Positions 1 through 64,000 of a DNA stretch of 64,000 nt are shown in pieces. The translations under genes and the position numbers were made by a program. How positions within the stretch are numbered: the stretch's first letter is position 1; the number at the start of each line of letters is the position of its first letter. Location: positions 46,335 to 110,334 of the forward strand of contig CALHSW010000034.1 of NCBI GenBank assembly GCA_938038735.1, in the 5' to 3' direction. Source of the stretch: an uncultured Bacteroidia bacterium (GTDB lineage: Bacteria; Bacteroidota; Bacteroidia; Bacteroidales; CAJPTX01). Below the pieces are notes generated by a model. That model worked only from the letters and a program-made list of their open reading frames with translations. It had not been told where the DNA came from and made no database searches.

Positions 1-157
1 CGCTAGCCACCCATTCATGCTCTCGCACATCGATAAGCCATGGAGTGTAAGGGGTTTGCTGTAACCATTTGAACATCTCCTTCGCGCTGTTGAGCGCCAC
101 GCTCCGCTCCGCAGAGTACCCGCCGCCCAGGATGGCGACATTGATAGCACGATTCAT
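1..157 (-). CDS. ddl: D-alanine--D-alanine ligase, N-terminal fragment (continues beyond window start)
   Basis: Absent from the ORF track because it is under 60 aa. The reverse-strand ATG at 157-155 translates to MNRAINVAILGGGYSAERSVALNSAKEMFKWLQQTPYTPWLIDVREHEWVAS. VAILGGGxSxExxVxLxSA matches the Ddl N-terminal signature. A TACCTTTG box lies 28 nt upstream. Confidence 0.55.
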   Translation of the reverse strand, partial: MNRAINVAILGGGYSAERSVALNSAKEMFKWLQQTPYTPWLIDVREHEWVAS

Positions 158-184
158 CGTCTCAAATCTAGTTGTACCGAGAGG

Positions 185-192
185 CAAAGGTA
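185..192 (-). promoter_or_regulatory. Bacteroidota -7 promoter box TACCTTTG (TAnnTTTG) for ddl
   Basis: The plus strand reads caaaggta, which is TACCTTTG on the minus strand, 28 nt upstream of the ddl ATG. Confidence 0.5.
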
Positions 193-296
193 AGAAAATA
201 GTACGTAGTGGGCGGGATTTAGGAAGTGGCTATCGCCCACGCTCTATTCCCACCGAACGCCCCGGCAGGACCTGCCCTCTATCCTCTATCGCCCTC

Positions 297-363
297 CTAC
301 CAACTTACCACCCCCTTCGCATCAAATTCGGATTTCTCCGGAGAAATCCGAATTTGATGCGAA
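297..363. repeat. Palindromic intergenic element, copy 1 (perfect 48-bp palindrome at 316-363)
   Basis: 311-363 is identical to 49441-49493. ttcgcatcaaattcggatttctcc/ggagaaatccgaatttgatgcgaa is a perfect inverted repeat. The left flank ctaccaac is shared with copy 2. Confidence 0.9.
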
Positions 364-584
364 GAGGATACGAATTAGGAACGGCTTTAATTACTACATA
401 TCAACTACTTCCATAATTCCCACAAAACGAGCTGCCAAAGGCAGTGATGCCCCACGAGGCTACACCCTGAAAGATGTAATCCGTTGATAGTTATGGTGTA
501 ATGAAATTGACTCTAGCAAGCTGTAGGGATGCCTATTCCCCTCTTTGTTCTACACTCTAGGAGTGCCGTTTGTAGAATATTAGA

Positions 585-592
585 TACCTTCG
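585..592 (+). promoter_or_regulatory. Variant -7 box TACCTTCG upstream of aspS
   Basis: It has one mismatch to TAnnTTTG and lies 26 nt upstream of the aspS ATG. The same variant occurs upstream of feoAB. Confidence 0.35.
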
Positions 593-617
593 CGATAGAT
601 AAAAAAGGGAAGAGAAC

Positions 618-2375
618 ATGTTACGGAGCGATACTTGCGGGGCGTTGCGACTCGCCGATGCGGGGAAAAAGGTGACGCTGTGCGGTTGGGTAGCCAGGGT
701 GCGGCGATTGGGAAGCCTCCTTTTCGTTGACTTACGTGATCGTTACGGCATAACGCAGCTTGCTGTGGATGAAGGCAATGGCGATTTGCTGGCGCAGTGC
801 GAGGCGTTGGGGCGTGAGTTTGTGGTGCAAGCAAGCGGCGTTGTTCGGGAGCGTGTGAGTAAGAATTTGAAGCTGCCCACAGGTGAGATTGAGGTGGCGC
901 TTGAAAAGCTAACCGTGCTGAACGCCAGCGAAACGCCCCCTTTTACCATCGAGACGGAGACGGATGGCGGTGATGAGTTGCGGATGCGCTACCGCTACCT
1001 TGACATTCGGCGTGAACCCGTGCGCAGGGCGCTGGAACTACGCCATACGTTGGCGCAGTCCGTGCGGAGCTACCTGAATGGGAAGAGTTTTCTCGAGATA
1101 GAAACTCCCTTCCTAATCAAATCTACGCCTGAGGGAGCGCGTGACTTCGTGGTGCCCTCGCGCATGCATCAAGGGGAGTTCTACGCCCTACCGCAGTCTC
1201 CGCAAACCTTCAAACAGCTTCTCATGGTGGCGGGCATGGACCGTTACTACCAAATTGTGCGGTGTTTCCGCGATGAGGACCTGCGAGCCGATAGGCAGCC
1301 GGAGTTCACGCAGATTGACTGTGAAATGTCATTCGTGGAGCGCAACGATGTGCTGGAACTCTTTGAGGGCATGATGCGCCACCTCTTCCAGCAGGTGCTG
1401 GGGGTGCAGTTCGGCGATATCCAGCGGATGGAGTACGATGAGGCAATGGCGCGCTACGGGAGCGATAAGCCGGACCTGCGCGTGGGGATGGAGATTTGTG
1501 AGCTAACAGCGGCGACGCGCGCCACGGGCTTTGCAGTGCTTGATGGCGCACCCTACGTGGGGGCTATCTGCGTTTCGGGCAAATCGAGCTATACCCGCAA
1601 ACAGCTCGACGAGCTGACGGATTACGTCAAGAAGCCGCAGGTGGGCGGAAAGGGATTGCTATACATTCGTTGCCAGGAGGGGGGTGTATTCAAATCGTCA
1701 GCCGATAAGTTCCTGTCGCAAGAGCTGCAAAAGCACCTTTGCGATGCGCTGAGCGCCAAGCCGGGCGACCTCGTTCTGATTATGAGCGGGCAGCGGTCAG
1801 AGACGCAGCGGGCGTTAGGGCTGCTACGCCTTGAGGTGGCGAAGCGGGAGCAGTGGCTTGACCCCATGGACTTTAAACCGCTATGGGTGGTTGACTTCCC
1901 GCTCTTTGAGTGGAACGAAGAGGACAAGCGGTTCTACGCCATGCACCATCCATTCACATCGCCCAAGCCCGAAGACGTAGCGCTCTTTGAGACCAATCCG
2001 GGCGCTATGCATGCCGATGCCTACGACTTTGTGGTGAACGGCACTGAGGTGGGGGGCGGTTCAATTCGTATACACGACCGCTCGATCCAGCAGCGCATGT
2101 TTAGCGTTTTAGGCTTTACCCCAGAGGCGGCGGAAAATCAGTTCGGTTTCTTGATGAATGCCTTCCGCTACGGCGCACCACCGCACGGTGGGATTGCCTT
2201 TGGTTTTGATAGGCTATGCTCGCTCTTCGGCGGGAGCGATTCAATAAGAGACTACATAGCCTTCCCAAAGAACAATGCGGGGCGAGACGTGATGATAGAT
2301 AGCCCCTCTCTGATTAGCCAGGCGCAGCTTGACGAGCTAGGGTTAGAGGTGCGAAGGCCTACCGAATGCGAGTAG
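618..2375 (+). CDS. aspS: Aspartate--tRNA ligase (class IIb)
   Basis: 585 aa. Class II motifs [61 protein letters not shown] and [13 protein letters not shown] are present. Confidence 0.97.
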
Positions 2376-3598
2376 TCATCTTCACCGATAGGTATCCCTA
2401 CGGGCAGTACGAAGAGGCATTTGTAGCCAGCGAGGTAGAATACCTTGCGGCGCACCGGCAAGGGTGCAATGTGGAGATTGTGCCGCTCAAGGGCGATGAC
2501 GTTCGGCGGGACGTGCCTGATGGCGTAGCCATCGCACAGCCTCTACTTAACGGCATGGGGGTAAAGAAATGGCTGGGCATGCTGCTCCGCTTGCTGTTTC
2601 GGCGTTCCTTTTGGCTGTTTCTAGGAGATTCCTTTAGGCATTTAGGGCGTGGAGTTAGGCTGGAACGCGTTTGGTTTACGCGCTATTTCTCGGGGGAGCT
2701 CGTGGCGGATTATGCCGCTGGGGCGGTGGCAAAGGATGCAGAGGGGGTGTTGTACTCCTACTGGATGTCGTACGGGGCTTTGGGCGTGGCGTTGGCAAAA
2801 TGCCGACTGAAGGAAGGCGATCGGTGGAAGTTCGTATGCCGTGCGCATGGCTACGATATTCGGGATGGGGAAAAGTCTATTCCGCTGCGTGAGTTTACAT
2901 GGCGATGGCTCGATGCTGTCTTCCCCGTATCAACCTACGGCGCGGAAGTGCTTTCGGTGCAACGTGGCGCTCTGCCCTTAAAGGTACATGTGGCTTACCT
3001 TGGGGTGCATGGGGTGGCGCAGCAGCCTGCCGCTGTTGTTGATCGCAATAAGGTTCTCTTTGTGAGCTGTTCGGGGGCAAAGGCTGTAAAACGGCTTGAT
3101 TTGATGCTCCGCTTGATTGAAGCTTTTGCTTCTTCCAACGGTAAGCTACAAGTTGTCTGGGAACATTTCGGTGATGGGGAGCTACTGGCTAATTTACAGG
3201 ATTCTGCGGCGCAGGCAATGCAACGGTGCGGCAACCTGCACGTGGTGTGGCGCGGCGCTGTGGATAATGCAGAGGTGCTGCGCGCGTACCAATCGCTGGG
3301 GGGTGCTATCTTTTTGAATACGAGTGAGAGCGAGGGGTTGCCTGTGTCCATCATGGAGGCACTATCGGCGGGTTTCCCTACAGTGGCTACCGATGTGGGC
3401 GGCACGGCGGAGGCCCTACGAGATGGGGCGGGCGAGCTGATTAGCGCAGCGCCGTGGCCCCAGGAATTCATGGGGGCGGTGTGCAAGGTGCGAGAGAGCT
3501 ACACCCAGTATTCCCAGCGGGCGCGAGAGGTGTTTGAGGAGCGTTTTTGGGCTGAACAGAACTATAAGGAGTTCTATAGCAAGATTTTGGGAGCGTAG
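2366..3598 (+). CDS. Glycosyltransferase, family 4-like (GT-B, EX7E motif)
   Basis: 410 aa. [26 protein letters not shown] is the typical GT4 C-terminal motif. The start overlaps the aspS stop by 10 nt. Confidence 0.8.
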
Positions 3599-3622
3599 CT
3601 CCATTTACTGCTGTTTCCAAAG

Positions 3623-3762
3623 GAGCATCTATTTTTGCACCAGTGCAGCCTGTTCGAGGGACGGGCTCTCAATAGCTGGGGGGATAAAGGTCCCCGGATT
3701 CTTGCCAATAGGGCAAGCCAGTCTGAAAGACTGACCCCGGCAATCCTGAACGCGCCCTCGCC
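3623..3762 (-). repeat. Four-hairpin dispersed element, full-length copy (minus orientation)
   Basis: Its reverse complement aligns with 54478-54650. It contains the hairpins cagtct-ttc-agactg, cttgcc-ctatt-ggcaag and gggg..cccc, plus the ctattgaga..ggctgc..ggtgc tail. Confidence 0.85.
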
Positions 3763-3826
3763 CTTCAGATTAGCTTGGCAAGACCATAACCTCCGCCCGT
3801 GTTCTGTCTGCAATGCCCTCCCCGAA

Positions 3827-3889
3827 CCCGCATGAACTTCCGCACCGCTACGCGGGCCAGCCCGCAGGGCGGATCGTTCTAAAAGGACC
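3827..3889 (-). repeat. Same family, 3'-half (module 2) partial copy
   Basis: The reverse complement ggtccttttagaacgatccgccctgcgggctggcccgcgtagcggtgcggaagttcatgcggg aligns with 56214-56269 and 11750-11800. Confidence 0.65.
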
Positions 3890-3944
3890 ACCCGCACAGC
3901 TTCTCGCTGCCCATTCCTACAAGGATCCGCTGTTTGGGTAGTGA

Positions 3945-4895
3945 TTACCTTGAAAATAGACCCTTCCAAAAGCCCACACCGTAGCCTAGCAGCTGCACGC
4001 AGCACGCCATCATGGAGAGCCACCCCAAGCGGAAGCTGCGAAGGCTTAGGCTGGCGTGCACCAGCACCACCAGGCAGTACAGTACCCCCACGGTGATTAC
4101 TGCTAGGCTGTAGGTGCGCCATACCGCCGTAAGCGCCACAATGAGCATCACCACCCCTACGGCTGGCAGCGCATGCACGGGGCGGAGCGTCCCACTATGC
4201 TTCCTTGAAAGCGCGATGCGCGCGCGGCCGGAGTGCTGAACCTGTTCGTAGAATTGTCGTAGCGACGTGCGGCGCTTATGGTATACAAACAATTCCCGCC
4301 GTAGCTGCGAAGCGTACCCCGCCTCGATAACCCGCATGCTGAAGTCAACGTCTTCTCCATAGCGCATATCGGCAAAGCCGCCCACCGCCTCAAAGGCATC
4401 GCGGCGCACCCCCAGGTTGAAGGTGCGCGGGTAGAATTTATCCGCCCGCTCCGAGCCGCCCCGTATGCCCCCCGTGCTGAAGGGCGAGGTCATCGAGTAG
4501 CTTATCGCCTTTTGGATAGGCGTAAAGGATGGGTGCGCCGCGTCGGGCCCGCCCCACAGCGCCACGTTGGGACTGTCGGAAACGAATTGCTTCGCCAGCT
4601 TGATATAGTCCGGAGGGATGAGGCAATCGGAGTCGAAGAAAATAATGTACTTCCCGTCGCATAGCGTAACGCCACGGTTCCTAGCCCCTGCGGGTCCCCG
4701 GTTCTTTATGTACTCATAGCGGAGGGACAAACGTTTCGCCCACCGATTGCACTCCTCGTCGCCACGGGTGTACGACCCATCCTCAACTACCACCACGTCA
4801 AAATCCTTGCATGTCTGTTTTGCAAGGCTTTCCAACAGCTCGTCAATCTCCTGCGGACGATTATAGAGCGGAATCACCACGCTAAATGTCGCCAT
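3945..4895 (-). CDS. Glycosyltransferase family 2 with C-terminal transmembrane segments
   Basis: 316 aa. It has the FSVVIPLYNRPQEIDELLESLAKQTCKDFDVVVVEDGS GT-A N-terminus and a DSD (DxD) motif in IIFFDSDCLIP. The C-terminus is hydrophobic. Confidence 0.88.
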   Translation of the reverse strand: MATFSVVIPLYNRPQEIDELLESLAKQTCKDFDVVVVEDGSYTRGDEECNRWAKRLSLRYEYIKNRGPAGARNRGVTLCDGKYIIFFDSDCLIPPDYIKLAKQFVSDSPNVALWGGPDAAHPSFTPIQKAISYSMTSPFSTGGIRGGSERADKFYPRTFNLGVRRDAFEAVGGFADMRYGEDVDFSMRVIEAGYASQLRRELFVYHKRRTSLRQFYEQVQHSGRARIALSRKHSGTLRPVHALPAVGVVMLIVALTAVWRTYSLAVITVGVLYCLVVLVHASLSLRSFRLGWLSMMACCVQLLGYGVGFWKGLFSR

Positions 4896-4932
4896 TCGTT
4901 CTAATATCTTTTACCATTCAACCAGCGGTGCG

Positions 4933-5883
4933 CTAGCGCGCACCGCTATACTCGTTACTTCTACTCATTATGTACCGATCAACGTACTCATTGATGGCCT
5001 CCACATCGTATGGGAAGAACCATGCAATGCCGTTGTCACGCTTCCACCACGTCATCTGCCGCTTGGCGTAGCGGCGCGTGTTCACCTTGATCCGCTCTAT
5101 AGCCGCCTCGCGGGTACAGCGTCCCTCAAAGTAGTCAAATAGCTCACGGTAGCCCACGGTGCGCAGCGCAGGAGTGTTTTTGTATTGCTGCACCCGTTGC
5201 GCCTCCTCCTCAAGGCCCTCCGCCACCATAAGGTCTACGCGTTGCCCAATGCGCGCTGTCAGCACCTCCATGGGGAGTATCAGCCCCACCTTCAGCACAT
5301 CAAAAGGGAGCGATACCCTGGCGTGCGAGAGCCACTCGCTGTAGGGGCGGCCAGTTTGCAGCGACACCTCTAACGCCCGCAGCACGCGCACGCCATTGCG
5401 CACATCGACAACGCCATTACAGCCTGGGTCTACCCGCACAAGCTCCGCGGCAAGCGCTTCCACTCCCTCCTCTCGCAGCCTACGCGTTAGGGCGGCGCGC
5501 AGCTCCATGTCGGGCGTTGGGAAATCTTCAAGGCCATCGCATACGGCACTAATGTAGAGCATCGACCCGCCCGTGAGAATCGCCATGGGCTGCGTGGCGA
5601 AGAGACTTTGCAGCACGCCTTGCGCCTCCTCTGCGTACTGCCCGCAGGAGTAGCGTTCCCACACGTCGCGATGCGCCACGAGATGGTGCTTCGCCGCCCG
5701 CAGCTCCGCACCAGAGGGGCGCGCCACTCCTATTTTGAGCTGCCGGAATACCTGGCGGGAGTCGGCCGATACGATGTCGCAGCCGAATCGCTGCGCCAGC
5801 TGCACCGCTACGCCCGTTTTCCCCACCGCCGTGGGGCCAAGCAGCACTACGAGCAGCGGCTTTGCCACGCCGCTACTCTTCAT
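4933..5883 (-). CDS. miaA: tRNA dimethylallyltransferase
   Basis: 316 aa. It has the P-loop LLGPTAVGKTGVAVQLAQRFGCDIVSADSRQVFRQLKIGVARP and the typical MiaA length. Confidence 0.93.
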   Translation of the reverse strand: MKSSGVAKPLLVVLLGPTAVGKTGVAVQLAQRFGCDIVSADSRQVFRQLKIGVARPSGAELRAAKHHLVAHRDVWERYSCGQYAEEAQGVLQSLFATQPMAILTGGSMLYISAVCDGLEDFPTPDMELRAALTRRLREEGVEALAAELVRVDPGCNGVVDVRNGVRVLRALEVSLQTGRPYSEWLSHARVSLPFDVLKVGLILPMEVLTARIGQRVDLMVAEGLEEEAQRVQQYKNTPALRTVGYRELFDYFEGRCTREAAIERIKVNTRRYAKRQMTWWKRDNGIAWFFPYDVEAINEYVDRYIMSRSNEYSGAR

Positions 5884-6361
5884 CTAAATAATCCTCAGAG
5901 CCGCTATACTCCTGCAGCAGGGTGTCAATATCGTCTAGGTTGCGTAGCAGCGGGTCATCAGCATCAACACGAAACCGCCCCCGCTGCGCAATGCAGGTGG
6001 GAACGTCCGCTTTCCTCGGCTCTTGGTACACATCGGTAACCTCAAAGTGGAGTACCCTATCTAAAAAGATACCGAAGGCATAGTCGAAGCAGACGCTGCC
6101 AGTATCAACGTACTCCTGCAATCGCACCCCCTCCATGGGGCGCTGCGCCGAGCCGCCGCCCTCATCGTCAAACATGATTAGCTCTACGCTCCGCTGCCCC
6201 TCCCGGTCAATCACAAAAAAGCTTGCTACCCCCCCCGGCTCTAGCGACAGCAAACTCTCTAGATAGAGGTGCAGGCTGAGAAAATCCATACCAGCATCAA
6301 CCAGCACATCGGCACTCACCCCCTTCGCTTTTGGATCGGTAATCCTAATCTGATATTGCAT
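5873..6361 (-). CDS. Hypothetical protein (possibly pRiA4b-ORF3 / TnpR-passenger-like fold) with an acidic C-terminal tail
   Basis: 162 aa. It overlaps the miaA start by 11 nt. The N-terminus YQIRITDPKAKGVSADVLVDAGMDFLSLHLYLESLL resembles the PRiA4_ORF3 pattern from memory only. The tail is SGSEDYLDEE. Confidence 0.4.
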   Translation of the reverse strand: MQYQIRITDPKAKGVSADVLVDAGMDFLSLHLYLESLLSLEPGGVASFFVIDREGQRSVELIMFDDEGGGSAQRPMEGVRLQEYVDTGSVCFDYAFGIFLDRVLHFEVTDVYQEPRKADVPTCIAQRGRFRVDADDPLLRNLDDIDTLLQEYSGSEDYLDEE

Positions 6362-6626
6362 CGGTTCCTTTTATTTCTTCTTGATTTGACAAGGATTAAC
6401 ATGCACTTCCCATGCCACGCTTAACCCATACCTAACGTGCTACGATAAACAAAATCAACTTGTTACACGCTGCATGCTCGCTCCTCGGCCTTCCTTACCA
6501 TACCCCTTGATTTAAAATAGGTTGAACCATTTTCTCTTTCATTGGTGCTATTTGCAAAAATTGTGCTAAATTGCGATGAGAAATAGATGTTACGCCACAT
6601 GATAAACTAACTCAATCCATACTAAC

Positions 6627-7988
6627 ATGAGTGAACAAAAGAGTACCCCAGGCGCGAGGGATTCGTTCTCCTCAAAATTCGGCGTTATTGCCGCGGCAGC
6701 GGGGTCTGCCGTGGGCTTAGGCAACGTATGGCGTTTCCCATACATTGCGGGCGAAGGGGGCGGCAGCGCCTTCCTTATCATTTACATCGGTTTTGTCCTG
6801 CTATTGGGCATCCCTATTGCAGTAGCCGAGTTCTCTATTGGAAGGCATGGGCAGGCCAACGCCATGACCTCATTCAAGAACATAGCGCCAGGCACCAAGT
6901 GGCATCTCACCGGCTTTTTGGGCATTCTCGCGGCGTTCATCATCCTCTCCTACTACACCACCATCTCCGGCTGGACGCTTGAATACATGGTGAACTCGTT
7001 CTCCATCGGAGAGGCCAGTAGCCCGATGAATAATCCGAACTATTTTCAGGATTTCATCAGCGAACCGTTCAGGCCCATTCTGCTGCAGGCTATCTTTATG
7101 CTCCTCACGGCTGGTATCGTGGTGTTCGGCGTGTCGAAGGGCATAGAGAAGGCATCGAAGATCCTCATGCCGCTGCTGCTCCTACTTATCATCGTGATGT
7201 GCATACGCGCCGTGACGCTTGAGGGCGGCATGGAGGGGGTGAAGTTCCTTGTGAAGCCCGATTTCTCAAAGGTTACCGGCCAGACGTTCCTCAACGCCAT
7301 GGGGCAAGCATTCTTCTCGCTCTCGCTGGGTATGGGAGTGATGATAACCTATGGGTCGTACATTCAAAAAAAGGATAATCTGCTTAGCTCCGCGGCGCAG
7401 ATTGCGCTTGCCGATACGGTTATCGCCGTGCTCTCTGGCATTATGGTGTTCGGTTCGGCCTTTGCCTTTGGCATAGCGCCATCGCAGGGCCCGAGCCTCG
7501 TGTTCGTAACGTTGCCCAATATCTTCAAGGACATGTTTATGGGGAACGTCTTTGCGTTCATCTTCTTCCTGCTTTTGGCCATTGCCGCGCTAACCTCTGC
7601 GATATCCATCTTCGAGGCCATTGTGGCGTACATTCACGAGCGGTTCAAGATGTCCCGAATTCAGGCATCGGCCCTGGGTGTAGTGCTCGTTTTGGCGGTG
7701 GGGATCCCCATCACCCTCTCAGAAGGTGAGTTGGGGAACCTCAAGATATTGGGGCGCAACCTACTTGATTTCTTTGATTTCTTAGCCTCGAATATCATGC
7801 TACCGCTCGGTGCATTGCTGATGACGCTGTTCGCGGGGTGGTTCCATGGGCATCAAGGTTTTCGGGACGAGATTACCAATGGCGGCACTGCGAACATGAA
7901 GATATACCCTGCGCTGGAGGTGTTGATTCGCTTTGTAGCACCCGTGTTCATTGTTATCATCCTGGTGGCCGGGATAATGCAAATTTAG
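6627..7988 (+). CDS. Sodium-dependent transporter, neurotransmitter:sodium symporter (SNF) family
   Basis: 453 aa and polytopic. It has the hallmark GLGNVWRFPYIAGEGGGSAFLIIY. Confidence 0.93.
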   Translation: MSEQKSTPGARDSFSSKFGVIAAAAGSAVGLGNVWRFPYIAGEGGGSAFLIIYIGFVLLLGIPIAVAEFSIGRHGQANAMTSFKNIAPGTKWHLTGFLGILAAFIILSYYTTISGWTLEYMVNSFSIGEASSPMNNPNYFQDFISEPFRPILLQAIFMLLTAGIVVFGVSKGIEKASKILMPLLLLLIIVMCIRAVTLEGGMEGVKFLVKPDFSKVTGQTFLNAMGQAFFSLSLGMGVMITYGSYIQKKDNLLSSAAQIALADTVIAVLSGIMVFGSAFAFGIAPSQGPSLVFVTLPNIFKDMFMGNVFAFIFFLLLAIAALTSAISIFEAIVAYIHERFKMSRIQASALGVVLVLAVGIPITLSEGELGNLKILGRNLLDFFDFLASNIMLPLGALLMTLFAGWFHGHQGFRDEITNGGTANMKIYPALEVLIRFVAPVFIVIILVAGIMQI

Positions 7989-8139
7989 CGTTCGAGAGGT
8001 TCGCAAGATAGTTAAGGGATAGCAGGGCGGGGCTTTCGGCTTCGCCCTGCTGCTTGCAGAGCGAAGGCTTCTCCTGGGCGTGCGTAGGTAGGTTTTGATA
8101 GGCTATCCCGACATCTGCCACCGGTTGTGCGTATGGAAA

Positions 8140-8208
8140 GGAGACTTGGGGATCTGAAGGCTCCGGCTATTGAAAGACCGTCCTGCAGATGGGGCTGCAT
8201 CGGTGCGG
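8140..8208 (+). repeat. Four-hairpin family, module-2 copy (degenerate)
   Basis: ggagacttggggatctgaaggctccggctattgaaagaccgtcctgcagatggggctgcatcggtgcgg aligns with 11715-11790. It lies downstream of the SNF gene and in its orientation. Confidence 0.7.
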
Positions 8209-8351
8209 TTGGGTGCAATAGGTGGTTGTCGGTTAGCTAAAGGCGGAGCCAATGTGCATCCTTGTTGGCAGCGTGGGGCAATGTACCCAACCGTGCTGGA
8301 CCGCCATTGCTCCTATGAATGCGTTCAGCTCCTACAAATCCCCATAAATGC

Positions 8352-8359
8352 TACCTTTG
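8352..8359 (+). promoter_or_regulatory. -7 promoter box TACCTTTG
   Basis: It lies 36 nt upstream of the ATG at 8395, which supports the shorter start. Confidence 0.5.
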
Positions 8360-8394
8360 CAGCGTGGAACTATAGTATTAAGAGAAGGAGAGGC

Positions 8395-8937
8395 ATGGAA
8401 GTGAAATTGTCGCCACGCATGGTGGCGCTACGTAGCGGCGATGCGATCAAGCAGCTAGAGGTGCTTCGGTCGCTGCGCGATGATGACGATGATACGCTAC
8501 TGAACGAACTGCTGCTGATGGTTACGCGAGAGTCTACGGATGAGCAGGTGCGGCAAGAGGTGGTGGAGCTGCTTGCCGATGTACGTTCCCGCACACTGGT
8601 GAGCGCGATGGGCGATGCGTTACGCATTGGTGGGGATTCTGCCTATCTCCCCGCGCTGGTGTCGATATGCTGGATGAATCGGATGGATTTTTCACCGATA
8701 CTCAACGAGCTGCTTGCGCTGGTTTCCCACAGCGATTTGCGTGTGCAGGTTGAGGCTATAACCAGCGTGGAGCTTGCGTTGGGGCATTGCACAGTAGATC
8801 AGATTCGGCGTAGCGTGGCAGACCTCAAGATGCGCTTAAAAAAGCTTAAAGGGCGTGAGGCCAGGGCTTTGGTTAACGAGATGATAAACACGCTGGAGCG
8901 GGATGCTGCACAGCGTGCTTCGGGCGAGAAGGAGTGA
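8395..8937 (+). CDS. Hypothetical helical-repeat (HEAT/ARM-like) acidic protein
   Basis: ORF 8170..8937 was trimmed to the in-frame ATG at 8395 (MEVKLSPRMVALRSG...), because the upstream part covers a repeat copy and the promoter box. The protein has repeated L-rich helices and a DDDDD tract. No family was recognised. Confidence 0.55.
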   Translation: MEVKLSPRMVALRSGDAIKQLEVLRSLRDDDDDTLLNELLLMVTRESTDEQVRQEVVELLADVRSRTLVSAMGDALRIGGDSAYLPALVSICWMNRMDFSPILNELLALVSHSDLRVQVEAITSVELALGHCTVDQIRRSVADLKMRLKKLKGREARALVNEMINTLERDAAQRASGEKE

Positions 8938-9005
8938 TAGGCCTCCGTAGGAACCACTCCAGAAAATCCTAAAAAATGGGGATTGCCGCCCCAGCTTAAA
9001 GACGC

Positions 9006-9013
9006 TACCTTCG
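9006..9013 (+). promoter_or_regulatory. Variant -7 box TACCTTCG upstream of feoAB
   Basis: It is the same octamer as upstream of aspS and lies 44 nt before the ATG at 9057. Confidence 0.35.
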
Positions 9014-9056
9014 CGCAGTAAAAAAGAGAAGACAGAAAGCGAGGGGCTAGGGCGTG

Positions 9057-11615
9057 ATGCAGCTAGACGGACTAGAGAAGGGGAGGAGTGCACGCATTGT
9101 GCGTGTACGTGGGGCTGGTGCTTTTAGAAAACGTATTTTGGAAATGGGGTTCGTGCAGGGCAAGGAGGTAACCATGCTCGGGCGTGCCCCATTGGGTGAT
9201 CCGTACCGTTTTGAGGTGATGGGCTACTGCGTGACGCTACGGCGCGATGAGCTGAAGCTCATTGATGTGGAGCCTCTCGATGGGGCGCAAAAGGAGATGC
9301 GCCACCACGAGGAACTCGAAATGCCGCTTGCGGAGGAAGAGGTAGCCCATGAAGCGATGGCAAAGGGAGAGGGAACGAAGGCTCGCCCCTCGCGGACCAT
9401 GCGCGTCGCGCTGGTGGGCAATCCCAACAGCGGTAAGACCTCCCTTTTTAACTATGCCGCCGGCGCCAAGGAGCATACGGGCAACTACAGCGGGGTGACC
9501 ATTGAGTCAAAAACTGCCCACTTTACCCACGGCGACTACACGATAGCCATAACCGACCTCCCGGGGACCTATAGCCTTACGGCCTACTCCCCAGAGGAAC
9601 GCTACGTGCGAAGCTTCATCACCCTGGAGGCCCCCGACGTGGTCATCAACGTTATTGACACCACCAACCTGGAGCGGAGCCTCTACCTCACGCTGCAGCT
9701 ACGCGAGATGGGCGTGAAGGTGGCGTTGGCGTTGAACATGTACGATGAGTTCCAAGAGCAGGGGGGAAGATTGAACCGCTTGGTGCTAGGCGATATGCTA
9801 GGGGTGGTCTCCACCCCCACAATAGGGCGCACCGGCCTTGGCATAGGCAAGCTGCTCGATAGCGTTGTGGCACTCCACGAGCAGGGCGATGCTCCGCGAA
9901 GGGATGTCATAGGAGAGTATGGGGATACTGTTGCGAAGGCAATTGCTGCTGTTGGTGAGGTGTTAGCGCCGTTGGCAAAGGTAAAGAACTGGACGCAAGA
10001 GGAGGTGCGCTACTACGCGCTGAAGGCTCTAGAGCGGGATAAAGAGATAACGCAGCGTTTTGAGGCTGGGGCTCTCGGTGCGCAGGCCCTTGAGGTCATC
10101 GCAAGCGCCGAGAATACGTTAGAAAAAGAGAGCGGAGAGGACAGCGAAACGTATATCACGAACGTTCGGTACGCGTATATTGACAAGGTGATGCGCCGAG
10201 CGTACGCCAAGGGCTCTGAGAAGAGGCAAAAGGATCTGCAGGAAAAAGTAGATAAGATCATCACCCATCGCTGGCTGGGGCTACCGATATTCTTTGCGCT
10301 GATGTACCTCATGTTTTGGCTCACGTTCACAGTGGGCGAATACCCATTGCACTGGATAGAGAGCCTAGTAAACTGGCTTGGGGTGCTCCTCACAACCTAC
10401 ATGCCCGCTGGGCCGCTGCGCGACCTTATCCAGGGGGCAGTGATTAGCGGCGTGGGCAACGTTATCGTCTTTTTGCCCCACATCATGATTCTCTTTTTCT
10501 GCATCGCGGTGCTCGAAGATTCGGGCTACATGTCGCGGGCCGTTTTCCTCATTGACCGGGTCATGCGAAGCGTGGGGCTGCATGGCCATTCGTTCATCCC
10601 GTTGGTGTCAGGGTTCGGCTGTGGAGTACCGGCGATAATGGCGACCCGCGCCATAGCCGATCGCAAGGTACGCATGACGACCATGCTCGTCACCCCCTTC
10701 ATGTCGTGCAGCGCACGGCTACCAGTATACGTATTACTGATATATTCCGTTTTCCCCAAGCAACAGGGACTTATTCTGTTCGGGATATACCTTTTCGGCA
10801 TCGCCATGGCGATGCTGATGGCGTGGGTGTTTCGCAAAACGCTATTCCGAGGAAGCGATACGCCGTTCGTCATGGAGATGCCCCCCTATAGGATTCCTAC
10901 GCTGCGGGCTACGATACTGCACATGTGGCGGAAGGCAGTGCAGTACCTCCGTAAGATGGGTACGGTGATTCTGCTCGCCTCGATCATCATTTGGTTCTTT
11001 AGCTATTTTCCCTCTAGCACCCCGCGCGACAAGGAGTTTGCAGCCCAAATTGAGCAAATTGAGGGGCAGCTCGCGGCGTGCGAATCGGCTGGTAAAACGG
11101 GTAGCGAGCTGTTACACAACCCGGCTGAGAGGCAAGATTCGCTGCAGCGGGAGCTAACCCGAATTGCCAACGAACGAACGGCACTGCAGCAGCGTAACTC
11201 GTTGCTAGGCCAGCTGGGGTGTGCCATTGAGCCGGCCATACGTCCTCTAGGGTTTGATTGGCGAATTGGAGTGGGGTTGCTATCCGGCTTTGCAGCCAAA
11301 GAGGTGGTGGTAAGTACGCTAGGGGCACTCTTGCAAACGGGGGGCGATGTAGATGAGGAGAGCGTTCTGCTGCGGGAACGAGTACGCACCGTGACTGTGG
11401 AGAGTGGGCCGCGGGCGGGGGAACTCCTCTTTACGCCGCTTGTTGCCTTGTCGCTACTAATTTTCGTCCTGCTCTACATGCCCTGCGTAGCAACGATAGC
11501 GGCCGTAAGGAAAGAGTCGGGAGGCTGGAAGTGGGCCCTTTTCACCGCCTTTTACACCACCGCCATCGCCTACCTCATGGCAATGCTGGTGTACCAGGTG
11601 GGCAGCCTGCTTTGA
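9057..11615 (+). CDS. feoB: Ferrous iron transporter, FeoA-FeoB fusion
   Basis: The N-terminal FeoA domain is ARIVRVRGAGAFRKRILEMGFVQGKEVTML. The G-domain has VALVGNPNSGKTSLFN and ITDLPGTYSL. The C-terminus is polytopic. The ATG at 9057 is preferred over the GTG at 9054. Confidence 0.95.
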   Translation: MQLDGLEKGRSARIVRVRGAGAFRKRILEMGFVQGKEVTMLGRAPLGDPYRFEVMGYCVTLRRDELKLIDVEPLDGAQKEMRHHEELEMPLAEEEVAHEAMAKGEGTKARPSRTMRVALVGNPNSGKTSLFNYAAGAKEHTGNYSGVTIESKTAHFTHGDYTIAITDLPGTYSLTAYSPEERYVRSFITLEAPDVVINVIDTTNLERSLYLTLQLREMGVKVALALNMYDEFQEQGGRLNRLVLGDMLGVVSTPTIGRTGLGIGKLLDSVVALHEQGDAPRRDVIGEYGDTVAKAIAAVGEVLAPLAKVKNWTQEEVRYYALKALERDKEITQRFEAGALGAQALEVIASAENTLEKESGEDSETYITNVRYAYIDKVMRRAYAKGSEKRQKDLQEKVDKIITHRWLGLPIFFALMYLMFWLTFTVGEYPLHWIESLVNWLGVLLTTYMPAGPLRDLIQGAVISGVGNVIVFLPHIMILFFCIAVLEDSGYMSRAVFLIDRVMRSVGLHGHSFIPLVSGFGCGVPAIMATRAIADRKVRMTTMLVTPFMSCSARLPVYVLLIYSVFPKQQGLILFGIYLFGIAMAMLMAWVFRKTLFRGSDTPFVMEMPPYRIPTLRATILHMWRKAVQYLRKMGTVILLASIIIWFFSYFPSSTPRDKEFAAQIEQIEGQLAACESAGKTGSELLHNPAERQDSLQRELTRIANERTALQQRNSLLGQLGCAIEPAIRPLGFDWRIGVGLLSGFAAKEVVVSTLGALLQTGGDVDEESVLLRERVRTVTVESGPRAGELLFTPLVALSLLIFVLLYMPCVATIAAVRKESGGWKWALFTAFYTTAIAYLMAMLVYQVGSLL

Positions 11616-11714
11616 GGAGCAATCCCCGTGGCGGTAAGGTAGAATTAAGGTTGGCGAGGACGATACCGCTTTAAGGCGAATTCAACGTAAGGATTGATTG
11701 GGGGCTGCGCGGGT

Positions 11715-11800
11715 GGAAGGGAGACCGGGGTCTAAAGCACCCCGGCTATTGAGGCCGTCCTGCGGGCGGGGCTGCGTCGGTGCGCAGATCTATGCGGGGG
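11715..11800 (+). repeat. Four-hairpin family, module-2 copy
   Basis: ggaagggagaccggggtctaaagcaccccggctattgaggccgtcctgcgggcggggctgcgtcggtgcgcagatctatgcggggg lies 100 nt downstream of the feoB stop in the same orientation. Confidence 0.8.
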
Positions 11801-12133
11801 ACGGAGGAGAAGGCGAGTATGCGCTGCTATGGTTGTAGCCTAGTTGTCCGAGCGAGGGCAGCCGTAGGGCTGGATTGCGGCGCTCAAGGCTGAAAAAGAA
11901 TGGGTCGGGGCTAGTTGGGGGATGCCTTTGATACACCAGCCTTTTTTGCGGCTGTGTAGGGATATACCTACGTGTCCGCCCCCATTGCCGAGAGGGAAAG
12001 GGGCTACATCGCGGCTAACGTTCACCTGAACATGAATGGTGGCTAATAGCTAGCCCTCAGCTAGCCCTCGCTAGGATTGGTGGCGGCCCGTATGGGTGTA
12101 CCCATCCTAGTGAGTCTTCGCTGTAACTTTGCG

Positions 12134-13249
12134 CTAATTCAGTTTATAGCGAGCCATATCCGCCTGCGTTTCAGCCGCCATCGTTGCAAGCGATTCAGAA
12201 GTGGAGCTCAGCTCCTGCGCGGAGCTAGAGTTCTCATTGGTAATTTGCACAAGCTGGTCGAGAGCGGCACTAATTTGCTCTGTACCAGTTTGCTGCTCTT
12301 GGCTTGCCGAGGCGATTTCCTGGATGATGCTACTAATCTTTCTGATGTTAGGAATGGAGGTGGTAAGCGCCTCTCCCATGTTGTCCACGGCACTGGCACT
12401 TTGCTTCGATAGGTCCTCAATCTCTTGCGCAGATTTTGCGCTAAGGTCAGCCAAGCGCCGCACCTCAGCGGCGACCACTGCAAAGCCCCTTCCGTGTTCC
12501 CCGGCTCGCGCCGCTTCAATGGCAGCATTGATTGCCAGAATATTGGTTTTTTGCGCAATGTCTCCAACCACCTCAATCTTTTCCTTGATTTCTTTCATGG
12601 CGGCAGCAGTGCGATCAAACTCCGCGCTCACCTGTCCCACCTCCTTGTCAACCTGCGAACTAATGACCGCCCCTTCTCGTGCGTTGTCAAGATTCTGCAT
12701 GATGTTGGCGGTCATCTGCTCCATGGAGGCAGAAATTTCTTCGGCCGAAGCGGCTTGGGTAGAAGCACCGTGGCTAATGTTGCCAGCCTGCGTATTGAAT
12801 TGCTGACTAGCCTCTACTACTTTTCTTCCATTCTGCTCATTGAGCATAATGCCTGCACGCATAGCATCTGCCATTTTGTCAAAGTTTGTTGCTAGAATCC
12901 CGATTTCATTGCGTTGCGATAGCAATTTGTTTTCCATCTTGATTGATAGATCGCCCTCGGCGACCATACCCATGCTGGAAGCGATTTTCTTAATTGCCCC
13001 CTGGATGGTACGCTGTATATACACAAATCCGAGGATTGCTATGGGAGCGATAACTGCGACACCAATCAGATACACCTTAACCCCATATATGGCAGTGAAG
13101 TACCCTATTATGACAAATGACACGGCTATGACAATGACAATGTTAGCGATGGTGCGCAAAAAGCTGCCTCTGAATATGTAGTTACAGAGCACGAAGAGCA
13201 ATGGCACTACAATGGAGAGTGCGGTCATGAATATTGCGAATGGTGACAT
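12134..13249 (-). CDS. Methyl-accepting chemotaxis protein-like transducer (membrane N-terminus + HAMP + MCP signalling domain)
   Basis: 371 aa. It has about 3 N-terminal TM helices, a HAMP-like segment, and the highly conserved hairpin tip [35 protein letters not shown]. Confidence 0.88.
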
Positions 13250-13563
13250 ACTGCGTTCTATCTATTTGTTAAGGGCTACTCATAACGCCGCAAAATGCAG
13301 CGCGTTATGTACCCTTCTACGGAATAGGTTGAAAAAAGTTTTCCCAGTGCTTTTCTTGGTTCTGTCCATGTTGACGCATGGTGCTTTTCATGTGAAGGCG
13401 TGCCCTATAGACATAGAGAAAGACCTTAGGATGCTGCGCTATTCGTTCTGTTCGGAAATGAGGCTGCATATTTCTGTGGAATTATTGTGGCAGGGCGACA
13501 ATATTTGGGCGATCTGCCCCACGGCGTGTACGGGCGGAAACGTTGGAGAAGTTAAATTGTTGC

Positions 13564-13571
13564 TACCTTTG
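13564..13571 (+). promoter_or_regulatory. -7 promoter box TACCTTTG
   Basis: It lies 29 nt upstream of the plsY ATG at 13600. Confidence 0.5.
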
Positions 13572-13599
13572 CAGAGGATAAAGCTAAAGGTTGCAGCAG

Positions 13600-14274
13600 A
13601 TGGTAGTGAGTGTAATAGTTATATGTGTGGCTGTGCTGGGGTATGTGCTTGGGAGCATGCCGTGGGCGGTGTGGATAGGCCGCTGGTTCTATGGCATTGA
13701 CGTGCGTGAGCATGGCAGCGGCAACGCAGGGGCCACTAACACGATACGAGTCTTGGGCATAGGGCCTGGATTAGTGGTGTTTGCCCTTGATGTGCTGAAG
13801 GGATTCTTGTCGGTCATAGCGGCGTGGCTGGCGGCGAAGGCATTGATAGCTCATGGGATGATGACGGCGGAGTGGAGCATACCGCTGCAGCTGCTGGGCG
13901 GAGTGGGTGCCTTTTTGGGGCACGTATTCCCAGTGTTTGCCAAATTCCGTGGTGGAAAGGGGGTTGCCACGCTCTGTGGCGTGGTGCTGGGGCTGCATCC
14001 GCTGGCTGCGCTCTCGGCGTTGGGGGTATTTGCCGTGGTGTTGCTGCTGACGCGTTACGTGTCGCTGGGATCGATGCTGGCGGCGCTGTCGTTCCCTTTC
14101 TTTCTCTACTTCGCCTACGGGGCGCGGGATCCATGGCTTCTTGGCGTTTCGATAGTGCTGGTTGCCATGATTATCGTGACGCACCGGTCGAATATTGGCC
14201 GTTTGCTGCGCGGCACGGAGTCGCGGTTCGCCCCCTCGCGGCGTGGGATGAGAGGGTCGGAAAAGGTGGAGTAG
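13600..14274 (+). CDS. plsY: Glycerol-3-phosphate acyltransferase PlsY
   Basis: The motifs GSGNAGATNTIRVLG and FAKFRGGKGVATLCG are present and the protein is polytopic. The ATG at 13600 is preferred over the TTG at 13591. Confidence 0.92.
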   Translation: MVVSVIVICVAVLGYVLGSMPWAVWIGRWFYGIDVREHGSGNAGATNTIRVLGIGPGLVVFALDVLKGFLSVIAAWLAAKALIAHGMMTAEWSIPLQLLGGVGAFLGHVFPVFAKFRGGKGVATLCGVVLGLHPLAALSALGVFAVVLLLTRYVSLGSMLAALSFPFFLYFAYGARDPWLLGVSIVLVAMIIVTHRSNIGRLLRGTESRFAPSRRGMRGSEKVE

Positions 14275-14280
14275 CGGGCC

Positions 14281-15159
14281 ATGGGCAGGATGAGAGTATA
14301 CTTTCTTTGCGCGGTGTGGCTGGCTGCGTGGCTGCTAGTGGGTGGCGGGACGCTCCGCGGCGAAACGAGGAACGCACGGATGCAACGTAAGCGCGACCCC
14401 CTGGGGCTATACCTTGGGAAGGATAGCTTGCGAGTCCGCATGGCTGAAACCTCACGATTTGCCCCCTACGAAAATAATTTCTTCATGCTGGGCATGCCGG
14501 TGGACAGAAAGCCTACGAAGGAGAATAGCGGCGTGATGTTCCAGATCAGCATCCAGCAACGGTTCTTTAGGCGGCCGCTCTTTTGGAATTCCAATTTCTA
14601 TGTGGCCTATACGCAGCGTTCCTTTTGGGACATTTTTTTGGAGTCTTCGCCGTTTGATGATAACAACTACAATCCATCGCTGCACTACACGCTCCCTGTT
14701 ATGTTTAGGGGCTACTTTGCGGGGATGGTAGATCTGGGGCTTGAGCACCTTTCTAATAGGCGTGGTGGAGCCGATTCGCGGAGTTTGAACTCCGTATCGT
14801 TGCGATTCAAGTACTACCCCCATGTCCTATTTATGATTGACTTGAAGACGTGGCTCCCTTTCCTATACAAGGAGGATAATCCGGACTATTTTGAGTATGC
14901 GGGGTATGGCCGAGTCGGTCTACTGTTTCGCTACCCCCGCTGGGGTCTACGCAGCTCAATCTACCTAAACCCATCGGATAAGTTCCGCAATTGGAACGTC
15001 ACCTACGAATTGGGCTATTCGCCGTGGGAAAACTATACGGTCTACTTCTTCCTGCGTTTCTATTCGGGGTACGCAGAGCGGCTTTTGCGCTACAAGGAAT
15101 ATACGTGCAATGCGCGGGTGGGCATTACGTTGGCACCATCGTTTATGCTATTTCATTAG
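14281..15159 (+). CDS. pldA: Outer-membrane phospholipase A (OMPLA/PldA-like)
   Basis: 292 aa with a signal peptide. YTQRSFWDIFLESSPFDDNNYNPSLHY and the catalytic-region motif GLEHLSNRRGGADSRSLNSV (HxSN...SRS.N) are present. Confidence 0.8.
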   Translation: MGRMRVYFLCAVWLAAWLLVGGGTLRGETRNARMQRKRDPLGLYLGKDSLRVRMAETSRFAPYENNFFMLGMPVDRKPTKENSGVMFQISIQQRFFRRPLFWNSNFYVAYTQRSFWDIFLESSPFDDNNYNPSLHYTLPVMFRGYFAGMVDLGLEHLSNRRGGADSRSLNSVSLRFKYYPHVLFMIDLKTWLPFLYKEDNPDYFEYAGYGRVGLLFRYPRWGLRSSIYLNPSDKFRNWNVTYELGYSPWENYTVYFFLRFYSGYAERLLRYKEYTCNARVGITLAPSFMLFH

Positions 15160-15177
15160 AGGACTAGTGGAGAGACA

Positions 15178-15708
15178 GTGAGAGGAGGGAAGGATTTTCA
15201 TTTTGCACGGAAACAGACGGACGAGCTGGGGCATGGCGGGGAACGGCTTCCGTTGGTGCTGCTGGTGGAGAATGTGCGGAGCCTGCAGAATGTAGGGGCG
15301 CTGTTTCGCTTGGCCGATGGGCTGGGGGTGGCAGAAGTGGCACTCTGCGGCATCACGGGATGCCCGCCGCATCGCGATATTCATAGGACGGCGCTAGGGG
15401 CAGAGGAGATGGTCTCGTGGCGTTACTTTGCGAATGGGGTGGCGGGTGCGGAGTACTACGCCTTGCAGGGGTACGAGGTAGTGGCGCTGGAGCAGGTGCA
15501 CGGCAGCCTGAGGGTAGATGAATATCGTCCAGGAGAAGGAGGAGTGGTGCTGGCGGTAGGCAATGAGGTGGAGGGGGTGAGCGATGCGCTGCTTGCGGTG
15601 TGCGGAGCGTGCGTGGAGATACCGCAACGCGGCGAGAAGCATTCGCTCAATGTGTCTACAGCGGCGGCGATTGCGCTGTGGGAGGTGGCGAAAAGACTGA
15701 CGGAATAG
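15178..15708 (+). CDS. SpoU/TrmH-family RNA 2'-O-methyltransferase
   Basis: 176 aa. LVENVRSLQNVGALFRLADGLGV and the C-terminal knot motif IPQRGEKHSLNVSTAAAIALWE are present. The start codon is uncertain. Confidence 0.85.
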   Translation: MRGGKDFHFARKQTDELGHGGERLPLVLLVENVRSLQNVGALFRLADGLGVAEVALCGITGCPPHRDIHRTALGAEEMVSWRYFANGVAGAEYYALQGYEVVALEQVHGSLRVDEYRPGEGGVVLAVGNEVEGVSDALLAVCGACVEIPQRGEKHSLNVSTAAAIALWEVAKRLTE

Positions 15709-15846
15709 TTTGCGCTTCTGCGGCAGCTTTCTGTAGGGGGGTGTAATGTTTCATTGTAACATCTCATCGTGCCATTTCGTAAACGTGCATGAGGGGGAGT
15801 GTGCGGAGGTTTCATCTATGAGGATAGACATTAATACGAGACAGCG

Positions 15847-18800
15847 ATGAGTTCGGTGCGAAGATTTATCAAGTTATTGCTTGCGGTGTCGTTGGCATTG
15901 ACAGCGGTTGAGGCGTGGGCGCAGTGGACCCTCCCGCCAGACTATAGTAAGGACAACGATGCGCAGAACCCGAAGGATATGCGTGGGGGCAAGGGGCAGG
16001 GTATGCGGCTGCTTTACTACGAGAGCTTTGAGGGTGAGCGTATTAGAACTACAGAGGGTTGGGGGACGATGCCAAAGAGCTGGGGCCAGGAGTTCATTGA
16101 AGGGGCAGGCATATCGCATACCACGGCGTATTGGGTGGTGGAGCCGGGCGGAGGGCGGCCCAACGATAGTGCCTCTCGGACGCCGTGGCGGCCGTATGAC
16201 GGAGAGTGGAACATGCTTTGCTACGTTAATTCTACCGGCGCAATGCAACGTTTGGTGACTCCGGAGCTGAATTTGAGCGGAGGGGATATTAGCGATCCCC
16301 GGTTGGTGTTCTACTATGCATCGCCGAAGGATTATCGCGGGTTCTGCCGGATGAGGGTGCAGTATCGGTTCGGCGAAGAGGAATGGAAAGACTTGGCTGA
16401 CGTGGAGGAGTTCCAGAGGGCGGACGATTGGGTTCCCGTATCGATTCCCTTACCGCCGGCACTGCGCGAGAAAGGTGGGTTGCAAATTGGTTTTGTATCG
16501 GTGCAGAACTATGGGTTCGGCACCGCGATCGATGAGGTTTACGTGGTGAACATGGATGGGGCGGAGACAGGGGTAAAGACTTTTGACCTCACCCCGCAAT
16601 CCCCGATAATAGCACGCGGCGCGAAGAATGTGCCGTTGATGCGGATGGATGTGACGCTTACTTCGGGCGGCGGGAAGCTTAAGCTTCAAGGTTTTAATGG
16701 CAAGGAGGAGCCAACCAGTCGGTCAGTAGAGGTTCATGCCTTGGATGGGAACGGGCAGCCTCTGATGCAGGATGCCCTTTCCAACTTTAGGTTGTTTGTG
16801 GGCAGGGGGGGTAAATTTTCAGATGCCGTGGAGGCTGCTAAGCTGGATTTCACTGGCGGTGCTGGAAAACCTTACGAGTTGAAAACCTTTAACATAAAGG
16901 ATCACAAAGCGTTGATCATGCAAGGCGGCAACACGTATAACGTGTGGATAGTGGCCGATGTGAATGACGTAGTGAGCACGCCGTACAAGACGCGAATTTG
17001 GGTGGATGTTGCCGAGGAGACGACTAAATTTGTGTGGTACAAGAATGATGAGAATCCTACAAGCCTAAATGGCACGAAGCAGAGCTTCTTCCCCGCAAAA
17101 GGTCACTCCTACGAAACGCCCGAGGTGCAGAAGTCTGTGGTGTATAAGAGTCTATTTTTTGATGACTTTGAGGCGGGGCTAGACAAGTGGAATCGTTTGA
17201 GCGGAGCAGCACAGCAGTTGTGGGCGGTAGGGAGTCCGAAGGATGCCTCAGGGGGATCCTTCCTATCGGGGGGAAGACCTTTGGAGGAGCAGGTGAAGAG
17301 TGCCTATTCAGGGGACAAAGTGCTAGCGACTGGGGAGCTAGCACAGGATGGAGAAAAGTTGCGTGCGCGCTACTTCGCGAACATGGTATCGGCGAACAAT
17401 CAGAATGAGTGCGCTTGGGTGGAAATAAAGGATCAGATAGATGCCTCTCAGGTGAAAGATGTGTATCTCGTGATGCAGAAGTCGTTCAATACGCCGAGCG
17501 GCATGCTGCTATTTGTAGAGGGGAAGTATGAAGGTAGTACAACAACGTGGGTGGAATTTGCGAGGTATAATGTCTCGTCTTCCGACTGGCAGGGGTGGCA
17601 GGAGCTCCCATTGCGTCTCTCAAGGGCAGATGGCCGTAAGTTTAATCTGCGGCTGCGAGCCTTCTATCCCAAAGGCGACGTGGCACATACAGGTTTTGTA
17701 ATAGATGATTTGCGAATATTAGGCAACGAAGTGCAGAACGATGTGGGCATTACGGGGCTTAAGGTTACGGAGAGCTGGGACAACGGCAATGGTCGCAAGG
17801 CGGTGTTCACCGTGCGTAACTATGGTGTGAATGTGCAAAAGGACATCAAGTATGATGTGTATGTCGATGGGAACTTGGTGCTGGGAGGGCAGAGTCTGCC
17901 TGAAGGTGATTTGGCTGCGGGCGGGAGCCGAAATGTAAAAACGGATGAGCTTGCGGCCTTGAAGGCGGATTTGAATAGAGACAATACCCATGAAATAGAG
18001 GTGCGGCTCAAGTTAAGCACGGATGAGGACATGAGCAACAACGTTGCTCGGGTGACCACCTATTCATACCCCACGATACCGGTGAGCGATGCAAAACCCT
18101 ACCCAGAGAACTTTGGAGACCCAATGCACCATTGGTTCGGCGGGGAGGCGTATCGAGAAGGCTTTAAGTCCTCATGGCTATTTAATTCGGTGTATTCCAT
18201 TTCGAAGTGCCGGGATAATAGCGGGAAGCAGGCGGGACCCTTCGGTGAGGGAATGCTGCTGGGTAGCTACATATGGACGACGGGCGACCATACGGCGTTC
18301 GGTTTTGAGCAGTCGGTGCTGACGAGTCCTGTATTTGAGATAAGCACGCAAGATGCGAAGAATCGAAAAGAGTTTGTGATGGCCTACACCACGCAGGGGG
18401 AGAATGTGGAGGTGCAGGTGGAGTACCGGAAGGAGAATGGAGACTGGCAGCGGCTTGAGAAGTCTGCGCAGTGGGAGAAGGAGTGGTACGATGGGAGCGG
18501 TGCAGTGTGGAAAGGTTCGACGACCGAGGGGTATAAAATCGTGAAGACCCTATTGCCAGACGATTTGCAAGGTGTAGGAGGTGCTGTGAAGGCGCAATTT
18601 AGGGTGTACTTCTATAATAGGAGTGCCGATCGTGTGCCGGGCATAGCGGTTAATGGGATAGAGGTGCGTTCCGTGAGGTCGGATATATACGTTAAGTCCA
18701 TTGAACCGAGGGGCGGCTGCGAGAATCCGCTCGGGAACGATGAGACGCTGCGGGTGACGATTGCGGTGAATGCGGAACCCGCGATTGCGTACGGAGCACG

Positions 18801-21800
18801 GAAAGATTTTCCGGTGTCAATAAAAGTAGTGAGAGACGGAGAGAAGACGTATAGCGTGGTGAAGCCAGTGGATCTGCCTGCATTGGCTCCTGGCCAGTCC
18901 CACACGGTTAACACGGAGGTTCAAGTACCATGGGCTGCAAAGTGGGGAAAGAATAGCGAGGTGACAGTGACACTGCTTCCGCAGAGCGGGGAGAATGGAG
19001 AGGCGGACGAGGATGTTTCCAACAATGTTCTTGCGCAGACGATAGAGGCGAAGGTGCCTGCAGTGTTCCCATTGAAGGAAATTGTGAAGGAAGAAGGAGG
19101 TTACGTCCTCTATGCGTTGATGAACAATGGGTTGAAGCTACAGACGGAGCCTGAGCAGGGAAGCGGGTATGAGGGATATACCTTTAGCGATTTTTCCATT
19201 TCTGGGGGTGAGAGTTTTGCTACGATAAGCGGTGAGACTTTTACTGCCAAAGGTGAAGGTCTAATAAAGTTGAAATATAAAGTTAATGGAGAATGTGAAG
19301 AGAAGCTCCCGATTGAGATAAAGAGGGCGCAGTGCGATGTGGCCGTGGAGCATGTTGAGCCGGTGGGGGATGTGAACTGTAAGGATGAAGGGGAGGCATT
19401 GGCTTTTAAGGTGGCTATCAAGGATAACAAGCAGCCGAGTCAGGCGCAGGGCCTACGATTGGTGGTGACGCAAGGGGGGCGCGAGGTGTATAATGAGTCT
19501 GCCAAGCTGGGAGAACAAACGGTAGAAGTGATCAAGGCGCGCAGCGGAGGCGGCGTGCTGAAGTTTACGGCAGTGGCGGCTGCGGATATGGATGGATCGA
19601 ACAACACAAAAGTGTATGAGCCGGAGGTTCTTTTGTACCCCAAGCCATTGAAAGTATTCTTGCAGGATGTGAGCGACCCAACCTATATGCAGCGAGTTGA
19701 AAATGGGTCTGATCAGAACACGTATGGCAATCGGCAGTGGCAGCTTTACGTGCCAAAAGTGTCGGTGATTCCGAAGATAAACTGGACGCACCGAGGCTAT
19801 ACGATGAGTAGTCAGGAGGATGGGTACATAGTAAGGCTTGGGCAGGCGAGTGGGGAGTTTGTGGCTTTGGCGACGCTGAGCAATGGTACAGACCAGTGTC
19901 CGGAAAAGAAGGTGTTCTCCGTAAATGTTAAAAATGAGGACGTTGAGGTGCAGAGCTTGGGGGGAGGAACCGGTGCGCCGGGGCTCTGCGCGGATGCGCA
20001 AGGAGAGTATGAGGTATACGTGAGTCTGATGAACCATTCGTGGGTGAGCTATAGTCCAGAAACATGGTTGGGCTTTGAGCTGTCTGGGCCGAATGGCGAG
20101 TCTAAAAGAACCGTGCAGGTGCAGTTAACGGATGAATGGCAGCCGAAAGTACTTCTTTTATTACCGCTTGGGAAGCTTCCGAAAGAACTTAAGGATTTGG
20201 CCGTTGGTAATGCGGTGAGCTTGAAGGTGAAGTACCTAGGGGTGTATGATGCTGACAAGATAGAACTTACGCCTGATGCCAACGAGGCCAATAACGAAGT
20301 AGTGACGGAGCTAAAGCTGTCAAGTGCACCTAAGGTGGAATGGGAGGTGCCAGGTTTGAATCCGGAGGGGAACGAGTTCGTGGTGCGGAAGGTGTTTAAG
20401 GACGTGCCAACAGTGACTGGTACGTTGAAAGTGAAGGGTGGAGACCCGGTGGGTATGCACTACGCATGGTATAGCAAGTCGAAGCGGGCCGATGCGTGGA
20501 CCCTTCAGGAAGGGGGTGTTCAAGGTCCCGGCGTGTACAACATAATGGGAATAGCGGACGATTGCTACAAGGTGGAGGTGACGAATCAGGCGGGGTGTAG
20601 GTCGGAGCTGGAGATGCGGTATATACAAACGGATTTGGGCTTTACTAGCGGAAAGGTGATGGAAACGCCGACCGAGTCATGTGCATTGACGGACAACGAT
20701 GGTAACGTGCGTTTGATTTTTAAGAATACGGGTAGCAAGCCGTTAACGAGCGAGGAGAAATTTAGGGTTACGTTTCAAGTACAAGTCGATGGTGAGCTTC
20801 GGCCCTATACTAGCGATGTGATGTGGTTTTCGCCCGAGTTGGAGGTGAACGAAAGTCGGAGTGAGCTGGTAAAGGTAGAGAACTTGAGTACCCTTATAGC
20901 AGAGCTTCAGAAGAAAGCGGATGCGGATCCCAAGGGGAAGGAAAAGGCGAGATTGGCTTTCTATAATATAGAACTGAAAGCGGAAGGAGACTGGTCGGTA
21001 TCAGGCGCTGCCAACAAGGATAGGAGGAAGCGGGTTGCAGGGGTCACTCTTGAGGAATGGGGGGCGCCGCGCCCGACGGTTAAACTGTACTCGGGGGTGC
21101 CAGGGACGGAATTGTATCAAGGCAATGTGCGGAATCCGAAAGCTAAACAGGTAGGGCCGCAAGAAGGCTTTAGAAAAGGACAGGTGGATGGCATTGATAA
21201 CACCTACGGAGACCTTGTGGGAGTGGTTTCTAAAGCTCCTGGAGAGAAGGCGGAGTGGCTATGGCACTACACGTATACAAAGTTCAACAAGTGGCCAGAC
21301 GTGAAGTTGGCTTATGCAGTGGAAGATAGCGTGGTTAGTATTCCGCAGGCTAAGCAGACGGATTGGATGGAGCAGAATAAAAACCAAGTTGGAACGACCC
21401 CAGAGGGAGAGCCGAAGCGCCCCGATGGGACGTACACAGTGGTAGTAACAGGGGCGCATGAGTGCGTGTCGCGGGTTCAATTCACCGTGGCGGATAAGGC
21501 GTACGACTTGAAGCTTGAAGCGGTGCGGCCACCGCAAGACGAGTGCGATTTTAAGGGGAAGTCAACGAAGGTTACCGTTATCGTGCGCAATGTGGGAACT
21601 ATGTCCATAGACCCAAAGGCTGAGATAGTGCTTAAGCTGTCTCGTACAGATGATGTGCAGAGTCTTACCGAAAATTGGGCCAAAGCAGCCTATACAAATT
21701 TTTTGGGCACTGCGGAAGGAGCTACTACTAATATTAGTACGCATACAATAGAGAAATTAAATAATGGGAAGGCTTTGGAGCCGAATGGCGCGGTAGCCAT

Positions 21801-24800
21801 AGATGTGCCGGTGACGCTATACTACGAGGCCACTGATACAAAGGGGGTGGTTCGCTCGTTGCTTGATGGCGTGACGTTTGAGTATAGTGCTGAGGTGACG
21901 TTTGCTAATGGTGACTTCCACGAAGCGAATGTTGATAATAATAAGTCGGCAACAAAGGTAGCGGTGCGGGATATATCGTCTCCAAAGGTGACCGGATTTT
22001 TCTTGGAGTCCAACGGCAATTCTAAAACCTTCACAGGAGACCGCATCTTGTACCAATGGGATGAGACCCAAATGCATGGTGAGCCAGTAGCAGTGACTTT
22101 GGGGGCGTACGTATCGAACGAAGGTCTTGAGGATAGGAATTGGTATTTGCGAGGGGCGATGCATCAAAGCGGTGCGGCAAATATTACCAAGATTACAGGA
22201 TCAACTGCTACGGTGGATGGATATGGTAGCGCGGAGCTGGTGGTGAGTAACAATCGTTGTGAAGGGACAGGCGTTTTCACTATAGTAGGGACAGGGGCTG
22301 CATTGATAGTAGATAGCATCAAGGGGATCCCAGACGAGCTTTGCCCCGAACAGGTGGCTGGAAAACGGAAGCTGACGGTGAAGATTGTCAATCCGACCCC
22401 GACGCCTATCAACACAACAGCAGATGGGTGCGGCCAGAACCATAAGCAGGAAGCCACGGTAACGCTGAGCCTCGATGGGAATGCGCTCAAGACGACACCC
22501 CCGAAGCGGCTAAGTGCTGAGAAGTTCTTTGGGCCTAAGAAGGAATTGTACGGAGGCGAACAGGTTAATGGCGTTTGGAAGCGGGGGACTAAGGTAGTAG
22601 GTATTGGCGTTGGGATGAGTGCATTTGATATGATTTCCGTTACGTTTGATGATGTTGAACTAGATGGGACTCACCTACAGCCGGGTACGGAGGGTACGAT
22701 AACGGTGTCGCTTAGCGGCGGGTGTGTGGATGAAGGGGTCGTCGATTCGAAGGATAAGAAGGTCAAGGTGAACAAGAGTCCAGATTTGAGGGAGGTTCTA
22801 AAGCGTAGTCCGTTAGAGCAGTATGCCCTGCGAGGTTCGGCGGCAGCATGGAAGGAGGAGTGGAGTTCGCAGCAGAAGTTGCAAGAAGAGATGGAGTGGG
22901 GCAAGAAGGACGAGAGTTCCGCTATTGTTAGGGCTACCGTTGAGCAGTTGGGTACGGATAACAAGTATAATTTAAAGCTAAGCGCAGCGAAGCCCGGTAC
23001 GTATGTGCTGAAGGTAACGGATAAGGAGAAGGGATGCGCCAGTAGCAAGGAGGTAGAGGTACAGATGCCGGGGTTCTTGACGTTGGCGGAAGGAGATGCG
23101 ATAACGGTGGAGCCGAAAGATTTGCTAACGGGATCGTGCAAATACGATAAGGCGGCGCAAGCGCTGAAGGTAAAGGTAGTCAATAATGGGAATGAGCCTT
23201 TGGCGCTTGCAGGGAAGCGCACGTCGATAAGGCTTACATACTCCAAGAATGGGGAAAAAATAATTTCGTCTCCATCTTTGGACTACACGTTTGATGTAGG
23301 AGCTGCAGATTTAGGTGTGGGAGGCGAGATGGAGATAGATGTGAGCGTACCATTTAAGGGAGTAGATTTTAGCGGAGATGGTGTGTACGATTTGAACTTC
23401 GTTTTGCAGCAAGGTATAACCGATCCAGTGGATGGAGCACCAGATGAACTCCGTAGCGTTAATCCGAAGAATCTAACCGTCAAGCGGTACTACCAGCCGA
23501 CGGCAAAGCCAGATTTAGCGGCACAGGTGAAAGTTTGGGGAGGGCAAAGTGTTGATTTCAAAGCGTTGCCTAAAGATAAGAAGGTGCTGACGCTATATGG
23601 TTTGGCTAAGAATCCAAAGTTAGAGTATGGTCGTCCGACTAGCGAGGAGTATAATACTCTGCAAAAAAATGGTACGATGTGGACTTGGTATGTAGATGGA
23701 GAGCAAGTGCTGGGGCCAGCACCCATTGCGTATGAGAAGAAGTTTGTGATCCCGCAGCCAGATGGGATTGTGAAGGTAGTGATGCAGACCAAGGATGGAT
23801 GTTCGCTTGAAAGCGATGAGGTGGAGATGCGGCGGTTGAAAGAGTTTAAATTCGGTGAGGTCCGGCTGGGGAAGATGAGCAATAGTAAGTGTGCGGAGGA
23901 GAGTTCGGTTGATGGAACAGAGCAGGAGGTGACAGGTTCACTTAAGCTGGAGATGGCCGATGTTCCGCTGGCGGCGGGGACAAAAATTGAGTTGAGGTGC
24001 GCCTACACGCAGGGAAGTCCAGACGAGAAGAAAGAGGACGATGTATCGATAGTGTTGGATAAGGAATATAAAGCAGGGAATTCGATACCGTTCAAGATAA
24101 TGTTGCCATTTAAGGTTGGGACGAATAGCGTGGAGGTGCTTGGAGGTCAGTACGTTGAACCACATTCCCAAAGGCCTTCGCTGATAGGGAGGAGTACGAC
24201 ACGTGAGATTTTTGATGTTTTGGCATACCCGACGTTGCAAAGTGAGATTAAGAAGGAGCAGAAGGCGTACGCAAGTCCATATTCAATAGAATTTCCTGCT
24301 GTGGAACCCAGGAACGAAGTGGAGTACAGTTGGGAGAACAAACCGTATTCGAAGAGTCCTGATTTTCAAGTAACCGAAAGTGGAGGTTATCGCGTGTGGG
24401 TAAAACGGGCAAACGGCTGCATTTTGGAGGGCAATGTGCGGGTAGATTTCTACTTTAAGTATGATCTTTCTTTGGGCGCAGGCGGAAGCGTGAGGGTGAT
24501 AGATGCAGAGACCGGTGAGGAGTACAAGCAGGGAGAACAGGTAATAAAGGATGGGGCGAAGGTGAAGATAGAGCCAGTTGCGAATGCAGGTTATCATGTG
24601 CTGGGAGCAAAGGTGAACGGAGATGTATTTGATCTAGGATCAGTGTACCCCGTATTGAAAGACTTCAATGTAGAAGTTCTCTTTAGTAAGGATAACAATC
24701 CCACACCGCCAGGGCCTAATAATGCTGTAGAGAGCGAGTTGCTGAGCGAGTTGGTAGCAGTAAATCCGTTTACAGGCGTGCTGCGGCTGTATGGTGCGGA

Positions 24801-24984
24801 GAATGTGGAGAGCTACGTGGTGTACAATCAGCTGGGCAACGAGCTACTCCGGGGAGTGAATACTTCTGGCGGCCGTGTGCTAGATATAGATGCTGCGCAG
24901 CTGCACGAAGGGGTTTACGTGGTGAGGCTACGGGATTCGTTGGGCGGTGAGAGAGCTCTAAGAGTAGTGAAGGTGAGGCGCTAA
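15847..24984 (+). CDS. Giant (3045 aa) T9SS-secreted multi-domain surface protein
   Basis: The signal peptide is MSSVRRFIKLLLAVSLALTAVEAWAQ. At least 5 CARDB-like beta-sandwich modules end in xNN signatures (DMSNNVARV, DVSNNVLAQ, DGSNNTKVY, NEANNEVVT, NVDNNKSAT). An InlB-B-repeat-like module sits near the C-terminus. The type-A T9SS CTD is NPFTGVLRLYGAENVESYVVYNQLGNELLRGV...GVYVVRLRDSLGGERALRVVKVRR. Confidence 0.85.
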   Translation: MSSVRRFIKLLLAVSLALTAVEAWAQWTLPPDYSKDNDAQNPKDMRGGKGQGMRLLYYESFEGERIRTTEGWGTMPKSWGQEFIEGAGISHTTAYWVVEPGGGRPNDSASRTPWRPYDGEWNMLCYVNSTGAMQRLVTPELNLSGGDISDPRLVFYYASPKDYRGFCRMRVQYRFGEEEWKDLADVEEFQRADDWVPVSIPLPPALREKGGLQIGFVSVQNYGFGTAIDEVYVVNMDGAETGVKTFDLTPQSPIIARGAKNVPLMRMDVTLTSGGGKLKLQGFNGKEEPTSRSVEVHALDGNGQPLMQDALSNFRLFVGRGGKFSDAVEAAKLDFTGGAGKPYELKTFNIKDHKALIMQGGNTYNVWIVADVNDVVSTPYKTRIWVDVAEETTKFVWYKNDENPTSLNGTKQSFFPAKGHSYETPEVQKSVVYKSLFFDDFEAGLDKWNRLSGAAQQLWAVGSPKDASGGSFLSGGRPLEEQVKSAYSGDKVLATGELAQDGEKLRARYFANMVSANNQNECAWVEIKDQIDASQVKDVYLVMQKSFNTPSGMLLFVEGKYEGSTTTWVEFARYNVSSSDWQGWQELPLRLSRADGRKFNLRLRAFYPKGDVAHTGFVIDDLRILGNEVQNDVGITGLKVTESWDNGNGRKAVFTVRNYGVNVQKDIKYDVYVDGNLVLGGQSLPEGDLAAGGSRNVKTDELAALKADLNRDNTHEIEVRLKLSTDEDMSNNVARVTTYSYPTIPVSDAKPYPENFGDPMHHWFGGEAYREGFKSSWLFNSVYSISKCRDNSGKQAGPFGEGMLLGSYIWTTGDHTAFGFEQSVLTSPVFEISTQDAKNRKEFVMAYTTQGENVEVQVEYRKENGDWQRLEKSAQWEKEWYDGSGAVWKGSTTEGYKIVKTLLPDDLQGVGGAVKAQFRVYFYNRSADRVPGIAVNGIEVRSVRSDIYVKSIEPRGGCENPLGNDETLRVTIAVNAEPAIAYGARKDFPVSIKVVRDGEKTYSVVKPVDLPALAPGQSHTVNTEVQVPWAAKWGKNSEVTVTLLPQSGENGEADEDVSNNVLAQTIEAKVPAVFPLKEIVKEEGGYVLYALMNNGLKLQTEPEQGSGYEGYTFSDFSISGGESFATISGETFTAKGEGLIKLKYKVNGECEEKLPIEIKRAQCDVAVEHVEPVGDVNCKDEGEALAFKVAIKDNKQPSQAQGLRLVVTQGGREVYNESAKLGEQTVEVIKARSGGGVLKFTAVAAADMDGSNNTKVYEPEVLLYPKPLKVFLQDVSDPTYMQRVENGSDQNTYGNRQWQLYVPKVSVIPKINWTHRGYTMSSQEDGYIVRLGQASGEFVALATLSNGTDQCPEKKVFSVNVKNEDVEVQSLGGGTGAPGLCADAQGEYEVYVSLMNHSWVSYSPETWLGFELSGPNGESKRTVQVQLTDEWQPKVLLLLPLGKLPKELKDLAVGNAVSLKVKYLGVYDADKIELTPDANEANNEVVTELKLSSAPKVEWEVPGLNPEGNEFVVRKVFKDVPTVTGTLKVKGGDPVGMHYAWYSKSKRADAWTLQEGGVQGPGVYNIMGIADDCYKVEVTNQAGCRSELEMRYIQTDLGFTSGKVMETPTESCALTDNDGNVRLIFKNTGSKPLTSEEKFRVTFQVQVDGELRPYTSDVMWFSPELEVNESRSELVKVENLSTLIAELQKKADADPKGKEKARLAFYNIELKAEGDWSVSGAANKDRRKRVAGVTLEEWGAPRPTVKLYSGVPGTELYQGNVRNPKAKQVGPQEGFRKGQVDGIDNTYGDLVGVVSKAPGEKAEWLWHYTYTKFNKWPDVKLAYAVEDSVVSIPQAKQTDWMEQNKNQVGTTPEGEPKRPDGTYTVVVTGAHECVSRVQFTVADKAYDLKLEAVRPPQDECDFKGKSTKVTVIVRNVGTMSIDPKAEIVLKLSRTDDVQSLTENWAKAAYTNFLGTAEGATTNISTHTIEKLNNGKALEPNGAVAIDVPVTLYYEATDTKGVVRSLLDGVTFEYSAEVTFANGDFHEANVDNNKSATKVAVRDISSPKVTGFFLESNGNSKTFTGDRILYQWDETQMHGEPVAVTLGAYVSNEGLEDRNWYLRGAMHQSGAANITKITGSTATVDGYGSAELVVSNNRCEGTGVFTIVGTGAALIVDSIKGIPDELCPEQVAGKRKLTVKIVNPTPTPINTTADGCGQNHKQEATVTLSLDGNALKTTPPKRLSAEKFFGPKKELYGGEQVNGVWKRGTKVVGIGVGMSAFDMISVTFDDVELDGTHLQPGTEGTITVSLSGGCVDEGVVDSKDKKVKVNKSPDLREVLKRSPLEQYALRGSAAAWKEEWSSQQKLQEEMEWGKKDESSAIVRATVEQLGTDNKYNLKLSAAKPGTYVLKVTDKEKGCASSKEVEVQMPGFLTLAEGDAITVEPKDLLTGSCKYDKAAQALKVKVVNNGNEPLALAGKRTSIRLTYSKNGEKIISSPSLDYTFDVGAADLGVGGEMEIDVSVPFKGVDFSGDGVYDLNFVLQQGITDPVDGAPDELRSVNPKNLTVKRYYQPTAKPDLAAQVKVWGGQSVDFKALPKDKKVLTLYGLAKNPKLEYGRPTSEEYNTLQKNGTMWTWYVDGEQVLGPAPIAYEKKFVIPQPDGIVKVVMQTKDGCSLESDEVEMRRLKEFKFGEVRLGKMSNSKCAEESSVDGTEQEVTGSLKLEMADVPLAAGTKIELRCAYTQGSPDEKKEDDVSIVLDKEYKAGNSIPFKIMLPFKVGTNSVEVLGGQYVEPHSQRPSLIGRSTTREIFDVLAYPTLQSEIKKEQKAYASPYSIEFPAVEPRNEVEYSWENKPYSKSPDFQVTESGGYRVWVKRANGCILEGNVRVDFYFKYDLSLGAGGSVRVIDAETGEEYKQGEQVIKDGAKVKIEPVANAGYHVLGAKVNGDVFDLGSVYPVLKDFNVEVLFSKDNNPTPPGPNNAVESELLSELVAVNPFTGVLRLYGAENVESYVVYNQLGNELLRGVNTSGGRVLDIDAAQLHEGVYVVRLRDSLGGERALRVVKVRR

Positions 24985-25011
24985 GCGTAGCGCAATGGTC
25001 TTGAGTGGACG

Positions 25012-25041
25012 AGAGTCCTTGGGCTATAGCCCAAGGACTCT
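25012..25041 (+). terminator. Strong hairpin (perfect 30-bp palindrome) after the giant gene
   Basis: agagtccttgggcta/tagcccaaggactct lies 28 nt after the stop codon. The T-tract (ttgtc) is weak, so function as an intrinsic terminator is inferred only. Confidence 0.55.
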
Positions 25042-25105
25042 TGTCGGGTATGAGGTACCTGTATATACTTAGTTAAGAGTAGGAAAAAATAGAGAGTAAG
25101 GAATC

Positions 25106-27748
25106 GTGAAAGGAAGAGCGCAAAGAGTTCGATTCATGCTGTATGGCCTCACAGTACCGTTGGTAGTGCTGGCTGCGTTTTCTGGGTGTGCAAACAGTTA
25201 CAAATATAAGCGGTCGGGAGGTGAAATTGGCGAGTCAGCTGCCCTTAGCAAGAGGCCGGCGGCAAAGGGCTACGCATCGCTACTGAAGCATGCAGCGTGT
25301 GACACAGGTTTTATAAGCGTCTACACTGTGCAAGAAGACCATGAGACGAAGCGATACTTTAGCGTGCCGAGAGAGGTGTGGGGGCGAGATATACTCGTAG
25401 TGAATAAGGTTACCTCTGTGCCGGCCAAGTTGGGCGAAACGGGTATGAACCGCGGTGCGAACTACCGCAACATGCTTATTCGCTTATCTCCGAGTCCTGA
25501 TGGAAGTAAGTTGGATATACGGGAGGTGGACCCTGAAGTTGAGTGCGATAGCGGGAGCAGCATATGCGAGTCGGTTCGGGCAAACTACGTTTCTTCGCTG
25601 GTAGCATCGCTGCCGATAGCGGCCGTTGAGGGAGACTCGTTGGCCGTTTTGGTGGAGATAACCTCCCTATTTGATGGTAGCGAAAAGGCGTTGCAGAATG
25701 TGTTCGGCGTAGCGGGGCTAGGCACATCGCCTAAAACATCGCTGTCGCGCATTATTAAGACGAAAGCATTTTCTACCAACGTTGTGGTGTATAGCGAGCT
25801 AACCACGCCAGTATCTGGTGCAGAGGAGCGTATGACGCTCACGGTGGGGGTTGCATCGAATTGGTACTTACTGCCAGAGGAGAAGATGGTGCCCCGCTTC
25901 GCGGATGAGCGTGTGGGAATTTTTACCATGCCAAAGCAGTACTACCGCGATGCGCAGCAGCGGGTGGAGGAACGTAAGGTGATTACGCGCTGGCGGTTGG
26001 AGCCGCGGCCGGAGGATCGAGAGCGGTACTTGCTAGGCGATTTAGTTGAGCCAGAGAAGCCGATTGTGTTCTACATTGATAAGGCTACGCCGACTCAGTG
26101 GGTCCCCTTTATTAAACAGGGTATAGAGGATTGGCAGGTTGCCTTTGAGCATGCGGGCTTTAAGAATGCGATTGTTGCCCGTGAGGTGCCCAAGGAATCT
26201 ACTGATTTTGACCTTGACGATGCCCGATACTCCTCTGTGGTTTACGCAGCATCGACTATGGCCAATGCGATGGGGCCCTCGGTGTGCGACCCGCGGACGG
26301 GGGAGATAGTGGAATCGGATGTGATGTGGTGGCACAACGTGCTGGGGGCGGTGCACCGCTGGCTGCGGCTGCAGACGGGATTGCTTAATCCCGCGGTGCG
26401 TGCCAACGAGATACCCGACGAGGAGATGGGAAAGGCGGTGCGTTTCATCGCGGCGCATGAGATTGGCCACACGCTTGGGTTGATGCATAACATGGCCTCG
26501 AGCGCAGCGTATTCGGTGGACTCGCTTCGCTCGCCCTCCTTCACGGCGGCGCATGGCACGGCGCCCTCGATAATGGATTACGCACGGTTTAACTACGTGG
26601 CGCAGCCGGGCGATGGGGTGACGCAGCTCTACCCCAAGATAGGAGAATATGATTGCTACGCCATAGAGTTTGCCTATCGTTGGCGCGGGGCGAAAACTCC
26701 CTACGAGGAGCTACAGGCGCAACGGAGCCTCGTGGCAGCGCATGCGAATGACCCGGTTTACTTTTTTGGACCGCAAAGCTCGTCACGCTCCATACTTGAC
26801 CCTCGCTCGCAGAGCGAAGATATCGGGAACGATGCGGTGGTAGCATCTAAGCTAGGGTTGAAGTCGCTCAAGGCTATCCTGCCGCAGGTGCTGGAGTGGG
26901 CGGATGCTAAAAATGGGGAGTACCTCGCGGCGGGGAAGTTCCTGCACGATGTGATTGACCAGTGGCATATGTATGCCTACCACGTAATGGCTAACGTGGG
27001 AGGGGTGTACCTCAACGATAGGGATTATGCGGTTGAGAAGGCATCGTTTGCCTTTGTGCCGAAGGCGAAACAGCGCGAGGCGGTGCGATACCTCATCGAC
27101 GAGGCGTTCGTTTACCCTAAATGGCTATTTGGCGGCGATATCTACACGAAGATATTCCCGGTGAAGAGTTCGCCGGATGGTCCCTACGAATACGCCCCAA
27201 TGGAGCTGTTCAAGAACTATCAAGGGTACTTGCTGTGGGATTTGCTGGACGATGAGCGCTTGGCGCGTATGGTGGAGAATGAGGCGCGCAATGGCAAGAA
27301 GGCGTACAGCGTGCTGGAGATGTTTGACGACCTGCGGAAGGTTCTGTTTGCCCCCACCGTGCGTGGCGTCGCGCTAACAGCCTACGAGCGCATAGCGCAG
27401 AAAAACTATGTTGATGCGCTGATCATTGCGGGGGATAGGACTGTGGCGGTGAAGAATCGTAAGGCTCTCTTGGAGGGAGCGTTCGGCATTCGCCCCGAAG
27501 AGCAGGCAAAGGGTTATCTTTGCAGCGGGCGGGCAGCGCAAAAAGACGATGAAAGGGGTTTTGTGAATGCGAATCGTCGAATAAAGTTTGACCAGCTGAG
27601 CCGCATAGGGGATCAGCTCTCGTTGAAGCGCGGGGAGTTGATGCGTCTACGCGATTTGATGAAGCGCGGAGTAAGCCATAGCGATTTGGCAACGCGCTAT
27701 CACTACAAGGATTTGATCCTGCGCATCAACGATGCGCTTGGTGAATAG
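25106..27748 (+). CDS. Zinc-dependent metalloprotease lipoprotein (met-zincin, HExxHxxGxxH)
   Basis: 880 aa. The lipobox is LAAFSGCANS and the zinc site is AAHEIGHTLGLMHNMASS. Size and layout resemble the Bacteroidota DUF5117/DUF4953-type zinc metalloproteases, a family assignment made from memory. The start may be the GTG at 25106 or the ATG at 25136. Confidence 0.85.
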   Translation: MKGRAQRVRFMLYGLTVPLVVLAAFSGCANSYKYKRSGGEIGESAALSKRPAAKGYASLLKHAACDTGFISVYTVQEDHETKRYFSVPREVWGRDILVVNKVTSVPAKLGETGMNRGANYRNMLIRLSPSPDGSKLDIREVDPEVECDSGSSICESVRANYVSSLVASLPIAAVEGDSLAVLVEITSLFDGSEKALQNVFGVAGLGTSPKTSLSRIIKTKAFSTNVVVYSELTTPVSGAEERMTLTVGVASNWYLLPEEKMVPRFADERVGIFTMPKQYYRDAQQRVEERKVITRWRLEPRPEDRERYLLGDLVEPEKPIVFYIDKATPTQWVPFIKQGIEDWQVAFEHAGFKNAIVAREVPKESTDFDLDDARYSSVVYAASTMANAMGPSVCDPRTGEIVESDVMWWHNVLGAVHRWLRLQTGLLNPAVRANEIPDEEMGKAVRFIAAHEIGHTLGLMHNMASSAAYSVDSLRSPSFTAAHGTAPSIMDYARFNYVAQPGDGVTQLYPKIGEYDCYAIEFAYRWRGAKTPYEELQAQRSLVAAHANDPVYFFGPQSSSRSILDPRSQSEDIGNDAVVASKLGLKSLKAILPQVLEWADAKNGEYLAAGKFLHDVIDQWHMYAYHVMANVGGVYLNDRDYAVEKASFAFVPKAKQREAVRYLIDEAFVYPKWLFGGDIYTKIFPVKSSPDGPYEYAPMELFKNYQGYLLWDLLDDERLARMVENEARNGKKAYSVLEMFDDLRKVLFAPTVRGVALTAYERIAQKNYVDALIIAGDRTVAVKNRKALLEGAFGIRPEEQAKGYLCSGRAAQKDDERGFVNANRRIKFDQLSRIGDQLSLKRGELMRLRDLMKRGVSHSDLATRYHYKDLILRINDALGE

Positions 27749-27790
27749 AAGGATCAGCGGGGTGTGTAGAAATAGACTATTAAAAAGACG

Positions 27791-30700
27791 ATGGTAGGAT
27801 TTTTTGGGAAAGATAAGGCTGTGAATGCGAAGTGGATGCGGGGTGCGATTGTTGCAATTTTATTGCTACTGCCAGCTTGGTCTTCGCTTTGGGCGCAGAC
27901 CAAAGAGGTGCGAGGCATAGTGCTGGATGCGGAGGAGTCAACCCCTTTGGTGGCTGCGACAGTTGGTGCGCTGGCGGCAGGCAGCACCACGGAGGTGGTG
28001 GCGAGCGGGATTACCGACTTAGACGGACGTTTCCGTTTGGATGTGCCTACGTCCACAGCACAGCTGTTAATCGTTTATGTGGGTTACGAGCAGCAAATTG
28101 TGGCATGCACGGCGGACCTGATCACGGTGCGCATGCAGCCCGAGACGCAGAACATTGAGGATGTTATCATTACGGGGTATGGAAAGATAGACCGCCGGAA
28201 GTCAACGGCCTCTGTGTCGTCGGTAACGCTAGCAGAGATGCCCGAGGCATCGATGGGCATTGACCAGATGCTCAAGGGGACCATGGCAGGAGTGAATGTC
28301 ACGACGGTGAGCGGAACGCCAGGGGCGGCGGCGAAAATACGAATTCGTGGCACGTCATCATTGCAGGGAACACAAGACCCGCTGTGGGTGGTGGATGGGA
28401 TGCCCCTAGAGGGAACCGATTTGCCAAAGCTTGAGGATCTTTCAGGCGTTGATGAACTCTACTCATCGGCCATTGCTGGAATAAACCCCCAGGATATTGC
28501 GTCGATTTCGGTGCTTCGCGATGCGGCAGCCACGGCCATATACGGCGCAAGGGCCGCGAACGGCGTGATCGTAATCAATACGAAGAGCGGAAAGAAGGGG
28601 CATGTGCGAGTTAACTACGCAGGAAAGATTTCTGTGGTGGCTCGCCCTGACATTTCGCGATTGCAGCTTTTGAATAGCAGCGAGAAGGTGGGGTTAGAAC
28701 TTGACTTACTGCGGAGCGGCTACACGACCTTTGAGGGCAAGGGGGGCGTGTCGCGCATTCTGAATGCGCACGGGGAGCTTGATAAGTATAAAAAAGGCGG
28801 ATGGGATGCACTGTCGCCAGAAGCCAAAAGTGAAATTGATGCGTTGCGAGGAATAAACACCGATTGGAATAAAGAGCTATTCCGTACGGCTCTGAGCCAC
28901 GACCACTTTCTGAGCGTAGCTGGCGGGGCGGATTGGGCAGACTACTACGTATCGGCTGGGTATTTTAATGAGGCTGGTACCGTGCGCGGGGTGAATGCGA
29001 GCCGGGTTAATTTGACATCAAAAACGAAGTTCCATTTTTTTGATCGATTAGACATAGGGGTTACGCTATTGGCCAATCAGCGTAAGAACAACTCCTATCT
29101 ATCCAACACCGATGGCTACACTAATCCTGTATTCTACTCCCGCACAGCGAACCCCTACTTGCCAATATACGATGCGAATGGTGGCTATGTGTATGACCCA
29201 GATATGCGAGGTTTTGGACGCGATGGGGACGTGATACCCTACAATATCGTTGAGGAGCGTAGCAATACGAAGTATAATCTTAAAAATCAGTCGATTACAA
29301 CTGTCTTTGACCTAACGTGGCGTATATGGCGGGGGCTGACGCTGGAGTCGCAGGCGGGGCTACAGTTTGATGGTCATAAGCTGGTGGCTACGGCCCTCGC
29401 GGAGAGCTACGCAGTGCGGCGGGAGCTTCAGCGTTCCAAACTGTCTGATGGGTCGTCCTACATTCCGAGCGGTGGCTTTTTCCGTAACACCGATGGGCAT
29501 TCCTTCCAGTACACGATAAAGAATATGCTGCGGTACGTGACAACGTTCAAAGGAATGCATTCAATAGATGTTATGCTCGGCAATGAAGTGCGCCGTGCAA
29601 CCGATGAGGCTGTTTTTTCGGCGGGTTATGGCTACGATCCAGAGTCTTTAACCACAAAGGTGGTGCACTTTACGCGCGATGACCAGGAACGCTACACGCC
29701 CCTATTTCGGCGTACATACTTTGAGAATGCCTTTGTGTCGTTCTTTGCGACAGCGTCCTACACGCTGATGAATAGGTACACGCTGGGCGGGAGCGTCCGT
29801 TTTGATGGAAGTAACCTCTTTGGGGTGGATCCGAAGTACCGTTACCTTCCGCTCTACTCCGTGAGCGCAATGTGGGACGCAAAGCAGGAGTCCTTCTTGG
29901 AGAACGTGGATTGGCTGAGCGATTTACGTTTTCGGGTATCGTACGGATTGCAGGGTAATATTGATAAGAACACCTATTCACAGCTAGTAGGGGTGCTGCG
30001 CCACGATGCGTTTTTCTTCCCTAAGACAGGGCGCAGCGGGGAGAGCGGAGAGGATAACATAACAATTGAGACCCCGCCAAACAGCCGTTTGCGGTGGGAA
30101 AAGACGAGAACGTACAATGCGGGCTTTGATGTCTCTTTCATACGCTATCGCATAAAGCTGAGCGCAGATTACTACGATAGGCTTAGCACGGATTTGATAG
30201 GCATGCGCAAGCTCCCATTGGAGTCGGGGTTTGCCTACACCACTGTGAACTGGTCGCAGCTCGTGAACCGGGGCGTGGATGTGAATGCTTCGTTCCTACT
30301 GCTGAAAATAGCGGATTTTGAGTGGAACCTACAGGGGAACTTCTCCTATAACTATAATAGGATAAGACGTTTAACTACGCAAGACAAGGATAGGAAACCT
30401 AGCGGGGAGGGGTATCCTGTTGGAGGAATTTTCACGCTGCCGTATGCAGGGATTGATCAATATGGGTATCCGTTGCTAGAGGGTCCTAACGGCGAGAAGC
30501 TTTTAATATCAGAGCTACTTCAGCTGCAGCAGGTGGGTCCGAGTAGCGTCTCAAAGTTGACGCCGGAGGCGGAACGTGGGCTATACCAATACGCTGGGAC
30601 GGATGAAGCACCCTACAGCATGGGGGCTTCTACGGCGTTTTCGTGGAAAGGTTTAGAACTATCGTTGGCTGTGGTTGGGAATTTTGGACATAAGTACTTG

Positions 30701-31117
30701 GTGCAGCCCTACTATAGCTTTACGCAATTTGACAGGGGTCTCAACACAAGTCGTAGAATCTTTGATCGTTGGACGGATGATAATCCGAATGCCACGCTTC
30801 CACGCCTGATGATGAAGGATGACCTTCGACGTGCCACGGAGTACACTGCGTACGATGAAGGGTATCAGCGGGTGTTAAGTCTATACGTGCGCGATGCCTC
30901 CTACCTACGGCTGCAGTCGGTACGGCTGTCGTATGCGTTTCCAACGGAATTGCTTAAGAAGGCAAAGATTGCTAGTGCAACGTTGGCTTTAGAGGGGAAA
31001 AATCTCCTCGTATGGGGAAAGGATTATGAGGGTTTCCTAGATCCTGAGACGATGAAGAACCCTTACGCCCAACCGATACCACGGGCTGTGAGCTTTTCAG
31101 TAACACTCGGTTTCTAG
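27791..31117 (+). CDS. SusC/RagA-family TonB-dependent outer-membrane transporter
   Basis: 1108 aa. It has the carboxypeptidase-regulatory-like N-domain VRGIVLDAEESTPLVAATV and the plug start VIITGYGKIDRRKSTASVSSV. It ends SFSVTLGF. No STN signalling extension is present. An alternative start is at 27836. Confidence 0.93.
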   Translation: MVGFFGKDKAVNAKWMRGAIVAILLLLPAWSSLWAQTKEVRGIVLDAEESTPLVAATVGALAAGSTTEVVASGITDLDGRFRLDVPTSTAQLLIVYVGYEQQIVACTADLITVRMQPETQNIEDVIITGYGKIDRRKSTASVSSVTLAEMPEASMGIDQMLKGTMAGVNVTTVSGTPGAAAKIRIRGTSSLQGTQDPLWVVDGMPLEGTDLPKLEDLSGVDELYSSAIAGINPQDIASISVLRDAAATAIYGARAANGVIVINTKSGKKGHVRVNYAGKISVVARPDISRLQLLNSSEKVGLELDLLRSGYTTFEGKGGVSRILNAHGELDKYKKGGWDALSPEAKSEIDALRGINTDWNKELFRTALSHDHFLSVAGGADWADYYVSAGYFNEAGTVRGVNASRVNLTSKTKFHFFDRLDIGVTLLANQRKNNSYLSNTDGYTNPVFYSRTANPYLPIYDANGGYVYDPDMRGFGRDGDVIPYNIVEERSNTKYNLKNQSITTVFDLTWRIWRGLTLESQAGLQFDGHKLVATALAESYAVRRELQRSKLSDGSSYIPSGGFFRNTDGHSFQYTIKNMLRYVTTFKGMHSIDVMLGNEVRRATDEAVFSAGYGYDPESLTTKVVHFTRDDQERYTPLFRRTYFENAFVSFFATASYTLMNRYTLGGSVRFDGSNLFGVDPKYRYLPLYSVSAMWDAKQESFLENVDWLSDLRFRVSYGLQGNIDKNTYSQLVGVLRHDAFFFPKTGRSGESGEDNITIETPPNSRLRWEKTRTYNAGFDVSFIRYRIKLSADYYDRLSTDLIGMRKLPLESGFAYTTVNWSQLVNRGVDVNASFLLLKIADFEWNLQGNFSYNYNRIRRLTTQDKDRKPSGEGYPVGGIFTLPYAGIDQYGYPLLEGPNGEKLLISELLQLQQVGPSSVSKLTPEAERGLYQYAGTDEAPYSMGASTAFSWKGLELSLAVVGNFGHKYLVQPYYSFTQFDRGLNTSRRIFDRWTDDNPNATLPRLMMKDDLRRATEYTAYDEGYQRVLSLYVRDASYLRLQSVRLSYAFPTELLKKAKIASATLALEGKNLLVWGKDYEGFLDPETMKNPYAQPIPRAVSFSVTLGF

Positions 31118-31138
31118 TTGGGAAAGGAGGATATTGCC

Positions 31139-32509
31139 ATGATTAAACTGCATTTTCAATATAGAGTGTCTATACTGCGCACGGTGCTGGTCGGGGCGTT
31201 GATGCTTGCTGGGTTTACGGGGTGCGAGAAGTTTTTGGATATAAAACCGGCAGGAGTGGTGATGCCGAGCAGCACGGCAGACTACCGTGCGCTGCTCACG
31301 AGAGCCTACCATGGATTCCCCACTGACTTAGCGAAGCTATCCATGCGTAGCGACGAGGTGAGTGTGAATTTTGATGGTGCCAACGCGTCATATCGGCCAT
31401 CGTACGAAGAAATTTATCTATGGCGTGATGGGCGCAGCCTCTCAACGCTTACCACGGAGTGGCAGGGGTACTACCACGGTATCTACGTGACGAACCACCT
31501 TATAGACATTTTAGCTGGTAAAGAGGGAGCATCGGCCGACGAGAAGCAGCTGGTGGGGGAGGCTTACCTATTACGTGCCTACAGCTACTTTTTGCTGGCT
31601 AATATATATGGACAGCCCTACGCGGAGGCAAATCTCGGAACGCCCTGCGTGCCGCTTATGCTAGATAATGAGGTGGAGACCGTGCAGGAAAGGAGTTCGC
31701 TTAGGGAGGTCTATGCCCAGGTGGTTAAGGATTTAACAACTTCGTTTAAATGTCTACAAGAGGAGAGTTGGGAGCCAGCCAAGCGCTATCGGTTCAGTAA
31801 GGATGCGGCGCACGCATTTGCGTGTAGGGTTGCACTCTACATGGGCGATTGGGCAAAGGCGGTAGAATTCGGTGCGCCGCTGCTTTCATCACGCTATCAG
31901 CTGGTTGATTTGAACGCTCCAGGTGTGAAGCCGCCATGCCACTATGAGTCGAACGAGGCGATTATGAATTTGGATCTGGTGGTTGATGGGGATTACCTTA
32001 GCATTATGCGTCCATCGCAGAGTCTGATTAATTCGTACAGTGCGGGAGACCAGCGCAAGCGCGTGTACTACAGGATGCCGGCGTTGAACGATTATAGGGT
32101 GGAGCGAGGCGATGAGAAGAAGGGAGAGGGAACAGCCTATCGAATAACGTTCCGGCTCGGAGAGGTGCTGCTCAACGTGGCGGAGGCGCATGCGCGCAAG
32201 GGGGAACTGGAGGAGTCAAAGACCTTGCTAAAGCAGCTGGCGCAGAAGAGGTATGAAGCGGGGGAGCTGCCGAATGCTGAGGCTGCAATAGATGCGTTGG
32301 CAACGCAGAGTGATATGCTAGCGTTTATTCTTGCGGAGCGAGGGCGCGAGCTGGCGTTTGAGGGGCTACGCTGGTTTGATTTGCGGCGTTTTGGCTGCCC
32401 GGAGATAGTCCATACGCTTGATGGCCAAGAGCATCGGCTTGAAACAAACGATGCGCGGTACACCCTGCCTATACCGCGTGAAGCGAAAGAGAGTAATAGT
32501 AACCTTTAA
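31139..32509 (+). CDS. SusD/RagB-family outer-membrane lipoprotein
   Basis: The lipobox LMLAGFTGCEKFLDIKPAGVV is typical of a SusD N-terminus, and the body is TPR-like and helical. The ATG at 31139 is preferred over the TTG at 31118. It lies 21 nt after the SusC stop. Confidence 0.88.
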   Translation: MIKLHFQYRVSILRTVLVGALMLAGFTGCEKFLDIKPAGVVMPSSTADYRALLTRAYHGFPTDLAKLSMRSDEVSVNFDGANASYRPSYEEIYLWRDGRSLSTLTTEWQGYYHGIYVTNHLIDILAGKEGASADEKQLVGEAYLLRAYSYFLLANIYGQPYAEANLGTPCVPLMLDNEVETVQERSSLREVYAQVVKDLTTSFKCLQEESWEPAKRYRFSKDAAHAFACRVALYMGDWAKAVEFGAPLLSSRYQLVDLNAPGVKPPCHYESNEAIMNLDLVVDGDYLSIMRPSQSLINSYSAGDQRKRVYYRMPALNDYRVERGDEKKGEGTAYRITFRLGEVLLNVAEAHARKGELEESKTLLKQLAQKRYEAGELPNAEAAIDALATQSDMLAFILAERGRELAFEGLRWFDLRRFGCPEIVHTLDGQEHRLETNDARYTLPIPREAKESNSNL

Positions 32510-32522
32510 TACCAAATCAACC

Positions 32523-35500
32523 ATGAGACAATTTGTGCATGTTATATTAGCGTTGCTGGCGTTTACGGTCGTGCTTTCGACCGGTCAAACGTATGGCCAG
32601 CTGACGCAAGTAGAGTTTAAAAACGAGGCTGTGAAGCTGGGGAGTGGGGAGTCCCTCGCGCAGGCCATCCAACGTAGCTCTGATGGGGGGTACTTTGTGG
32701 CAAGCCGAAGGAATGGGAAGGTGACTCTAGTAGACCCTACGACGAAGGTTGATATGGGGCCGACTGACGGTGCCCTGCTCACGAAGTATGGAAAAGATGG
32801 GAAGCTTGCGATGTACGTGGCCTTCAAGGGCAACGTAAGCATCCAGAAGATTGCGGCTACCCCAGATGGGGGCGCCATCGTAGGGGGAGTGTACACGGGC
32901 CCGATGTTGCTGGTTAATGCGAACGGGGAGGCTCCGATAGCTGCCGATGCAACGGCAGATTTGCCTCGGTTGTTTGTGGCGGAGGTGAAGGCGGATGGGA
33001 CGCTGGGGACTGTGCTGCTGCCAAAACATTCAAAGGCGGCTGAACCCATGTATCCCCCCGCTGTGATAAGTTTAGAATATGATGGAAAGAGTAATGTGTT
33101 ACATACTGTCCTTACCATTAATACTGCGGTGACAGTGGGGAATCCTGCGTGTAAATATGATGTTTCAACAACGGATTGGGGGTGGGGACCGTTGTATTTG
33201 TTTTCAACCGCAGCCTTTTCGATAAAGTGGCGAGAACAGAATGTGTTGGCGTCCTGTCAAATGAATATAAACTCTAGCAGATTTATTGAAGTTTCTGGCA
33301 AAACAGCAGTGTTTGGATTGTCGAAGGTCTCTGACTTGAAGATTGTGCCAGATGATAATGGGGGGTCGTATCTAGCAAGGTCTTTTTTTGGACAAGTTGA
33401 TGAGATTGATAGCACGGCTAAAGGGCAATATGTCATTGAGCACGGGAAGGGCGCGACTAAGGAAGATAGTTTAGGGATAGTAAGCGTGGAGAGAAGAAAG
33501 ATTGATGGGACGAGCGTTTGGAGCAAACCGTTAAGCTTTGTTGTGGCGAATTATTATGACTTTACAAAGAACTATAGAGCTGATGCATCATTGCACTACA
33601 TAGCACCTTTAGGTGATGGAAAGCGGTTTGTGGTGGTGGGCCTGTTTGATGGGGAATTGAAGTTTGACGATGGAACGAAGCTTACGGCCGGACTGGATAA
33701 AAAAGACAAAGAGCAAGGATATAGCACCGATGCATTCGTTATTATTGGAGATGCACAAACCGGAAAAATACTTTCGAAACGCGTCCTCGGATTGTCGTTG
33801 GCAGGCTATGTACGGAAGCTTCAATCGGTTGCAGACTACCCCCTTTCCGCGGCTCTAGATGGAGAGGATTTAGTGTTGGCATTGCCGTTCCAGGGAAACA
33901 TTAAAGTGGGTAGTGCGGAGTATAAGTCCAAGGATGGAGGGAAAGAAGATGGAAAAGTGAGGTATAATTCCCTCATAGCGCATGTGTCGTTGGCTCCAGG
34001 CGATGAATTGGCGATGCAGGCGGCGTTATCGTTGACGCATGCGGGAAAGGTGCGGATTGATGGCTTGGCGAAGATCAAAAGCGGAGAGTACGCCTACGTA
34101 GGGAGCGCGAAGAGCCGCAATGATGCTGGCGCGAATGAGAATACCAAGCTCTATGTGAATGGAGACGCGGTGGTTGAGAGCATTGCAGATGCGAAGAGTG
34201 CTACTGTGTCAATAGCTGGGAAGGTGAAGTTGGGTGGAATTGTAAAAGTGGAGTTCGTTGCGCACGGAGACTGCGTGGATGTGAAGCTGCAAAAGAACGA
34301 AGAGGCTGCTATAGATTATTCAAATGACGCCTCCTTGCCTACGTTAAGGAAGGGGGATAAATTGACCGTGACGGCAGCATTGAAGTCAGGAAAGGAGCAG
34401 GATTATGCGCTTTTGCCAATTGAAATCAATGGGGAAAAGAAGGGGGTGTATACTCACGATGGTGTTACGTCAGAGATAAATGTGACGGTCGGTGCGTATA
34501 AGACTACTAAACCAATTACCGTGACGATAGATCCAGCAGGAAGTGCTGAGCTGAAGTTCACGGTAGCTGGGGCTGAGAAGGTGTTTAAGGGAGAGAAGGG
34601 GGACCCGAAGGTTATGGTGAGGAATGGAGAGAGCGTGGAGGGGTTGGCGGTAACCGAGATGTCAGGATATAAGTTGCGGGAGATTCTCGTACAGGGAAAG
34701 AAGCTAGGTGAGGGAATTACGAGCTATACGCTGAAGGCGGATGACCAAAAAGACGCTTTGGAGATTGAGGTACGTATGGAGGCTACCGAGTTCCAGATTT
34801 TGTACAATGTGGTTAATGCAAGCGATGGCAAGGTGAGCGTATTTGTTGATGGTAACCCGGTGAAGTTTGATAACGCTGGGAAATCTGACGTGAATGTTCA
34901 TGCGGAGAGCAAAGTGAAGGTGGAGGCTGTACCTAACGACCTCTTGAAGTGCTATGCAGAGGTAACAGTGAATGGGAAGCCGCTAGAGGGGGAAGAGTTC
35001 GTTGTAGAGGGAGGCAAGTGCGAAATAGAGGTGAAGTTCGTGGCGAAACCTGTGTTTGAGGTTGCGGTAGAAGTGAAGGAAGACATTACGTATGGAAAGG
35101 TTACCGTGGCGGTAGATGGCGGTACTCCAGTGGTGTTTGAGGGTGATCCGAAGAAATACCCGAACCTAAAGGTGTACCCTGAGCAGAAGTTGACGATTAT
35201 AGCTGAGCAGATGGGGAGGGGCAAGTTTGAGTCTCTAAAGGTGGCAGGGACCGATTTTACGAGTGGCGAGGTGTATACGGTTCCATCGCAGCTGTCAGGA
35301 AATAAGCTGAACATACAGGCTACGTTCTCACGGAGTACTGCGGTAGAGGCGAAGGAGCTGACGACTGTGGCGTTGCGGAGCAACCCAGTGTCAAAGGAGT
35401 TCGTGGTGGAGGGGACGTGGAGCGGGGAGCTTCGCTATGCGCTATACAACGCCTTGGGGAAGCGTATTCTTTCGGGTAAGTCGGCTTATCAGGGCTTGCT

Positions 35501-35597
35501 ACGGATCTCGGCGCAAGACCTACCATCGGGAGTTTACTTCCTACGGCTGGAGGATGCCACGGGCGCCACTACAACGCTGAAGGCGGTGAGGCGCTAG
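32523..35597 (+). CDS. T9SS-secreted surface protein (1024 aa) with a beta-propeller-like N-half and InlB-B-repeat/Ig-like C-half
   Basis: ORF 32418 was trimmed to the ATG at 32523, which gives the signal peptide MRQFVHVILALLAFTVVLSTGQTYGQ. About 85-aa modules repeat (..GKVSVFVDGNPVKF.., ..GKVTVAVDGGTPVVF..). The T9SS CTD is NPVSKEFVVEGTWSGELRYALYNALGKRILSG...GVYFLRLEDATGATTTLKAVRR. Confidence 0.8.
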   Translation: MRQFVHVILALLAFTVVLSTGQTYGQLTQVEFKNEAVKLGSGESLAQAIQRSSDGGYFVASRRNGKVTLVDPTTKVDMGPTDGALLTKYGKDGKLAMYVAFKGNVSIQKIAATPDGGAIVGGVYTGPMLLVNANGEAPIAADATADLPRLFVAEVKADGTLGTVLLPKHSKAAEPMYPPAVISLEYDGKSNVLHTVLTINTAVTVGNPACKYDVSTTDWGWGPLYLFSTAAFSIKWREQNVLASCQMNINSSRFIEVSGKTAVFGLSKVSDLKIVPDDNGGSYLARSFFGQVDEIDSTAKGQYVIEHGKGATKEDSLGIVSVERRKIDGTSVWSKPLSFVVANYYDFTKNYRADASLHYIAPLGDGKRFVVVGLFDGELKFDDGTKLTAGLDKKDKEQGYSTDAFVIIGDAQTGKILSKRVLGLSLAGYVRKLQSVADYPLSAALDGEDLVLALPFQGNIKVGSAEYKSKDGGKEDGKVRYNSLIAHVSLAPGDELAMQAALSLTHAGKVRIDGLAKIKSGEYAYVGSAKSRNDAGANENTKLYVNGDAVVESIADAKSATVSIAGKVKLGGIVKVEFVAHGDCVDVKLQKNEEAAIDYSNDASLPTLRKGDKLTVTAALKSGKEQDYALLPIEINGEKKGVYTHDGVTSEINVTVGAYKTTKPITVTIDPAGSAELKFTVAGAEKVFKGEKGDPKVMVRNGESVEGLAVTEMSGYKLREILVQGKKLGEGITSYTLKADDQKDALEIEVRMEATEFQILYNVVNASDGKVSVFVDGNPVKFDNAGKSDVNVHAESKVKVEAVPNDLLKCYAEVTVNGKPLEGEEFVVEGGKCEIEVKFVAKPVFEVAVEVKEDITYGKVTVAVDGGTPVVFEGDPKKYPNLKVYPEQKLTIIAEQMGRGKFESLKVAGTDFTSGEVYTVPSQLSGNKLNIQATFSRSTAVEAKELTTVALRSNPVSKEFVVEGTWSGELRYALYNALGKRILSGKSAYQGLLRISAQDLPSGVYFLRLEDATGATTTLKAVRR

Positions 35598-35624
35598 CGA
35601 AGGTAGACTGACATAGATTTAAAA

Positions 35625-35666
35625 GTAAGGGGAGGCCCGCATTTGCGGACCTCCCCTTACTTTTTT
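35625..35666 (+). terminator. Rho-independent terminator closing the protease-SusCD-cargo unit
   Basis: gtaaggggaggcccgc-attt-gcggacctccccttac forms a 15-bp stem with one mismatch, followed by tttttt. Confidence 0.85.
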
Positions 35667-35711
35667 GTGTAGTTAACGCCGAGGAGGGGGTAAAATATTG
35701 AAAAGAAACGT

Positions 35712-35719
35712 TACCTTTG
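35712..35719 (+). promoter_or_regulatory. -7 promoter box TACCTTTG
   Basis: It lies 54 nt upstream of the pgk ATG. Confidence 0.5.
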
Positions 35720-35772
35720 CGAGGCAGCAGCGCGGGTGTAGCGCAGCGGGAATGTAGAAAGGAGAAAGAGCT

Positions 35773-37032
35773 ATGCAACCATTCAAGGAGTATGCGTTTC
35801 GTGGGAAGCGAGTGTTAATTCGCGTAGATTTTAACGTGCCGTTCGACAAGAAGACGGGGTTGGTGACAGATGATAGTCGTATACGCCGGGCGGTTCCCAC
35901 GATAGAATACGTGGTGAATAGGGGTGGGCGCGTGGTGTTGATGTCGCACATGGGGCGCCCGAAGGGGAAGCCATCGGACGAGTTCTCGATGAAACGTATC
36001 AAGCAACTGGTGGAGCAGCTCGTGGGGAAGGCCGTGACGTTGGCAACGGATTGCGTAGGGCCAGAGGTGGAGGCGCAGACGCGGGGGCTGCATGATGGGG
36101 ATGTAATGCTTCTAGAGAACGTTCGGTTCCATGCCGAGGAGGAGGGGAAGGTGACCCGCGGCGAGGGGGAGAGCGACGAGAGCTACAGCGAGCGCAAGCA
36201 GGCGATGAAGGTGGCGCAGCGTAAGCTGGCAGAAGGGATGGCGAAGCTCGGGGATTGCTACGTGAACGATGCGTTTGGCGCGGCGCACCGTGCGCATGCG
36301 TCCACGTCAATAATTGCAGAGTTTTTCCCGAATGATAAGATGTTCGGACTACTGATGGCGTCGGAGCTAGAGGCGCTGGCGCACGTGGAGAAGGACCCTA
36401 AACGTCCGTTGACGGCGATCATGGGCGGTGCGAAGGTGTCGGATAAGATCAAGCTAATCGATACCCTGCTGGGCAAAGTGGATAGGCTCATTATTGGCGG
36501 CGGGATGACGTACACATTCATCAAGGCGCAGGGCGGGGCGATAGGGAAAAGCCTATGTGAACCCGACTATGTAGAGCTGGCGGGCCAGCTTTTAGCGAAG
36601 GCGAAGCAGAAGGGGGTAGAGGTACTTTTACCGGTAGATGCGGTGAACGCAGACGCTTTCTCCGCCGATGCGCAAACCCAAGTGACGGCTGTGGAGTCCA
36701 CGCCGGCGGGGTGGATGGGGCTGGATATAGGACCTGAGAGCGCAAGGCGATTCCACGATGCAATCGTCAGCTCAAAGACAATATTTTGGAATGGCCCGAT
36801 GGGGGTCTTTGAGATGAAGCCTTTCGCCGCGGGAAGCTTCGCCGTGGCTGCGGCATTGGCGGCAGCCACGAAGGGGGGTGCTTACACCCTTGTGGGCGGA
36901 GGGGATAGCGTGTCGGCGTTAAAGCAGAGTGGGCAGGAGAAAGCGGTATCGTACATCTCAACGGGCGGCGGTGCCATGCTGGAGTATTTGGAGGGGAAGG
37001 AGCTGCCGGGCGTGAAGGCGATACTTGGGTAG
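35773..37032 (+). CDS. pgk: Phosphoglycerate kinase
   Basis: 419 aa. VLIRVDFNVP, VLMSHMGRPKGKP and STGGGAMLEYLEGKELPG are present. Confidence 0.97.
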   Translation: MQPFKEYAFRGKRVLIRVDFNVPFDKKTGLVTDDSRIRRAVPTIEYVVNRGGRVVLMSHMGRPKGKPSDEFSMKRIKQLVEQLVGKAVTLATDCVGPEVEAQTRGLHDGDVMLLENVRFHAEEEGKVTRGEGESDESYSERKQAMKVAQRKLAEGMAKLGDCYVNDAFGAAHRAHASTSIIAEFFPNDKMFGLLMASELEALAHVEKDPKRPLTAIMGGAKVSDKIKLIDTLLGKVDRLIIGGGMTYTFIKAQGGAIGKSLCEPDYVELAGQLLAKAKQKGVEVLLPVDAVNADAFSADAQTQVTAVESTPAGWMGLDIGPESARRFHDAIVSSKTIFWNGPMGVFEMKPFAAGSFAVAAALAAATKGGAYTLVGGGDSVSALKQSGQEKAVSYISTGGGAMLEYLEGKELPGVKAILG

Positions 37033-37047
37033 ACGTAAGACGGAAGT

Positions 37048-37878
37048 GTGAGAATGATTGAAGGCGAAGGTCTGGACGGCGGAGTGGGCAGGGAGCTGCA
37101 AGGATCTGAAAGCGTTGCAGAGGAGGGAAGCGCGATGCGTGATGGGGAGCGAATGCAGGAGGAGACGGAGCGGCATCAGGTGGCGTGGCTAAGGGATGCC
37201 AAGATATTTAAAGGCGACCAGCTGGTGCTGAAGGAGGTGAACTTCTCCATATCAGAGGGCGAGTTCATTTACCTAGTGGGGCGAGTGGGGTCAGGGAAGA
37301 GTAGCTTGATAGAGACGCTCACGGGCCAGATTCCTCTCATGGAGGGGAGCGGCGGCGTGTGTGGGTTCTCGTTGGAGCATTTGAAGCGGTGGCAGGTGCC
37401 ATACCTCCGGCGGAGCATTGGCATAGTGTTTCAGGATTTCAAGTTGCTAATGGATAAATCCGTAGAGAAGAATCTACAGTTTGCGTTGCGGGCCACAGGG
37501 TGGAGCGATAGGCGTAAAATTGATGGTCGCATTGAGGAGGTACTGCAGCTCGTGGAGCTATCGCATAAGCAGTATAAGATGCCGCACCAACTTTCTGGAG
37601 GGGAGCAGCAACGGGTAACGATAGCGCGTGCTCTCCTGAATGATCCTCAATTCATTTTGGCGGATGAACCGACGGGCAATCTTGACCCAGATACGTCGGA
37701 GGGTATTCTACAAATACTCCGAGGACTCGCATTACGCGGGAAGAGTGTACTCATGGCCACGCACAACGCTTCGCTGGTGAGTCTATACCCTGCTCCAACG
37801 TACCGTTGCGCTGATATGCGTCTTTCACGCACGGAGCAGCAGGGCGCGCTGCTAGACCTATCAAAGATGATACTGTAG
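37048..37878 (+). CDS. ftsE: Cell-division ABC ATPase FtsE-like
   Basis: It has Walker A GRVGSGKSSL, the FtsE-like VPYLRRSIGIVFQDFKLL, and the signature plus Walker B LSGGEQQRVTIARALLNDPQFILADEPTGNLD. The true start is probably internal (the ATG at 37135 or 37153). No ftsX is adjacent. Confidence 0.78.
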   Translation: MRMIEGEGLDGGVGRELQGSESVAEEGSAMRDGERMQEETERHQVAWLRDAKIFKGDQLVLKEVNFSISEGEFIYLVGRVGSGKSSLIETLTGQIPLMEGSGGVCGFSLEHLKRWQVPYLRRSIGIVFQDFKLLMDKSVEKNLQFALRATGWSDRRKIDGRIEEVLQLVELSHKQYKMPHQLSGGEQQRVTIARALLNDPQFILADEPTGNLDPDTSEGILQILRGLALRGKSVLMATHNASLVSLYPAPTYRCADMRLSRTEQQGALLDLSKMIL

Positions 37879-37886
37879 GCGCGTTC

Positions 37887-38252
37887 CTAGTTGTTACTCG
37901 ACGGCGGGTTCGGAGCGTCGCGATTGTAGTGCGGCATGGAGTCGGGGATGACCATGGAAAGTTCCACAAGTCCCATGACCTCGCCGTTGACGCGCCAAGG
38001 GGTTTGGTAGATGAGTTTCCTCTGCCCCTTTTTCGTTATGGTGTAGACGTTTTTTGCCCCTTTGAAAAGCTGTTCAATAATCGCCTTCGACCGCTCATTG
38101 TGGCATTCACGCACCTGTTTCCCCATCAAGGATTGCGGATGCCCCTTGGCGTTGATTTCCCCTGACTTATCATTGACGAAAATAAAGTTGCCATCTCTGT
38201 CCGTAATGGTGATGGCAACATCGAGTCCGTTGAGAATGGTTTCTAAATCCAT
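37887..38252 (-). CDS. Stand-alone PAS-domain protein
   Basis: ORF 37887..38378 was trimmed to the ATG at 38252 (MDLETILNGLDVAITITDRDGNFIFVNDKS...), which is 26 nt downstream of a minus-strand TACCTTTG box. It has a PAS-like fold pattern and no output domain. Confidence 0.6.
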   Translation of the reverse strand: MDLETILNGLDVAITITDRDGNFIFVNDKSGEINAKGHPQSLMGKQVRECHNERSKAIIEQLFKGAKNVYTITKKGQRKLIYQTPWRVNGEVMGLVELSMVIPDSMPHYNRDAPNPPSSNN

Positions 38253-38277
38253 GCTGTTGCAAGCGTTAACGTTTCTG

Positions 38278-38285
38278 CAAAGGTA
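38278..38285 (-). promoter_or_regulatory. -7 promoter box TACCTTTG (minus strand)
   Basis: The plus strand reads caaaggta, 26 nt upstream of the PAS gene start. Confidence 0.5.
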
Positions 38286-38458
38286 CAAAAGAACGTAGAG
38301 ACGCGCCATTTGCGACAAAGTGTCATGCCTTTGTGGTGGTTTGACAAGAAGGCATACGGTTTGGAGTGAAGCATGCAAACGGTTTATCTAGACTGTTTCG
38401 GCGGAAGAAGAGGTAGGATAAAAGTTGTAACTTAGCGGCGAAAAAAAAGGAAGAAGAT

Positions 38459-41011
38459 ATGGGAATGATGCAATTCAGCGATGAGCTGCGTCGAATAATG
38501 AACAAGACGCATGAGGAGGCTGTTCGTGCGCAGAGCAGAGAAATACTCCCCACCCACTATATGCTCGCGATATTGCACGGTGGGAAGAATAAGGTGAATG
38601 ATTTTTTAGAGGGGGAGGATGTTGATTTACAGCAGTTTGAGGCGTACCTTCTGAAGGATTTACAGAAGGTGAAAGTGTCGGCACGGAGCGGAGATGAAGA
38701 GCTGCCGACATCTAAAGCGGTACGAGATGTACTCGATAGGATGCTGGTGGAGGCGGAGAATTTGGGGAACAAGACGTTGGAGATAATGCATTTGTTCCTT
38801 GCGCTGCTGCAACGTAGAGACGAGGCAACGTATCGTTTTTTTGAGGAGCTGAACTTCGATTGCGAGTTGCTGCGCTCCAAGCTTTTGTATCAGAAGGATT
38901 CGTTTAGCATAGAGGATTTCCTTTCCGATGTTAACGATTGTGCGGGATCGCTATTTGAACAGTCATCCTCCGACTCCGACAGTTCAGGGGAGTACAAGAG
39001 CGAGGAGGGGGAGGATGATGAGGAAGAGTCAGACAAGCGGAGCTTCAATGAGTTCTGCGTCGATTTGACGGCGCTTGCGCGAGAGGGGAAGCTGGATCCC
39101 ATTGTGGGGCGCACCAAGGAGCTAGAGCGCATGACGCAGGTGCTATGCCGTCGGAAGAAGAACAATCCTGTCATTATAGGCGAGCCGGGCGTTGGGAAAA
39201 CGGCCCTGGTTGAGGGGCTAGCGCAACGCATCGTGGAGCAGGACGTGCCAGAGCAGTTGCAATCCAAACGGATACTGATGCTCGACATGAACTCGGTGAT
39301 CGCCGGCACGAAGTATCGTGGGCAGTTTGAGGAGCGTATGAAGAAGATGCTTGACGAGTTGAGCCAGCGTTCCGATACCATACTGTACATTGATGAGCTG
39401 CAATCCATAGTAGGGGCGGGCGCAGCTAGCGGAACGCTTGATGCGGCGAATATACTAAAGCAGCCGTTGGCGCGTGGCGAGTTGCAGTGCATTGGCTCTA
39501 CCACGATAGACGATTACAGAAAACAGATAGAGAGCGATGCTGCCCTGGCGCGCCGTTTCCAAAAGGTGGAGCTCGAGCCGTGCAGCGAAGCGATGACCCT
39601 ACAGATACTGCATCGTTTGCAGCCTCGTTATGAGGAATTCCATAGGGTGCGTTACACGCCAGAGGCTCTCAAGGCCTGCATAACGCTCACGCAGCGCTAC
39701 GTGGGGGAACGTGCATTGCCTGATAAGGCGATAGATGCAATGGATGAGGCGGGGGCGAGGGTGTCGGTGTATCAACGCCCCAGGAGCGAGCGCATGAAGG
39801 TGTTAGGGGAGCTGATGGAGTCGGCCAATGAGGCGTTGGAAAAGTCGAACTCTCTAAATGATACGGAGCAGAGTGAAAGCTTGCAATTGCAGGTTAATGC
39901 ACTTGCGGGGGAGCTTACCAGTGCTAGGGAGGAGTGGCAGGCGCAGCAGCAGGGCAAGTACCTGGACGTCTCAGCTGAGACTGTGGCGGCGGTGGTGTCC
40001 ATGATGACCAGCGTGCCGGTGCAAAGCGTGCAGACCTCGGAGAGCGAGCGATTGCTGCAAATGGAGGATGTGTTTTCAAAGGTGATAGTGGGGCAAGATG
40101 AGGCGGTTGAGGTGATTGCGCGCGCTATACGGCGCAATCGTTCAGGGCTACGCGACCCGAATCGCCCAATAGGCTCTTTCCTCTTTTTAGGGCCTACGGG
40201 GGTCGGTAAAACCTACTTAGCTAAGGTTTTGGCGAAGTACCTCTTTGAAAGCGATAGGAACTTCGTTAGAGTAGACATGAGCGAGTTCCAGGAGAAGAGT
40301 ACCATTTCGAGGCTGCTAGGCACCACGCCGGGGTATGTCGGATATGAAGAGGGAGGACAGTTAACGGAGCAGGTACGTCACCACCCCTACAGCGTTGTCC
40401 TTTTCGATGAGATTGAGAAGGCGGCACCGGAGGTGTACAACGTGCTGCTGCAGCTGCTCGATGATGGGCGGTTGACCGATGGCGGGGGTAGGGTGGTTGA
40501 TTTTAAGAATACAATTATCGTCATGACCTCCAACGTGGGGAGCCGTGCGCTGAGTGAATTCGGGGCAGGGATAGGGTTCTCTACGCCTACCCGCACCAGG
40601 AGTGCTGACGAACGCGAACGTAAATACATAGAGGATGCGCTGAAGCGTCATTTCTCCCCGGAGTTCTTGAACCGTATAGACGAGTTGGTGTTTTTCAACT
40701 CCTTGTCGGAAAAGGACATGGAGAAGGTGTTGGCAATAGAGTTTGAGAAGATACGCGAACGGTTGGGTAAGTTGGGGGTGCAGGTAAGCATGACGGCCGC
40801 GGCGTTGGCCTACGTGGCGAAGGAAGGGTACGACCCAAAGTACGGGGCGCGGCCGCTGCGCAGGGCGTTGCAGCGCAACGTGGAGGATTTACTGGCCGAC
40901 GCGTTACTACGTAAGAACGTACAGGGCGATGTCGTTATTGACTACAAGGAGGGGAAGGGGACGTACATCAAACCGCGTAGGGCCGTGCGAAGACTCGAGG
41001 CGCAGTGTTAG
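38459..41011 (+). CDS. clpC: Clp/Hsp100 AAA+ unfoldase, ClpC-type
   Basis: 850 aa with Clp_N repeats. The two Walker A motifs are GEPGVGKTALVEGLAQRI and FLGPTGVGKTYLAKVLA. The middle domain is short (about 75 aa). A ClpP-docking IGF loop is present (GAGIGFS). Confidence 0.88.
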   Translation: MGMMQFSDELRRIMNKTHEEAVRAQSREILPTHYMLAILHGGKNKVNDFLEGEDVDLQQFEAYLLKDLQKVKVSARSGDEELPTSKAVRDVLDRMLVEAENLGNKTLEIMHLFLALLQRRDEATYRFFEELNFDCELLRSKLLYQKDSFSIEDFLSDVNDCAGSLFEQSSSDSDSSGEYKSEEGEDDEEESDKRSFNEFCVDLTALAREGKLDPIVGRTKELERMTQVLCRRKKNNPVIIGEPGVGKTALVEGLAQRIVEQDVPEQLQSKRILMLDMNSVIAGTKYRGQFEERMKKMLDELSQRSDTILYIDELQSIVGAGAASGTLDAANILKQPLARGELQCIGSTTIDDYRKQIESDAALARRFQKVELEPCSEAMTLQILHRLQPRYEEFHRVRYTPEALKACITLTQRYVGERALPDKAIDAMDEAGARVSVYQRPRSERMKVLGELMESANEALEKSNSLNDTEQSESLQLQVNALAGELTSAREEWQAQQQGKYLDVSAETVAAVVSMMTSVPVQSVQTSESERLLQMEDVFSKVIVGQDEAVEVIARAIRRNRSGLRDPNRPIGSFLFLGPTGVGKTYLAKVLAKYLFESDRNFVRVDMSEFQEKSTISRLLGTTPGYVGYEEGGQLTEQVRHHPYSVVLFDEIEKAAPEVYNVLLQLLDDGRLTDGGGRVVDFKNTIIVMTSNVGSRALSEFGAGIGFSTPTRTRSADERERKYIEDALKRHFSPEFLNRIDELVFFNSLSEKDMEKVLAIEFEKIRERLGKLGVQVSMTAAALAYVAKEGYDPKYGARPLRRALQRNVEDLLADALLRKNVQGDVVIDYKEGKGTYIKPRRAVRRLEAQC

Positions 41012-41102
41012 GCACGCTACCTCTGAGTGAACAAGAGCCGTAGTCAATGCGTTCTGTGGGGAGAAGTGTAGGAAGAGAACAATTAAAAAAGGAGAAGAAG
41101 GT

Positions 41103-41609
41103 ATGGGACATTCAGTGAAGTTCGGTGGCAACCCGGTCAATTTGTTGGGCAAAGAGGTGAAGGTTGGCGACAAGGGGCAAGATTTCACGTGCGTAGGGCA
41201 GGATTTGGGGAACGTTAAGCTGTCGCAGTTTGATGGTAAGGTGAAGATAATCAGTGTTTTCCCATCAATTGATACGCCGGTGTGCTCGCTACAGGCTAAG
41301 CGGTTCAATCAGGAGGCCGACAAGCTGGGCGGCAAGGCAGTGATTATCGCGGTGTCGAACGATTTGCCCTTTGCGCAGGCTCGCTATTGCGGTGCTGAGG
41401 GTATTAAGAACATAGTAATGGCGTCAGACCATCGCGATTTGGACTTCTCCATGAAGTATGGCTTCGTGCTGGAAGGGCTTCGCCTGTTGGCGCGCGGCGT
41501 GGTGGTGCTCGATGCGAACAACGTGGTGAAGTACGTGGAGTACGTGCCCGAGGTGACGCATGAGCCGGATTACGACAAGGCATTGCAGGCTGTCAAGGCG
41601 TTGCTATAG
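41103..41609 (+). CDS. tpx: Thiol peroxidase (atypical 2-Cys peroxiredoxin)
   Basis: 168 aa. ISVFPSIDTPVCSLQAKRFN contains the peroxidatic Cys. Confidence 0.93.
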   Translation: MGHSVKFGGNPVNLLGKEVKVGDKGQDFTCVGQDLGNVKLSQFDGKVKIISVFPSIDTPVCSLQAKRFNQEADKLGGKAVIIAVSNDLPFAQARYCGAEGIKNIVMASDHRDLDFSMKYGFVLEGLRLLARGVVVLDANNVVKYVEYVPEVTHEPDYDKALQAVKALL

Positions 41610-41634
41610 GTAGTAGAGGTAACAGAAGGTAGAT

Positions 41635-42381
41635 ATGGGTTTGTTAGAGGGAAAGGTGGCCCTGATTACGGGTGCTGCAAGGGGGATAGGCAAGTCAATA
41701 GCCATGGCGTACGCTCGTGAGGGTGCCAATGTGGCCTTCACGGACATCGTGGCGAATGACACGTTCAAGGCGACTGAAAAAGAGTTGCAGGCACTCGGCG
41801 TGAAGGCCAAAGGGTACGTCTCAGACGCAAGCGATTTCGCCTCGGCTGAGAAGGTGGTTGAAGAGGTGGCGAACGATTTTGGTCGTATTGACATCCTGGT
41901 CAACAATGCGGGGATCACGCGTGACACGCTGCTGATGCGTATGACGGAGGAGCAGTGGGACTTGGTGCTGAAGGTTAATCTAAAGTCGGCGTTCTGCATG
42001 ACGAAGGCGGTGCAGAAGCCCATGATAAAGCAGCGTTGCGGCTCGATTATCAATATGAGTTCGGTGGTGGGGGTGTCGGGCAATGCGGGGCAGGCTAACT
42101 ACTCCGCCTCGAAGGCTGGAATGATTGGGTTTACCAAGTCAATTGCGAAGGAGCTGGGATCGCGCAACATACGGAGCAATGCCATTGCGCCGGGCTTTAT
42201 CATCACCGATATGACGGCGCAGCTGTCAGACGAGGTGCGTAAGTCATGGGAGCAGCAGATCCCGCTACGTAGGGGCGGCACGCCCGACGATGTGGCAAAT
42301 GTGGCGGTATTCCTAGCATCGGACCTATCATCTTATGTGAGTGGCCAGGTGATTAACGTGTGCGGCGGCATGAACACATGA
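41635..42381 (+). CDS. fabG: 3-oxoacyl-[ACP] reductase (SDR)
   Basis: 248 aa. It has ALITGAARGIGKSIA (TGxxxGIG) and NYSASKAGMIGFTKSIAKE (YxxxK). Confidence 0.92.
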   Translation: MGLLEGKVALITGAARGIGKSIAMAYAREGANVAFTDIVANDTFKATEKELQALGVKAKGYVSDASDFASAEKVVEEVANDFGRIDILVNNAGITRDTLLMRMTEEQWDLVLKVNLKSAFCMTKAVQKPMIKQRCGSIINMSSVVGVSGNAGQANYSASKAGMIGFTKSIAKELGSRNIRSNAIAPGFIITDMTAQLSDEVRKSWEQQIPLRRGGTPDDVANVAVFLASDLSSYVSGQVINVCGGMNT

Positions 42382-42408
42382 TCGGCTGGTGAGGCTGAGA
42401 GAACTACG

Positions 42409-42447
42409 CTGCGGCGGCTTCCTGCGGGAAGCTGCCGTAGTTTTTTT
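42409..42447 (+). terminator. Rho-independent terminator after fabG
   Basis: ctgcggcggcttcc-tgcg-ggaagctgccgtag forms a 14-bp stem including 2 G-U pairs, followed by ttttttt. Confidence 0.85.
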
Positions 42448-42665
42448 AGGCCGTTGCGGCATTCGTGGAGCGCATTGGCATCCGTTACGGGGAGATGCTT
42501 GATAGCTACTTCTTTTCACAACATTCTCTATTTGTGCGTTTTTAAGGCTCCGGGTGGCATAAAATAGATGATATTTGGTAAATTCGCGGCGTGGTGGATG
42601 GGGGGGTGGGGCAAGATTTATGGGGGTGCGGGATAGATGGAGAATGCATAAAGAGGCAAAACGAC

Positions 42666-43604
42666 ATGCTGGGCTGGTTTAATAAAAAACGGAAGGACAC
42701 GCTCGACCAGGGGTTGAGCAAAACGCGTACGAGCCTATTTTCAAAAATTTCAAAGCTCTTCGGGCTGCGCAAGAGTGTGGATGAGGAGTTCTTGGACAAC
42801 CTTGAGGAGGTTCTTGTGGGGGCAGATGTAGGGGTTGAAACCACGATACGTATCATCGATGGCGTTGAGGCCAAGGTGAAGGGCGGCGCGCCGGCCTCAA
42901 CCGAAGAGGACCTACACAAAGTGCTGCACGAAGTGGTGAAGGATTTGCTTTCTGTGAGCCCCGCTAAGCCTATAGGAGAGCCGATACCAGGAACCCCGTA
43001 CGTGGTGCTGGTGGTGGGGGTGAATGGCGTGGGGAAAACCACCACGATAGGGAAGCTCGCCTACCTCTACAAAGAAATGGGCAAAACGGTGATGCTGGGC
43101 GCGGCAGATACGTTCAGGGCGGCGGCCATAGATCAGTTGACCGTGTGGTCAGAGCGGGTGGGCGTGCCCATTGTGAAGCAGAAGATGGGGGCAGACCCCG
43201 CCTCCGTGGCCTACGACACGGTGGCCGCTGCCATGGCGCAAGGGACTGACGTGGTGCTAATAGACACCGCGGGGCGGCTGCACAACAAAGTGAACCTCAT
43301 GAACGAGCTGGGGAAAATCCGCCGGGTGATGCAGAAACTGCTGCCCGATGCCCCCCAGGAGGTGCTCCTCGTGCTGGATGGAAGCACCGGCCAGAATGCG
43401 TACGAGCAGGCGAAGCAGTTCGTGAGCGTCACCGAGGTGAACGCCTTGGCGTTAACCAAGCTAGACGGCACCGCCAAGGGCGGCGTGGCTATCGGAATTA
43501 CAGACCAGCTGCAGATACCCATAAAGTACATCGGCGTGGGGGAGCAAAAGGAGGATTTGCAGTTCTTTGATAAGGACGCATTCGTAGACTCACTTTTCTT
43601 GTAG
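42666..43604 (+). CDS. ftsY: Signal recognition particle receptor FtsY
   Basis: ORF 42591 was trimmed to the ATG at 42666 (MLGWFNKKRKDTLDQGLSKTRTSLFSKI). The SRP-GTPase motifs VVGVNGVGKTTTIGKLA, LIDTAGRLHNK and TKLDGTAKGG are present. Confidence 0.94.
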   Translation: MLGWFNKKRKDTLDQGLSKTRTSLFSKISKLFGLRKSVDEEFLDNLEEVLVGADVGVETTIRIIDGVEAKVKGGAPASTEEDLHKVLHEVVKDLLSVSPAKPIGEPIPGTPYVVLVVGVNGVGKTTTIGKLAYLYKEMGKTVMLGAADTFRAAAIDQLTVWSERVGVPIVKQKMGADPASVAYDTVAAAMAQGTDVVLIDTAGRLHNKVNLMNELGKIRRVMQKLLPDAPQEVLLVLDGSTGQNAYEQAKQFVSVTEVNALALTKLDGTAKGGVAIGITDQLQIPIKYIGVGEQKEDLQFFDKDAFVDSLFL

Positions 43605-43612
43605 AGGTATTC

Positions 43613-44935
43613 ATGGAGAAGAGCGATGGGCGGTCGGCTGTATTGGTAACGTTGGGGTGTTCCAAAAACACGGTTGACAGTGAGCGACTGGGTGGGGCAT
43701 TGGCTGCAGCGGGATGGCGAGTGCGCTACGATGAGGAGCCAACGGCGAAGGATGTGCTTATTCTTAATACGTGTGGCTTTATAGGGGATGCCAAGGAGGA
43801 GTCGGTGGGCTACATCCTCCGGGCGGAGGCGATGCTGCGGCAAAAAGCCGTGCGCGATGTGGTGGTGATGGGCTGCCTCTCGGAGCGCTACAAAGGGGAG
43901 TTGCGGCGAGAGGTGCCGGGCATTGCGCATTGGTATGGGGTGCGCGATGCCGATGAGTTGCTCGCAATGTTAGGCGTGCCGCGTCCATTAGAGACTGCCC
44001 AGCGTAGGTTGCCCTCCACCCCACAGCATTATGCGTATTTGAAGATTGCGGAGGGGTGCAATCGGGGGTGCAGCTTCTGCGCCATACCGAGCATCCGGGG
44101 ACGTTACCAATCGTTGAGCCAGGCGCAGCTGGTGCGGGAGGCGGAGCAGCTCGCAGCGGGCGGCGTGAAGGAACTCATGCTGATAGCGCAGGAGCTGACT
44201 AGCTACGGCCAGGATCTGCATGATTCGGAGGGTTTAGCGGGACTTCTTTGGAAGCTGAGCGAGGTGAAGGGCATTGAGTGGCTACGCCTGCACTACGCTT
44301 ACCCCACGGGATTCCAGGAGGGAGTGCTAGAATGGATGCGGAGCTGCGAGAAGGCGTGTCGTTACTTGGATATCCCGGTGCAGCATGTATCCGATGCGGT
44401 GCTGCGGAGTATGAATCGGCATCACGATGCGGCGGCCACAAGGGCGTTGATGCGGCGGTTGCGAGAGGAGGTGCCTGGCGTAACTCTGCGCACCAGTCTC
44501 ATTGTGGGGTTTCCTACGGAGGGTGAGAAGGAGTTTGAGGAGCTGTTGTCATTTGTAAGGGAGTCGGAGTTTGACCATCTAGGCGTTTTTGCCTACTCCG
44601 AGGAGGAGGGTACGGCCGCGGCTGCAAGGTTTGAGGACGTTATTCCTGCCGAAGAGAAGCAGCGTCGCCTGGAGGCGGTAATGGAGACGCAACGCCCCAT
44701 TGCGGCGCGCCGTAAGGCACGGCACGTAGGGCAAACGCTGCGTGTTATTGTGGATGAGTTGCATGGAGAGGGCGAGGCGCAGGGGCGCACGGAGTTTGAT
44801 AGTCCAGAGGTAGATGGTGAGGTGCTGGTGCGCGGGGTGAATGGAGCTGCGCGGCCGGGTGATTTTATAGAGGTGCAGATTACGGGAGTGGATGATTACG
44901 ATTTGTTGGGGCGAATGGTGGTTAAAGGAGCGTGA
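43613..44935 (+). CDS. rimO: Ribosomal protein S12 methylthiotransferase RimO
   Basis: 440 aa. It has the UPF0004 N-domain LGCSKNTVDSE, the radical-SAM motif IAEGCNRGCSFCAIP and a C-terminal TRAM domain. Confidence 0.92.
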   Translation: MEKSDGRSAVLVTLGCSKNTVDSERLGGALAAAGWRVRYDEEPTAKDVLILNTCGFIGDAKEESVGYILRAEAMLRQKAVRDVVVMGCLSERYKGELRREVPGIAHWYGVRDADELLAMLGVPRPLETAQRRLPSTPQHYAYLKIAEGCNRGCSFCAIPSIRGRYQSLSQAQLVREAEQLAAGGVKELMLIAQELTSYGQDLHDSEGLAGLLWKLSEVKGIEWLRLHYAYPTGFQEGVLEWMRSCEKACRYLDIPVQHVSDAVLRSMNRHHDAAATRALMRRLREEVPGVTLRTSLIVGFPTEGEKEFEELLSFVRESEFDHLGVFAYSEEEGTAAAARFEDVIPAEEKQRRLEAVMETQRPIAARRKARHVGQTLRVIVDELHGEGEAQGRTEFDSPEVDGEVLVRGVNGAARPGDFIEVQITGVDDYDLLGRMVVKGA

Positions 44936-44979
44936 CGAATCCTTACGAAAAGCGGTGATTTCGAACTGTTGAGGCTGAA

Positions 44980-47151
44980 GTGTCGTTAGGAGATGTAAAG
45001 AGACGGGGTGTAGGGGTGCTGTGCGTGTTGCTGGTGTGCCTGGCAGGGGGCATCGGCTGTTCGCACCCTCGGGGTGAGGCCGTAGTTGTGGGGCAGGACA
45101 GCGTGAAGGGAGGCGATCCTGAATGCGTAGCAGTGGATTCTGCGGCGCTGCGAGAGGGCGGTGTGCCGGCTGCGAACGCTCAAGATGTCGTTGCAAGGAT
45201 TGATACATTGTGGAATCGTGCGGATCGTGCGCTTGATTCTCTGCGTTTCCGCGAGGCTATGCAAGAGTTGGATGAGCTGGGGGAGTTGCTGCTTGCGAAG
45301 GGAGACTCAGCCGATTTAGTAAAATATTTTGCTTGGCGCGGTGATACCTACTATTCACTCGGCGAAACCACGAATGCGTTGCGTGCATTTCGAACGGCTT
45401 TAACCTTTCGGACGAATAATCCGCAGTGGGAGCTGTTCTCGGCGTACGTTAATTCGGGGGTCATATACGGCGAGTTTCGTTACGATACCGAGGCGTTGAA
45501 GAATTTCCAAAAGGCGGATAGTGTGCTGCGGGTGCGTGGAAATAGCAACGGACGCAGCTACTTGCTTTGCAACATGTCGGATATTTATCTGCGCGATGGG
45601 CATTACGAGGAGGCCCTGTACGCCTGCTACGATGCGCAGCTAAGTTTACGGAAACGATATGTAGACCTCGTGGCGTTGATCCATGTGCAGATGGCGCGTG
45701 TCTACGCAAAGATGGGGCGGACAGACTTGGTGAAAGCGCACTCGGATTTTGTTTTAAACTATGTAGCGACGCGGGGAAACGATCGGCTTTGGCAAGAGGT
45801 TTACGTTAAGATGGCTAGCGCATGGCAGGATTGTGGCGACGACGAACAGACTGAGTTCTTATTGATGGCGGAGCGGGCGTTGCGTATCTCCAATCCGAGC
45901 GAGCTGGTGTACCGATTGCTGCTCAAAACCACGGCAAAGCAGTTGGAAAGGGCTGGCGATTATGCCGGGGCCGAGCGGGCTGTTGATGGGTATTTACGGT
46001 ATGATGATAGCACCCGGCGATTGCTAGCCCAGGTGGATTTCGCCGAGGTGGCCACTGCCGATGCGATATTCTTAATGCATGCAGAGCAGCAGCGGCAGCT
46101 AGAGCGGCTGGAGCAGGAGCGGTTGGCTCGGCGCGGTGTGTATCGGTGGGTAGCATTGTTTATGGCAGGGCTTTTCACGCTGCTTGTGGCTATTGGCCTA
46201 ACCATGCAGGCGGTGCGCGAACAGCGTATTCAAGCTGTGACCAGCATACGGGCGGTGGCCGATAGGCTAACCGTGGTGAACGCCAGCGTGGAGCATAGGC
46301 AGATGCAATTGGTGCAGCAGCAGGAAGAGATAGGGCAGCAGAGGGTCATGTTGGAACAAACGCAACGCATGCTGCGCCACGTCGGGAAGGAGCTACGGGG
46401 CGACCTGCGCTACGTATCGAACCTACAGCAAACGCTTCTCCCATCGGAGGAAAAGCTGCGTAGCATTCTGGGGGAGACCTTTGTGCTCTACCTGCCCCGC
46501 GATGTGGTCTCAGGAGATTTTTACAGCTGCGCTGAGGTGGGTGACGCTAAGGTGTTGGCAGTATTCGACTGCGCGGGGCATGGCATTGCGGGGGCATTGA
46601 TGAGTATTATTGGAAACATCTTGATGCGAACCGTTCTGCAGGAGGAGTCCAATCCCGACCCCGCGGTAATCCTGACGAAGCTACATCGGTTGGTGCAGCA
46701 GTATCTGCACGATGACCGCGATAGCCTTGTGAGCTTCTACACAATGGATGTCAGCGTAGCGGTTTGGCATGCCCAGGAGCGGCGCCTAGTGCTGAGCAGT
46801 GCCTGTCGCACTGCGTATCTTTACACAGAAGGGCAGTTGCATGCCTATCGCGGGGTCTTGATGAGCGTTGGCAGTACGTTGGTGCATCGGACGTACGTGA
46901 ACGATGAAATCGTTCTATCTGCCCCCGCCACGCTATACTTGTGTAGCGATGGGTATGCGGATCAGCTGGATAAAAACAATCGTAAGTACGGCAGAGTCCA
47001 TTTTGAAAAGTTGCTCTCTAGCGGTGCGGGGCATTCCATGCAGCAGCAGCTATCGGTTCTGCGCCGCGAGTTTGATAGCTATAGGGTAGGAGCTCTCCAA
47101 ACGGACGATGTGTGCGTGTTGGGCGTGAGATTGGAGGAGGGATGGGCATGA
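44980..47151 (+). CDS. Lipobox-TPR-TM-coiled coil-SpoIIE/PP2C phosphatase, paralogue 1
   Basis: 723 aa with a GTG start and lipobox LAGGIGCS. It has TPR-like helical repeats, the TM segment VYRWVALFMAGLFTLLVAIGLTM and a Q/E-rich coiled coil. The PP2C motifs are VSGDFYSCAEVGDAKVLAVFDCAGHGIAGALMS, LCSDGYADQL and TDDVCVLGVRL. Confidence 0.85.
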   Translation: MSLGDVKRRGVGVLCVLLVCLAGGIGCSHPRGEAVVVGQDSVKGGDPECVAVDSAALREGGVPAANAQDVVARIDTLWNRADRALDSLRFREAMQELDELGELLLAKGDSADLVKYFAWRGDTYYSLGETTNALRAFRTALTFRTNNPQWELFSAYVNSGVIYGEFRYDTEALKNFQKADSVLRVRGNSNGRSYLLCNMSDIYLRDGHYEEALYACYDAQLSLRKRYVDLVALIHVQMARVYAKMGRTDLVKAHSDFVLNYVATRGNDRLWQEVYVKMASAWQDCGDDEQTEFLLMAERALRISNPSELVYRLLLKTTAKQLERAGDYAGAERAVDGYLRYDDSTRRLLAQVDFAEVATADAIFLMHAEQQRQLERLEQERLARRGVYRWVALFMAGLFTLLVAIGLTMQAVREQRIQAVTSIRAVADRLTVVNASVEHRQMQLVQQQEEIGQQRVMLEQTQRMLRHVGKELRGDLRYVSNLQQTLLPSEEKLRSILGETFVLYLPRDVVSGDFYSCAEVGDAKVLAVFDCAGHGIAGALMSIIGNILMRTVLQEESNPDPAVILTKLHRLVQQYLHDDRDSLVSFYTMDVSVAVWHAQERRLVLSSACRTAYLYTEGQLHAYRGVLMSVGSTLVHRTYVNDEIVLSAPATLYLCSDGYADQLDKNNRKYGRVHFEKLLSSGAGHSMQQQLSVLRREFDSYRVGALQTDDVCVLGVRLEEGWA

Positions 47152-49319
47152 GGTGGAAACAAGCTGTGTGGGCTTTGATTCCCTTAATGGTTTCGTGCAA
47201 CCTGCGGGTGCAACCGGCAAAGGTTGATCCAAATGACGGAGAGCATCTTGTAGGAGCCTGCACTGCGTGGCTCTCGCATTTCGATTCGCTTGTCTATGGG
47301 CTTCATTTTGATGAAGCGCAGCGTTTGGTGGATAGCATGGGGCGGATTGCAGAGGTTGATAGCAGTTGGCAAGCTGCGTTTTATAGCCGTTGGATGTCTT
47401 CCGCCCTCACCTACGTGGAGGATCGGGATGGCAGGGCGCTGGATACGCTTGAGTATCTGTATGTGTCGCAAGGCAGTAACTTGTGCTCACGGGCGTACTC
47501 CAGGCTAGGGTTAGTGCTCGCCGCCATCTATACCTGGAATGAAAATCCTGCGCTGGCATTGATGTACACCCGTGCGGTGCTGCTGGAGTCGAAGGAGATG
47601 GGTGATGAGGGGATGGTGCAAGCGGCGCTGCTGCAAATGTTGACAAATAGCTGGCAGCTAGGCGATACGCATGTGGTTGACTCGATTCAGGCGGAGCTGG
47701 GGCGGCTGTCGCTTAGCGCGGAGGGGCGGCCCCATATTTTACCCCATGTATTGCGGCTGGTAGATAGCGGGCAGTGGGAGAAGGCAGCCGTGGCGCTCGA
47801 CTCGTTGCGGGGCGAATACCTCCGATCGGATAACCTGCTATGGGCAGGATACGTGGCGCAAGGCGTGGCAGCGGCGAGGCTCAAGCAGGGAGATACGGAG
47901 CAGGCGTTATCCCTATTGCGGTGGGTAGATTCGTTGCCATCCCAACGAGTCCCAGCGCAAAAAGTTTTTGCATCGTGGACTCTCTATGGGCGCTGCTACG
48001 CCGCGAGGGGGGAGTTTCAAAAGGCTATCGTATCCTACCAACAGGCGCTGGACGATGCCGAGTCGTTGCACGCTTCGCTATATAGGGCGAAGGTGCTGCG
48101 TCTGCTCGGCGAAGTCTATAGGGAGAGTGGGAACTACCGGCGGGCTGTTCGCATGAAGAGCCTCGCCGTTTCGCTGCAAGATTCAGTAGCGAGCGCACTC
48201 TCTGTGAAGCTCTTCAGGAGCGTGGATAATATGCGGGGGCTACAGGAAACGCTGTCGGCCTACGAGCGGCAGCTCGCGCAGGAGCAGAAGCAGGAAGCCA
48301 AGCGCAATAGGTGGAGCGTGTCGGCACTCGTGGCCTTGGCGTTGGCCATTACGCTGGTAGAGATATTGCTCTATCGGCTCTGGATTGTGCTGATAAAGAA
48401 GCGGAAACAGGGGGAGGAATTGCAGTCGCTTACCGTGGCGCTGCGCCAGCGTAGCGAGGCCCTCGACGAGCAGGGAAAACGATTGGAACGGTTGCATGCG
48501 GAGGCTCTTAAGCAGACCAATCAGTTGCTTAGGGTTCACTCAGCCATGCGTGGCAAGACAGCCAAAACGATGCAGAGCGTCACATATGCAAGCTCCATAC
48601 AGCAGTCGCTGCTGCCAACGGCGCAGGAGCGGCAGGCCCTTTTTGCTGATAGCTTCCTGATTGCTAGGGCAAAGAATGTGGTATCGGGCGATTTGCTTTG
48701 GTTGGGCAGGTGCGGCGACCAGGTGGTAGCCGTTGCGGTGGATTGCACGGGATATGGGGTGTCGGGGGCATCTCTTTCGTTTATTGCCTACATGCTGTTG
48801 AATTCGGTGGTACTTGAGCGGGGCATAAGCGATCCGCCCGTTGTGTTGAAGGAGGTTGATGTGGAGCTTCGGGAGTTGCTGCAAGGCACGGATAAACGCT
48901 TTCAAGGAGAGGTGGCCATTGATTTAAGCGTGCTTACCATACACCCCGCCACGCGCACAGCAAGCTTTAGCGGAGAGGGGCGACAGCTTTTCTATAGCCC
49001 CGATGGCCGCACGGTGCACTGCCTACATGGCAATGCGTGTGCCTTGGACGATAGTAGCTTGCATGGACCACCCCTGACCATGGCAACCATCTCCTACGCC
49101 CCGGGTGCGCTCTTCTACTTGCTGACCGATGGGCTGGTGCAGCAGCTCAATTCAGACCATGAGAAGCTGGGCATGCAGCGCATTAGCCGCACGTTGGAAA
49201 AGATTCTCCAGCTCCCCATGCGGGAGCAGGAGCGGGAGTTGCTGGGACTATTCGCCCGGCATAGGCTTGCAGAGGAGCAAACCGATGACATCACGGTGCT
49301 AGGGATGCGCATGGCGTAA
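47148..49319 (+). CDS. Lipobox-TPR-TM-coiled coil-SpoIIE/PP2C phosphatase, paralogue 2
   Basis: The ATG at 47148 overlaps the upstream TGA (ATGA), and 47142 is also possible. The N-terminus is MRWKQAVWALIPLMVSCNL. The architecture matches paralogue 1. The PP2C motifs are VSGDLLWLGRCGDQVVAVAVDCTGYGVSGASLS, LLTDGLVQQL and TDDITVLGMRM. Confidence 0.83.
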   Translation: MRWKQAVWALIPLMVSCNLRVQPAKVDPNDGEHLVGACTAWLSHFDSLVYGLHFDEAQRLVDSMGRIAEVDSSWQAAFYSRWMSSALTYVEDRDGRALDTLEYLYVSQGSNLCSRAYSRLGLVLAAIYTWNENPALALMYTRAVLLESKEMGDEGMVQAALLQMLTNSWQLGDTHVVDSIQAELGRLSLSAEGRPHILPHVLRLVDSGQWEKAAVALDSLRGEYLRSDNLLWAGYVAQGVAAARLKQGDTEQALSLLRWVDSLPSQRVPAQKVFASWTLYGRCYAARGEFQKAIVSYQQALDDAESLHASLYRAKVLRLLGEVYRESGNYRRAVRMKSLAVSLQDSVASALSVKLFRSVDNMRGLQETLSAYERQLAQEQKQEAKRNRWSVSALVALALAITLVEILLYRLWIVLIKKRKQGEELQSLTVALRQRSEALDEQGKRLERLHAEALKQTNQLLRVHSAMRGKTAKTMQSVTYASSIQQSLLPTAQERQALFADSFLIARAKNVVSGDLLWLGRCGDQVVAVAVDCTGYGVSGASLSFIAYMLLNSVVLERGISDPPVVLKEVDVELRELLQGTDKRFQGEVAIDLSVLTIHPATRTASFSGEGRQLFYSPDGRTVHCLHGNACALDDSSLHGPPLTMATISYAPGALFYLLTDGLVQQLNSDHEKLGMQRISRTLEKILQLPMREQERELLGLFARHRLAEEQTDDITVLGMRMA

Positions 49320-49426
49320 CCCATCTTTCACTATCTAGTAAAATTTGAAGGCGTGCAGCCTTGCTTTGGCCGTTGAACGGTCATAAATGCTGCGGTTTAG
49401 TTTGCCCTTTGAAGGCTATTAACCGG

Positions 49427-49493
49427 CTACCAACACCGTACCCCCTTCGCATCAAATTCGGATTTCTCCGGAGAAATCCGAATTTGATGCGAA
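49427..49493. repeat. Palindromic intergenic element, copy 2 (perfect 48-bp palindrome at 49446-49493)
   Basis: 49441-49493 is identical to 311-363. It lies in the convergent gap between the PP2C paralogue 2 gene and proS. Confidence 0.9.
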
Positions 49494-49614
49494 TTTGAAC
49501 CGAATGGGGTGCGAAGCCGTAGGCTGTTGCCGTACGGCTATGCGAGGCGTTCATGCCATGGAGAACGGGTCTTTGTAACTTGGTTTACAGCACCGTGGGG
49601 TGAAAATATACGTA

Positions 49615-49648
49615 TACAAAACGGCCGCCGCTCCAAACGGAGCGGCGG
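49615..49648 (-). terminator. Rho-independent terminator of proS (minus strand)
   Basis: ccgccgctcc-aaac-ggagcggcgg forms a 10-bp GC stem 23 nt after the proS stop. It is followed on the minus strand by gttttg. Confidence 0.7.
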
Positions 49649-49670
49649 TCGTCCCTATTAGCCTATTACA

Positions 49671-51146
49671 CTAGTATGCGCGGGCGAAGAGCACGCGGCG
49701 ATGCGATGGGCGGCCGGTGCGTATGCAGTGCCCTTCCTCGGCGGGGGCATCGTGCGGGATGCAGCGGATGGTGGCCTTTGTCTCCTCCTTGATGAGAGCC
49801 TCCGTTTCGGGCGTGCCGTCCCAGTGGGCGGCCAGGAAGCCCCCCTTCTCATCGAGGAGCCGCTTAAAGGTTTCGTAGTCGTCCACGGGGGTGATGTGCG
49901 CCTGCTGGTAGCTCAGCGCCCGATTGTATAGGTTCTGCTGTATCTCCTGCATTAAATCCTTTGCGTGCTGCACCGCGTTGTCGATGGAAACGCTGTGCTT
50001 TTCGCCCGTGTCGCGGCGCGCCACCTCCACGGTCCCGTTGGAGAGGTCTCGAGGGCCTATGGCAAAGCGTACCGGAATGCCGTGTAGCTCGTGCTCTGCG
50101 AACTTAAAGCCGGGCTTCAGCGTATCGCGGTCGTCGAAGATGGCGGATAGCCCAGCGTTGGTGAGCTTCTCCTTTAGGTCGTTCGCCACGGTGGCGATGG
50201 CCTCCCGCTCGGCTTGCGTTTTATAGATGGGCACGATGGCCACATGTATCGGGGCGAGCTTGGGCGGGAGTATGAGGCCGTCATCATCGCTATGCGCCAT
50301 GATGAGCGCACCCATGAGGCGCGTCGAAACGCCCCAGGAGGTGGCCCATACGTAGTTGGAGTCGCCCTTCTCGTCAACGAACTTCACGTCGAAAGCCTTG
50401 GCGAAGTTCTGACCCAGGAAGTGGGACGTGCCGGCCTGCAATGCCTTTCCGTCCTGCATGAGCGCCTCAATGCAGTAGGTGTCGATGGCCCCGGCGAAGC
50501 GTTCGGTTTCTGACTTTACGCCCACGATGACGGGTAGCGCCATCCACTCGCGCGCAAAGGTTTCGTAGACGTGGATCATGCGTTTGGCCTCCTCAATGGC
50601 CTCCTCGCGGGTGGCGTGGGCGGTGTGCCCCTCCTGCCATAGGAACTCGGCGGTGCGTAGGAAGAGGCGGGTGCGCATCTCCCAGCGCATCACGTTGGCC
50701 CACTGGTTGATGAGGATGGGGAGGTCGCGGTACGACTGGATCCATCCCCTATAGGTGTTCCAAATGATGGTTTCCGAGGTGGGGCGTATGATGAGCTCCT
50801 CCTCGAGCTTTGCCTCGGGGTCCACTATAACCCCCTTCCCGTCGGGCGACACCTTTAGGCGGTAGTGGGTCACCACGGCGCACTCCTTCGCGAAGCCCTC
50901 CACGTGGTCGGCCTCCTTGCTGAGGTACGATTTGGGGATGAGGAGGGGGAAGTAGGCGTTCTGGTGGCCGGTGGCCTTAAACATGTCATCGAGGGCGCGC
51001 TGCATCTTCTCCCAAATGGCGTAGCCATGGGGCTTTATCACCATGCAGCCGCGCACCGTGGAGTGCTCGGCGAGGTTGGCTTTGGTTACCACGTCTGTGT
51101 ACCAGCGGGAGTAGTCCTCCGCGCGAGGTGTGATCTCTTTTGCCAT
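49671..51146 (-). CDS. proS: Proline--tRNA ligase (archaeal/eukaryote-like type)
   Basis: ORF 49671..51221 was trimmed to the ATG at 51146 ([20 protein letters not shown]). [36 protein letters not shown] and [18 protein letters not shown] are present. At 491 aa it has no INS editing domain. Confidence 0.94.
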
Positions 51147-51173
51147 GATGTTGCTTTCTTGGTATGCATTTTG

Positions 51174-51181
51174 TACTTTTG
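51174..51181 (+). promoter_or_regulatory. -7 promoter box TACTTTTG
   Basis: It matches TAnnTTTG and lies 67 nt upstream of the ATG at 51248. Confidence 0.4.
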
Positions 51182-51247
51182 CCTGTACAAACAAGTCGCG
51201 AAGTAACGAAAAAATACCCAAGCGGCGTAATTATGGGAGGCAACGAG

Positions 51248-52741
51248 ATGAAGGCTAGATGGTGGACATTAGGATTGGTAGGCGTATCGCTCGTGATGGC
51301 GGGGTGCGGAATGGCGGGGCAGGGTATTAGCGGGGCGAGCCCGGTCAACGGTAGCTACTACACGCAGGAGGATGCAGTGCATGATCGAGAGGTAGCCCTG
51401 GCACGGCGCGAGGCGGAGCTGGAGCGGCTGAAGCGGCGGGAGGCGGAGCAGCGGGCTGCCGAGGCGGAGCGTAAGGCGCAGCGGGCGCAGGCTGATGCTG
51501 CGCGCGTCAAGGAGAAGGCGGCGCAGGAGGCTGCCGCGGCGCAGCAAAAGCAGGAAGAAACACGCGAACTCGGTCCTGAGGATTTTGACTCCTACGCGGA
51601 GTACCGCGAGTACGTTGATAATCGGAATGCCGGCGTAAAGCGGCCAGCGAGGCGTGAAACCAGCTCCTACAGCGATGGGGAGAGTCGTTATGATAACAAT
51701 CGGAGCAGCTCCCCGGTCTACTCGGAGCGCTACAGCGATGGGCGGGGAAGCACCACGGTGAATAACTACTACATTGAGACCCCCTCGCAGCGCTACGCCT
51801 CAGCGTCTTGGAACTACTGGTACGGCCGCCCTAGCTATAGCTATATCGTTACCTTTGACCCATGGTTCAACGTCCGGTACAGCGTCTACAGGGATTGGTA
51901 CGACCCATACTACTTCGGGTATGCTTACGACCCGTTCTGTTCGCCGTACCCAATGCGTTGGACGTACGAAATGTATGCATACGACTACTACTACGGCTAC
52001 TATGGCTACTACGGCTATCCGTACGGTCGTGGGCAGGCGTGGCGGAATGGCTACTACTGGGGCTACAATGACGGCTATCGGGATGGCTACTACAATGGTG
52101 GCGGCTACGTGCCGCAGGCTTCTATACCATCGCCGCGCCGCGTGGAGGGGGTGCGATCGCCAAGGGCGGCCTCGATGAGTGGGTATGGCCGCGCGCAGCG
52201 TTCGGCAACTGCCGGGGTGAGGAGTCGTGCGCAGAGCGTTGCGCCAGGCTATTCTAGCCCCGATGGCTACGGCAGCTCCTCAATGGGGCGCAATGGCATG
52301 GCCACCCGAACCCGTGCAACTGATGCCGCTCCAGCGTATAGCAACCGAGATGCGGGTAGCGATATGAATGCACCCGCCACGAGGGGAGCGAATCGTGGTA
52401 CTGCGACTCGGACGAGGGCAACCTCCACCACGCCTAGCGTTTCGCGGCCTACCTACACGCCCCAGGCACCATCCACTAGCTATCCAGACAATCGCTCAAA
52501 TCAGAATGTGGGCACGAGGACAAGAACCCGCAGTGCGTCGCCATCAAGTCGTGTAAACTATCAACCGGCACCCAGCGCGCCAAGGAGTACGACTTCTGCC
52601 CCGGCAACGAGGACAAGAACCACTACTCCTAGCCCTAGCCCAAGCTATACTCCTAGCCCAGCTCCGAGCTACAGCGCGCCTGCACCGAGCAGCTCGCCTT
52701 CCACGAGGAACGGCACTGCCACGCGTACGCGTACGCGGTAG
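51248..52741 (+). CDS. Low-complexity lipoprotein (coiled coil + Tyr/Gly/Trp-rich block + five TRTR motifs)
   Basis: ORF 51164 was trimmed to MKARWWTLGLVGVSLVMAGCGMAG (lipobox). It has the charged helix REAELERLKRREAEQRAAEAERKAQRAQADAARVKEKAAQEAAAAQQKQEE and the block YDYYYGYYGYYGYPYGRGQAWRNGYYWGYNDGYRDGYYNGGGY. The five motifs are ATRTRAT, ATRTRAT, GTRTRTR, ATRTRTT and ATRTRTR-stop. No family was recognised. Confidence 0.65.
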   Translation: MKARWWTLGLVGVSLVMAGCGMAGQGISGASPVNGSYYTQEDAVHDREVALARREAELERLKRREAEQRAAEAERKAQRAQADAARVKEKAAQEAAAAQQKQEETRELGPEDFDSYAEYREYVDNRNAGVKRPARRETSSYSDGESRYDNNRSSSPVYSERYSDGRGSTTVNNYYIETPSQRYASASWNYWYGRPSYSYIVTFDPWFNVRYSVYRDWYDPYYFGYAYDPFCSPYPMRWTYEMYAYDYYYGYYGYYGYPYGRGQAWRNGYYWGYNDGYRDGYYNGGGYVPQASIPSPRRVEGVRSPRAASMSGYGRAQRSATAGVRSRAQSVAPGYSSPDGYGSSSMGRNGMATRTRATDAAPAYSNRDAGSDMNAPATRGANRGTATRTRATSTTPSVSRPTYTPQAPSTSYPDNRSNQNVGTRTRTRSASPSSRVNYQPAPSAPRSTTSAPATRTRTTTPSPSPSYTPSPAPSYSAPAPSSSPSTRNGTATRTRTR

Positions 52742-52816
52742 CTATCCGTTTGATATTAGGGAGTAGAAGCCCCATGTTGAGGTGAGTGTGGGGCGTATAT
52801 TGAAAGGGGAAATGCT

Positions 52817-54364
52817 ATGAAAATGAAAAGAATATTGGCGGTAGGCGTGACGTTGGCCCTGGGGGGGCTGACGTACGCTACGGCGCAGACGATGGATGAC
52901 CTGGTGCTATACTCGCTGGAGGATCAGACGGGATCGGCGCGGGCAGTGGGGCTGGGAGGGGCTCTAGGGGCTGTGGGGGGCGATATGGCCTCCATGGCTG
53001 GCAACCCCGCTGGGCTGGGGATGTACAGAGGAATGGAGTTCTCGGGGACGGTTTCGCTGGGGGGGCATGCGGTGCGCACCCGCTTTGTGGATCAAAAGAG
53101 CATTGCGCGGCGCCTGGTGCCAGGGTTTGATGGTACCGCCGCCATTTTCTCGCTGCGGGTTGGTGATGTTGACAAGACGAGCGGGCTGCTGCGGGTGAAT
53201 TTTGGTATCGGCTACAATAAGCTGCAGAGCTTCCGCTTCCGGCAGTCCTACAAAGCGGAGGTGAACGATGGGAATTCGCTCCTAGCGGCCATAGCGAGCG
53301 AGTCAAATGCGCAGGGGCTGGTTGGAAACAATTTGTTGCGGGGGAATAGCTATGTGCCATACGATACGCAGCCGTGGTTCCCCGCCGCGGCTTACGGTAG
53401 CTACCTAATGCTGGATGGAAGCCCTAAGGGAACTTTTAAGGCTCCATGGATCCTTTCGGGGACAGCGGGGTTTGTGGATGAGCGGTTGCGGCAGTCGGTG
53501 GTAAAGGATAGTAGGGGTTCTTTGGGCGAAATTGATATGTCTGTGGCGTTCAACGTGACGAATCGTATCTACTTTGGCGCCACGCTAGGAATTCAGCTTC
53601 TGGAGCGAGAGGTGAACACCCGCATGCGGGAGGAGACGGCTGAGGAGAAGGATGCCGGTTTGCTATGGGGGCAGTTCAACTCGTACGATAGGGTAAAGGG
53701 GGCTGGCGTAAATCTGAAGTTGGGCGCACTCTACCGCCCCGTGGATGCGCTCCGTATCGGGCTGGCGTTCCATACGCCTACGTTTATGAATGTTGAGAAT
53801 CGCTTCTCCTTGAGTGCGCGTGGGGAGTATAGGAATCCAGACACTGTGTACGGCGAACCGGAGGTACCAAAGACTGCGGATAGTTCAGGGGTCTACGAGG
53901 GAGAGTTTAGCTATACTGGACCGATGCGGGCTATGGCCTCTTTGGCCTATTCCTTTGGGAAGCGGGGGCTGGTGACGGCGGAGTACGAGATGACCTACTT
54001 GCCGCTCATGCAGTTTTCGGGGATGGATTACGCGCAGGATAACGAGGATATAGAGAAGTATTTATTGCCGACGCATGAGGTGCGTGCTGGCACGGAGTGG
54101 TTCTTTGGCGCATTGGGGGTTAGGCTAGGAGGAGGGTTTAGAACATCGCCCTACCGTGCGGATGAGTTCTCGCCGCTACGCTGGAGAATGTACGTGAGCG
54201 GGGGGATAGGCTATTATGGGAGTTATTTCTTCTGCGATTTTGCGTATCGCCATACCATCCAGCCTGGGGAGGGGTACATGTACCAAATGGGAGGATACCA
54301 GCGGGCGTACGATAGCCGTTTCTACAGGGGTACAGGCTTGTTGACGTTCGGGTTCCGCTTTTAG
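52817..54364 (+). CDS. Outer-membrane beta-barrel protein, FadL/PorV-like
   Basis: 515 aa with signal peptide MKMKRILAVGVTLALGGLTYATAQ. The N-terminal motif GSARAVGLGGALGAVGGDMASMAGNPAGLGMY resembles the FadL/PorV family pattern. The terminal F in LLTFGFRF is a beta-signal. Confidence 0.65.
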   Translation: MKMKRILAVGVTLALGGLTYATAQTMDDLVLYSLEDQTGSARAVGLGGALGAVGGDMASMAGNPAGLGMYRGMEFSGTVSLGGHAVRTRFVDQKSIARRLVPGFDGTAAIFSLRVGDVDKTSGLLRVNFGIGYNKLQSFRFRQSYKAEVNDGNSLLAAIASESNAQGLVGNNLLRGNSYVPYDTQPWFPAAAYGSYLMLDGSPKGTFKAPWILSGTAGFVDERLRQSVVKDSRGSLGEIDMSVAFNVTNRIYFGATLGIQLLEREVNTRMREETAEEKDAGLLWGQFNSYDRVKGAGVNLKLGALYRPVDALRIGLAFHTPTFMNVENRFSLSARGEYRNPDTVYGEPEVPKTADSSGVYEGEFSYTGPMRAMASLAYSFGKRGLVTAEYEMTYLPLMQFSGMDYAQDNEDIEKYLLPTHEVRAGTEWFFGALGVRLGGGFRTSPYRADEFSPLRWRMYVSGGIGYYGSYFFCDFAYRHTIQPGEGYMYQMGGYQRAYDSRFYRGTGLLTFGFRF

Positions 54365-54393
54365 AGATTTTGAAAGGATAGGCTAGCTGTGCG

Positions 54394-54427
54394 GGGGCGG
54401 ACCGGTGCTGGGCCGCCCCTTTGTTTG
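54394..54427 (+). terminator. Rho-independent terminator after the barrel gene
   Basis: The ggggcgg...ccgcccc stem is followed by tttgtttg, 30 nt after the stop. Confidence 0.7.
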
Positions 54428-54477
54428 GAGTGATTCGCAGGGTTTGCCCTCCGCAGCCACCCTTTTTCATCACCACG

Positions 54478-54650
54478 TTGAATTTGCGCTCGCAGTCGGT
54501 CGTCAGGGTCAGTCTTTCAGACTGGCTCGCCTTTTAGGCGAGGAGACCGGGGGTTTAAAAACCCCCGGCTATTCAAAGACCGTCCTCCGGACGGAAAGCG
54601 CAGCGGCTGCGCCGCACCCCTTCAAACATCTGCGCTTTCAGTTGTGCAGG
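54478..54650 (+). repeat. Four-hairpin dispersed element, full-length copy (plus orientation)
   Basis: It reads ttgaatttgcgc..ggtcagtctttcagactgg-ctcgccttttaggcgag-gagaccgggggtttaaaaacccccgg-ctattcaaagaccgtcctccggacgg..ggctgcgccgcac. Confidence 0.85.
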
Positions 54651-54769
54651 CAACCGTATATGGCCTCTCCTACATTTCGCAACCTATAGCGGTGTAGCTT
54701 TGCGCATTATTCTGCTGCGGGCACGGCCAACCGAATACCGTCACAACCTGCACCAACGCAGATTAAAAC

Positions 54770-54950
54770 CCGCATAAACCTGCACGCACTGCTACCAAAC
54801 CGGCACATACAATGCGCCACGTCCTTGCATGGATTCTCGCTGCCCATGCAATCCCGTCCGAAGGACGGTCTCTCAATAGCCGAGGGTCTTTAGACCCCCG
54901 GATTCTTGCCCACAAGGGCAAGACAGTCTGCAAGACTGACCCTGATGACC
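54770..54950 (-). repeat. Four-hairpin dispersed element, full-length copy (minus orientation, with an internal insertion)
   Basis: The reverse complement reads ggtcatcagggtcagtcttgcagactgtcttgcccttgtgggcaagaatccgggggtctaaagaccctcggctattgagagaccgtccttcggacgg...gtttatgcggg. It lies tail-to-tail with the 54478 copy. Confidence 0.8.
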
Positions 54951-55107
54951 TTGGCACTATTCCTTCGGCCGCACGGGTTGACCATTGTTGCCGACCTCTC
55001 GGGGAGTATAGGTAACAATTTTTATCTTCAAAATGCGCGGGGTGAAGAGGCTGATTTGTTGCTTTTTTCTTTACTTCGCGGCGTGAAGAAACTTAGCGCG
55101 AAGAGAG

Positions 55108-56100
55108 ATGAAAAATGCGGGAGGTCTGCCGCAGGATGGTAGACAGCCAGAAGTTCAGAGTCTTTTTATAACCCATTGGGACTTGAGTTTGCCAACGCTA
55201 GGCAAGGAGGAGGCGGGAAAGAAGGTGCAGCCACGCAGCGTGGAGTTCCCCTTGGTAGCGGCTGGGGCGCAGCTGTGGGTGCGTGCTGAAGGGGCAGCGG
55301 AGTGGACGTTGGGCCCTGTAGCCGAAGCCGAGGTGCTGGATGTGGACGAGGATACGCAGCGCGTACCGCCAACGGTGGTGGACATTGCGGCGTTGCTGCC
55401 CTCTGTAAAGGGCAGTCGCTTCGAGATAGGCGTGGAGCCTGGCGCGCTGCAGGGTGTGCAGTTTGGGGGGTACTACGAGTCGGAAGAGAGCTACGTGCCT
55501 ATGCGGGATGCGCAGCGATTGGTGGCGGTAGTGCAGTGGGGCACAGCGCAATGGACAGAGATGTACGAAGCGTTTGCCGATTGCAGCAATATGCAGATTA
55601 CTGCGACCGATGTACCCGATTTGGCACGGTGCGGGTCGCTGCACAGCGCCTTTATGGGGAGCGGCGTGGAGGAGGGGTTTGCAGGGTGGAACGTGGGGAG
55701 TGTTGTTGATATGAACGCTATGTTCTACGGTTGTAGCCGGTTCGTGGGGAAGAGCCTTGCAGAGTGGGATGTACGGAACGTGGAGTCGATGGCAATGATG
55801 TTCATGGAGTGCGAGAATTTTGACGGCAAGCTGGGGCGTTGGAACGTGGCGAATGTTCAGGATTTTACGTCTATATTCTCTGGGTGTAGCGCGTTTCGAG
55901 GAAGGGGGGTGGAGCGTTGGCAGGTGCAGGAAGAGGCGGAGCGAGAGGGGGCTTTTGATGGGTGTTTCTCACTGCTGGAGGGGCAGCCCGCATGGATGGG
56001 GGAAATGGACGAGGGAGATGAAGGGCGCTATGAGGATGACGAGGCGGAGCGCGGGGAAAGGGTTCGCAAGTTCCGCCCCAATGCTGCGGCGGATGATTGA
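55108..56100 (+). CDS. DUF285/BspA-type leucine-rich-repeat protein with an acidic tail
   Basis: 330 aa. The repeated W(N/D)V.xV..M..MF..C..F pattern appears in WNVGSVVDMNAMFYGCSRFVGKSLAEWDVRNVESMAMMFMECENFDGKLGRWNVANVQDFTSIFSGCSAF. No signal peptide or T9SS CTD is visible. The start is uncertain. Confidence 0.7.
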   Translation: MKNAGGLPQDGRQPEVQSLFITHWDLSLPTLGKEEAGKKVQPRSVEFPLVAAGAQLWVRAEGAAEWTLGPVAEAEVLDVDEDTQRVPPTVVDIAALLPSVKGSRFEIGVEPGALQGVQFGGYYESEESYVPMRDAQRLVAVVQWGTAQWTEMYEAFADCSNMQITATDVPDLARCGSLHSAFMGSGVEEGFAGWNVGSVVDMNAMFYGCSRFVGKSLAEWDVRNVESMAMMFMECENFDGKLGRWNVANVQDFTSIFSGCSAFRGRGVERWQVQEEAEREGAFDGCFSLLEGQPAWMGEMDEGDEGRYEDDEAERGERVRKFRPNAAADD

Positions 56101-56123
56101 GTTGATTGCAAGGATTGGGTCAC

Positions 56124-56269
56124 GCGAGCCAGTCTGAAAGCCTGACCCTGGCGGATGATTGCGGGCGCAAATTCAATGCGTGGATTAACATAGGGGGGCA
56201 GCGCGGGTCACTCCTATTGAGAGACCGCCCTACGGGCGGGGCTGCATTGGTCATAAATTTTATGCGGGG
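56124..56269. repeat. Four-hairpin family, rearranged composite (5' part inverted at 56124-56178, module 2 forward at 56214-56269)
   Basis: The reverse complement of 56124-56178 aligns with 54478-54530 (gaatttgcgc..cagggtcaggctttcagactggctcgc). 56214-56269 reads ctattgagagaccgccctacgggcggggctgcattggtcataaattttatgcgggg. Confidence 0.75.
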
Positions 56270-56457
56270 CAGGAGAGGGCGGTATTTGATCGACCGTATA
56301 GGAGCGTTCCGACAATGTTCTAACGATAGGCTTGCGCTCCATTCCCTGCATGGAGCTTGCATCGCAATAACGCCAACAGCTATTTTATTGGTCGCACCTA
56401 ACTGCCCTCTGCGTTGAAATCCCCTTGCTGCAGTGCTTGGGAGTTGCGTAAAATTCG

Positions 56458-56465
56458 TACCTTTG
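56458..56465 (+). promoter_or_regulatory. -7 promoter box TACCTTTG
   Basis: It lies 58 nt upstream of the rpsP ATG. Confidence 0.5.
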
Positions 56466-56522
56466 CGCCCGCAAGGGACGGGATCCCTGCATGATCACAC
56501 TAAACAATTAAAGGTACAAGAG

Positions 56523-57092
56523 ATGTCAGTAAAGATCAGATTGAGCCGGCATGGGCGTAAGAATGCCCCGTTCTACCACATAGTAGTAGCCGATAGCCGT
56601 GCGCCACGTGATGGCCGTTTCATAGAGCGTTTGGGCGTTTATGACCCTACGTTGCAGCCAGCGCGCATTGAGCTGGATATGGACAAGAGCATACAGTGGC
56701 TAAATAACGGTGCGCAACCGACCAACACGGTGCGCCGGATACTTTCATACAAAGGGGTGCTGCTCCGCCGCCATTTGCTGAAGGGCGTGGCCAAGGGCGC
56801 ATTTGACAACGATGAGATGGAGCGCCGCTTCTCGAAGTGGATGGAGGAGAAGCAGACGAAGGTAGACGCAGCTGCCAAGGCGGTGGAGGATAAGAAGGAG
56901 CAGGAAGGGGTGAAGCGCCATGAGGCTGAGGTCAAGGTGAATGAGGCGCGGCGTGCTGCCATAGAGGAGAAGCGCAAGGCGCAGCAGGCGGAGGAAGAGG
57001 CGAAGCGTCAGGCGGAGGCCGAGGCGGCGAAGGCTGCAACGGCAGATGCTGCGGCCGCGGCTGAGGGGGAAGCACCAAAGGATGCAGAGTAG
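56523..57092 (+). CDS. rpsP: 30S ribosomal protein S16 with a Lys/Ala/Glu-rich C-terminal extension
   Basis: ORF 56433 was trimmed to [42 protein letters not shown]. Confidence 0.95.
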
Positions 57093-57666
57093 AGAGCTGC
57101 AAGCAGCACCATCCGTGCAGGAGTGCATTTGGATGGCCACGCTGCGAAAGCCTGTAGGTATAAAGGGAAGGGTTGCGTTCATGTGGCGCGACCCTTTCTA
57201 TTTCGATAACGTACAGATTGGCGATGGGTGTTTCCTATTCGTTGAGCGCGATGGACTGTTGGTGCCGTACGAGGTGCTAGATATCGACGAGCGTGGGGAT
57301 GGGCGATCCTCTGTGGCGTTAGGGCTTGTGGGCACGGTGGATGAGGCCAAGGCGCTGCAGGGGTTGCGAGTTTTTGTACCCAAACAGTGGGTTTTGGATA
57401 GCCCGAGCGATTCGTTGCTTGGCGGGGATTTGGAGTCTATGCTGCTGGGGCACTACGTGGAGGATGAGGAGGGGCGTATGGTGGGGCGAGTGCGTAGGGT
57501 GTATCAATACCCCATGAACGTGGTGTTAGGGGTGGAGCGTGCGGGCGGAGAGGAGGTGCTGCTGCCGCTATCGGAGGAGTTACTCATTGAGATGCCGCAG
57601 CAGCCGGAGCCATCGGAGGGGTTCCCGCTTAGGTTGCGCATTCCGAAGGGGCTGATAGAGCCGTAA
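57082..57666 (+). CDS. rimM: 16S rRNA processing protein RimM
   Basis: The conserved N-terminal strand [15 protein letters not shown] lies downstream of the ATG at 57082, and the M at 57133 would truncate it. The gene overlaps rpsP by 11 nt. rpsP-rimM synteny is classic. Confidence 0.8.
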
Positions 57667-57714
57667 CCGGGTGTCCTACGGCGGGGCTGCGAAGGCCGTA
57701 AATTTTATGCGGGG
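57667..57714 (+). repeat. Four-hairpin family, module-2 copy directly abutting the rimM stop
   Basis: ccgggtgtcctacggcggggctgcgaaggccgtaaattttatgcgggg starts 1 nt after the TAA. Confidence 0.75.
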
Positions 57715-57971
57715 TCTGCAGGCGTTGTATGCCGTTTTATGCGGGTATTGGGAGGGGGTGTGCGGGTCGCGGCGGGAGCAGGGTTGATCGTACGTTGGCA
57801 CTGATACATTGCCGAAGGTAAGGGTGTGCGGAGGGGGCCCCAGATTGCGTGCGGTGTGAGGCAATGGGGGCGCCATTTTGCGGTGCTTGCATGCAATTTG
57901 ATTTTTCAAAGTACGTAAGAATTCGTAACTTGCGGCCGTTGAATTATTTGAAAAAAAAAAGGAAAAACGAG

Positions 57972-60900
57972 ATGGTTCGATTGAAGGGAGGCGTGCGGGG
58001 AATGGGCACGCTGTTTGGGGCATTATTACTACTGCTATTCGTGGGAACGGCGTACGGTGCGCGGGAAGATAGACCGTTGTGGGTGCGCTACCCCGCAGTG
58101 TCGCCAGATGGGCGGAACGTAGCGTTCTGTTACCGCGGGGTGCTGTTCGTGGTACCGACTGCGGGTGGCGAGGCGAGAGCTCTTACAACCGGTACGGATT
58201 ACGCCGCGGGGCCGATATGGTCGCCCGATGGGAAGCAGATTGCGTACGAGGGGCATCGCTACGGCAATGCGGATATCTTCTTGCTGCCCATAGAGGGCGG
58301 AGCGCCCACCCGCCTGACGACCCATTCGACGTGGGAGACCCCCTTGGCATTCAATGCGGCGGGCGATAGTATCTATTTCCGCGCCATGTACACGCCGGAT
58401 GCCAGGAGCGGCGGTTTCTACACGGGGTGGACGAAGCCGCTGTATAGAATGTCAATCAAGGGTGGCGATCCGGTGCTGCAGTTGGCGCACCCCTTGGCTG
58501 CGCTCGATGTTTCAAAGGATGGGAAGAGGGTGATTTTTGAAGATTTGAAGGGCAACGAGGATCCATTCCGTAAGCACCATGTGAGTTCCATCACGCGGGA
58601 TATATGGAGCTACGACAAGGCGAGCGGTAGGGTGTCAATTCTGATAGAGCGGCCGGGCGAGGATCGGAATCCTATATTTTCGCCTGATGGCAGCGGGTTC
58701 TACTTTTTGAGCGAGCGCGATGGCGGGTCAATGAATGTCTATAAGGCCACGTTGGCGAACCCTACGGCGGCTACGGCGATTACGAGCTTTGAGAAGAACC
58801 CCGTGCGCAATCTTACGTCGTCGAGCGATGGTTTGCTGTGCTTTAGCTACGATGGGGAAATCTACACGATGCGTGAGGGGGCTGCCCCGCAGCGGTTGTC
58901 CGTAAGCGTGAACTACCCCAATGAGGAGTTCCCTGTGCAGAACATTACCTACCGCAGCGGCGCGGACGAGGCGAGCTTATCGCCCGATGGGAAGGAAGTA
59001 GCATTGGTAGTTAGGGGCGATGTTTTTGTGACGTCGGTGGAGTACGGCGTGACGCGCCGTATCACCAACACGCCAACGCAGGAGCGTTCCGTGAGTTTTA
59101 GTCCTGATGGGCGGACGCTGGTTTACGCTGGGGAGCGTGATGGGAGTTGGAATCTTTACACCACAAAGATAACCCGCAAAGAGGAACCCAATTTCTCTGG
59201 GGCAACGGAGCTTACGGAGTCGGTGCTGCTGAAGAATGGCAAGCAGAATTTTCAGCCGCTCTTTTCGCCCGATGGGAAAGAGGTGGCCTTTTTGCAGGAT
59301 CGTACCAAGCTGATGGTGATAAACGTGGCGAGCAAAGCGGTGCGAGAGATTACGGATGGGAGCCAGAACTACTCCTACGCGGATGGAGATTTGAGTTTTG
59401 ATTGGTCGCCCGATGGCAAGTGGCTGACGCTAGACTACGTGGCGAAGAAGCGTTGGCCCAATAACGATATAGGAGTTGTTTCAGCTGCGGGAGGGCAACC
59501 CATTATCAACATCACGCAGAGCGGGTATACGGAGGGCGAACCCAAGTTCATGATGAACGGCGATATGATTATGTGGTTCAGCGACCGACTGGGGCTCCGT
59601 CAGCATGCGAGCTGGGGTGCGCAGCAGGATGTGTACGCCTTCTTTACCACGAAGGAGGCCTACGATAAGTTCATGCGGAGCAAGTTTGAGGATGAGTTGG
59701 CCAAGTCTGCCAAGGACGAGAAGGATGACGAGGCGAGCGATGATGACAGCAAGGGTAAGAAAGATAAGAAGGGGAAGAAGAAGGACGATGGAAAGGCTAA
59801 GAAGGACGAGAAGAAGTCCATCAAGATTGAATTTGATCGGCCTGAAGATCGTATAGTGCGTTTGACGGTGAATAGCGCGTCGATAAGCGATGCGTTGGTG
59901 ACGCCGGACGGTAAGTCGCTCTACTACCTAGCGCAGTTTGAAGATAGGTATAACCTGTGGAAGGTGGACCTCAAGGAGCGCGAAGCCAAGAAGGTGCTAA
60001 ACCTGGAGGTTGGTGGCGGGTCGCTCTCCTTTGATAAGGATGCGAAGAATATCCTCGTGGCGACTGGGAGCAGCCTGATAAAGGTGAAGGTGTCAGACCA
60101 TTCGAGAAAGAATATATCGTATGCGGCAAGGTTTGAGCTTCGTGCGCCGCAGGAGCGGGAGTACATGTTTGAGCATGCGTGGCAGCAGGTGAAGGATAAG
60201 TTTTACCGCAGCGATATTCATGGGGTGGATTGGAACTACTACCATGACACGTACAAGAAGTTCTTGCCGCATATCAATAACAACTATGATTTTGCGGATA
60301 TGCTGAGCGAGATGCTTGGGGAGCTCAACGCGTCGCACACGGGGTCGGGCTACAGGGGTTCACAGAGCGAGCAGCCTGCAATTACCGCGTCGTTGGGGCT
60401 TTTCTACGATGCGAATTACAAAGGTAAGGGGTTGAAGGTTACTGAGGTTCTGATAGGCGGTCCGTTTGATAAGGCGGCATCGAAGGTAAAGCCTGGCACG
60501 ATAATTACCCGCATTGATGGCGAGGAGGTGGAGTCGTTGGCGAGTCTCCCGGCGCTGCTGGATCGGATGGTGGGCGAACGGGTGCGCGTAGATTATCAGG
60601 GCGGCAGCGAGGTGGTGAAGCCGATAAGCCTTGGCGAAGAGCGGAATCTGCTGTACAATCGTTGGGTGGATCAGCGCCGCAAGGAGGTAGATTCACTCTC
60701 AAAGGGGCGGCTCGGCTACGTGCATGTTCGCAGCATGGATGGAGATAGCTACCGCGCTGTGTATGAGGGACTCTTTGGACGTTACAATGATCGCGAAGGG
60801 GTGGTGATAGATACGCGCTACAACGGCGGTGGTCACCTACATGAGGATATTGAGGTTCTTTTCAGCGGTACGAAATACCTGGATCAGGTGCCGCGGGAGC

Positions 60901-61310
60901 ATATGGTGTCGGAGCAGCCGCGGAAGCGTTGGAAGAAGCCCTCGGTGATGCTCATAGGCGAGGCAAACTACAGCAATGCGCACGGAACGCCGTGGGTGTA
61001 TAAAACGCAGAAGGTGGGTAAGCTGGTGGGGATGCCTGTGCCAGGCACGATGACGAGCGTGTGGTGGGAAACGCAGATCGATAGGTCGCTCTACTTCGGT
61101 GTTCCCATCGTGGGGTATGTTGACGCGAACGGAAACTATTTGGAGAATCAGCAGTTGGAGCCCGATGTGAAGGTTCGCATGGATTACCAAAAGCTCAGCC
61201 AGGGGCACGACACGCAGCTAGAGAAGGCGGTGGAGGTGCTGCTGCAGGAGTGCGACTCGGTGAAGGCGACGAGTCCGTGGACGGCCATTGATGCCAAGTA
61301 TAGCAAGTAG
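57972..61310 (+). CDS. Tricorn-like protease: beta-propeller (PD40/TolB-like) + PDZ + S41 peptidase
   Basis: ORF 57849 was trimmed to the ATG at 57972, which gives signal peptide ...MGTLFGALLLLLFVGTAYGA. SPDG(K/R) propeller repeats recur (YPAVSPDGRNVAF, WSPDGKQIAY, FSPDGRTLVY, FSPDGKEVAF, WSPDGKWLTL). The S41-like C-terminus has GYVHVRSMDGDSY. Confidence 0.85.
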   Translation: MVRLKGGVRGMGTLFGALLLLLFVGTAYGAREDRPLWVRYPAVSPDGRNVAFCYRGVLFVVPTAGGEARALTTGTDYAAGPIWSPDGKQIAYEGHRYGNADIFLLPIEGGAPTRLTTHSTWETPLAFNAAGDSIYFRAMYTPDARSGGFYTGWTKPLYRMSIKGGDPVLQLAHPLAALDVSKDGKRVIFEDLKGNEDPFRKHHVSSITRDIWSYDKASGRVSILIERPGEDRNPIFSPDGSGFYFLSERDGGSMNVYKATLANPTAATAITSFEKNPVRNLTSSSDGLLCFSYDGEIYTMREGAAPQRLSVSVNYPNEEFPVQNITYRSGADEASLSPDGKEVALVVRGDVFVTSVEYGVTRRITNTPTQERSVSFSPDGRTLVYAGERDGSWNLYTTKITRKEEPNFSGATELTESVLLKNGKQNFQPLFSPDGKEVAFLQDRTKLMVINVASKAVREITDGSQNYSYADGDLSFDWSPDGKWLTLDYVAKKRWPNNDIGVVSAAGGQPIINITQSGYTEGEPKFMMNGDMIMWFSDRLGLRQHASWGAQQDVYAFFTTKEAYDKFMRSKFEDELAKSAKDEKDDEASDDDSKGKKDKKGKKKDDGKAKKDEKKSIKIEFDRPEDRIVRLTVNSASISDALVTPDGKSLYYLAQFEDRYNLWKVDLKEREAKKVLNLEVGGGSLSFDKDAKNILVATGSSLIKVKVSDHSRKNISYAARFELRAPQEREYMFEHAWQQVKDKFYRSDIHGVDWNYYHDTYKKFLPHINNNYDFADMLSEMLGELNASHTGSGYRGSQSEQPAITASLGLFYDANYKGKGLKVTEVLIGGPFDKAASKVKPGTIITRIDGEEVESLASLPALLDRMVGERVRVDYQGGSEVVKPISLGEERNLLYNRWVDQRRKEVDSLSKGRLGYVHVRSMDGDSYRAVYEGLFGRYNDREGVVIDTRYNGGGHLHEDIEVLFSGTKYLDQVPREHMVSEQPRKRWKKPSVMLIGEANYSNAHGTPWVYKTQKVGKLVGMPVPGTMTSVWWETQIDRSLYFGVPIVGYVDANGNYLENQQLEPDVKVRMDYQKLSQGHDTQLEKAVEVLLQECDSVKATSPWTAIDAKYSK

Positions 61311-61334
61311 TAGAATTCATAGAGGATAGTAGGG

Positions 61335-61360
61335 GCGGGCAGCGTATGGACGCTGCCCGC
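61335..61360 (+). terminator. GC-rich hairpin after the tricorn-like gene
   Basis: gcgggcagcg-tatgga-cgctgcccgc forms a 10-bp stem. No T-tract follows. Confidence 0.45.
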
Positions 61361-61388
61361 ATTACTAGGTAGCGGGAGGAGCGTTGCG

Positions 61389-61877
61389 ATGACGATAGAG
61401 ACCAATAAACGGATGGAGCGCATAGTGGCATCCAAGCAGCTGTTTGGGATATTGATGGTGATACTCAGTATCCTAAGCTTTTACCGTCCGATACGATTGT
61501 GGCTGAGGGGCTTTGGGGTGGAGGCGTGGCTGCTGACGTGCATCTTTGTAGTAGTTTACATGGGGTATCGGCTCTATTTTAGGTTGCGGAAGACGAGCTA
61601 CATATATGCGTCCGATACGGCATTGCCGGGTATGATTCGGATTCGGTATTTTGAGCTTAAACCCATGAATAGTAAGCAGTTCTCCATAGAGATACCGCAG
61701 AAGGAGCTTTACCGTTACGAGATAGTCAAGAGACGGCGTGGGTGGCTGGAGGAGGTGACGCTGTGGCAGCGTCGGGGGAGTAAAATCTTTAAGTACCCGC
61801 CCTTTAGCATTACCATACTGAAGCGAAACGAGCGGGCGCAGCTGCTGGTGATGTTGAAAAAGCACAGCGCGCAGTAG
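61389..61877 (+). CDS. Hypothetical membrane protein (two N-terminal TM helices)
   Basis: 162 aa. The TM segments are LFGILMVILSILSFY and AWLLTCIFVVVYMGY. The C-terminus is basic. No family was recognised. Confidence 0.5.
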   Translation: MTIETNKRMERIVASKQLFGILMVILSILSFYRPIRLWLRGFGVEAWLLTCIFVVVYMGYRLYFRLRKTSYIYASDTALPGMIRIRYFELKPMNSKQFSIEIPQKELYRYEIVKRRRGWLEEVTLWQRRGSKIFKYPPFSITILKRNERAQLLVMLKKHSAQ

Positions 61878-61935
61878 CGGTACGTTGGGGCGTACCGAAC
61901 TAGAGGAGGCGACATTTAAGGCACAGGGAAAGGCG

Positions 61936-63090
61936 ATGGGAGATGTGAATAGCAGCCGCGCGCTCTACATGGTGGCGCTGACAATGCTGCCGAAGATAGG
62001 GCCTTTCACGGCGCGCCGCATGCTTGAATTCTTTGGGAGTCCGGAGGCTGCGTTCCTTGCTCCAGCCGCGCAGCTGCGGGAGCTACCGCGCTTTGGGCAG
62101 GTGATGGAGGAGCATTTCGGCATGCTTGACCGTACCGCCATTCTTGATGCTGCGAAGCGAGAGATAGAATACGCGGCGAGGAATAATCTCGGCATATATT
62201 TGGATGGTGATGTTGATTATCCACCGCTCCTGAAAGAGTGTCCCGATGCGCCGCTCGTTCTTTTCTACCGCGGCGACACGCCGCTGCAGCAGTATTACGG
62301 CAGGAAGTGGCTGAGCGTGGTGGGGACGCGCCGCATGACCGACTATGGGCGAGACTTTGTGAAGAGCTTGATAGGCGGTTTGGCGGCTAAGGGGTACAAG
62401 CTGGTGGTGGTGAGCGGCCTTGCGCATGGGGTGGATGGCGCGGCGCACGAGTCGGCGTTGGCCAATGGGTTCCCCACGGTGGGGGTCTTAGGGCACGGCA
62501 TGGCGCATTTCTACCCGATGGAGCATGTGGCGCTGGCGAAGCAGATGCTCGGCAATGGCGGTTTGCTCACGGAGTTCATGAGCCACCGCAGTGCGGATAA
62601 GGGTACCTTCTTGCAGCGCAATCGGATCATTGCGGGTCTATCTACGGCCACGGTGGTGGTGGAGAGCGCGGTGAAGGGCGGCGCGATGGTGACGGCGCAG
62701 CGGGCAATGGACTACCAGCGCGACGTGCTTGCGCTGCCCGGGGGCGCAGGGCGGGAGCTGAGCTCTGGGTGTAACCAGCTTATAAAACGTAATGTGGCAT
62801 CGCTCATAGAGAATTCCGACGATTTGGAGAGCGCATTGATGTGGAGCATTCCGAACGGGGGAGAGGGGCGCCCGATGCCTGTGCAGCAGACGATTTTTTA
62901 TGAGCCAACGCCGCAGGAGCAGCGTGCGCTCGATGCGCTGCGGGCGCATGAGGAGATGTCAATTGATGAGCTGCTGCGGACCTTGAAAATCCCAATCAAT
63001 CAGCTGAACGCCATGATGCTGCATTTGGAGTTTGTGGGTCAGGTGGTGCTCCAGCCGGGGCGGATATACAGGATAAAGGGGAATGGGTAG
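61936..63090 (+). CDS. dprA: DNA-processing protein DprA (Smf)
   Basis: The Rossmann core VVSGLAHGVDGAAHESALANGFPTVGVLGHGMAHFYPMEH and a C-terminal winged-helix-like region are present. ORF 61885 was trimmed to the ATG at 61936. Confidence 0.88.
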   Translation: MGDVNSSRALYMVALTMLPKIGPFTARRMLEFFGSPEAAFLAPAAQLRELPRFGQVMEEHFGMLDRTAILDAAKREIEYAARNNLGIYLDGDVDYPPLLKECPDAPLVLFYRGDTPLQQYYGRKWLSVVGTRRMTDYGRDFVKSLIGGLAAKGYKLVVVSGLAHGVDGAAHESALANGFPTVGVLGHGMAHFYPMEHVALAKQMLGNGGLLTEFMSHRSADKGTFLQRNRIIAGLSTATVVVESAVKGGAMVTAQRAMDYQRDVLALPGGAGRELSSGCNQLIKRNVASLIENSDDLESALMWSIPNGGEGRPMPVQQTIFYEPTPQEQRALDALRAHEEMSIDELLRTLKIPINQLNAMMLHLEFVGQVVLQPGRIYRIKGNG

Positions 63091-63224
63091 GGGATAGAGG
63101 GCTGTGTTCCTGGAGAGTACTGTTCATGGCGGCGCAGGGTAGCCCCTGAGTACCGTATAGAGCCACCAAGTTGCGCTGCGGTAGCTGTTAGCGGATAGCA
63201 GTTAGAGATTGTAAGGTTAGGGGT

Positions 63225-63238
63225 ATGCAACGTTGCAT
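63225..63238. promoter_or_regulatory. Perfect 14-bp palindrome atgcaacgttgcat upstream of the -7 box (candidate operator)
   Basis: It lies 23 nt upstream of the TATCTTTG box. The function is inferred only. Confidence 0.3.
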
Positions 63239-63260
63239 TCTGCAATGCTATTTTATTCCG

Positions 63261-63268
63261 TATCTTTG
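63261..63268 (+). promoter_or_regulatory. -7 promoter box TATCTTTG
   Basis: It matches TAnnTTTG and lies 32 nt upstream of the ATG at 63300. Confidence 0.45.
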
Positions 63269-63299
63269 CAAGAGGTTTATATAATCGGGCCTAAGGGGT

Positions 63300-64000
63300 A
63301 TGATAGTTCAGTTTAAGGTGAGCAACTTCCTTTCAATAAGGGAAGAGCAAGTGCTAGACTTTACGGCGACATCTGATAAGACCTACGAGGAGCGTGCCGT
63401 GGTCAAATTTGGGAATACGAGAGTTTCTAAGCTGGGTGTCATTTATGGACCCAATGCCTCGGGTAAGACCAACGTTTTGATAGCGTTATCCTTCCTAATG
63501 AATTTTTTTATGGGGAGAGGTGGTTTTAATGCTGAAAACGATATAAAAGTCACCCCATTTTTGATGGATGCAGATAGCCGCAAGAAGCCGTCAACGTTTT
63601 CGCTAAAGTTCTACGTGGGTGAGGTGTTGTACGAATATTTGCTGACCCTGGATGCGCACCGCATATATAGCGAAGAGCTATATTTTTACCCGCGAAACCG
63701 GCGTGCGCTTTTTTACGAACGATTGTGGAATGAGGAGAAAGGCAATTCAACGGTTACATTTGGGACCCTATTAGGGTTAACATCTACGCAGAAGCTTTTT
63801 ATAGAGTCGAATTGTTCTGTGACTACCACTGTGCTTGCAACCTATAGATCTGCCAATGTGGAAAAAAATGATGCTTTCGAGGAGGTTTGCAGCTATTTGG
63901 AGAAGCGGGTAATTGTGGATGTACAATCGGAACTAGAACGATTTGCTAATCAGGTTGTTAAGTCTGAGAATGGCGGTAAGGAGTTTATTTGCGAGATGTT
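63300..64000 (+). CDS. P-loop ATPase, AAA_21/AAA_15-like (N-terminal part, runs off window end)
   Basis: It is absent from the ORF track because it has no stop within the window. My translation is MIVQFKVSNFLSIREEQVLDFTATSDKTYEERAVVKFGNTRVSKLGVIYGPNASGKTNVLIALSFLMNFF... The frame stays open to 64000. It has the Walker A GPNASGKT. It is visibly more AT-rich than its neighbours. Confidence 0.7.
   Translation, partial: MIVQFKVSNFLSIREEQVLDFTATSDKTYEERAVVKFGNTRVSKLGVIYGPNASGKTNVLIALSFLMNFFMGRGGFNAENDIKVTPFLMDADSRKKPSTFSLKFYVGEVLYEYLLTLDAHRIYSEELYFYPRNRRALFYERLWNEEKGNSTVTFGTLLGLTSTQKLFIESNCSVTTTVLATYRSANVEKNDAFEEVCSYLEKRVIVDVQSELERFANQVVKSENGGKEFICEM

Follow-up and report, generated by a model that had tools for sequence, protein, structure and literature searches.

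The window analysed here, a stretch of 64,000 nucleotides from an uncultured member of the Bacteroidales whose nearest named relatives are the Tenuifilaceae (AspRS 68%), carries four plus-strand genes separated by spacers of 42, 21 and 13 nt, an arrangement listed in the original prediction for this DNA and confirmed by the ORF coordinates. According to ORF and Pfam analysis, the first gene (25106-27748, 880 aa) encodes a ZnMc-type metzincin. It is followed by genes for a ButC-type SusC (27791-31117, 1108 aa) with a signal peptide, a CarboxypepD_reg-like N-terminal domain, a plug and a barrel; a ButD-type SusD lid lipoprotein (31139-32509, 456 aa from its ATG) with the lipobox LAGFTG-C; and a T9SS-secreted surface protein (32523-35597, 1024 aa from its ATG). 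Folding analysis revealed no structure in any of the three intergenic spacers.

Boundaries of the unit and the giant upstream gene

Strong hairpins flank the four genes on both sides, as had been predicted. Upstream, after the gene for a giant protein, a plus-strand terminator-like hairpin with 19-nt arms (25008-25045) has a folding energy of -34 kcal/mol (z -7.7) that none of 200 shuffled sequences equalled. A strong U-run is absent from this element, and its pairing is preserved by compensatory substitutions in the related loci L082 and L084. It is the sole inverted repeat between positions 24700 and 25400, and an invertible promoter 5′ of the protease gene was rejected as a candidate because the inverted-repeat search returned this hairpin alone. 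Downstream, a plus-strand intrinsic terminator (35621-35667) consists of an A-run, a stem of 19 pairs interrupted by a single mismatch and a U-run, the stem (35621-35664, adjoining the U-run) folding at -33.5 kcal/mol (z -7.1). This terminator was not picked up by a simple terminator scan, and sigma-70 promoter scanning is uninformative for Bacteroidota. The four-gene arrangement is kept in related genomes, at loci L081-L095. Judged from these features of the sequence, the unit is real and operon-like.

The giant protein (3045 aa, 15847-24984, plus strand) is the product of a separate neighbouring gene and bears a C-terminal T9SS sorting domain (TIGR04183, 28.5 bits against a cut-off of 23), the only significant match in Pfam and NCBIfam; its likeness to the fourth gene product is confined to this domain. 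The proposal that it serves the unit as an additional capture component did not survive comparison with related loci. The protein is present upstream in L081-L084 at 44-90% identity, its place is taken by unrelated T9SS adhesins in L085-L087, and it is absent from all 80 GTDB loci. Such replacement by unrelated T9SS proteins means that the giant protein does not belong to the conserved set, and with a conserved terminator hairpin lying between it and the protease gene, it was rejected as a member of the unit.

The transporter and its conserved context

Gene 2 is a SusC/RagA protein (TIGR04056, 660 bits; cut-off 368) in which Pfam recognises CarboxypepD_reg and Plug domains but no STN domain, and gene 3 matches SusD-like_3 (E 3e-30) and SusD_RagB (E 5e-22), in agreement with the predicted SusC without STN and small SusD/RagB lipoprotein. 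The choice of RagAB as the comparator proved to be mistaken. The best solved-structure matches of the SusC are ButC, 8ypu_C and 8ypt_C (931 bits, E 8e-279), far ahead of RagA (240 bits), BT1763 (233 bits) and BT2264 (142 bits); the best match of the SusD is ButD, 8ypt_A (282 bits, E 1e-82), the next reaching 65 bits, and RagB is absent from its solved-structure matches at E <= 0.001. These scores place the pair outside RagAB by orthology to RagA and RagB, and among characterised proteins the closest SusC is ButC and the closest SusD is ButD. As in other ButCD-type loci, the protease gene lies directly 5′ of susC on the same strand, across the 42 nt gap, and Pfam finds no glycan-degrading gene in the unit. 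On sequence, the right comparator is ButCD of Bacteroides fragilis, rather than RagAB.

In B. fragilis, ButCD is required for the uptake of BfUbb, an 8.8 kDa toxin that is imported undegraded and that cryo-EM has located in the mouth of ButC (PDB 8YPT/8YPU; PMC11467351). Deletion of ZnMc leaves BfUbb uptake unaffected, deletion of susC in strain GS077 leaves growth unchanged in rich or minimal medium, and a role for ZnMc-SusC-SusD as a protein-nutrient system has already been proposed by the authors who described the locus (PMC11467351). The first three genes match this B. fragilis transporter locus, so the unit represents a known system in variant form, not a new one. We consider, with moderate confidence, that it is an orthologue of the Bacteroides ZnMc-ButC-ButD locus with an added fourth gene, predicted to be co-transcribed.

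The ZnMc-SusC-SusD triad is conserved across the phylum. At 35 of 37 informative GTDB loci, that is, those with a protease at least 41% identical and enough flanking sequence, SusC and then SusD lie directly downstream of the protease. The cognate SusC at these loci is 36-46% identical to that of the window, against 24-27% for unrelated SusC proteins there, and in a paralogue clade (protease identity 35-40%) SusC is adjacent in none of 39 loci. At one orthologous locus, L022, a GH97 follows SusD, and in B. fragilis a beta-N-acetylhexosaminidase adjoins ZnMc. Elsewhere, roughly one in two orthologous triads is bracketed by a LytS-type kinase and a LytTR regulator, a bracket that occurs in lineages other than those with the fourth gene. 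A survey of the annotated window ORFs yielded no gene for an HTCS, SusR, ECF or LytTR regulator, and a tblastn search of the window found no LytTR regulator. The original statement that the unit has no regulator thus holds for this window, but not for the roughly half of triads elsewhere that carry the kinase and regulator.

The protease and the nature of the substrate

Gene 1 matches the Pfam families DUF4953 'Met-zincin' (E 2e-105), DUF5117 (E 4e-43) and DUF5118 (E 3e-7); more than 8000 homologues of the protease were found, and literature searches on DUF4953/DUF5117 returned nothing. Its zinc-binding motif HEIGHTLGLMH (26456-26488, plus strand) spans residues 451-461 and includes H451, E452, H455, G458 and H461, all of which, together with G454 and N462, are invariant across 59 protease sequences. 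Likewise invariant are S488, I489, M490, D491 and Y492 of a downstream SIMDY sequence (S488-Y492, 26567-26581, plus strand), a candidate Met-turn that we infer to be the Met-turn of this enzyme. The predicted protease has the HExxHxxGxxH motif and conserved downstream Met of a metzincin. An AF2 model (pLDDT 85) gave no Foldseek match below E 0.01 in the PDB, and a tie of the fold to a characterised peptidase family was dropped, only a metzincin/ADAM-like core being recognisable. The sole sequence match to a solved structure is to EcxA (E 0.0018), a marginal match covering only the zinc site.

The prediction of a lipoprotein met-zincin was sound as to the zinc motif and the lipobox (LAAFSG-C, with Cys28 encoded at 25187-25189 on the plus strand and a translated mature N-terminus of C-ANSYKYKRSGGE), but the lipobox is not typical of the family. 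It is common to the closest relatives only, a peculiarity of a small clade, and about 110 of 120 orthologues have an ordinary signal peptide and no lipobox; in most of them the cleavable signal peptide is followed by a Lys-rich stretch, and a T9SS domain is absent. The export signals of Bacteroidota surface lipoproteins include K-(D/E)2, SDDDD and SDDFE (PMC5080379). In the window protease, the residues after Cys28 (ANSYKYKRSGGE) include no acidic residue at +2 to +6, the site of this signal, so that sequence prediction gives a protein with a lipobox and without the mark of a surface-exposed lipoprotein. The window SusD is itself only a loose fit to the export-signal consensus, and a Tannerella forsythia orthologue of the protease has been detected in a vesicle proteome, which is silent on topology. 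The missing lipoprotein export signal, and the fact that most orthologues are not lipoproteins, make surface exposure of the protease improbable.

This evidence bears on the original proposal that surface proteolysis is coupled to peptide import, in which a surface lipoprotein protease would cut extracellular proteins, a RagAB-like SusCD would import oligopeptides and T9SS proteins would capture. The lipobox of this clade, the intact metzincin motif and RagAB itself, a SusCD whose import of peptides is documented and which ranks second among the structural relatives of the SusC, are all consistent with such a scheme. It is unlikely, however, in view of the missing acidic residues after Cys28, the many orthologues that are not lipoproteins (those of Bacteroides having no known surface route), a transporter much nearer to ButCD than to RagAB, and the import of an intact 8.8 kDa protein by ButCD with ZnMc dispensable. 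From the signal-sequence features of the protease and the lack of a ZnMc role in import in B. fragilis, we infer that the enzyme is placed in the periplasm and acts after import.

Pfam finds no CAZyme in the four unit proteins, and the predicted absence of glycoside hydrolases, lyases and esterases extends to the fourth and giant proteins, which match no such family even at E <= 10. The immediate flanks encode PLA1, SpoU, PGK and an ABC ATPase and no CAZyme, and across 36 loci no CAZyme is conserved with the triad. These results, together with the lack of an HTCS, SusR or ECF regulator, make it very improbable that this is a glycan or glycoconjugate locus with its enzymes elsewhere, engaged for example in the uptake of glycopeptides or O-glycoprotein fragments and using the metzincin as a glycoprotease. 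Such a locus would be in keeping with the overwhelming tendency of SusCD pairs to import glycans, with the GH97 at L022 and the beta-N-acetylhexosaminidase beside ZnMc in B. fragilis, and with EcxA as the only solved-structure sequence match of the protease, although that match is the marginal one limited to the zinc site. Of the readings available, uptake of a proteinaceous substrate fits best.

The fourth gene and its alleles

The only Pfam/NCBIfam match of the fourth protein, at residues 954-1020, is to the type A sorting domain of the T9SS (TIGR04183, 28.9 bits, the cut-off being 23), which, combined with a hydrophobic N-terminus (signal peptide), marks it as type A cargo and upholds the claim of a 1024-aa T9SS-anchored protein. 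T9SS-secreted proteins within SusCD loci are already documented, ChiA of the Flavobacterium johnsoniae chitin locus being one. An AF2 model built on an alignment of six sequences is all-beta (pLDDT 76) and suggests a signal peptide, an N-terminal beta-propeller (approximately residues 27-470) and an Ig-like beta-sandwich stalk (approximately residues 480-940). Foldseek matches were to the propellers of VPS10, CylK and HTCS and to pilus-adhesin Ig domains, with no enzyme family among them, and the modelled protein would be a non-catalytic capture or recognition module.

The gene follows SusD at the related loci L081-L095 and is kept in relatives down to 55% protease identity despite differing flanking genes. 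Homologous propeller genes lie on the same strand after SusD at six other loci and divergently upstream of the protease at a seventh, in hosts belonging to the Prevotellaceae, Duncaniella, the Porphyromonadaceae, the Bacteroidaceae and an unclassified member of the Bacteroidales. An hhalign comparison relates the N-terminal domain of the window protein to the fourth gene product in other families of the Bacteroidales (98.3%, E 2e-14), and the T9SS sorting-domain cut-off is reached by only one of six of these group-B fourth-gene proteins. A word-indexed homology search with the N-terminal domain gave no matches; an exhaustive search of 1.84 billion representative proteins recovered no more than five relatives of the window propeller that span the full domain.

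Within one species, the fourth gene exists as ancient, highly divergent alleles. Its hypervariable propeller segment (32961-33722, plus strand; residues 147-400) shows a mean pairwise identity of 41-69% per 50-residue block among four alleles, and dS there is approximately 1.0 versus approximately 0.22 in the flanking parts of the gene. With dN/dS at approximately 0.3 and dS at approximately 1.0-1.3 in the variable segments, recent positive selection was rejected, and the values point to old alleles and recombination. Deep allelic diversity in the partner gene hints at biotic pressure on this entry route, as might be expected of one that ubiquitin-like toxins are known to exploit.

The divergent propeller alleles also enter into an account in which the unit is not primarily nutritional and would instead take up a specific protein or peptide to serve in signalling, in the scavenging of cofactors or metals or in envelope turnover, with the variable propeller acting mainly as a surface antigen or receptor moulded by phages and toxins. 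The hijacking of ButCD by toxins (PMC11467351), the lack of a growth phenotype upon susC deletion in B. fragilis GS077 and the LytTR-type two-component systems that bracket the triad in many lineages are compatible with this account. We nevertheless regard it as rather improbable, since the triad is housekeeping-like and phylum-wide, with a large degradative protease that fits bulk substrate use, and no signal or cofactor has come forward as a candidate.

Proposed mechanism and comparison with known systems

On balance, we favour a mechanism that combines a ButCD-type protein importer, a propeller partner at the cell surface and a periplasmic protease. The T9SS would carry the fourth protein out to the cell surface for display, where its propeller, held on the Ig-like stalk, may serve in non-catalytic capture or recognition. 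By orthology, the ButC barrel and ButD lid would import small proteins or large peptides whole, powered by TonB. The metzincin, as an inner-leaflet lipoprotein, would act on the periplasmic side after import and cut the polypeptide down to fragments of a size that inner-membrane carriers can handle. A more speculative extension, which we consider rather unlikely, is that the propeller is a dedicated fourth 'utilisome' subunit that docks at or beside the ButCD-type transporter and chooses the small proteins to be fed in whole for degradation by the periplasmic-side protease, its ancient recombining alleles reflecting an arms race with hijacking toxins or phages; in lineages that lack the propeller gene, the same core would be under the control of a LytTR regulator paired with a LytS-type kinase, which has a Cache-like domain and senses the periplasm. 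The uptake of proteins and large peptides across the Bacteroidota outer membrane is poorly understood, and ButCD is the only SusCD known to transport a folded protein. The recurrent T9SS propeller, the recurrent dedicated two-component system and the probable periplasmic role of the protease offer three leads to its native function.

Canonical glycan PULs (Sus-like, e.g. the BT1762-1763 levan system) share with the unit an adjacent SusC/SusD core with a lid lipoprotein, and the fourth gene, next to SusD, occupies the slot usual for PUL surface glycan-binding proteins. Unlike these PULs, the window has no linked CAZyme, no HTCS, SusR or ECF sigma/anti-sigma regulator and no STN domain on its SusC; its accessory protein is sorted by the T9SS and is not a lipoprotein, and its linked enzyme is a protease. 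Weak matches connect the group-B fourth-gene proteins to SBBP-repeat propeller proteins (PF06739; LipL53-family NF047494), and residues 40-165 of the window fourth protein match SBBP-like repeat proteins, the SBBP/LipL53 scores being far under the family cut-offs. RagAB of Porphyromonas gingivalis (PDB 6SLI and related) is likewise a TonB-dependent SusCD-type importer of a non-glycan substrate (peptide) from a T9SS-bearing member of the Bacteroidales, but is a far more distant relative of the window transporter than ButCD. The peptides imported by RagAB are made by gingipains encoded elsewhere, and no metzincin is known to be linked to the rag locus.

The closest counterpart, ZnMc-ButC-ButD of B. 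fragilis GS077 (GS077_4427-4425; Tong et al. 2024, PMC11467351), has the same gene order and strand and the same protease domain architecture, lacks CAZymes and classical PUL regulators, and has a proteinaceous substrate as its published working hypothesis, as here. It differs from the unit in having no counterpart of the tightly linked T9SS propeller gene and in the lipobox carried by the window protease, and identity between the window and Bacteroides-lineage orthologues is only about 44-47%. While the ZnMc-SusC-SusD core and its protein-uptake hypothesis were already known (PMC11467351), the present analysis adds the phylum-wide distribution of the triad, a protease that is probably not at the surface, a T9SS propeller partner with divergent alleles and, as an alternative to that partner, the LytS/LytTR bracket.

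Identity and boundaries of the unit

The core of the unit, the protease-SusC-SusD triad, is a known system, ButCD, described in 2024. The SusC of the window matched PDB chains 8ypu_C and 8ypt_C at 931 bits (E 8e-279), with RagA next at 240 bits, and its SusD matched 8ypt_A at 282 bits (runner-up, 65 bits); these chains are ButCD of Bacteroides fragilis (Tong et al. 2024, PMC11467351). The B. fragilis locus reads ZnMc (zinc-dependent metalloprotease), butC, butD, and glycan genes are absent from it (PMC11467351). The central idea of the original prediction, protein utilization, is reasonable as a broad functional guess and was already in print for this same triad.

The predicted layout, four same-strand genes with short spacers between a hairpin and a terminator, was confirmed by ORFs, domains and folding z-scores. 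The plus-strand ORFs, separated by 42, 21 and 13 nt, encode an 880-aa protease (25106–27748; DUF5118, DUF5117 and DUF4953 'Met-zincin' in Pfam/NCBIfam, E 2e-105), a 1108-aa SusC/RagA protein (27791–31117; TIGR04056, 660 bits) that has a CarboxypepD_reg-like domain and plug and in which Pfam/NCBIfam found no STN domain, a SusD of 456 aa from its ATG (31139–32509; SusD-like_3 and SusD_RagB), and a protein of 1024 aa from its ATG with a T9SS type A sorting domain (32523–35597). Folding found no structure in the three intergenic spacers; the upstream hairpin (25008–25045; 19-nt arms, −34 kcal/mol, z −7.7) and the downstream A-run/stem/U-run terminator (35621–35667; −33.5 kcal/mol, z −7.1) both lie far beyond shuffled controls. 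A consensus terminator pattern scan overlooked this very strong terminator, and the negatives of that scan are unreliable.

Pairing in the upstream hairpin, 3′ of the gene for a 3045-aa giant protein (15847–24984), is preserved by compensatory substitutions in relatives with 78–80% protease identity, and the hairpin is therefore a functional boundary. The giant protein is T9SS-sorted, and Pfam/NCBIfam recognized no domain in it besides the sorting signal. Its conservation does not extend beyond the genus (44–90%), with 90% identity and a dN/dS of 0.39 in a conspecific strain and 44–45% identity in congeners. In the relative L085 its position is filled by an unrelated T9SS adhesin encoded on the opposite strand, in L086 and L087 by an LRR protein, and no homologue occurs in the 80 GTDB loci described below. 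Given the conserved terminator hairpin, these replacements and its absence from the GTDB loci, we treat it as a neighbor of the unit; its proposed role as an additional capture component was not upheld.

The surrounding DNA is ordinary chromosome, encoding AspRS, MiaA, FeoAB, PlsY, PGK, a ClpB-like ATPase, FabG and FtsY. AspRS is nearest among named organisms to Tenuifilum and Tenuifilaceae (68%), with Bacteroidales MAGs up to 73%, and the host is an uncultured member of the Bacteroidales. The window also carries a minus-strand methyl-accepting chemotaxis protein gene (12134–13249; HAMP and MCPsignal), unusual for Bacteroidales; two tandem TPR-SpoIIE (PP2C-type phosphatase) genes (44980–49319; ~725–735 aa), whose predicted ends overlap by 40 nt; and, as a second large protease gene unlinked to the unit, a Tricorn-like protease of 1153 aa (57849–61310; PD40 propeller repeats, Tricorn_C1, Peptidase_S41).

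The triad and its partners across Bacteroidota

A search with the protease against GTDB, one genome per species, returned 80 loci in two groups by protease identity. The group with at least 41% identity comprised 41 loci; in 37 of them the downstream flank spans at least 5 kb, and in 35 of these 37 SusC and then SusD lie directly 3′ of the protease on the same strand. The linked SusC proteins are 36–46% identical to that of the window (24–27% for the unrelated SusC proteins that these loci also contain) and the linked SusD proteins 32–40%. This linkage, together with the cognate identities, establishes the triad as an old, co-inherited unit across Bacteroidota, present in Chitinophaga, Pedobacter, Sphingobacterium, Labilibaculum, Marinifilum, Ancylomarina, Formosa, Bacteroides, Phocaeicola, Alistipes, Butyricimonas, Duncaniella, Prevotella and Porphyromonas, among others; published analysis of the ZnMc-butC-butD locus is limited to Bacteroides (PMC11467351). 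An adjacent SusC was found in none of the 39 loci with 35–40% protease identity (L042–L080), a stand-alone paralogue clade of DUF5117/DUF4953 proteases. Genes adjoining the triad vary with lineage: Bacteroides sp. GD17 (L012, 6785–9559) has a 924-aa protein with Mfa-like, LRR, thioredoxin-like and Peptidase_M64 regions 5′ of the protease, a Duncaniella locus (L022, 17274–19472) has GH97 immediately 3′ of SusD, and another chemotaxis protein lies 3′ of SusD in L008 (17649–19430).

The fourth gene was found directly 3′ of SusD in every relative examined: strains of the window species (L081, L088–L095) and relatives with protease identities of 78–80% (L082–L084), 62% (L085) and 55% (L086, L087). 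The genes past it vary (PGK, restriction enzyme, Mur ligase or PEPCK). Its product passes the cut-off for the T9SS type A sorting domain (28.9 bits against 23), and has no other Pfam match even at E ≤ 10 and no PDB sequence match. The all-beta model (pLDDT 76) predicts an N-terminal propeller (~aa 27–470), followed by Ig-like sandwiches in series and then the sorting domain. In Foldseek it was matched to VPS10/SorCS2, CylK and HTCS sensor propellers and to pilus-adhesin and SpyCEP-type Ig-like domains, with no hydrolase family among the matches; the claim that this protein holds no CAZyme agrees with both searches. Six GTDB loci (Duncaniella, Porphyromonadaceae, Prevotellaceae, Paraprevotella, Prevotella and a Bacteroidales MAG) encode a 523–559 aa signal-peptide protein in the same position, with spacers of 40–112 nt, and in a seventh (L035, a Bacteroidaceae MAG) the propeller gene is divergent, 5′ of the protease. 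Profile-profile comparison aligned the two groups over 410 columns, the entire propeller (98.3% probability, E 2e-14). The shorter proteins give weak SBBP-propeller matches, and all end in a sorting-domain-like tail, although only one passes the T9SS cut-off. Because homologues occur in the loci of several families, the four-gene arrangement is kept well beyond the genus, in several T9SS-bearing Bacteroidales families. The window propeller family itself is small and fast-evolving, with only five full-domain relatives among 1.84 billion representative proteins searched exhaustively.

Directly 5′ of the protease, 19 of 36 complete triads have a sensor kinase whose PF06580 LytS-type His_kinase domain is often accompanied by a dCache-like extracytoplasmic domain scoring below threshold; a Response_reg-LytTR regulator directly 3′ of SusD is likewise present in 19, and 17 have both (L002–L018, L023, L040, L041 and others; e.g. 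L002, 8093–9709 and 17303–18049). A propeller-type fourth gene occurs in seven of the 36, never together with the two-component system. These counts mean that much of the phylum has a regulator dedicated to the triad, unlike glycan PUL regulators in type. The original statement that the locus lacks a regulator stands for the window, where no LytTR regulator was found, but not for about half of the orthologous triads elsewhere. Amino acids and other small molecules are common ligands of Cache domains, a property that would suit the kinase to the sensing of periplasmic breakdown products.

Allelic variation within the window species

Ten strains of the window species were compared (the window, L081 and L088–L095). 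Housekeeping proteins are 97–100% identical among strains (PGK 97–100%, ClpB 98.6–100%), SusC 96.8–100% and the protease 95–100%; SusD is intermediate (92–100%), and the fourth gene has at least four alleles, 72–79% identical in amino acid sequence. Relative to the L088 group, L095 has an identical SusC and a 99.9–100% identical protease, whereas its SusD is 95% and its fourth gene 78% identical; this places a recombination boundary within SusD or close to it. When the window is compared with L081, the protease has a dS of 0.086, SusD 0.145, the fourth gene 0.377 and PGK 0.149. The two SusC genes (27791–31117 in the window, 12686–16012 in L081) are nearly identical DNA (dS 0.004), with flanking genes at 0.09–0.38, a mosaic suggesting that the transporter gene recombined recently or underwent a sweep. 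Variation in the fourth gene centers on propeller residues 147–400 and residues 591–640, where dS is ~1.0–1.3 (~0.22 over the remainder of the gene) at a dN/dS of ~0.3. With these values recent positive selection was rejected, and the sequence comparison suggests that the alleles are old and have been moved by recombination. At 90% clustering, SusC, PGK and AspRS gather 52, 42 and 48 sequences and the fourth protein only 2.

Protease location and comparison with ButCD

H451, E452, G454, H455, G458, H461, N462 and SIMDY (488–492) are invariant in 59 diverse orthologues of the protease, the pattern that an active metzincin should show. Its AlphaFold model, a confident one (pLDDT 85, pTM 0.83), has a beta-rich N-terminal domain, an alpha/beta catalytic domain and a large helical C-terminal domain, and matched no PDB fold at E < 0.01; EcxA, around the zinc site, is the only solved-structure sequence match (E 0.0018). 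The predicted lipobox is present (LAAFSG|C), but no acidic residue occupies positions +2 to +6 of the mature N-terminus, C-ANSYKYKRSGGE; the Bacteroidota lipoprotein export signal sits at these positions (K-(D/E)2, SDDDD, SDDFE; PMC5080379). A credible lipobox is present in only ~8 of 120 homologues, those of close relatives of the window plus a few more; the remainder, including those of Bacteroides, Chitinophaga and Marinifilum, begin with an ordinary cleavable signal peptide and then a Lys-rich stretch (consensus KKKK), and none has a T9SS domain. The stretch, KKKK to KKKKKK right after the signal peptide, is conserved in most orthologues; the window protease has a weaker version, YKYKR (25190–25215), and the model shows this region as disordered.

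In B. fragilis, uptake of the 8.8 kDa ubiquitin-like toxin BfUbb needs ButCD and TonB3; BfUbb occupies the ButC mouth by cryo-EM and is imported undegraded, and deletion of ZnMc altered neither sensitivity nor uptake (PMC11467351). Because of this genetic evidence and the signal-sequence features, our analysis points to a protease that acts on the periplasmic side after import, and the proposed surface protease feeding the transporter is unsupported. We propose as the most likely working model that the T9SS propeller protein would capture substrate at the surface, the ButCD-type SusCD would import the polypeptide whole, and the metzincin would then degrade it on the periplasmic side; support is weaker for a mechanism in which surface proteolysis precedes RagAB-like import of peptides. 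New here, and useful as leads, are the phylum-wide linkage of the triad, its recurrent T9SS partner and the allelic diversity of that partner, the alternative LytS/LytTR bracket, and the predicted location of the protease. RagAB, to which the locus had been likened, is not the proper comparator for the window SusCD, given the far lower score of RagA; that comparator is the closer ButCD of B. fragilis, which has the same gene triad as the window core.

Follow-up and report, generated by a model that had tools for sequence, protein, structure and literature searches.

What this locus asks is why two adjacent, putatively translationally coupled genes should code for two membrane-bound phosphatases of the same design, and on which protein these phosphatases act. 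The window analyzed here is the complete stretch of 64,000 nucleotides; the products of gene 1 and gene 2 are named P1 and P2, and the coordinates of all features are listed in Table 1.

Table 1. Features of the gene pair and its surroundings. Residue numbers refer to P1 or P2; AF2, AlphaFold2.
Feature	Position	Strand	Remarks
ftsY	42591..43604	+	Pfam SRP54 and SRP54_N matches; first gene past strong terminator
rimO (ribosomal protein S12 methylthiotransferase)	43613..44935	+	NCBIfam TIGR01125, 463 bits (cutoff 357)
Gene 1 (P1)	44980..47151	+	GTG start, 723 aa; canonical TPR-TM-linker-PP2C sensor phosphatase, SiaA-like subfamily
P1 N-terminal hydrophobic signal or anchor segment	44998..45072	+	residues 7-31, Cys27; hydropathy 2.26
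P1 TPR-like helical-repeat sensor	45178..46005	+	residues 67-342; Pfam TPR_8 and TPR_12; AF2 paired helices, pLDDT mostly >90
P1 transmembrane helix	46135..46218	+	residues 386-413; hydropathy 2.34; within one continuous AF2 helix 345-416
P1 cytoplasmic Q/E/R-rich linker helix	46237..46395	+	residues 420-472; AF2 helix, low monomer confidence
P1 PPM/PP2C domain	46405..47139	+	residues 476-720; PF07228, 65 bits; aligned to 6K4E
ATGA start/stop overlap, gene 1/gene 2	47148..47151	+	4 nt; same overlap in 8/11 lineages
Gene 2 (P2)	47148..49319	+	723 aa from ATG at 47148; P1 paralogue, same architecture, remodelled active site
P2 TPR-like sensor	47238..48125	+	residues 31-326; Pfam TPR_12, 38 bits; AF2 helices
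P2 transmembrane helix	48309..48398	+	residues 388-417; hydropathy 2.41; continuous AF2 helix 330-417
P2 PP2C-fold domain	48621..49310	+	residues 492-721; PF07228, 60.6 bits; Foldseek 6K4E TM 0.89
P2 Tyr536 codon	48753..48755	+	Tyr in place of His
P2 Gln665 codon	49140..49142	+	position of SiaA D604 (third-metal support)
Perfect 48-bp palindrome	49446..49493	.	127 nt past gene 2 stop; identical to its own reverse complement

Two paralogous sensor phosphatases of the SiaA subfamily

Both P1 and P2 begin with a signal-like segment and a TPR solenoid, which a single transmembrane helix and a long helical linker connect to a PPM/SpoIIE domain at the C-terminus. Pfam, hydropathy, and AlphaFold2 agree on this shared architecture, as the original prediction had it. 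Hydropathy yields one N-terminal hydrophobic segment and one internal transmembrane segment per protein. The matches to TPR_8 in P1 (30.3 bits, threshold 25.7), to TPR_12 in P2 (38.4 bits, threshold 30.1), and to SpoIIE (PF07228; 65.2 bits for P1 and 60.6 bits for P2, cutoff 25) all pass the Pfam thresholds. The AlphaFold2 models (mean pLDDT 83 for P1 and 77 for P2) contain in both cases helical repeats and a very long helix that runs through the transmembrane segment, followed by another helix in the linker and a domain with the PP2C fold. The TPR-like sensor domain of P1 is presumably periplasmic. The P1 linker aligns with that of SiaA (NCBIfam SiaA model, positions 389 onward), and its helix 420-472 is a candidate coiled coil.

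The best PDB match of both phosphatase domains is SiaA (6K4E), with E-values of 1e-29 and 3e-25 and a Foldseek TM of 0.88-0.89. SiaA is also the closest NCBIfam model for P1 and P2, which score 149 and 142 bits compared to an equivalog cutoff of 700. We assign both domains to the SiaA subfamily.

The claimed paralogy is borne out by 26% identity across the C-terminal 405 residues (E 4e-31). According to a profile comparison with hhalign, homology begins only at about residue 321-324, and the two sensors are without detectable similarity except for the last repeat. Each N-terminus had been assigned a signal sequence with a lipobox Cys; the analysis supports that both N-termini are exported, but not the lipobox, which is not conserved among orthologues and leaves lipidation unsupported. 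The Cys of P1 is conserved among orthologues in an atypical context, the residue at -1 being D or V in some, and the Cys of P2 is missing from three of the four orthologous lineages, in which the signals are of the AxA type.

The reading frame of gene 2 is open from 47112 and contains ATG codons at 47142 and 47148. The start was placed at the ATG within ATGA, as chosen by gene callers in relatives, and the overlap of start and stop noted earlier is real. Gene 1 follows rimO at a distance of 44 nt, and the synteny with rimO is kept in relatives. A strong terminator-like hairpin is located at 42408-42441 and no comparable hairpin follows up to 49319; the transcription unit that holds the gene pair possibly begins at ftsY. 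Its 3' boundary is likely the 48-bp palindrome.

The active site of P2 is remodelled

In P1, the motifs SGDF (511-514), DCAGHG (530-535), SDGYADQ (656-662), and QTDD (707-710) were found, and the corresponding motifs of P2 are SGDL (513-516), DCTGYG (532-537), TDGLVQQ (660-666), and QTDD (711-714). The key residues of P1 are D513, D530, C531, G533, H534, D590, D657, G658, D661, D709, and D710, and were mapped onto D457, D474, C475, G477, D534, D600, G601, D604, and D653 of SiaA. In SiaA, the metal ligands are D457, D474, D600, and D653, a further metal contact is made by the carbonyl of C475, and M3 is stabilised by D604 and D534 (PMC7647112). The signature DDGHGDDGDDD of P1 is fully intact. 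P2 keeps D515, D532, D592, D661, D713, and D714, which include the Asp ligands of the binuclear metal centre; the statement that four core Asp positions persist in both proteins was correct.

The differences between GDF and GHG in P1 and GDL and GYG in P2 are likewise located where they had been described. Compared to 110 other Bacteroidota homologues from GTDB genomes, the Tyr of P2 replaces a His that is invariant (His534 in P1 numbering, 110/110), and the Gln replaces an Asp that is found in 107 of 110 (D661); D657 is conserved in 109 of 110. Every P2 orthologue has a Tyr at 534 and a Gln or Glu at 661. Lineage-specific additional losses are D657R, D590E, and G533S; the metal-ligand Asp is an Arg in the P2 lineage of loci L001-L004 and an Asn in another member of the clade. 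When 1.84 billion representatives were searched exhaustively with HMMER, the closest relatives of P2 all proved to have two to four substitutions at H534, G535, D590, D657, or D661, with D513, D530, D709, and D710 being invariant. GYG is more than the mere departure from the usual motif as which it had been noted: it marks a conserved clade of its own, in which the active site is degenerate.

Since the P2 of the window keeps the four Asp residues of the binuclear site and D592, it may still hydrolyse its substrate. The third metal has been described as supportive and not indispensable (PMC12088040), and the literature is split on whether it is essential (PMC12088040; PMC13142519).

The pair recurs and both genes are under purifying selection

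In all 11 lineages of uncultured Bacteroidia examined (four close lineages and seven P2 relatives looked up from the HMMER search), the degenerate gene directly follows an intact partner. The first gene carries the complete DDGHGDDGDDD signature in 11/11, and a degenerate type that lacks an intact partner directly upstream was never seen among these lineages, across which P2 identity falls to about 22-31%. In the FastTree phylogeny, the upstream genes form a clade with an SH-like support of 1.0 and the downstream, degenerate genes one with 0.994; both clades group together, apart from about 79 other homologues, with a support of 0.968. The phylogeny, which had been suggested as a means of dating the duplication, supports a single ancient duplication as the origin of the pair.

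Purifying selection acts on both genes. Compared to a 94%-identical relative, dN/dS is 0.166 for P1 and 0.156 for P2; the values for the PP2C domains alone are 0.090 and 0.087, and because they are about 0.09, both domains are constrained. The mean column identity of the P2 clade is 71% among close lineages.

The tandem arrangement itself, though correctly recognized, is not special, because sensor phosphatases of this kind often occur in Bacteroidota as arrays of two to four. Some consist of fully intact TPR-TM-PP2C paralogues, for example the four in locus L026. Tight overlaps occur also within such all-intact arrays, and coupling alone is therefore no proof of a complex.

Most relatives' loci lack adjacent partner genes

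Among the window ORFs scanned, including all small non-overlapped ones, there was no member of the STAS, RsbW-like, SiaB, SiaC, or sigma-factor families, and a six-frame scan of the window with SiaB and SiaC HMMs gave no match. Pair-bearing loci contain no SiaB, SiaC, or STAS genes within flanks of about 2-10 kb per side, and STAS, RsbW, and sigma genes are absent from the window and from every pair-bearing locus. Substrate assignment consequently relies on more distant relatives. In 8-10 of 80 Bacteroidota loci, SiaA-like PP2C genes adjoin genes for a SiaB-family kinase and SiaC; instead of RsbW, RsbV, or sigma factors, the neighbours encode kinases of the SiaB family (NF038262/DUF6272) and phosphoproteins of the SiaC family (PF09345). 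No diguanylate cyclase was found beside the SiaB/SiaC genes in the Bacteroidota relatives checked. About 70 of the 80 loci are devoid of any adjacent partner. The original prediction was thus right about the absence of partner genes from the window, but not in treating it as a puzzle: as the domain is SiaA-like and most relatives have no adjacent partner, missing STAS, RsbW, and sigma genes are to be expected.

A proposed pair of catalytic and regulatory subunits

With moderate confidence, we propose a conserved two-gene module in which intact P1 and remodelled P2 form a membrane heterodimer of a catalytic and a regulatory subunit, in line with the heterodimeric sensor suggested in the original prediction. 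Gene 2 would be translationally coupled, and P1 and P2 would be made in equal amounts. The subunits would contact each other via the transmembrane helix, the coiled-coil linker, and the α0-α2 interface of the PP2C domain, as in the homodimers of SiaA and RsbU; the SiaA-PP2C domain is a homodimer (PMC7647112), and coiled-coil-linked PPM dimers have been put forward as a general activation mechanism (PMC12143880). P1 would be the catalytic subunit, and P2 a weakly active or inactive regulatory one that brings in a second input from the periplasm. The pair would act on a switch protein of the SiaC/STAS type that carries a phospho-Thr or phospho-Ser, placed there by a SiaB-type kinase whose gene lies elsewhere in the genome.

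P1 and P2 could also form homodimers instead. It is conceivable, albeit rather unlikely, that they are two independent active sensor phosphatases, each a homodimer of its own, which respond to different periplasmic ligands and act on the same downstream switch protein, the substitutions of P2 tuning rate or metal preference while leaving catalysis in place. The sensors are indeed unrelated beyond the last repeat, D515, D532, D661, D713, and D714 are kept in the P2 of the window, the third metal is described as supportive (PMC12088040), and intact tandem paralogues exist in other Bacteroidota. Two active enzymes are, however, difficult to reconcile with the strict occurrence of the degenerate type behind an intact partner, with the Arg or Asn in place of a metal ligand, and with the replacement of up to four active-site positions in some clade members; such a pattern is typically seen where the constraint on catalysis is relaxed but the fold is retained (dN/dS 0.087). 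That gene 2 is a decaying duplicate without a function of its own would agree with its substitutions at conserved catalytic positions, but the conservation and the dN/dS values all but rule it out: all 11 lineages have kept the frame intact despite divergence to about 22-31% identity, and the gene as well as its PP2C domain is constrained.

Regarding the target, classical partner switching of the RsbU/SpoIIE type, with a STAS anti-anti-sigma protein (RsbV/SpoIIAA type) as substrate and a sigma factor controlled via an RsbW-type kinase encoded elsewhere, appears improbable. The fold does resemble SpoIIE, Rv1364c, and RsbX, in locus L051 a STAS/SiaC-borderline protein adjoins the PP2C gene, and SiaC is structurally related to STAS (PMC8457831). 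Yet SiaA, not RsbU, is both the nearest relative of solved structure and the nearest NCBIfam model, the partners beside relatives are of the SiaB and SiaC families, and the classical partners are missing from the window and all pair-bearing loci.

Comparison with known systems

SiaA from Pseudomonas aeruginosa (6K4E; PMC7647112) is the closest known protein by structure and NCBIfam model, and the match spans linker and PP2C domain. It shares with P1 the metal-ligand Asp residues and the DC(A/T)GHG and DG..D motifs. SiaA, too, is a sensor phosphatase of the membrane, and it forms dimers via the PP2C domain (PMC7647112), as is proposed here for P1 and P2; SiaB/SiaC homologues adjoin the same domain type in several Bacteroidota. 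In contrast, its sensor is a periplasmic/HAMP module and not a TPR solenoid, no siaB, siaC, or siaD is located near the P1 and P2 genes, and the gene of P1 is paired with that of a degenerate paralogue.

PPM dimers of the RsbU/RsbP/RssB type likewise combine an N-terminal sensor, a long helical linker, and a PPM domain; α0-α2 dimerisation has been proposed as a general on-switch, and RssB is a precedent for the PPM fold as a non-catalytic regulator (PMC12143880). These proteins are soluble homodimers, whereas P1 and P2 are membrane-anchored, have exported sensors, and stem from two distinct genes. On the sensor side, the FimS model of Porphyromonas gingivalis (NF053520) gives a weak but specific match to the P1 TPR region (residues 88-285, E 1e-4), with a score far below the family cutoff. 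FimS-type periplasmic TPR sensor kinases of Bacteroidales have the same order of exported TPR, transmembrane helix, and cytoplasmic output; their output is a histidine kinase instead of a PP2C domain.

A comparable pair is RsbU (CT588) of Chlamydia trachomatis and its neighbour CT589 (PMC4552016). These are also paralogous membrane-spanning proteins with periplasmic and cytoplasmic PP2C-like domains; the metal-binding residues are conserved in only one of the two, and the genes for their partners in partner switching lie elsewhere in the genome (PMC4552016). Their sensors are not of the TPR type. According to PMC4552016, the metal-coordinating residues themselves are absent from CT589, whereas P2 keeps the binuclear Asp residues and loses the His and third-metal support. 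The phyla are unrelated, and the two pairs must therefore have originated independently. A 4-nt overlap and recurrence across lineages are described for neither CT588 nor CT589, and both are present in the P1/P2 pair. This recurrence suggests an undescribed receptor pair of an enzyme and a pseudo-enzyme.

Gene pair and domain architecture

Both open reading frames of the original prediction were present in the DNA of the window, as was the ATGA in which the stop codon of gene 1 (encoding P1) overlaps with the ATG at 47148 of gene 2 (encoding P2). In the relatives, the gene calls start gene 2 at the ATG of the ATGA, which likewise yields 723 residues. The neighbours of the pair are housekeeping genes, the order being clpB, tpx, fabG, a terminator, ftsY, rimO, the pair, a palindrome, and proS on the opposite strand. 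The ProRS shares at most 72% identity with that of any GTDB species representative. A radical-SAM methylthiotransferase precedes the pair in most lineages; its subfamily varies, being RimO in the clade of the window and MiaB, followed by an amidohydrolase, in two others. Coordinates of these and all further features are compiled in the table.

Features of the window and of related loci (names beginning with L), each locus with its own coordinates
Locus	Feature	Position	Strand	Remarks
Window	Gene 1 (P1)	44980-47151	+	GTG start, 723 aa
Window	Gene 2 (P2)	open from 47112, end 49319	+	in-frame ATGs 47142 and 47148; 723 aa from ATG 47148
Window	Perfect 48-bp palindrome	49446-49493		127 nt past gene 2 stop; distinct from proS terminator
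Window	proS terminator	49625-49648		
Window	RimO methylthiotransferase	43613-44935		upstream of pair
Window	PAS-domain protein	37887-38378	-	upstream of clpB
Window	HAMP and MCPsignal protein	12134-13249	-	371 aa
Window	Large ORF	15847-24984	+	3045 aa
L001	P2 orthologue	12142-14319		TRG vs TDG
L173	MiaB methylthiotransferase	1311-2645		then amidohydrolase
L176	MiaB methylthiotransferase	825-2186		then amidohydrolase
L175	dCache-HAMP-MCPsignal gene	330-2210	-	divergent, immediately upstream of PP2C pair
L034	Double-DUF6272 kinase	11181-12251		
L024	Double-DUF6272 kinase	15794-16945		
L069	Double-DUF6272 kinase	11183-12265		
L026	TPR-TM-PP2C array	9605-17901		four consecutive genes
L089	TPR-TM-PP2C array	5266-11545		
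L052	TPR-TM-PP2C array	9524-13722		

Two further genes of the window are recorded here. One encodes a methyl-accepting chemotaxis-type protein, which is unusual among Bacteroidia; in the distant lineage L175, a gene of the dCache-HAMP-MCPsignal type adjoins the PP2C pair. The sole Pfam signal of the 3045-residue ORF is a weak C-terminal Por_Secre_tail (24 bits), the sorting domain of type IX secretion.

The assignment of both C-terminal domains to SpoIIE (PF07228) was confirmed, as their scores of 65.2 bits (P1) and 60.6 bits (P2) exceed the Pfam gathering cutoff of 25. TPR matches over cutoff were TPR_8 in P1 and TPR_12 in P2, and hydropathy analysis gave for each protein an N-terminal hydrophobic segment and a single internal TM segment. 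AlphaFold2 models, which were built on an alignment of 66 sequences (mean pLDDT 83 for P1 and 77 for P2), consist of a paired-helix solenoid with 14-16 helices at regular spacing (residues 67-342 in P1, 31-326 in P2), one very long helix that includes the TM segment, another long helix as linker, with low confidence in the monomer, and a confident PP2C fold. Both proteins share the layout of signal-like segment, TPR, TM, linker and phosphatase. P1 and P2 are 26% identical across the C-terminal 405 residues. In a profile-profile comparison, homology began at about residue 324 and extended to the C-terminus, none being detectable before; the sensor domains have therefore diverged past recognition.

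The lipobox cysteine originally assigned to each protein did not withstand a comparison of orthologues. In the P1 orthologues the Cys is kept but is preceded by an Asp or a Val (GVDC or GVVC); it is absent from three of the four P2 orthologous lineages, which possess AxA-type signals in its place. The conserved [LVI][ASTVI][GAS]C lipobox of bacterial lipoproteins was thus found in neither group, and the reading as lipoproteins was rejected. That the N-terminal domains of P1 and P2 are exported can soundly be inferred, lipidation being unsupported.

Relation to SiaA and state of the active sites

The best solved relative of both proteins is the PP2C domain of SiaA from Pseudomonas aeruginosa (6K4E; E-values 1e-29 for P1 and 3e-25 for P2). 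This structure was also the top Foldseek match of both models, with target-normalised TM-scores of 0.88 and 0.89, followed by SpoIIE, Rv1364c, RsbX and RssB; both domains thus have the alpha-beta-beta-alpha fold of PP2C enzymes. The sole strong NCBIfam match was the SiaA model NF038263, which scored 148.6 bits for P1 and 142.2 bits for P2, compared to an equivalog cutoff of 700, and was restricted to model positions of approximately 360-658, i. e. linker and PP2C domain. Because the match is partial and below the cutoff, P1 and P2 are regarded as SiaA-like and not as SiaA orthologues.

In SiaA, the residues D457, D474, D600 and D653 bind the metals M1 and M2, and the carbonyl of C475 touches M2; D600 also binds M3, which D604 and D534 stabilise via water molecules (PMC7647112). 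The equivalents of D457, D474, D600 and D653 are present in both P1 (D513, D530, D657, D710) and P2 (D515, D532, D661, D714). Active-site positions, given below in P1 numbering, were compared across 119 aligned PP2C domains, 110 of which lie outside the P1 and P2 clades and served as reference set. In the latter, His534 of the DCxGHG motif is invariant (110/110), and D657, D661 and D590 occur in 109, 107 and 108 domains, respectively. None of these positions is altered in P1 or its orthologues. All P2 orthologues contain a Tyr at position 534 and a Gln or Glu at position 661; in P2 of the window, Y536 replaces the family-invariant His and Q665 the equivalent of SiaA D604. Additional losses are lineage-specific, namely D657R (loci L001-L004), D590E (L005, L009) and G533S (L009). 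The P2 orthologue of L001-L004, which contains an Arg at the position of the metal ligand D600, provides the clearest individual example of a site that is probably inactive.

The same pattern was found in the nine proteins closest to P2 in an exhaustive HMMER search (P0025, P0027, P0029, P0030, P0032, P0035, P0041, P0045, P0062). In each of them, between two and four of the positions H534, G535, D590, D657 and D661 are substituted; D513, D530, D709 and D710 are invariant. All members of the P2 clade have lost the His and the support of the third metal; a ligand of the binuclear centre has been lost in two lineages only (D657R, D657N). The original observation that P2 has GYG where P1 has GHG is correct; it is not a mere variant, being the mark of a conserved clade of degenerate paralogues. 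As judged from the alignment, P1 is shown to possess all residues for SiaA-type catalysis; P2 is shown to keep the fold and the binuclear ligands, without the family-invariant His and the support of the third metal. The importance of this metal is rated differently: according to the title of PDB entry 2Y09 it is needed for efficient catalysis in tPphA, it is described as essential for PPM1B in PMC13142519, and a survey from 2025 considers it supportive and not indispensable (PMC12088040).

Recurrence and origin of the pair

The family of sensor phosphatases is large. A scan of GTDB genomes with P1 motifs detected at least 591 loci in Bacteroidota, whose PP2C parts are about 30% identical, and a full HMMER search with P2 retrieved, at E<=1e-3, 25,219 representatives; many members are about 700 residues long and show the TPR-TM-PP2C layout. 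A search of GTDB genomes with the protein P0001 as lone query found no relative, and the alignment of the nine P2-clade sequences contained no stretch conserved enough to serve as query. In Bacteroidota, two to four such genes frequently stand in tandem, and the tandem arrangement per se is therefore not special. Contiguous arrays of this size with 1-nt overlaps were observed in three unrelated Bacteroidota MAGs (L026, L089, L052). Unlike the intact/degenerate pair, all their active sites are intact; their members apparently match in length and order.

The genomic context was determined for seven of the P2-like proteins. Each is encoded by the downstream member of a tandem pair, the upstream gene of which displays the signature of intact active-site residues DDGHGDDGDDD. 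Together with four close lineages, the degenerate P2-type clade is always paired with an intact upstream enzyme in the 11 distinct lineages looked at, down to a P2 identity of approximately 22-31%. A start/stop overlap of 4 nt is found in eight of these lineages; of the remainder, two have gaps (2 nt and 8 nt) between the genes and one has an overlap of 28 nt as called.

The question of when the genes were duplicated, raised by the original prediction, was addressed with a FastTree phylogeny of 104 domains. All upstream genes form one clade (SH-like support 1.0), all downstream, degenerate proteins a second one without any intact member (0.994), and the two group together (0.968), with about 79 other homologues outside. 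These supports indicate one ancient duplication, after which both members of the pair diversified in concert. For the window compared with a relative of 94% identity, dN/dS values are 0.166 for P1 and 0.156 for P2, and 0.090 and 0.087 for the respective PP2C domains; both genes are therefore under purifying selection.

Partner genes

In agreement with the original prediction, no gene for a STAS protein, an anti-sigma kinase or a sigma factor was found in the window: a scan of its ORFs, including all small non-overlapped ones, gave no member of the STAS, RsbW-like, SiaB, SiaC, GGDEF or sigma-factor families. As a STAS/SiaC candidate, the short conserved gene that lies upstream of clpB was considered and rejected, since it encodes a PAS-domain protein (PAS_4, 28.8 bits). 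This gene is flanked by clpB and an ABC ATPase gene in all close relatives.

The neighbours of related PP2C genes were clustered for 80 Bacteroidota loci. Just two small partners recurred, proteins of about 190 and about 125 residues, found at eight loci each, which are a SiaB-family kinase (NF038262, DUF6272) and a SiaC-family phosphoprotein (PF09345), respectively; at one more locus, a divergent DUF6272-like protein lies beside a STAS/SiaC-like protein. At three loci (L034, L024, L069), a SiaB-family kinase of about 360-383 residues contains two DUF6272 domains, a tandem duplication within one polypeptide, and adjoins SiaC and a SiaA-like PP2C gene. A scan of the genes flanking the SiaB/SiaC pairs in the relatives for a common output domain, e. 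g. GGDEF, gave none. With respect to the siaB/siaC/siaD operon, SiaB and SiaC HMMs derived from the partners just described gave no match to the window, to L001-L009 or to any further locus bearing the pair. An adjacent partner is likewise missing from about 70 of the 80 loci, so that an "orphan" sensor phosphatase is the norm for this family. The missing STAS and sigma genes, originally regarded as puzzling, thus lose their peculiarity, and the family assignments make it likely that the partners are of the SiaB/SiaC rather than the RsbW/RsbV/sigma type.

Proposed mechanism and comparison with known systems

SiaA-PP2C is a homodimer (PMC7647112), and PPM phosphatases with diverse sensors are turned on when a coiled-coil linker joins two phosphatase domains via alpha0-alpha2 (PMC12143880). 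For the pair studied here, overlapping translation would provide equal amounts of P1 and P2, which may then associate as a membrane-spanning heterodimer. P1 would contribute the active site; allosteric control and a second periplasmic input would come from P2. The putative output is the dephosphorylation of a switch protein of the SiaC/STAS type, whose gene would be located elsewhere in the genome. As a main rival, P1 and P2 might constitute two independent active homodimers; in favour of this, P2 retains its binuclear ligands, and against it, the degenerate P2 is found beside an intact partner throughout.

The linkers were compared as well. In five lineages, both partners have precisely 135 residues between a juxtamembrane DS motif and the Tyr of PP2C alpha0; in other family members, the distance from TM to alpha0 ranges from 45 to 136 residues. 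Since the DS motif also occurs at other spacings elsewhere in the family, the 135-residue spacing weakly suggests a matched helical register of the partners. Taken together, we consider it possible, though somewhat short of probable, that P1 and P2 are an obligate heterodimeric transmembrane receptor phosphatase, in which a pseudo-phosphatase subunit, equipped with a periplasmic TPR sensor of its own, allosterically controls the one catalytic subunit. Such a two-input receptor of enzyme and pseudo-enzyme, conserved in a deep clade of Bacteroidia, would be undescribed for bacterial PPM phosphatases. The observation underlying the original prediction stands; its interpretation, which had included a heterodimeric sensor, is supported in part and is sharpened by the recognition of the GYG clade and of the likely partner type.

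Bacteroidota encode sensor PP2C phosphatases in great abundance, almost none of which has been studied in this phylum. Full-text literature searches brought up no article dealing with TPR-SpoIIE proteins, or with pairs of this kind, in Bacteroidetes. The combination of an intact enzyme and a remodelled paralogue offers a testable model for the integration of two periplasmic inputs into one Ser/Thr phosphatase output, and also for the origin of pseudo-enzymes from homodimeric signalling enzymes. The search for substrates is redirected to the SiaB and SiaC families and away from anti-sigma modules.

SiaA is the nearest characterised protein, but sensor, operon and pairing of P1 and P2 differ from those of SiaA. 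A precedent for a PPM fold acting as a non-catalytic regulator is RssB from E. coli. With respect to pairing, the nearest analogue is RsbU (CT588) from Chlamydia trachomatis with its neighbouring paralogue CT589, which spans the membrane, lacks the metal-coordinating residues and has an unexplained role (PMC4552016). The pair described here is a parallel to the one in Chlamydia.

Follow-up and report, generated by a model that had tools for sequence, protein, structure and literature searches.

Abundant structured repeats are well known from studies of Proteobacteria, pneumococci and the Bacillus cereus group; Bacteroidota have received hardly any such attention, and uncultured lineages none. 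The REP and BIME elements of Proteobacteria are G+C-rich short palindromes, present in hundreds of copies, strictly extragenic, with a preference for the 3' ends of genes, and combined into mosaic arrays and inverted heterodimers of two subtypes (PMC2817692, PMC3333891, PMC3733652). Each REP is a single palindrome of 20-40 nt, head-to-tail tandem arrays are rare among them, and they occur with RAYT transposases. REPINs (Bertels and Rainey 2011, PMC3116915) are two inverted REP units which form one long hairpin, recur as a unit beside singletons and have a cognate single-copy transposase. REPs tagged with CGTC were reported also in Bacteroidetes, without dedicated transposase (Di Nocera et al. 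2013, PMC3733652); they have stems of 8-9 bp with A-T at the first two positions, loops of 4-5 nt and a CCA tail (PMC3733652). The BOX elements of Streptococcus pneumoniae are modular (boxA-boxB-boxC, in variable number), intergenic and MITE-like, with a stable predicted structure and no clear transposase (PMC3184786), while the bcr1 elements of the Bacillus cereus group, of about 155-220 nt, contain several stem-loops whose structure is kept by compensatory changes (PMC3184786). Such changes have already been reported in structured repeats of the REP/BIME, BOX or bcr1 kind (PMC3184786).

We analysed a pair of inverted multi-hairpin copies which fills positions 54468-54950 of a stretch of 64,000 nt (the window) from an uncultured Bacteroidia bacterium. 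The pair lies in a gene-free gap of 743 nt, from the end of a FadL-like ORF (54364) to the start of a DUF285 ORF (55108), as the initial annotation had stated, and its arms, 54498-54594 and 54854-54950, are of 97 nt each, inverted and 81% complementary. Hairpins A to D could be read from the sequence just as they had been described, and a fifth one, E, has to be added. The pair is laid out as follows:

54468-54506, plus strand: module H, catcaccacgttgaatttgcgctcgcagtcggtcgtcag, an extra head of about 40 nt carried by the left arm, which is of subfamily 2
54510-54524, plus strand: hairpin A, CAGTCT-TTC-AGACTG, a palindrome near-invariant across the family
54526-54542, plus strand: hairpin B, CTCGCCT-TTT-AGGCGAG, the clearest compensatory stem of the family
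54547-54568, plus strand: hairpin C, CCGGGGGTT-TAAA-AACCCCCGG (CCGGGGG...CCCCCGG), whose apical pairs covary in the family
54569-54579, plus strand: conserved unpaired linker, CTATTCAAAGA in subfamily 2 and CTATTGAGAGA in subfamily 1
54580-54594, plus strand: hairpin D, CCGTCC-TCC-GGACGG, near-invariant
54598-54612, plus strand: hairpin E, GCGCAG-CGG-CTGCGC, which diagnoses subfamily 2
54613-54735, plus strand: left-arm tail, degenerate, with an approximate boundary
54736-54853, minus strand: tail of the right (subfamily-1) arm, with the motifs GCATGG..GAGAATCCATGC and GTGCAGGTTTATGCGGG, boundary approximate
54854-54938, minus strand: core of the right arm (covariance-model match 54832-54949, 126 bits), made of D' 54854-54868, linker 54869-54879, C' 54880-54901, B' 54905-54922 and A' 54924-54938
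54939-54950, minus strand: right-arm head, GGTCATCAGGGT as read on that strand, which forms the sharp 5' boundary typical of units of subfamily 1

A terminator-like hairpin with a T-run is found at 54395-54430, separate from the element and ahead of it. The full unit is of about 220-230 nt and runs from a short head, GGGTCACGC, through five short G+C-rich hairpins in fixed order, A to E, to a degenerate tail of about 100 nt containing repeated motifs; its 5' boundary is sharp, and the head and tail of a single unit are unrelated. The repeat first given a length of about 170 nt is real and longer than that, and what had been taken for a spacer of 120 nt between the copies is in fact two tails meeting. 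RNA folding gives a row of hairpins exactly as read (z = -4.95 against shuffles), and the whole pair folds into a single long hairpin (z = -12).

An nhmmer profile found nine copies or fragments in the window, the same nine that had been listed by eye, with orientations split 5 to 4. Two of these matches are the arms of the pair, at 54485-54663 (plus) and 54775-54967 (minus), and the other seven are:

3599-3757, minus strand: full subfamily-1 copy, between convergent glycosyltransferase genes
3802-3902, minus strand: partial copy, D and tail, found by nhmmer
8111-8239, plus strand: degenerate copy, C-linker-D-tail, 3' of an SNF transporter gene
11689-11809, plus strand: copy, C-linker-D-tail, 3' of feoAB
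56122-56197, minus strand: truncated left end of a subfamily-2 unit, H, A and the start of B (nhmmer match 56122-56169)
56194-56295, plus strand: partial copy, linker-D-tail, with the D form CCGCCC/GGGCGG
57648-57770, plus strand: partial copy, D and full tail, overlapping the rimM stop codon (nhmmer match 57648-57731)

The stem variants quoted by the initial annotation, CTCGCC/GGCGAG at 54478, CCGCCC/GGGCGG at 56214 and CCGTCC/GGGCGG at 11715, are all present. Roughly 2% of the window consists of family sequence, and there the linker-D motif has 5 matches against 0.02 expected and the hairpin-A motif 4 against 0.04. Module H is seen again at 56149-56197 (minus), with 54457-54530 and 56124-56197 forming an inverted repeat (I2), and it stands 5' of hairpin A in other subfamily-2 copies, including those of loci L094, L108, L111, L125 and L136.

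The family is not confined to this region: in 555-662 kb of related metagenome DNA we counted about 280 profile matches (about 280 copies in 555 kb) and 306 matches to a covariance model, the search which had been proposed as a check; 175 full cores are included. Related genomes of uncultured Bacteroidia, at least three of them, contain the family, and copies in two further Bacteroidia MAGs are about 80% identical to the element of the window, against only about 69% for coding DNA. Scanning reference genomes with an 18-mer having four degenerate positions gave chance matches across phyla, and among the matches listed only those in L014, L023 and L063 are true members; CGGCTATTSARAGACCGTCC is an example of a specific pattern for such scanning. 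Searches of phages, plasmids and viral contigs gave no match.

Two subfamilies can be distinguished. Subfamily-1 units stand alone or in head-to-tail arrays, which repeat every 220 nt or so, and these singletons and tandem arrays outnumber the doublets. Arrays of the family reach six or seven units, and orientations within arrays are mixed. Subfamily-2 units carry the extra head module and are nearly always placed tail-to-tail with an inverted subfamily-1 unit, which follows about 35 of the 44 subfamily-2 copies; among the family copies, no tail-to-tail pair of two subfamily-1 units was found. We collected 27 pairs of the mixed kind, of 372-747 bp, the composite form being typically of about 400-470 bp. 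Because subfamily 2 is almost always followed by inverted subfamily 1, the pair in the window is a recurrent heterodimer, one copy of a two-armed form of about 460 bp, rather than the two independent copies facing each other which had been assumed. That two insertions came together by chance, or that the assembly is at fault, is hardly credible: the long allele is indeed seen only in the window, and all the other contigs with the same flanking genes, at least 13, have a short one, but the same arrangement exists at about 27 other places, and the pair can be aligned over its full length to other pairs, with 70-80% identity. Its arms, moreover, differ by 19% and come from different subfamilies (left subfamily 2, right subfamily 1), unlike the product of an assembly collapse or duplication.

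We then consider what maintains the hairpins. Pairing was studied on a structure-blind alignment of 106 non-redundant copies; as gaps in hairpin B spoilt the RNAalifold consensus of the MAFFT alignment, we counted pairs on an explicit four-helix structure. The innermost pair of B is C-G in 51 copies, U-A in 40 and U-G in 7, the second pair of B is U-A in 75 and C-G in 13, and the apical pair of C is U-A in 48 and C-G in 34. Double-change cells number 105 against 44 after shuffling, a value reached by none of 500 shuffles, the signal collapses when partners are slid, and 92.9% of the cells are paired; across hairpins, every combination of pair states is found. This shows that compensatory change is genuine in hairpin B and at the top of hairpin C. 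The paired changes announced for this family are therefore upheld for those two stems, whereas A is almost invariant and D is marginal: most copies have CCGTCC/GGACGG, and the variants of D are one-sided wobbles only.

The first reading took these paired changes as a sign of selection on secondary structure. The units might be cis-acting structured RNA modules in 3' UTRs (exonuclease barriers, mRNA stabilisers or terminator-like signals) whose RNA folding is under selection. Folding well below shuffles and true compensatory change in stems B and C are what one would expect from such modules, and REPs and bcr1 are known to be transcribed, REPs stabilising mRNA (PMC3733652, PMC3184786). Yet the structure carries no mark of RNA. 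One strand folds as well as the other (z = -4.95 and -5.18), the orientation of copies relative to the upstream gene is unbiased (48 the same, 49 opposite), and G-T intermediates are about as common as A-C ones (62 against 47 overall), with a balance at the covarying pairs; a generic structured non-coding RNA would tolerate G-U but not A-C and would fold better on one strand. Among the one-sided variants of hairpin D, G-T is more frequent than A-C on the plus strand, by about 21 to 5, which hints at some strand-specific constraint. Conservation extends beyond pairing to the sequence itself in stems A and D and in the unpaired linker, and a function at 3' ends hardly accounts for arrays of up to six or seven units or for two-armed composites. 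Terminator-like action fits no better, as no hairpin is followed by a T-run, a terminator scan was empty within the element, and the separate hairpin at 54395-54430 is already there; intrinsic terminators were rejected as an identity for the element for the lack of T-runs.

The position of the copies speaks partly for a role in RNA. Not one of 284 copies lies within an ORF; all are intergenic, often in dense arrays. For 165 of the 284, lying near a contig or locus end, an ORF call is missing from one or both sides in the fetched DNA. They prefer the 3' ends of genes, just past stop codons, and they occupy 33% of convergent intergenic regions, 13% of co-directional and 10% of divergent ones (convergent against divergent, p = 0.008). 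Enrichment between convergent genes, just past stop codons, agrees with modules acting in transcripts. Hairpins acting in RNA would have to act in either orientation. On the whole we regard selection on RNA modules in 3' UTRs as unlikely to explain the family; an RNA-level role at transcript 3' ends could nevertheless coexist with a reading at the level of DNA. Riboswitches or leaders were rejected since the elements stand at the wrong gene end, and Bacteroidetes promoters since neither orientation of the consensus contains a TAnnTTTG / TTTG pair.

The conservation of A, C, D and of the linker in sequence, which exceeds that due to pairing, together with behaviour independent of orientation, could also be that of double-stranded DNA sites for host proteins (nucleoid-associated proteins, gyrase, a methylase or restriction enzyme), the palindromes then serving dimeric recognition; IHF and gyrase do bind BIMEs (PMC2817692, PMC3184786). 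We give this explanation little credit: free covariation in stem B and in apical C points to intrastrand pairing and not to base-specific contacts, no candidate protein was identified, and the amplification into arrays is left unexplained.

We favour another interpretation, that the feature is probably a member of a set of lineage-specific, non-coding, modular, palindrome-rich interspersed repeats, equivalent in function to elements of the REP/BIME, BOX or MITE-like kind. The hairpins would then matter as intrastrand DNA structures, perhaps as single-stranded hairpins or cruciforms recognised by an enzyme acting in trans, for which a HUH/Y1-type transposase is the model; alternatively, templated repair within the palindrome may keep the hairpins perfect. 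The copies would spread and turn over by transposition in trans and by recombination or gene conversion among themselves.

Modules have been gained or lost from strain to strain. At the site of the pair, at least 13 contigs with the same flanking genes, from other strains, have a single fused A hairpin, the allele of the window having 409 extra bases. The short allele still has module H and the subfamily-1 head, that is both ends of the element, which points to an internal rearrangement and not to an empty insertion site. As A is a palindrome, inverted copies of A are also direct repeats, and recombination between the two A hairpins may have produced the short allele; the reverse event, conversion from another composite copy restoring the full pair, can also be envisaged. 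In strain L074, a module of 100 bp has been exchanged for 38 bp (38 unrelated bases stand in place of the truncated subfamily-2 left end at 56122-56197), and in strain L071 the copy at 57648-57770 is followed at once by one more complete unit, the differences being flanked by element sequence itself. Orthologous copies are 70.7% (the copy 3' of feoAB, in strain L152) and 74.1% identical when flanking genes are 93-98% identical. We searched for other solo extended A hairpins, as footprints of deletion, and found none beyond the L071-L076 site. A search of the metagenome loci for clean insertions or empty sites gave 20 indel events, mostly coding indels or changes in array length, and no direct repeats flank the sharp 5' boundary. 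With neither a clean filled-versus-empty site nor a target-site duplication, transposition is not demonstrated, and recombination and tandem amplification alone could be the source of the observed polymorphisms. Dating the copying by nearest-neighbour identity is confounded by orthologous copies in the two metagenomes.

A cognate enzyme did not appear in our searches. The E. coli RayT, used as a single phmmer query against six-frame ORFs of 732 kb, part of the genomes, had no match at E <= 10. The recurrent families of neighbouring ORFs, obtained by clustering the ORFs of the loci, are BspA-type LRR proteins, AAA-ATPase/PDDEXK_9, MCP, a weak DUF6266 family and a C5 methylase, and the multi-copy ones include no transposase; a basic multi-copy protein of about 250 aa (weak DUF6266 match) was rejected as a partner, its distance to the elements varying between 30 bp and several kb. 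The G-rich strand, presumed to be the leading one, has 53 copies and the other strand 37, a weak bias which gives no support to a strictly lagging-strand, IS608-like mechanism; the strand-specific orientation bias of IS200/IS605-derived (PATE-like) elements is not matched by these counts, nor by the split of 5 to 4 in the window. We also considered that the family may be a REPIN-like, self-propagating replicator native to this lineage, whose unit is a five-hairpin module and whose active form is an obligate heterodimer of the two subfamilies. The enzyme mobilising it would differ from classical RAYTs and might be a hitherto unknown recombinase of single-stranded DNA, of the HUH type or another, but this seems to us quite improbable.

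In Rfam, the whole window has no match at gathering thresholds, in agreement with the initial annotation, and an E-value scan of 54380-55050 gave a sole chance match to a lncRNA (E = 0.6). Integron attC arrays and CRISPR were rejected as well, the former for the lack of cassettes between units and the latter for the lack of spacers. The family behaves like the known class of structured interspersed repeats of bacteria (REP/BIME, BOX, bcr1- or MITE-like). With REP/BIME it shares short G+C-rich palindromes in hundreds of copies, a strictly extragenic position, the preference for gene 3' ends and mosaic arrays, and the clusters of heterodimers in alternating orientation by which BIMEs are recognised are found here in the subfamily-2/inverted subfamily-1 rule. 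It differs from them by its ordered five hairpins (15-22 nt each) and tail, by its common head-to-tail arrays and by its place in Bacteroidota, with no RAYT in the single-query, partial-genome search; the GTAG tag of REPs is absent from the consensus and occurs only on the minus strand of copies with the variable D loop TAC. The pair resembles a REPIN, and the family is likewise shared across related genomes, but the arms are of about 200 nt each, from two different subfamilies, and no cognate single-copy transposase was among our finds. The 5' side of the stem of hairpin D contains CGTC, and no associated transposase is known for either family; D is nevertheless one module of a larger unit, with a 6-bp stem (G/C and one T-A), a 3-nt loop and no CCA tail, and the family does not belong to the CGTC-tagged REPs. 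BOX elements, of another phylum, have other modules and no sequence relationship, and they vary mainly in the copy number of boxB, where our family varies in truncation, tandem repetition and inversion of whole units. Elements of the bcr1 type have 5-bp direct repeats at each copy and clear presence or absence between strains, while our family has no target duplication and no sequence similarity to them. As to the terminal inverted repeats of MITEs, the composite has long complementarity between its 97-nt arms, while the far commoner single unit has unrelated ends; neither the target-site duplication of MITEs nor empty sites in related strains were found. We regard the family as a new, previously undescribed member of this class, probably lineage-specific, whose behaviour is not that of a specific RNA gene.

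Caution is required on one point: compensatory changes in the stems of repeats are not enough to reveal an RNA gene. The family appears to underlie most of the intergenic length variation between strains here, and it breaks short-read assemblies, as seen from the 165 copies near contig or locus ends. If it were a REPIN-like replicator, rapid turnover of copies in place would be a major driver of the intergenic variation of this lineage. The family is a ready-made marker for strain typing, and a test case for the upkeep and spread of palindromic repeats without an evident RAYT.

The 743-nt intergenic gap at window positions 54364-55108, which separates a FadL-like outer-membrane gene from a DUF285 gene, holds two facing copies of the multi-hairpin element. 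Their inverted arms, each of 97 nt, span 54498-54594 and 54854-54950 and show 81% complementarity. The left arm is a subfamily-2 copy and the right arm a subfamily-1 copy, arranged as follows.

Parts of the facing pair (window positions; left-arm parts read from the sequence)
54468-54506, plus strand: left-arm head module
54510-54524, plus strand: left-arm hairpin A, CAGTCT-TTC-AGACTG
54526-54542, plus strand: left-arm hairpin B
54547-54568, plus strand: left-arm hairpin C
between C and D, plus strand: left-arm unpaired conserved linker, CTATTCAAAGA
54580-54594, plus strand: left-arm hairpin D
54598-54612, plus strand: left-arm fifth hairpin, E
3' of hairpin E, plus strand: left-arm degenerate tail
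54854-54938, minus strand: right-arm D', C', B' and A', then a short head

The left arm folds into exactly the row of hairpins A to E (z = -4.95 against shuffles), the strand complementary to it folds equally well (z = -5.18), and the entire pair region can also be folded into a single long hairpin (z = -12). A profile built from the copies found again exactly the nine sites listed in the initial annotation, and the element motifs lie far above chance expectation (5 found for 0.02 expected, 4 found for 0.04 expected). Hence, we concluded that the observation is confirmed; the ~120 nt which had been taken for a spacer between the copies are actually the two tails meeting. The FadL-like gene is directly followed, ahead of the element, by a terminator-like hairpin at 54395-54430 (GGGGCGG-accggtgctgg-GCCGCCCC, then TTTGTTT), which a simple terminator scan overlooked, probably since its loop exceeds 8 nt.

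The 5' boundary of the unit is sharp, the information content climbing from zero at GGGTCACGC, immediately before GGGTCAGTCT. As hairpin D is followed by a tail of ~100 nt in which a GTGCAGGTTTATGCGGG-like motif recurs two or three times in degenerate form, the unit is ~220-230 nt long, and the period of the head-to-tail arrays agrees with this length. The unit had been described as four hairpins in ~170 nt: the order A to D stands, while there are five hairpins, E included, and the tail makes the unit longer. Subfamily 1 (133 full copies) has the linker CTATTGAGAGA, then GGGGCTGCAT 3' of D; its copies stand singly or form head-to-tail arrays. Subfamily 2 (44 full copies) has an extra head module of ~40 nt, the linker of the left arm and a perfect E hairpin, GCGCAG-CGG-CTGCGC; in ~35 of the 44 cases, the next unit is a full or truncated subfamily-1 copy in inverted orientation. 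No tail-to-tail pair of two subfamily-1 copies was seen. We found 27 composites of subfamily 2 and inverted subfamily 1, measuring 372-747 bp, several of which can be aligned with the window pair over the full length, at 70-80% identity. This recurrence and this alignment mean that the pair is one instance of a heterodimeric composite that recurs.

The window genes and the prolyl-tRNA synthetase point to an uncultured Bacteroidia lineage without close cultured relative, whose best named relatives (~76% protein identity) are annotated merely as Bacteroidetes or Bacteroidia MAGs. A scan of reference genomes with a degenerate pattern gave true copies (loci L014, L023 and L063) in at least two further Bacteroidia MAGs, of which one is of human oral origin; in these MAGs the element is ~80% identical to that of the window and the coding DNA ~69%. 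In 75 metagenome loci retrieved with a specific 20-mer (555 kb in total, mostly from two assemblies, one locus being the window's own species at 96.9% identity), the profile gave ~280 matches, of which 175 contain a complete A-D core, and a covariance model gave 306. The family is therefore not limited to the region of the window. Dense arrays with copies in both orientations are frequent, and many partial copies keep D and the tail alone. Rfam gave no match at gathering or relaxed thresholds, in agreement with the earlier failure to recognize a known motif by eye, and there was no match in phage records, plasmid records or viral contigs.

We counted pairs, with an explicit four-helix structure, in 106 non-redundant full cores (mutual identity below 93%) aligned with MAFFT blind to structure; 92.9% of the cells are paired. 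The innermost pair of hairpin B is C-G in 51 cores, U-A in 40 and U-G in 7, a second B pair is U-A in 75 and C-G in 13, and two apical pairs of hairpin C are U-A/C-G (48 and 34) and U-A/G-C (70 and 7). We counted 105 cells in which both sides have changed; shuffles give 44, and none of 500 reaches 105. Every covariation measure collapses when partners are shifted by 1-3 columns. Since every combination of the covarying-pair states is present among the copies, this goes beyond a split into two lineages: modules assort, or change, independently of one another. In stems A and D there is almost no variation; D is mostly CCGTCC/GGACGG, with the one-sided variants GGATGG (13) and GGGCGG (8), and the double change CCGCCC/GGGCGG is rare. 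Selection or templated maintenance of pairing is thus real in stems B and C and weakly evidenced in stem D, where the initial annotation had also seen compensatory changes.

No feature marks this structure as RNA. Both strands of the left arm fold alike, and the terminator-like hairpin with its T-run lies ahead of the element; both facts count against an RNA reading. We found no T-run 3' of the element hairpins, nor any terminator in a scan of the element. Orientation relative to the upstream gene is even (48 same, 49 opposite), G-T and A-C mismatches number 62 and 47 once a T-G pair that is the consensus at the base of hairpin A is set aside, and they are balanced at covarying pairs (5 and 3, for example). 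In stems A, C and D and in the unpaired linker, the sequence itself is conserved beyond pairing. Pointing toward RNA are the one-sided variants of hairpin D, in which G-T exceeds A-C on the plus strand (~21 to 5), and a preference of the copies for gene 3' ends: all 284 copies lie outside ORFs, and the share of intergenic regions occupied by elements is 33% for convergent, 13% for co-directional and 10% for divergent ones. Because of this G-T excess and this preference, an RNA role independent of orientation, as proposed for REPs, is still conceivable. The first observation was thus borne out, and its interpretation as a structure under selection only in part.

At least 13 contigs from other samples with exactly the same flanking proteins all have a gap of 330 nt, the long allele being found in the window only. 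The short allele carries a single perfect hairpin, CAGGGTCAGTCT-GAA-AGACTGACCCTG, with a subfamily-2 head module on its left and a subfamily-1 head on its right. It is not a pre-insertion empty site, as both ends of the composite are retained. Hairpin A being itself a palindrome, its two inverted copies double as direct repeats; if these recombined or slipped on each other, aided by the long hairpin, precisely the fused A of the short allele would result. The divergence between long and short alleles is ~16% in the head module versus ~0.5% in the flanking genes; given this raised divergence within the retained parts, and a long allele in the window alone, the reverse event would be equally possible, the full pair being restored by conversion from another composite. 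Locus L124 (294-490) contains a head-to-head junction of a minus-strand and a plus-strand copy with one common A hairpin, the mirror image of the fused-A allele.

Elsewhere, all three strains that we compared have the copies at 3599, 8111 and 11689. In locus L074, the 100-bp truncated subfamily-2 end (56114-56213) is swapped for 38 unrelated bases, and L071 has one additional complete unit 3' of rimM, flanked by a 97-nt direct repeat (D and tail). The two orthologous copies compared diverge much faster than their surroundings: copy 11689-11809 is 70.7% identical in L152 (feoB 95.7%, chemotaxis gene 93.3%), with changes concentrated in hairpin C, and copy 56114-56295 is 74.1% identical in L071 (flanks 97-98%). 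Such changes point to conversion among copies or to hypermutation associated with the hairpins, and the turnover as a whole fits a family whose copies often undergo gene conversion or replace one another.

The ORF families recurring near elements (BspA-type leucine-rich-repeat proteins, AAA-ATPase/PDDEXK_9 proteins, methyl-accepting chemotaxis proteins, a C5 methylase and a ~250-aa basic family) yielded no partner protein. The first two most often adjoin element clusters (L023 4294-6600, L063 2350-3975 and ~30 further ORFs in metagenome loci), and the repeats may be markers of variable gene neighbourhoods. The basic family was rejected as partner, its distance to the elements being variable; it is multi-copy (L132 8303-9106, L120 5906-6703, L135 8661-9416, L099 3726-4457 and 7 more loci), with N-terminus MAVYIPIRPKWNPRGVVVNYV, 70-80% DNA identity and a weak DUF6266 match only. 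An E. coli RayT query gave no match in six-frame ORFs of 732 kb, a weak negative as this is part of the genomes. Chemotaxis genes are not known to be common in Bacteroidia; the window has one (HAMP and MCPsignal, 12134-13249, minus strand), with paralogues in L080, L089, L101, L114, L132 and L134. GC skew is strongly positive over the whole window, 1-64000 (up to 0.34), the plus strand carries nearly all long ORFs, including one of 3045 aa at 15847-24984, and element orientation is mildly skewed relative to the G-rich strand (53 to 37).

A second, unrelated repeat family is a near-perfect palindrome of ~60 nt (window 299-380 and 49429-49516; L080, L085, L086, L095, L097, L101, L112, L125, L127, L139). 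Its 40-nt core CATCAAATTCGGATTTCTCCGGAGAAATCCGAATTTGATG, flanked by CCCCCTTCG and CGAAGGGGG, does not vary among the 13 copies found, in contrast with a mean identity of ~78% in the main family. Just upstream of this palindrome, L071 has 288 additional bases (6257-6545) without counterpart in the window (49359-49361).

The element works like REP/BIME and REPIN elements: like them it is abundant and extragenic, favours gene 3' ends, clusters in mosaics, and forms inverted heterodimers and long, unstable hairpins (PMC2817692, PMC3333891, PMC3116915, PMC3733652). Membership in these families was rejected: the element has no GTAG tag, its repeated unit is a fixed five-hairpin module and head-to-tail arrays are common. 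Moreover no RAYT is known for it, and although hairpin D contains CGTC, the element falls outside the CGTC-REP definition. Pneumococcal BOX elements are similar in modularity and bcr1 of the Bacillus cereus group in compensatory stem changes (PMC3184786), yet neither has any sequence in common with it. We found no target duplication, and the specific mechanism of spread is an inference. Structured interspersed repeats are a known class in bacteria, to which this element adds a real member that had not been described before.
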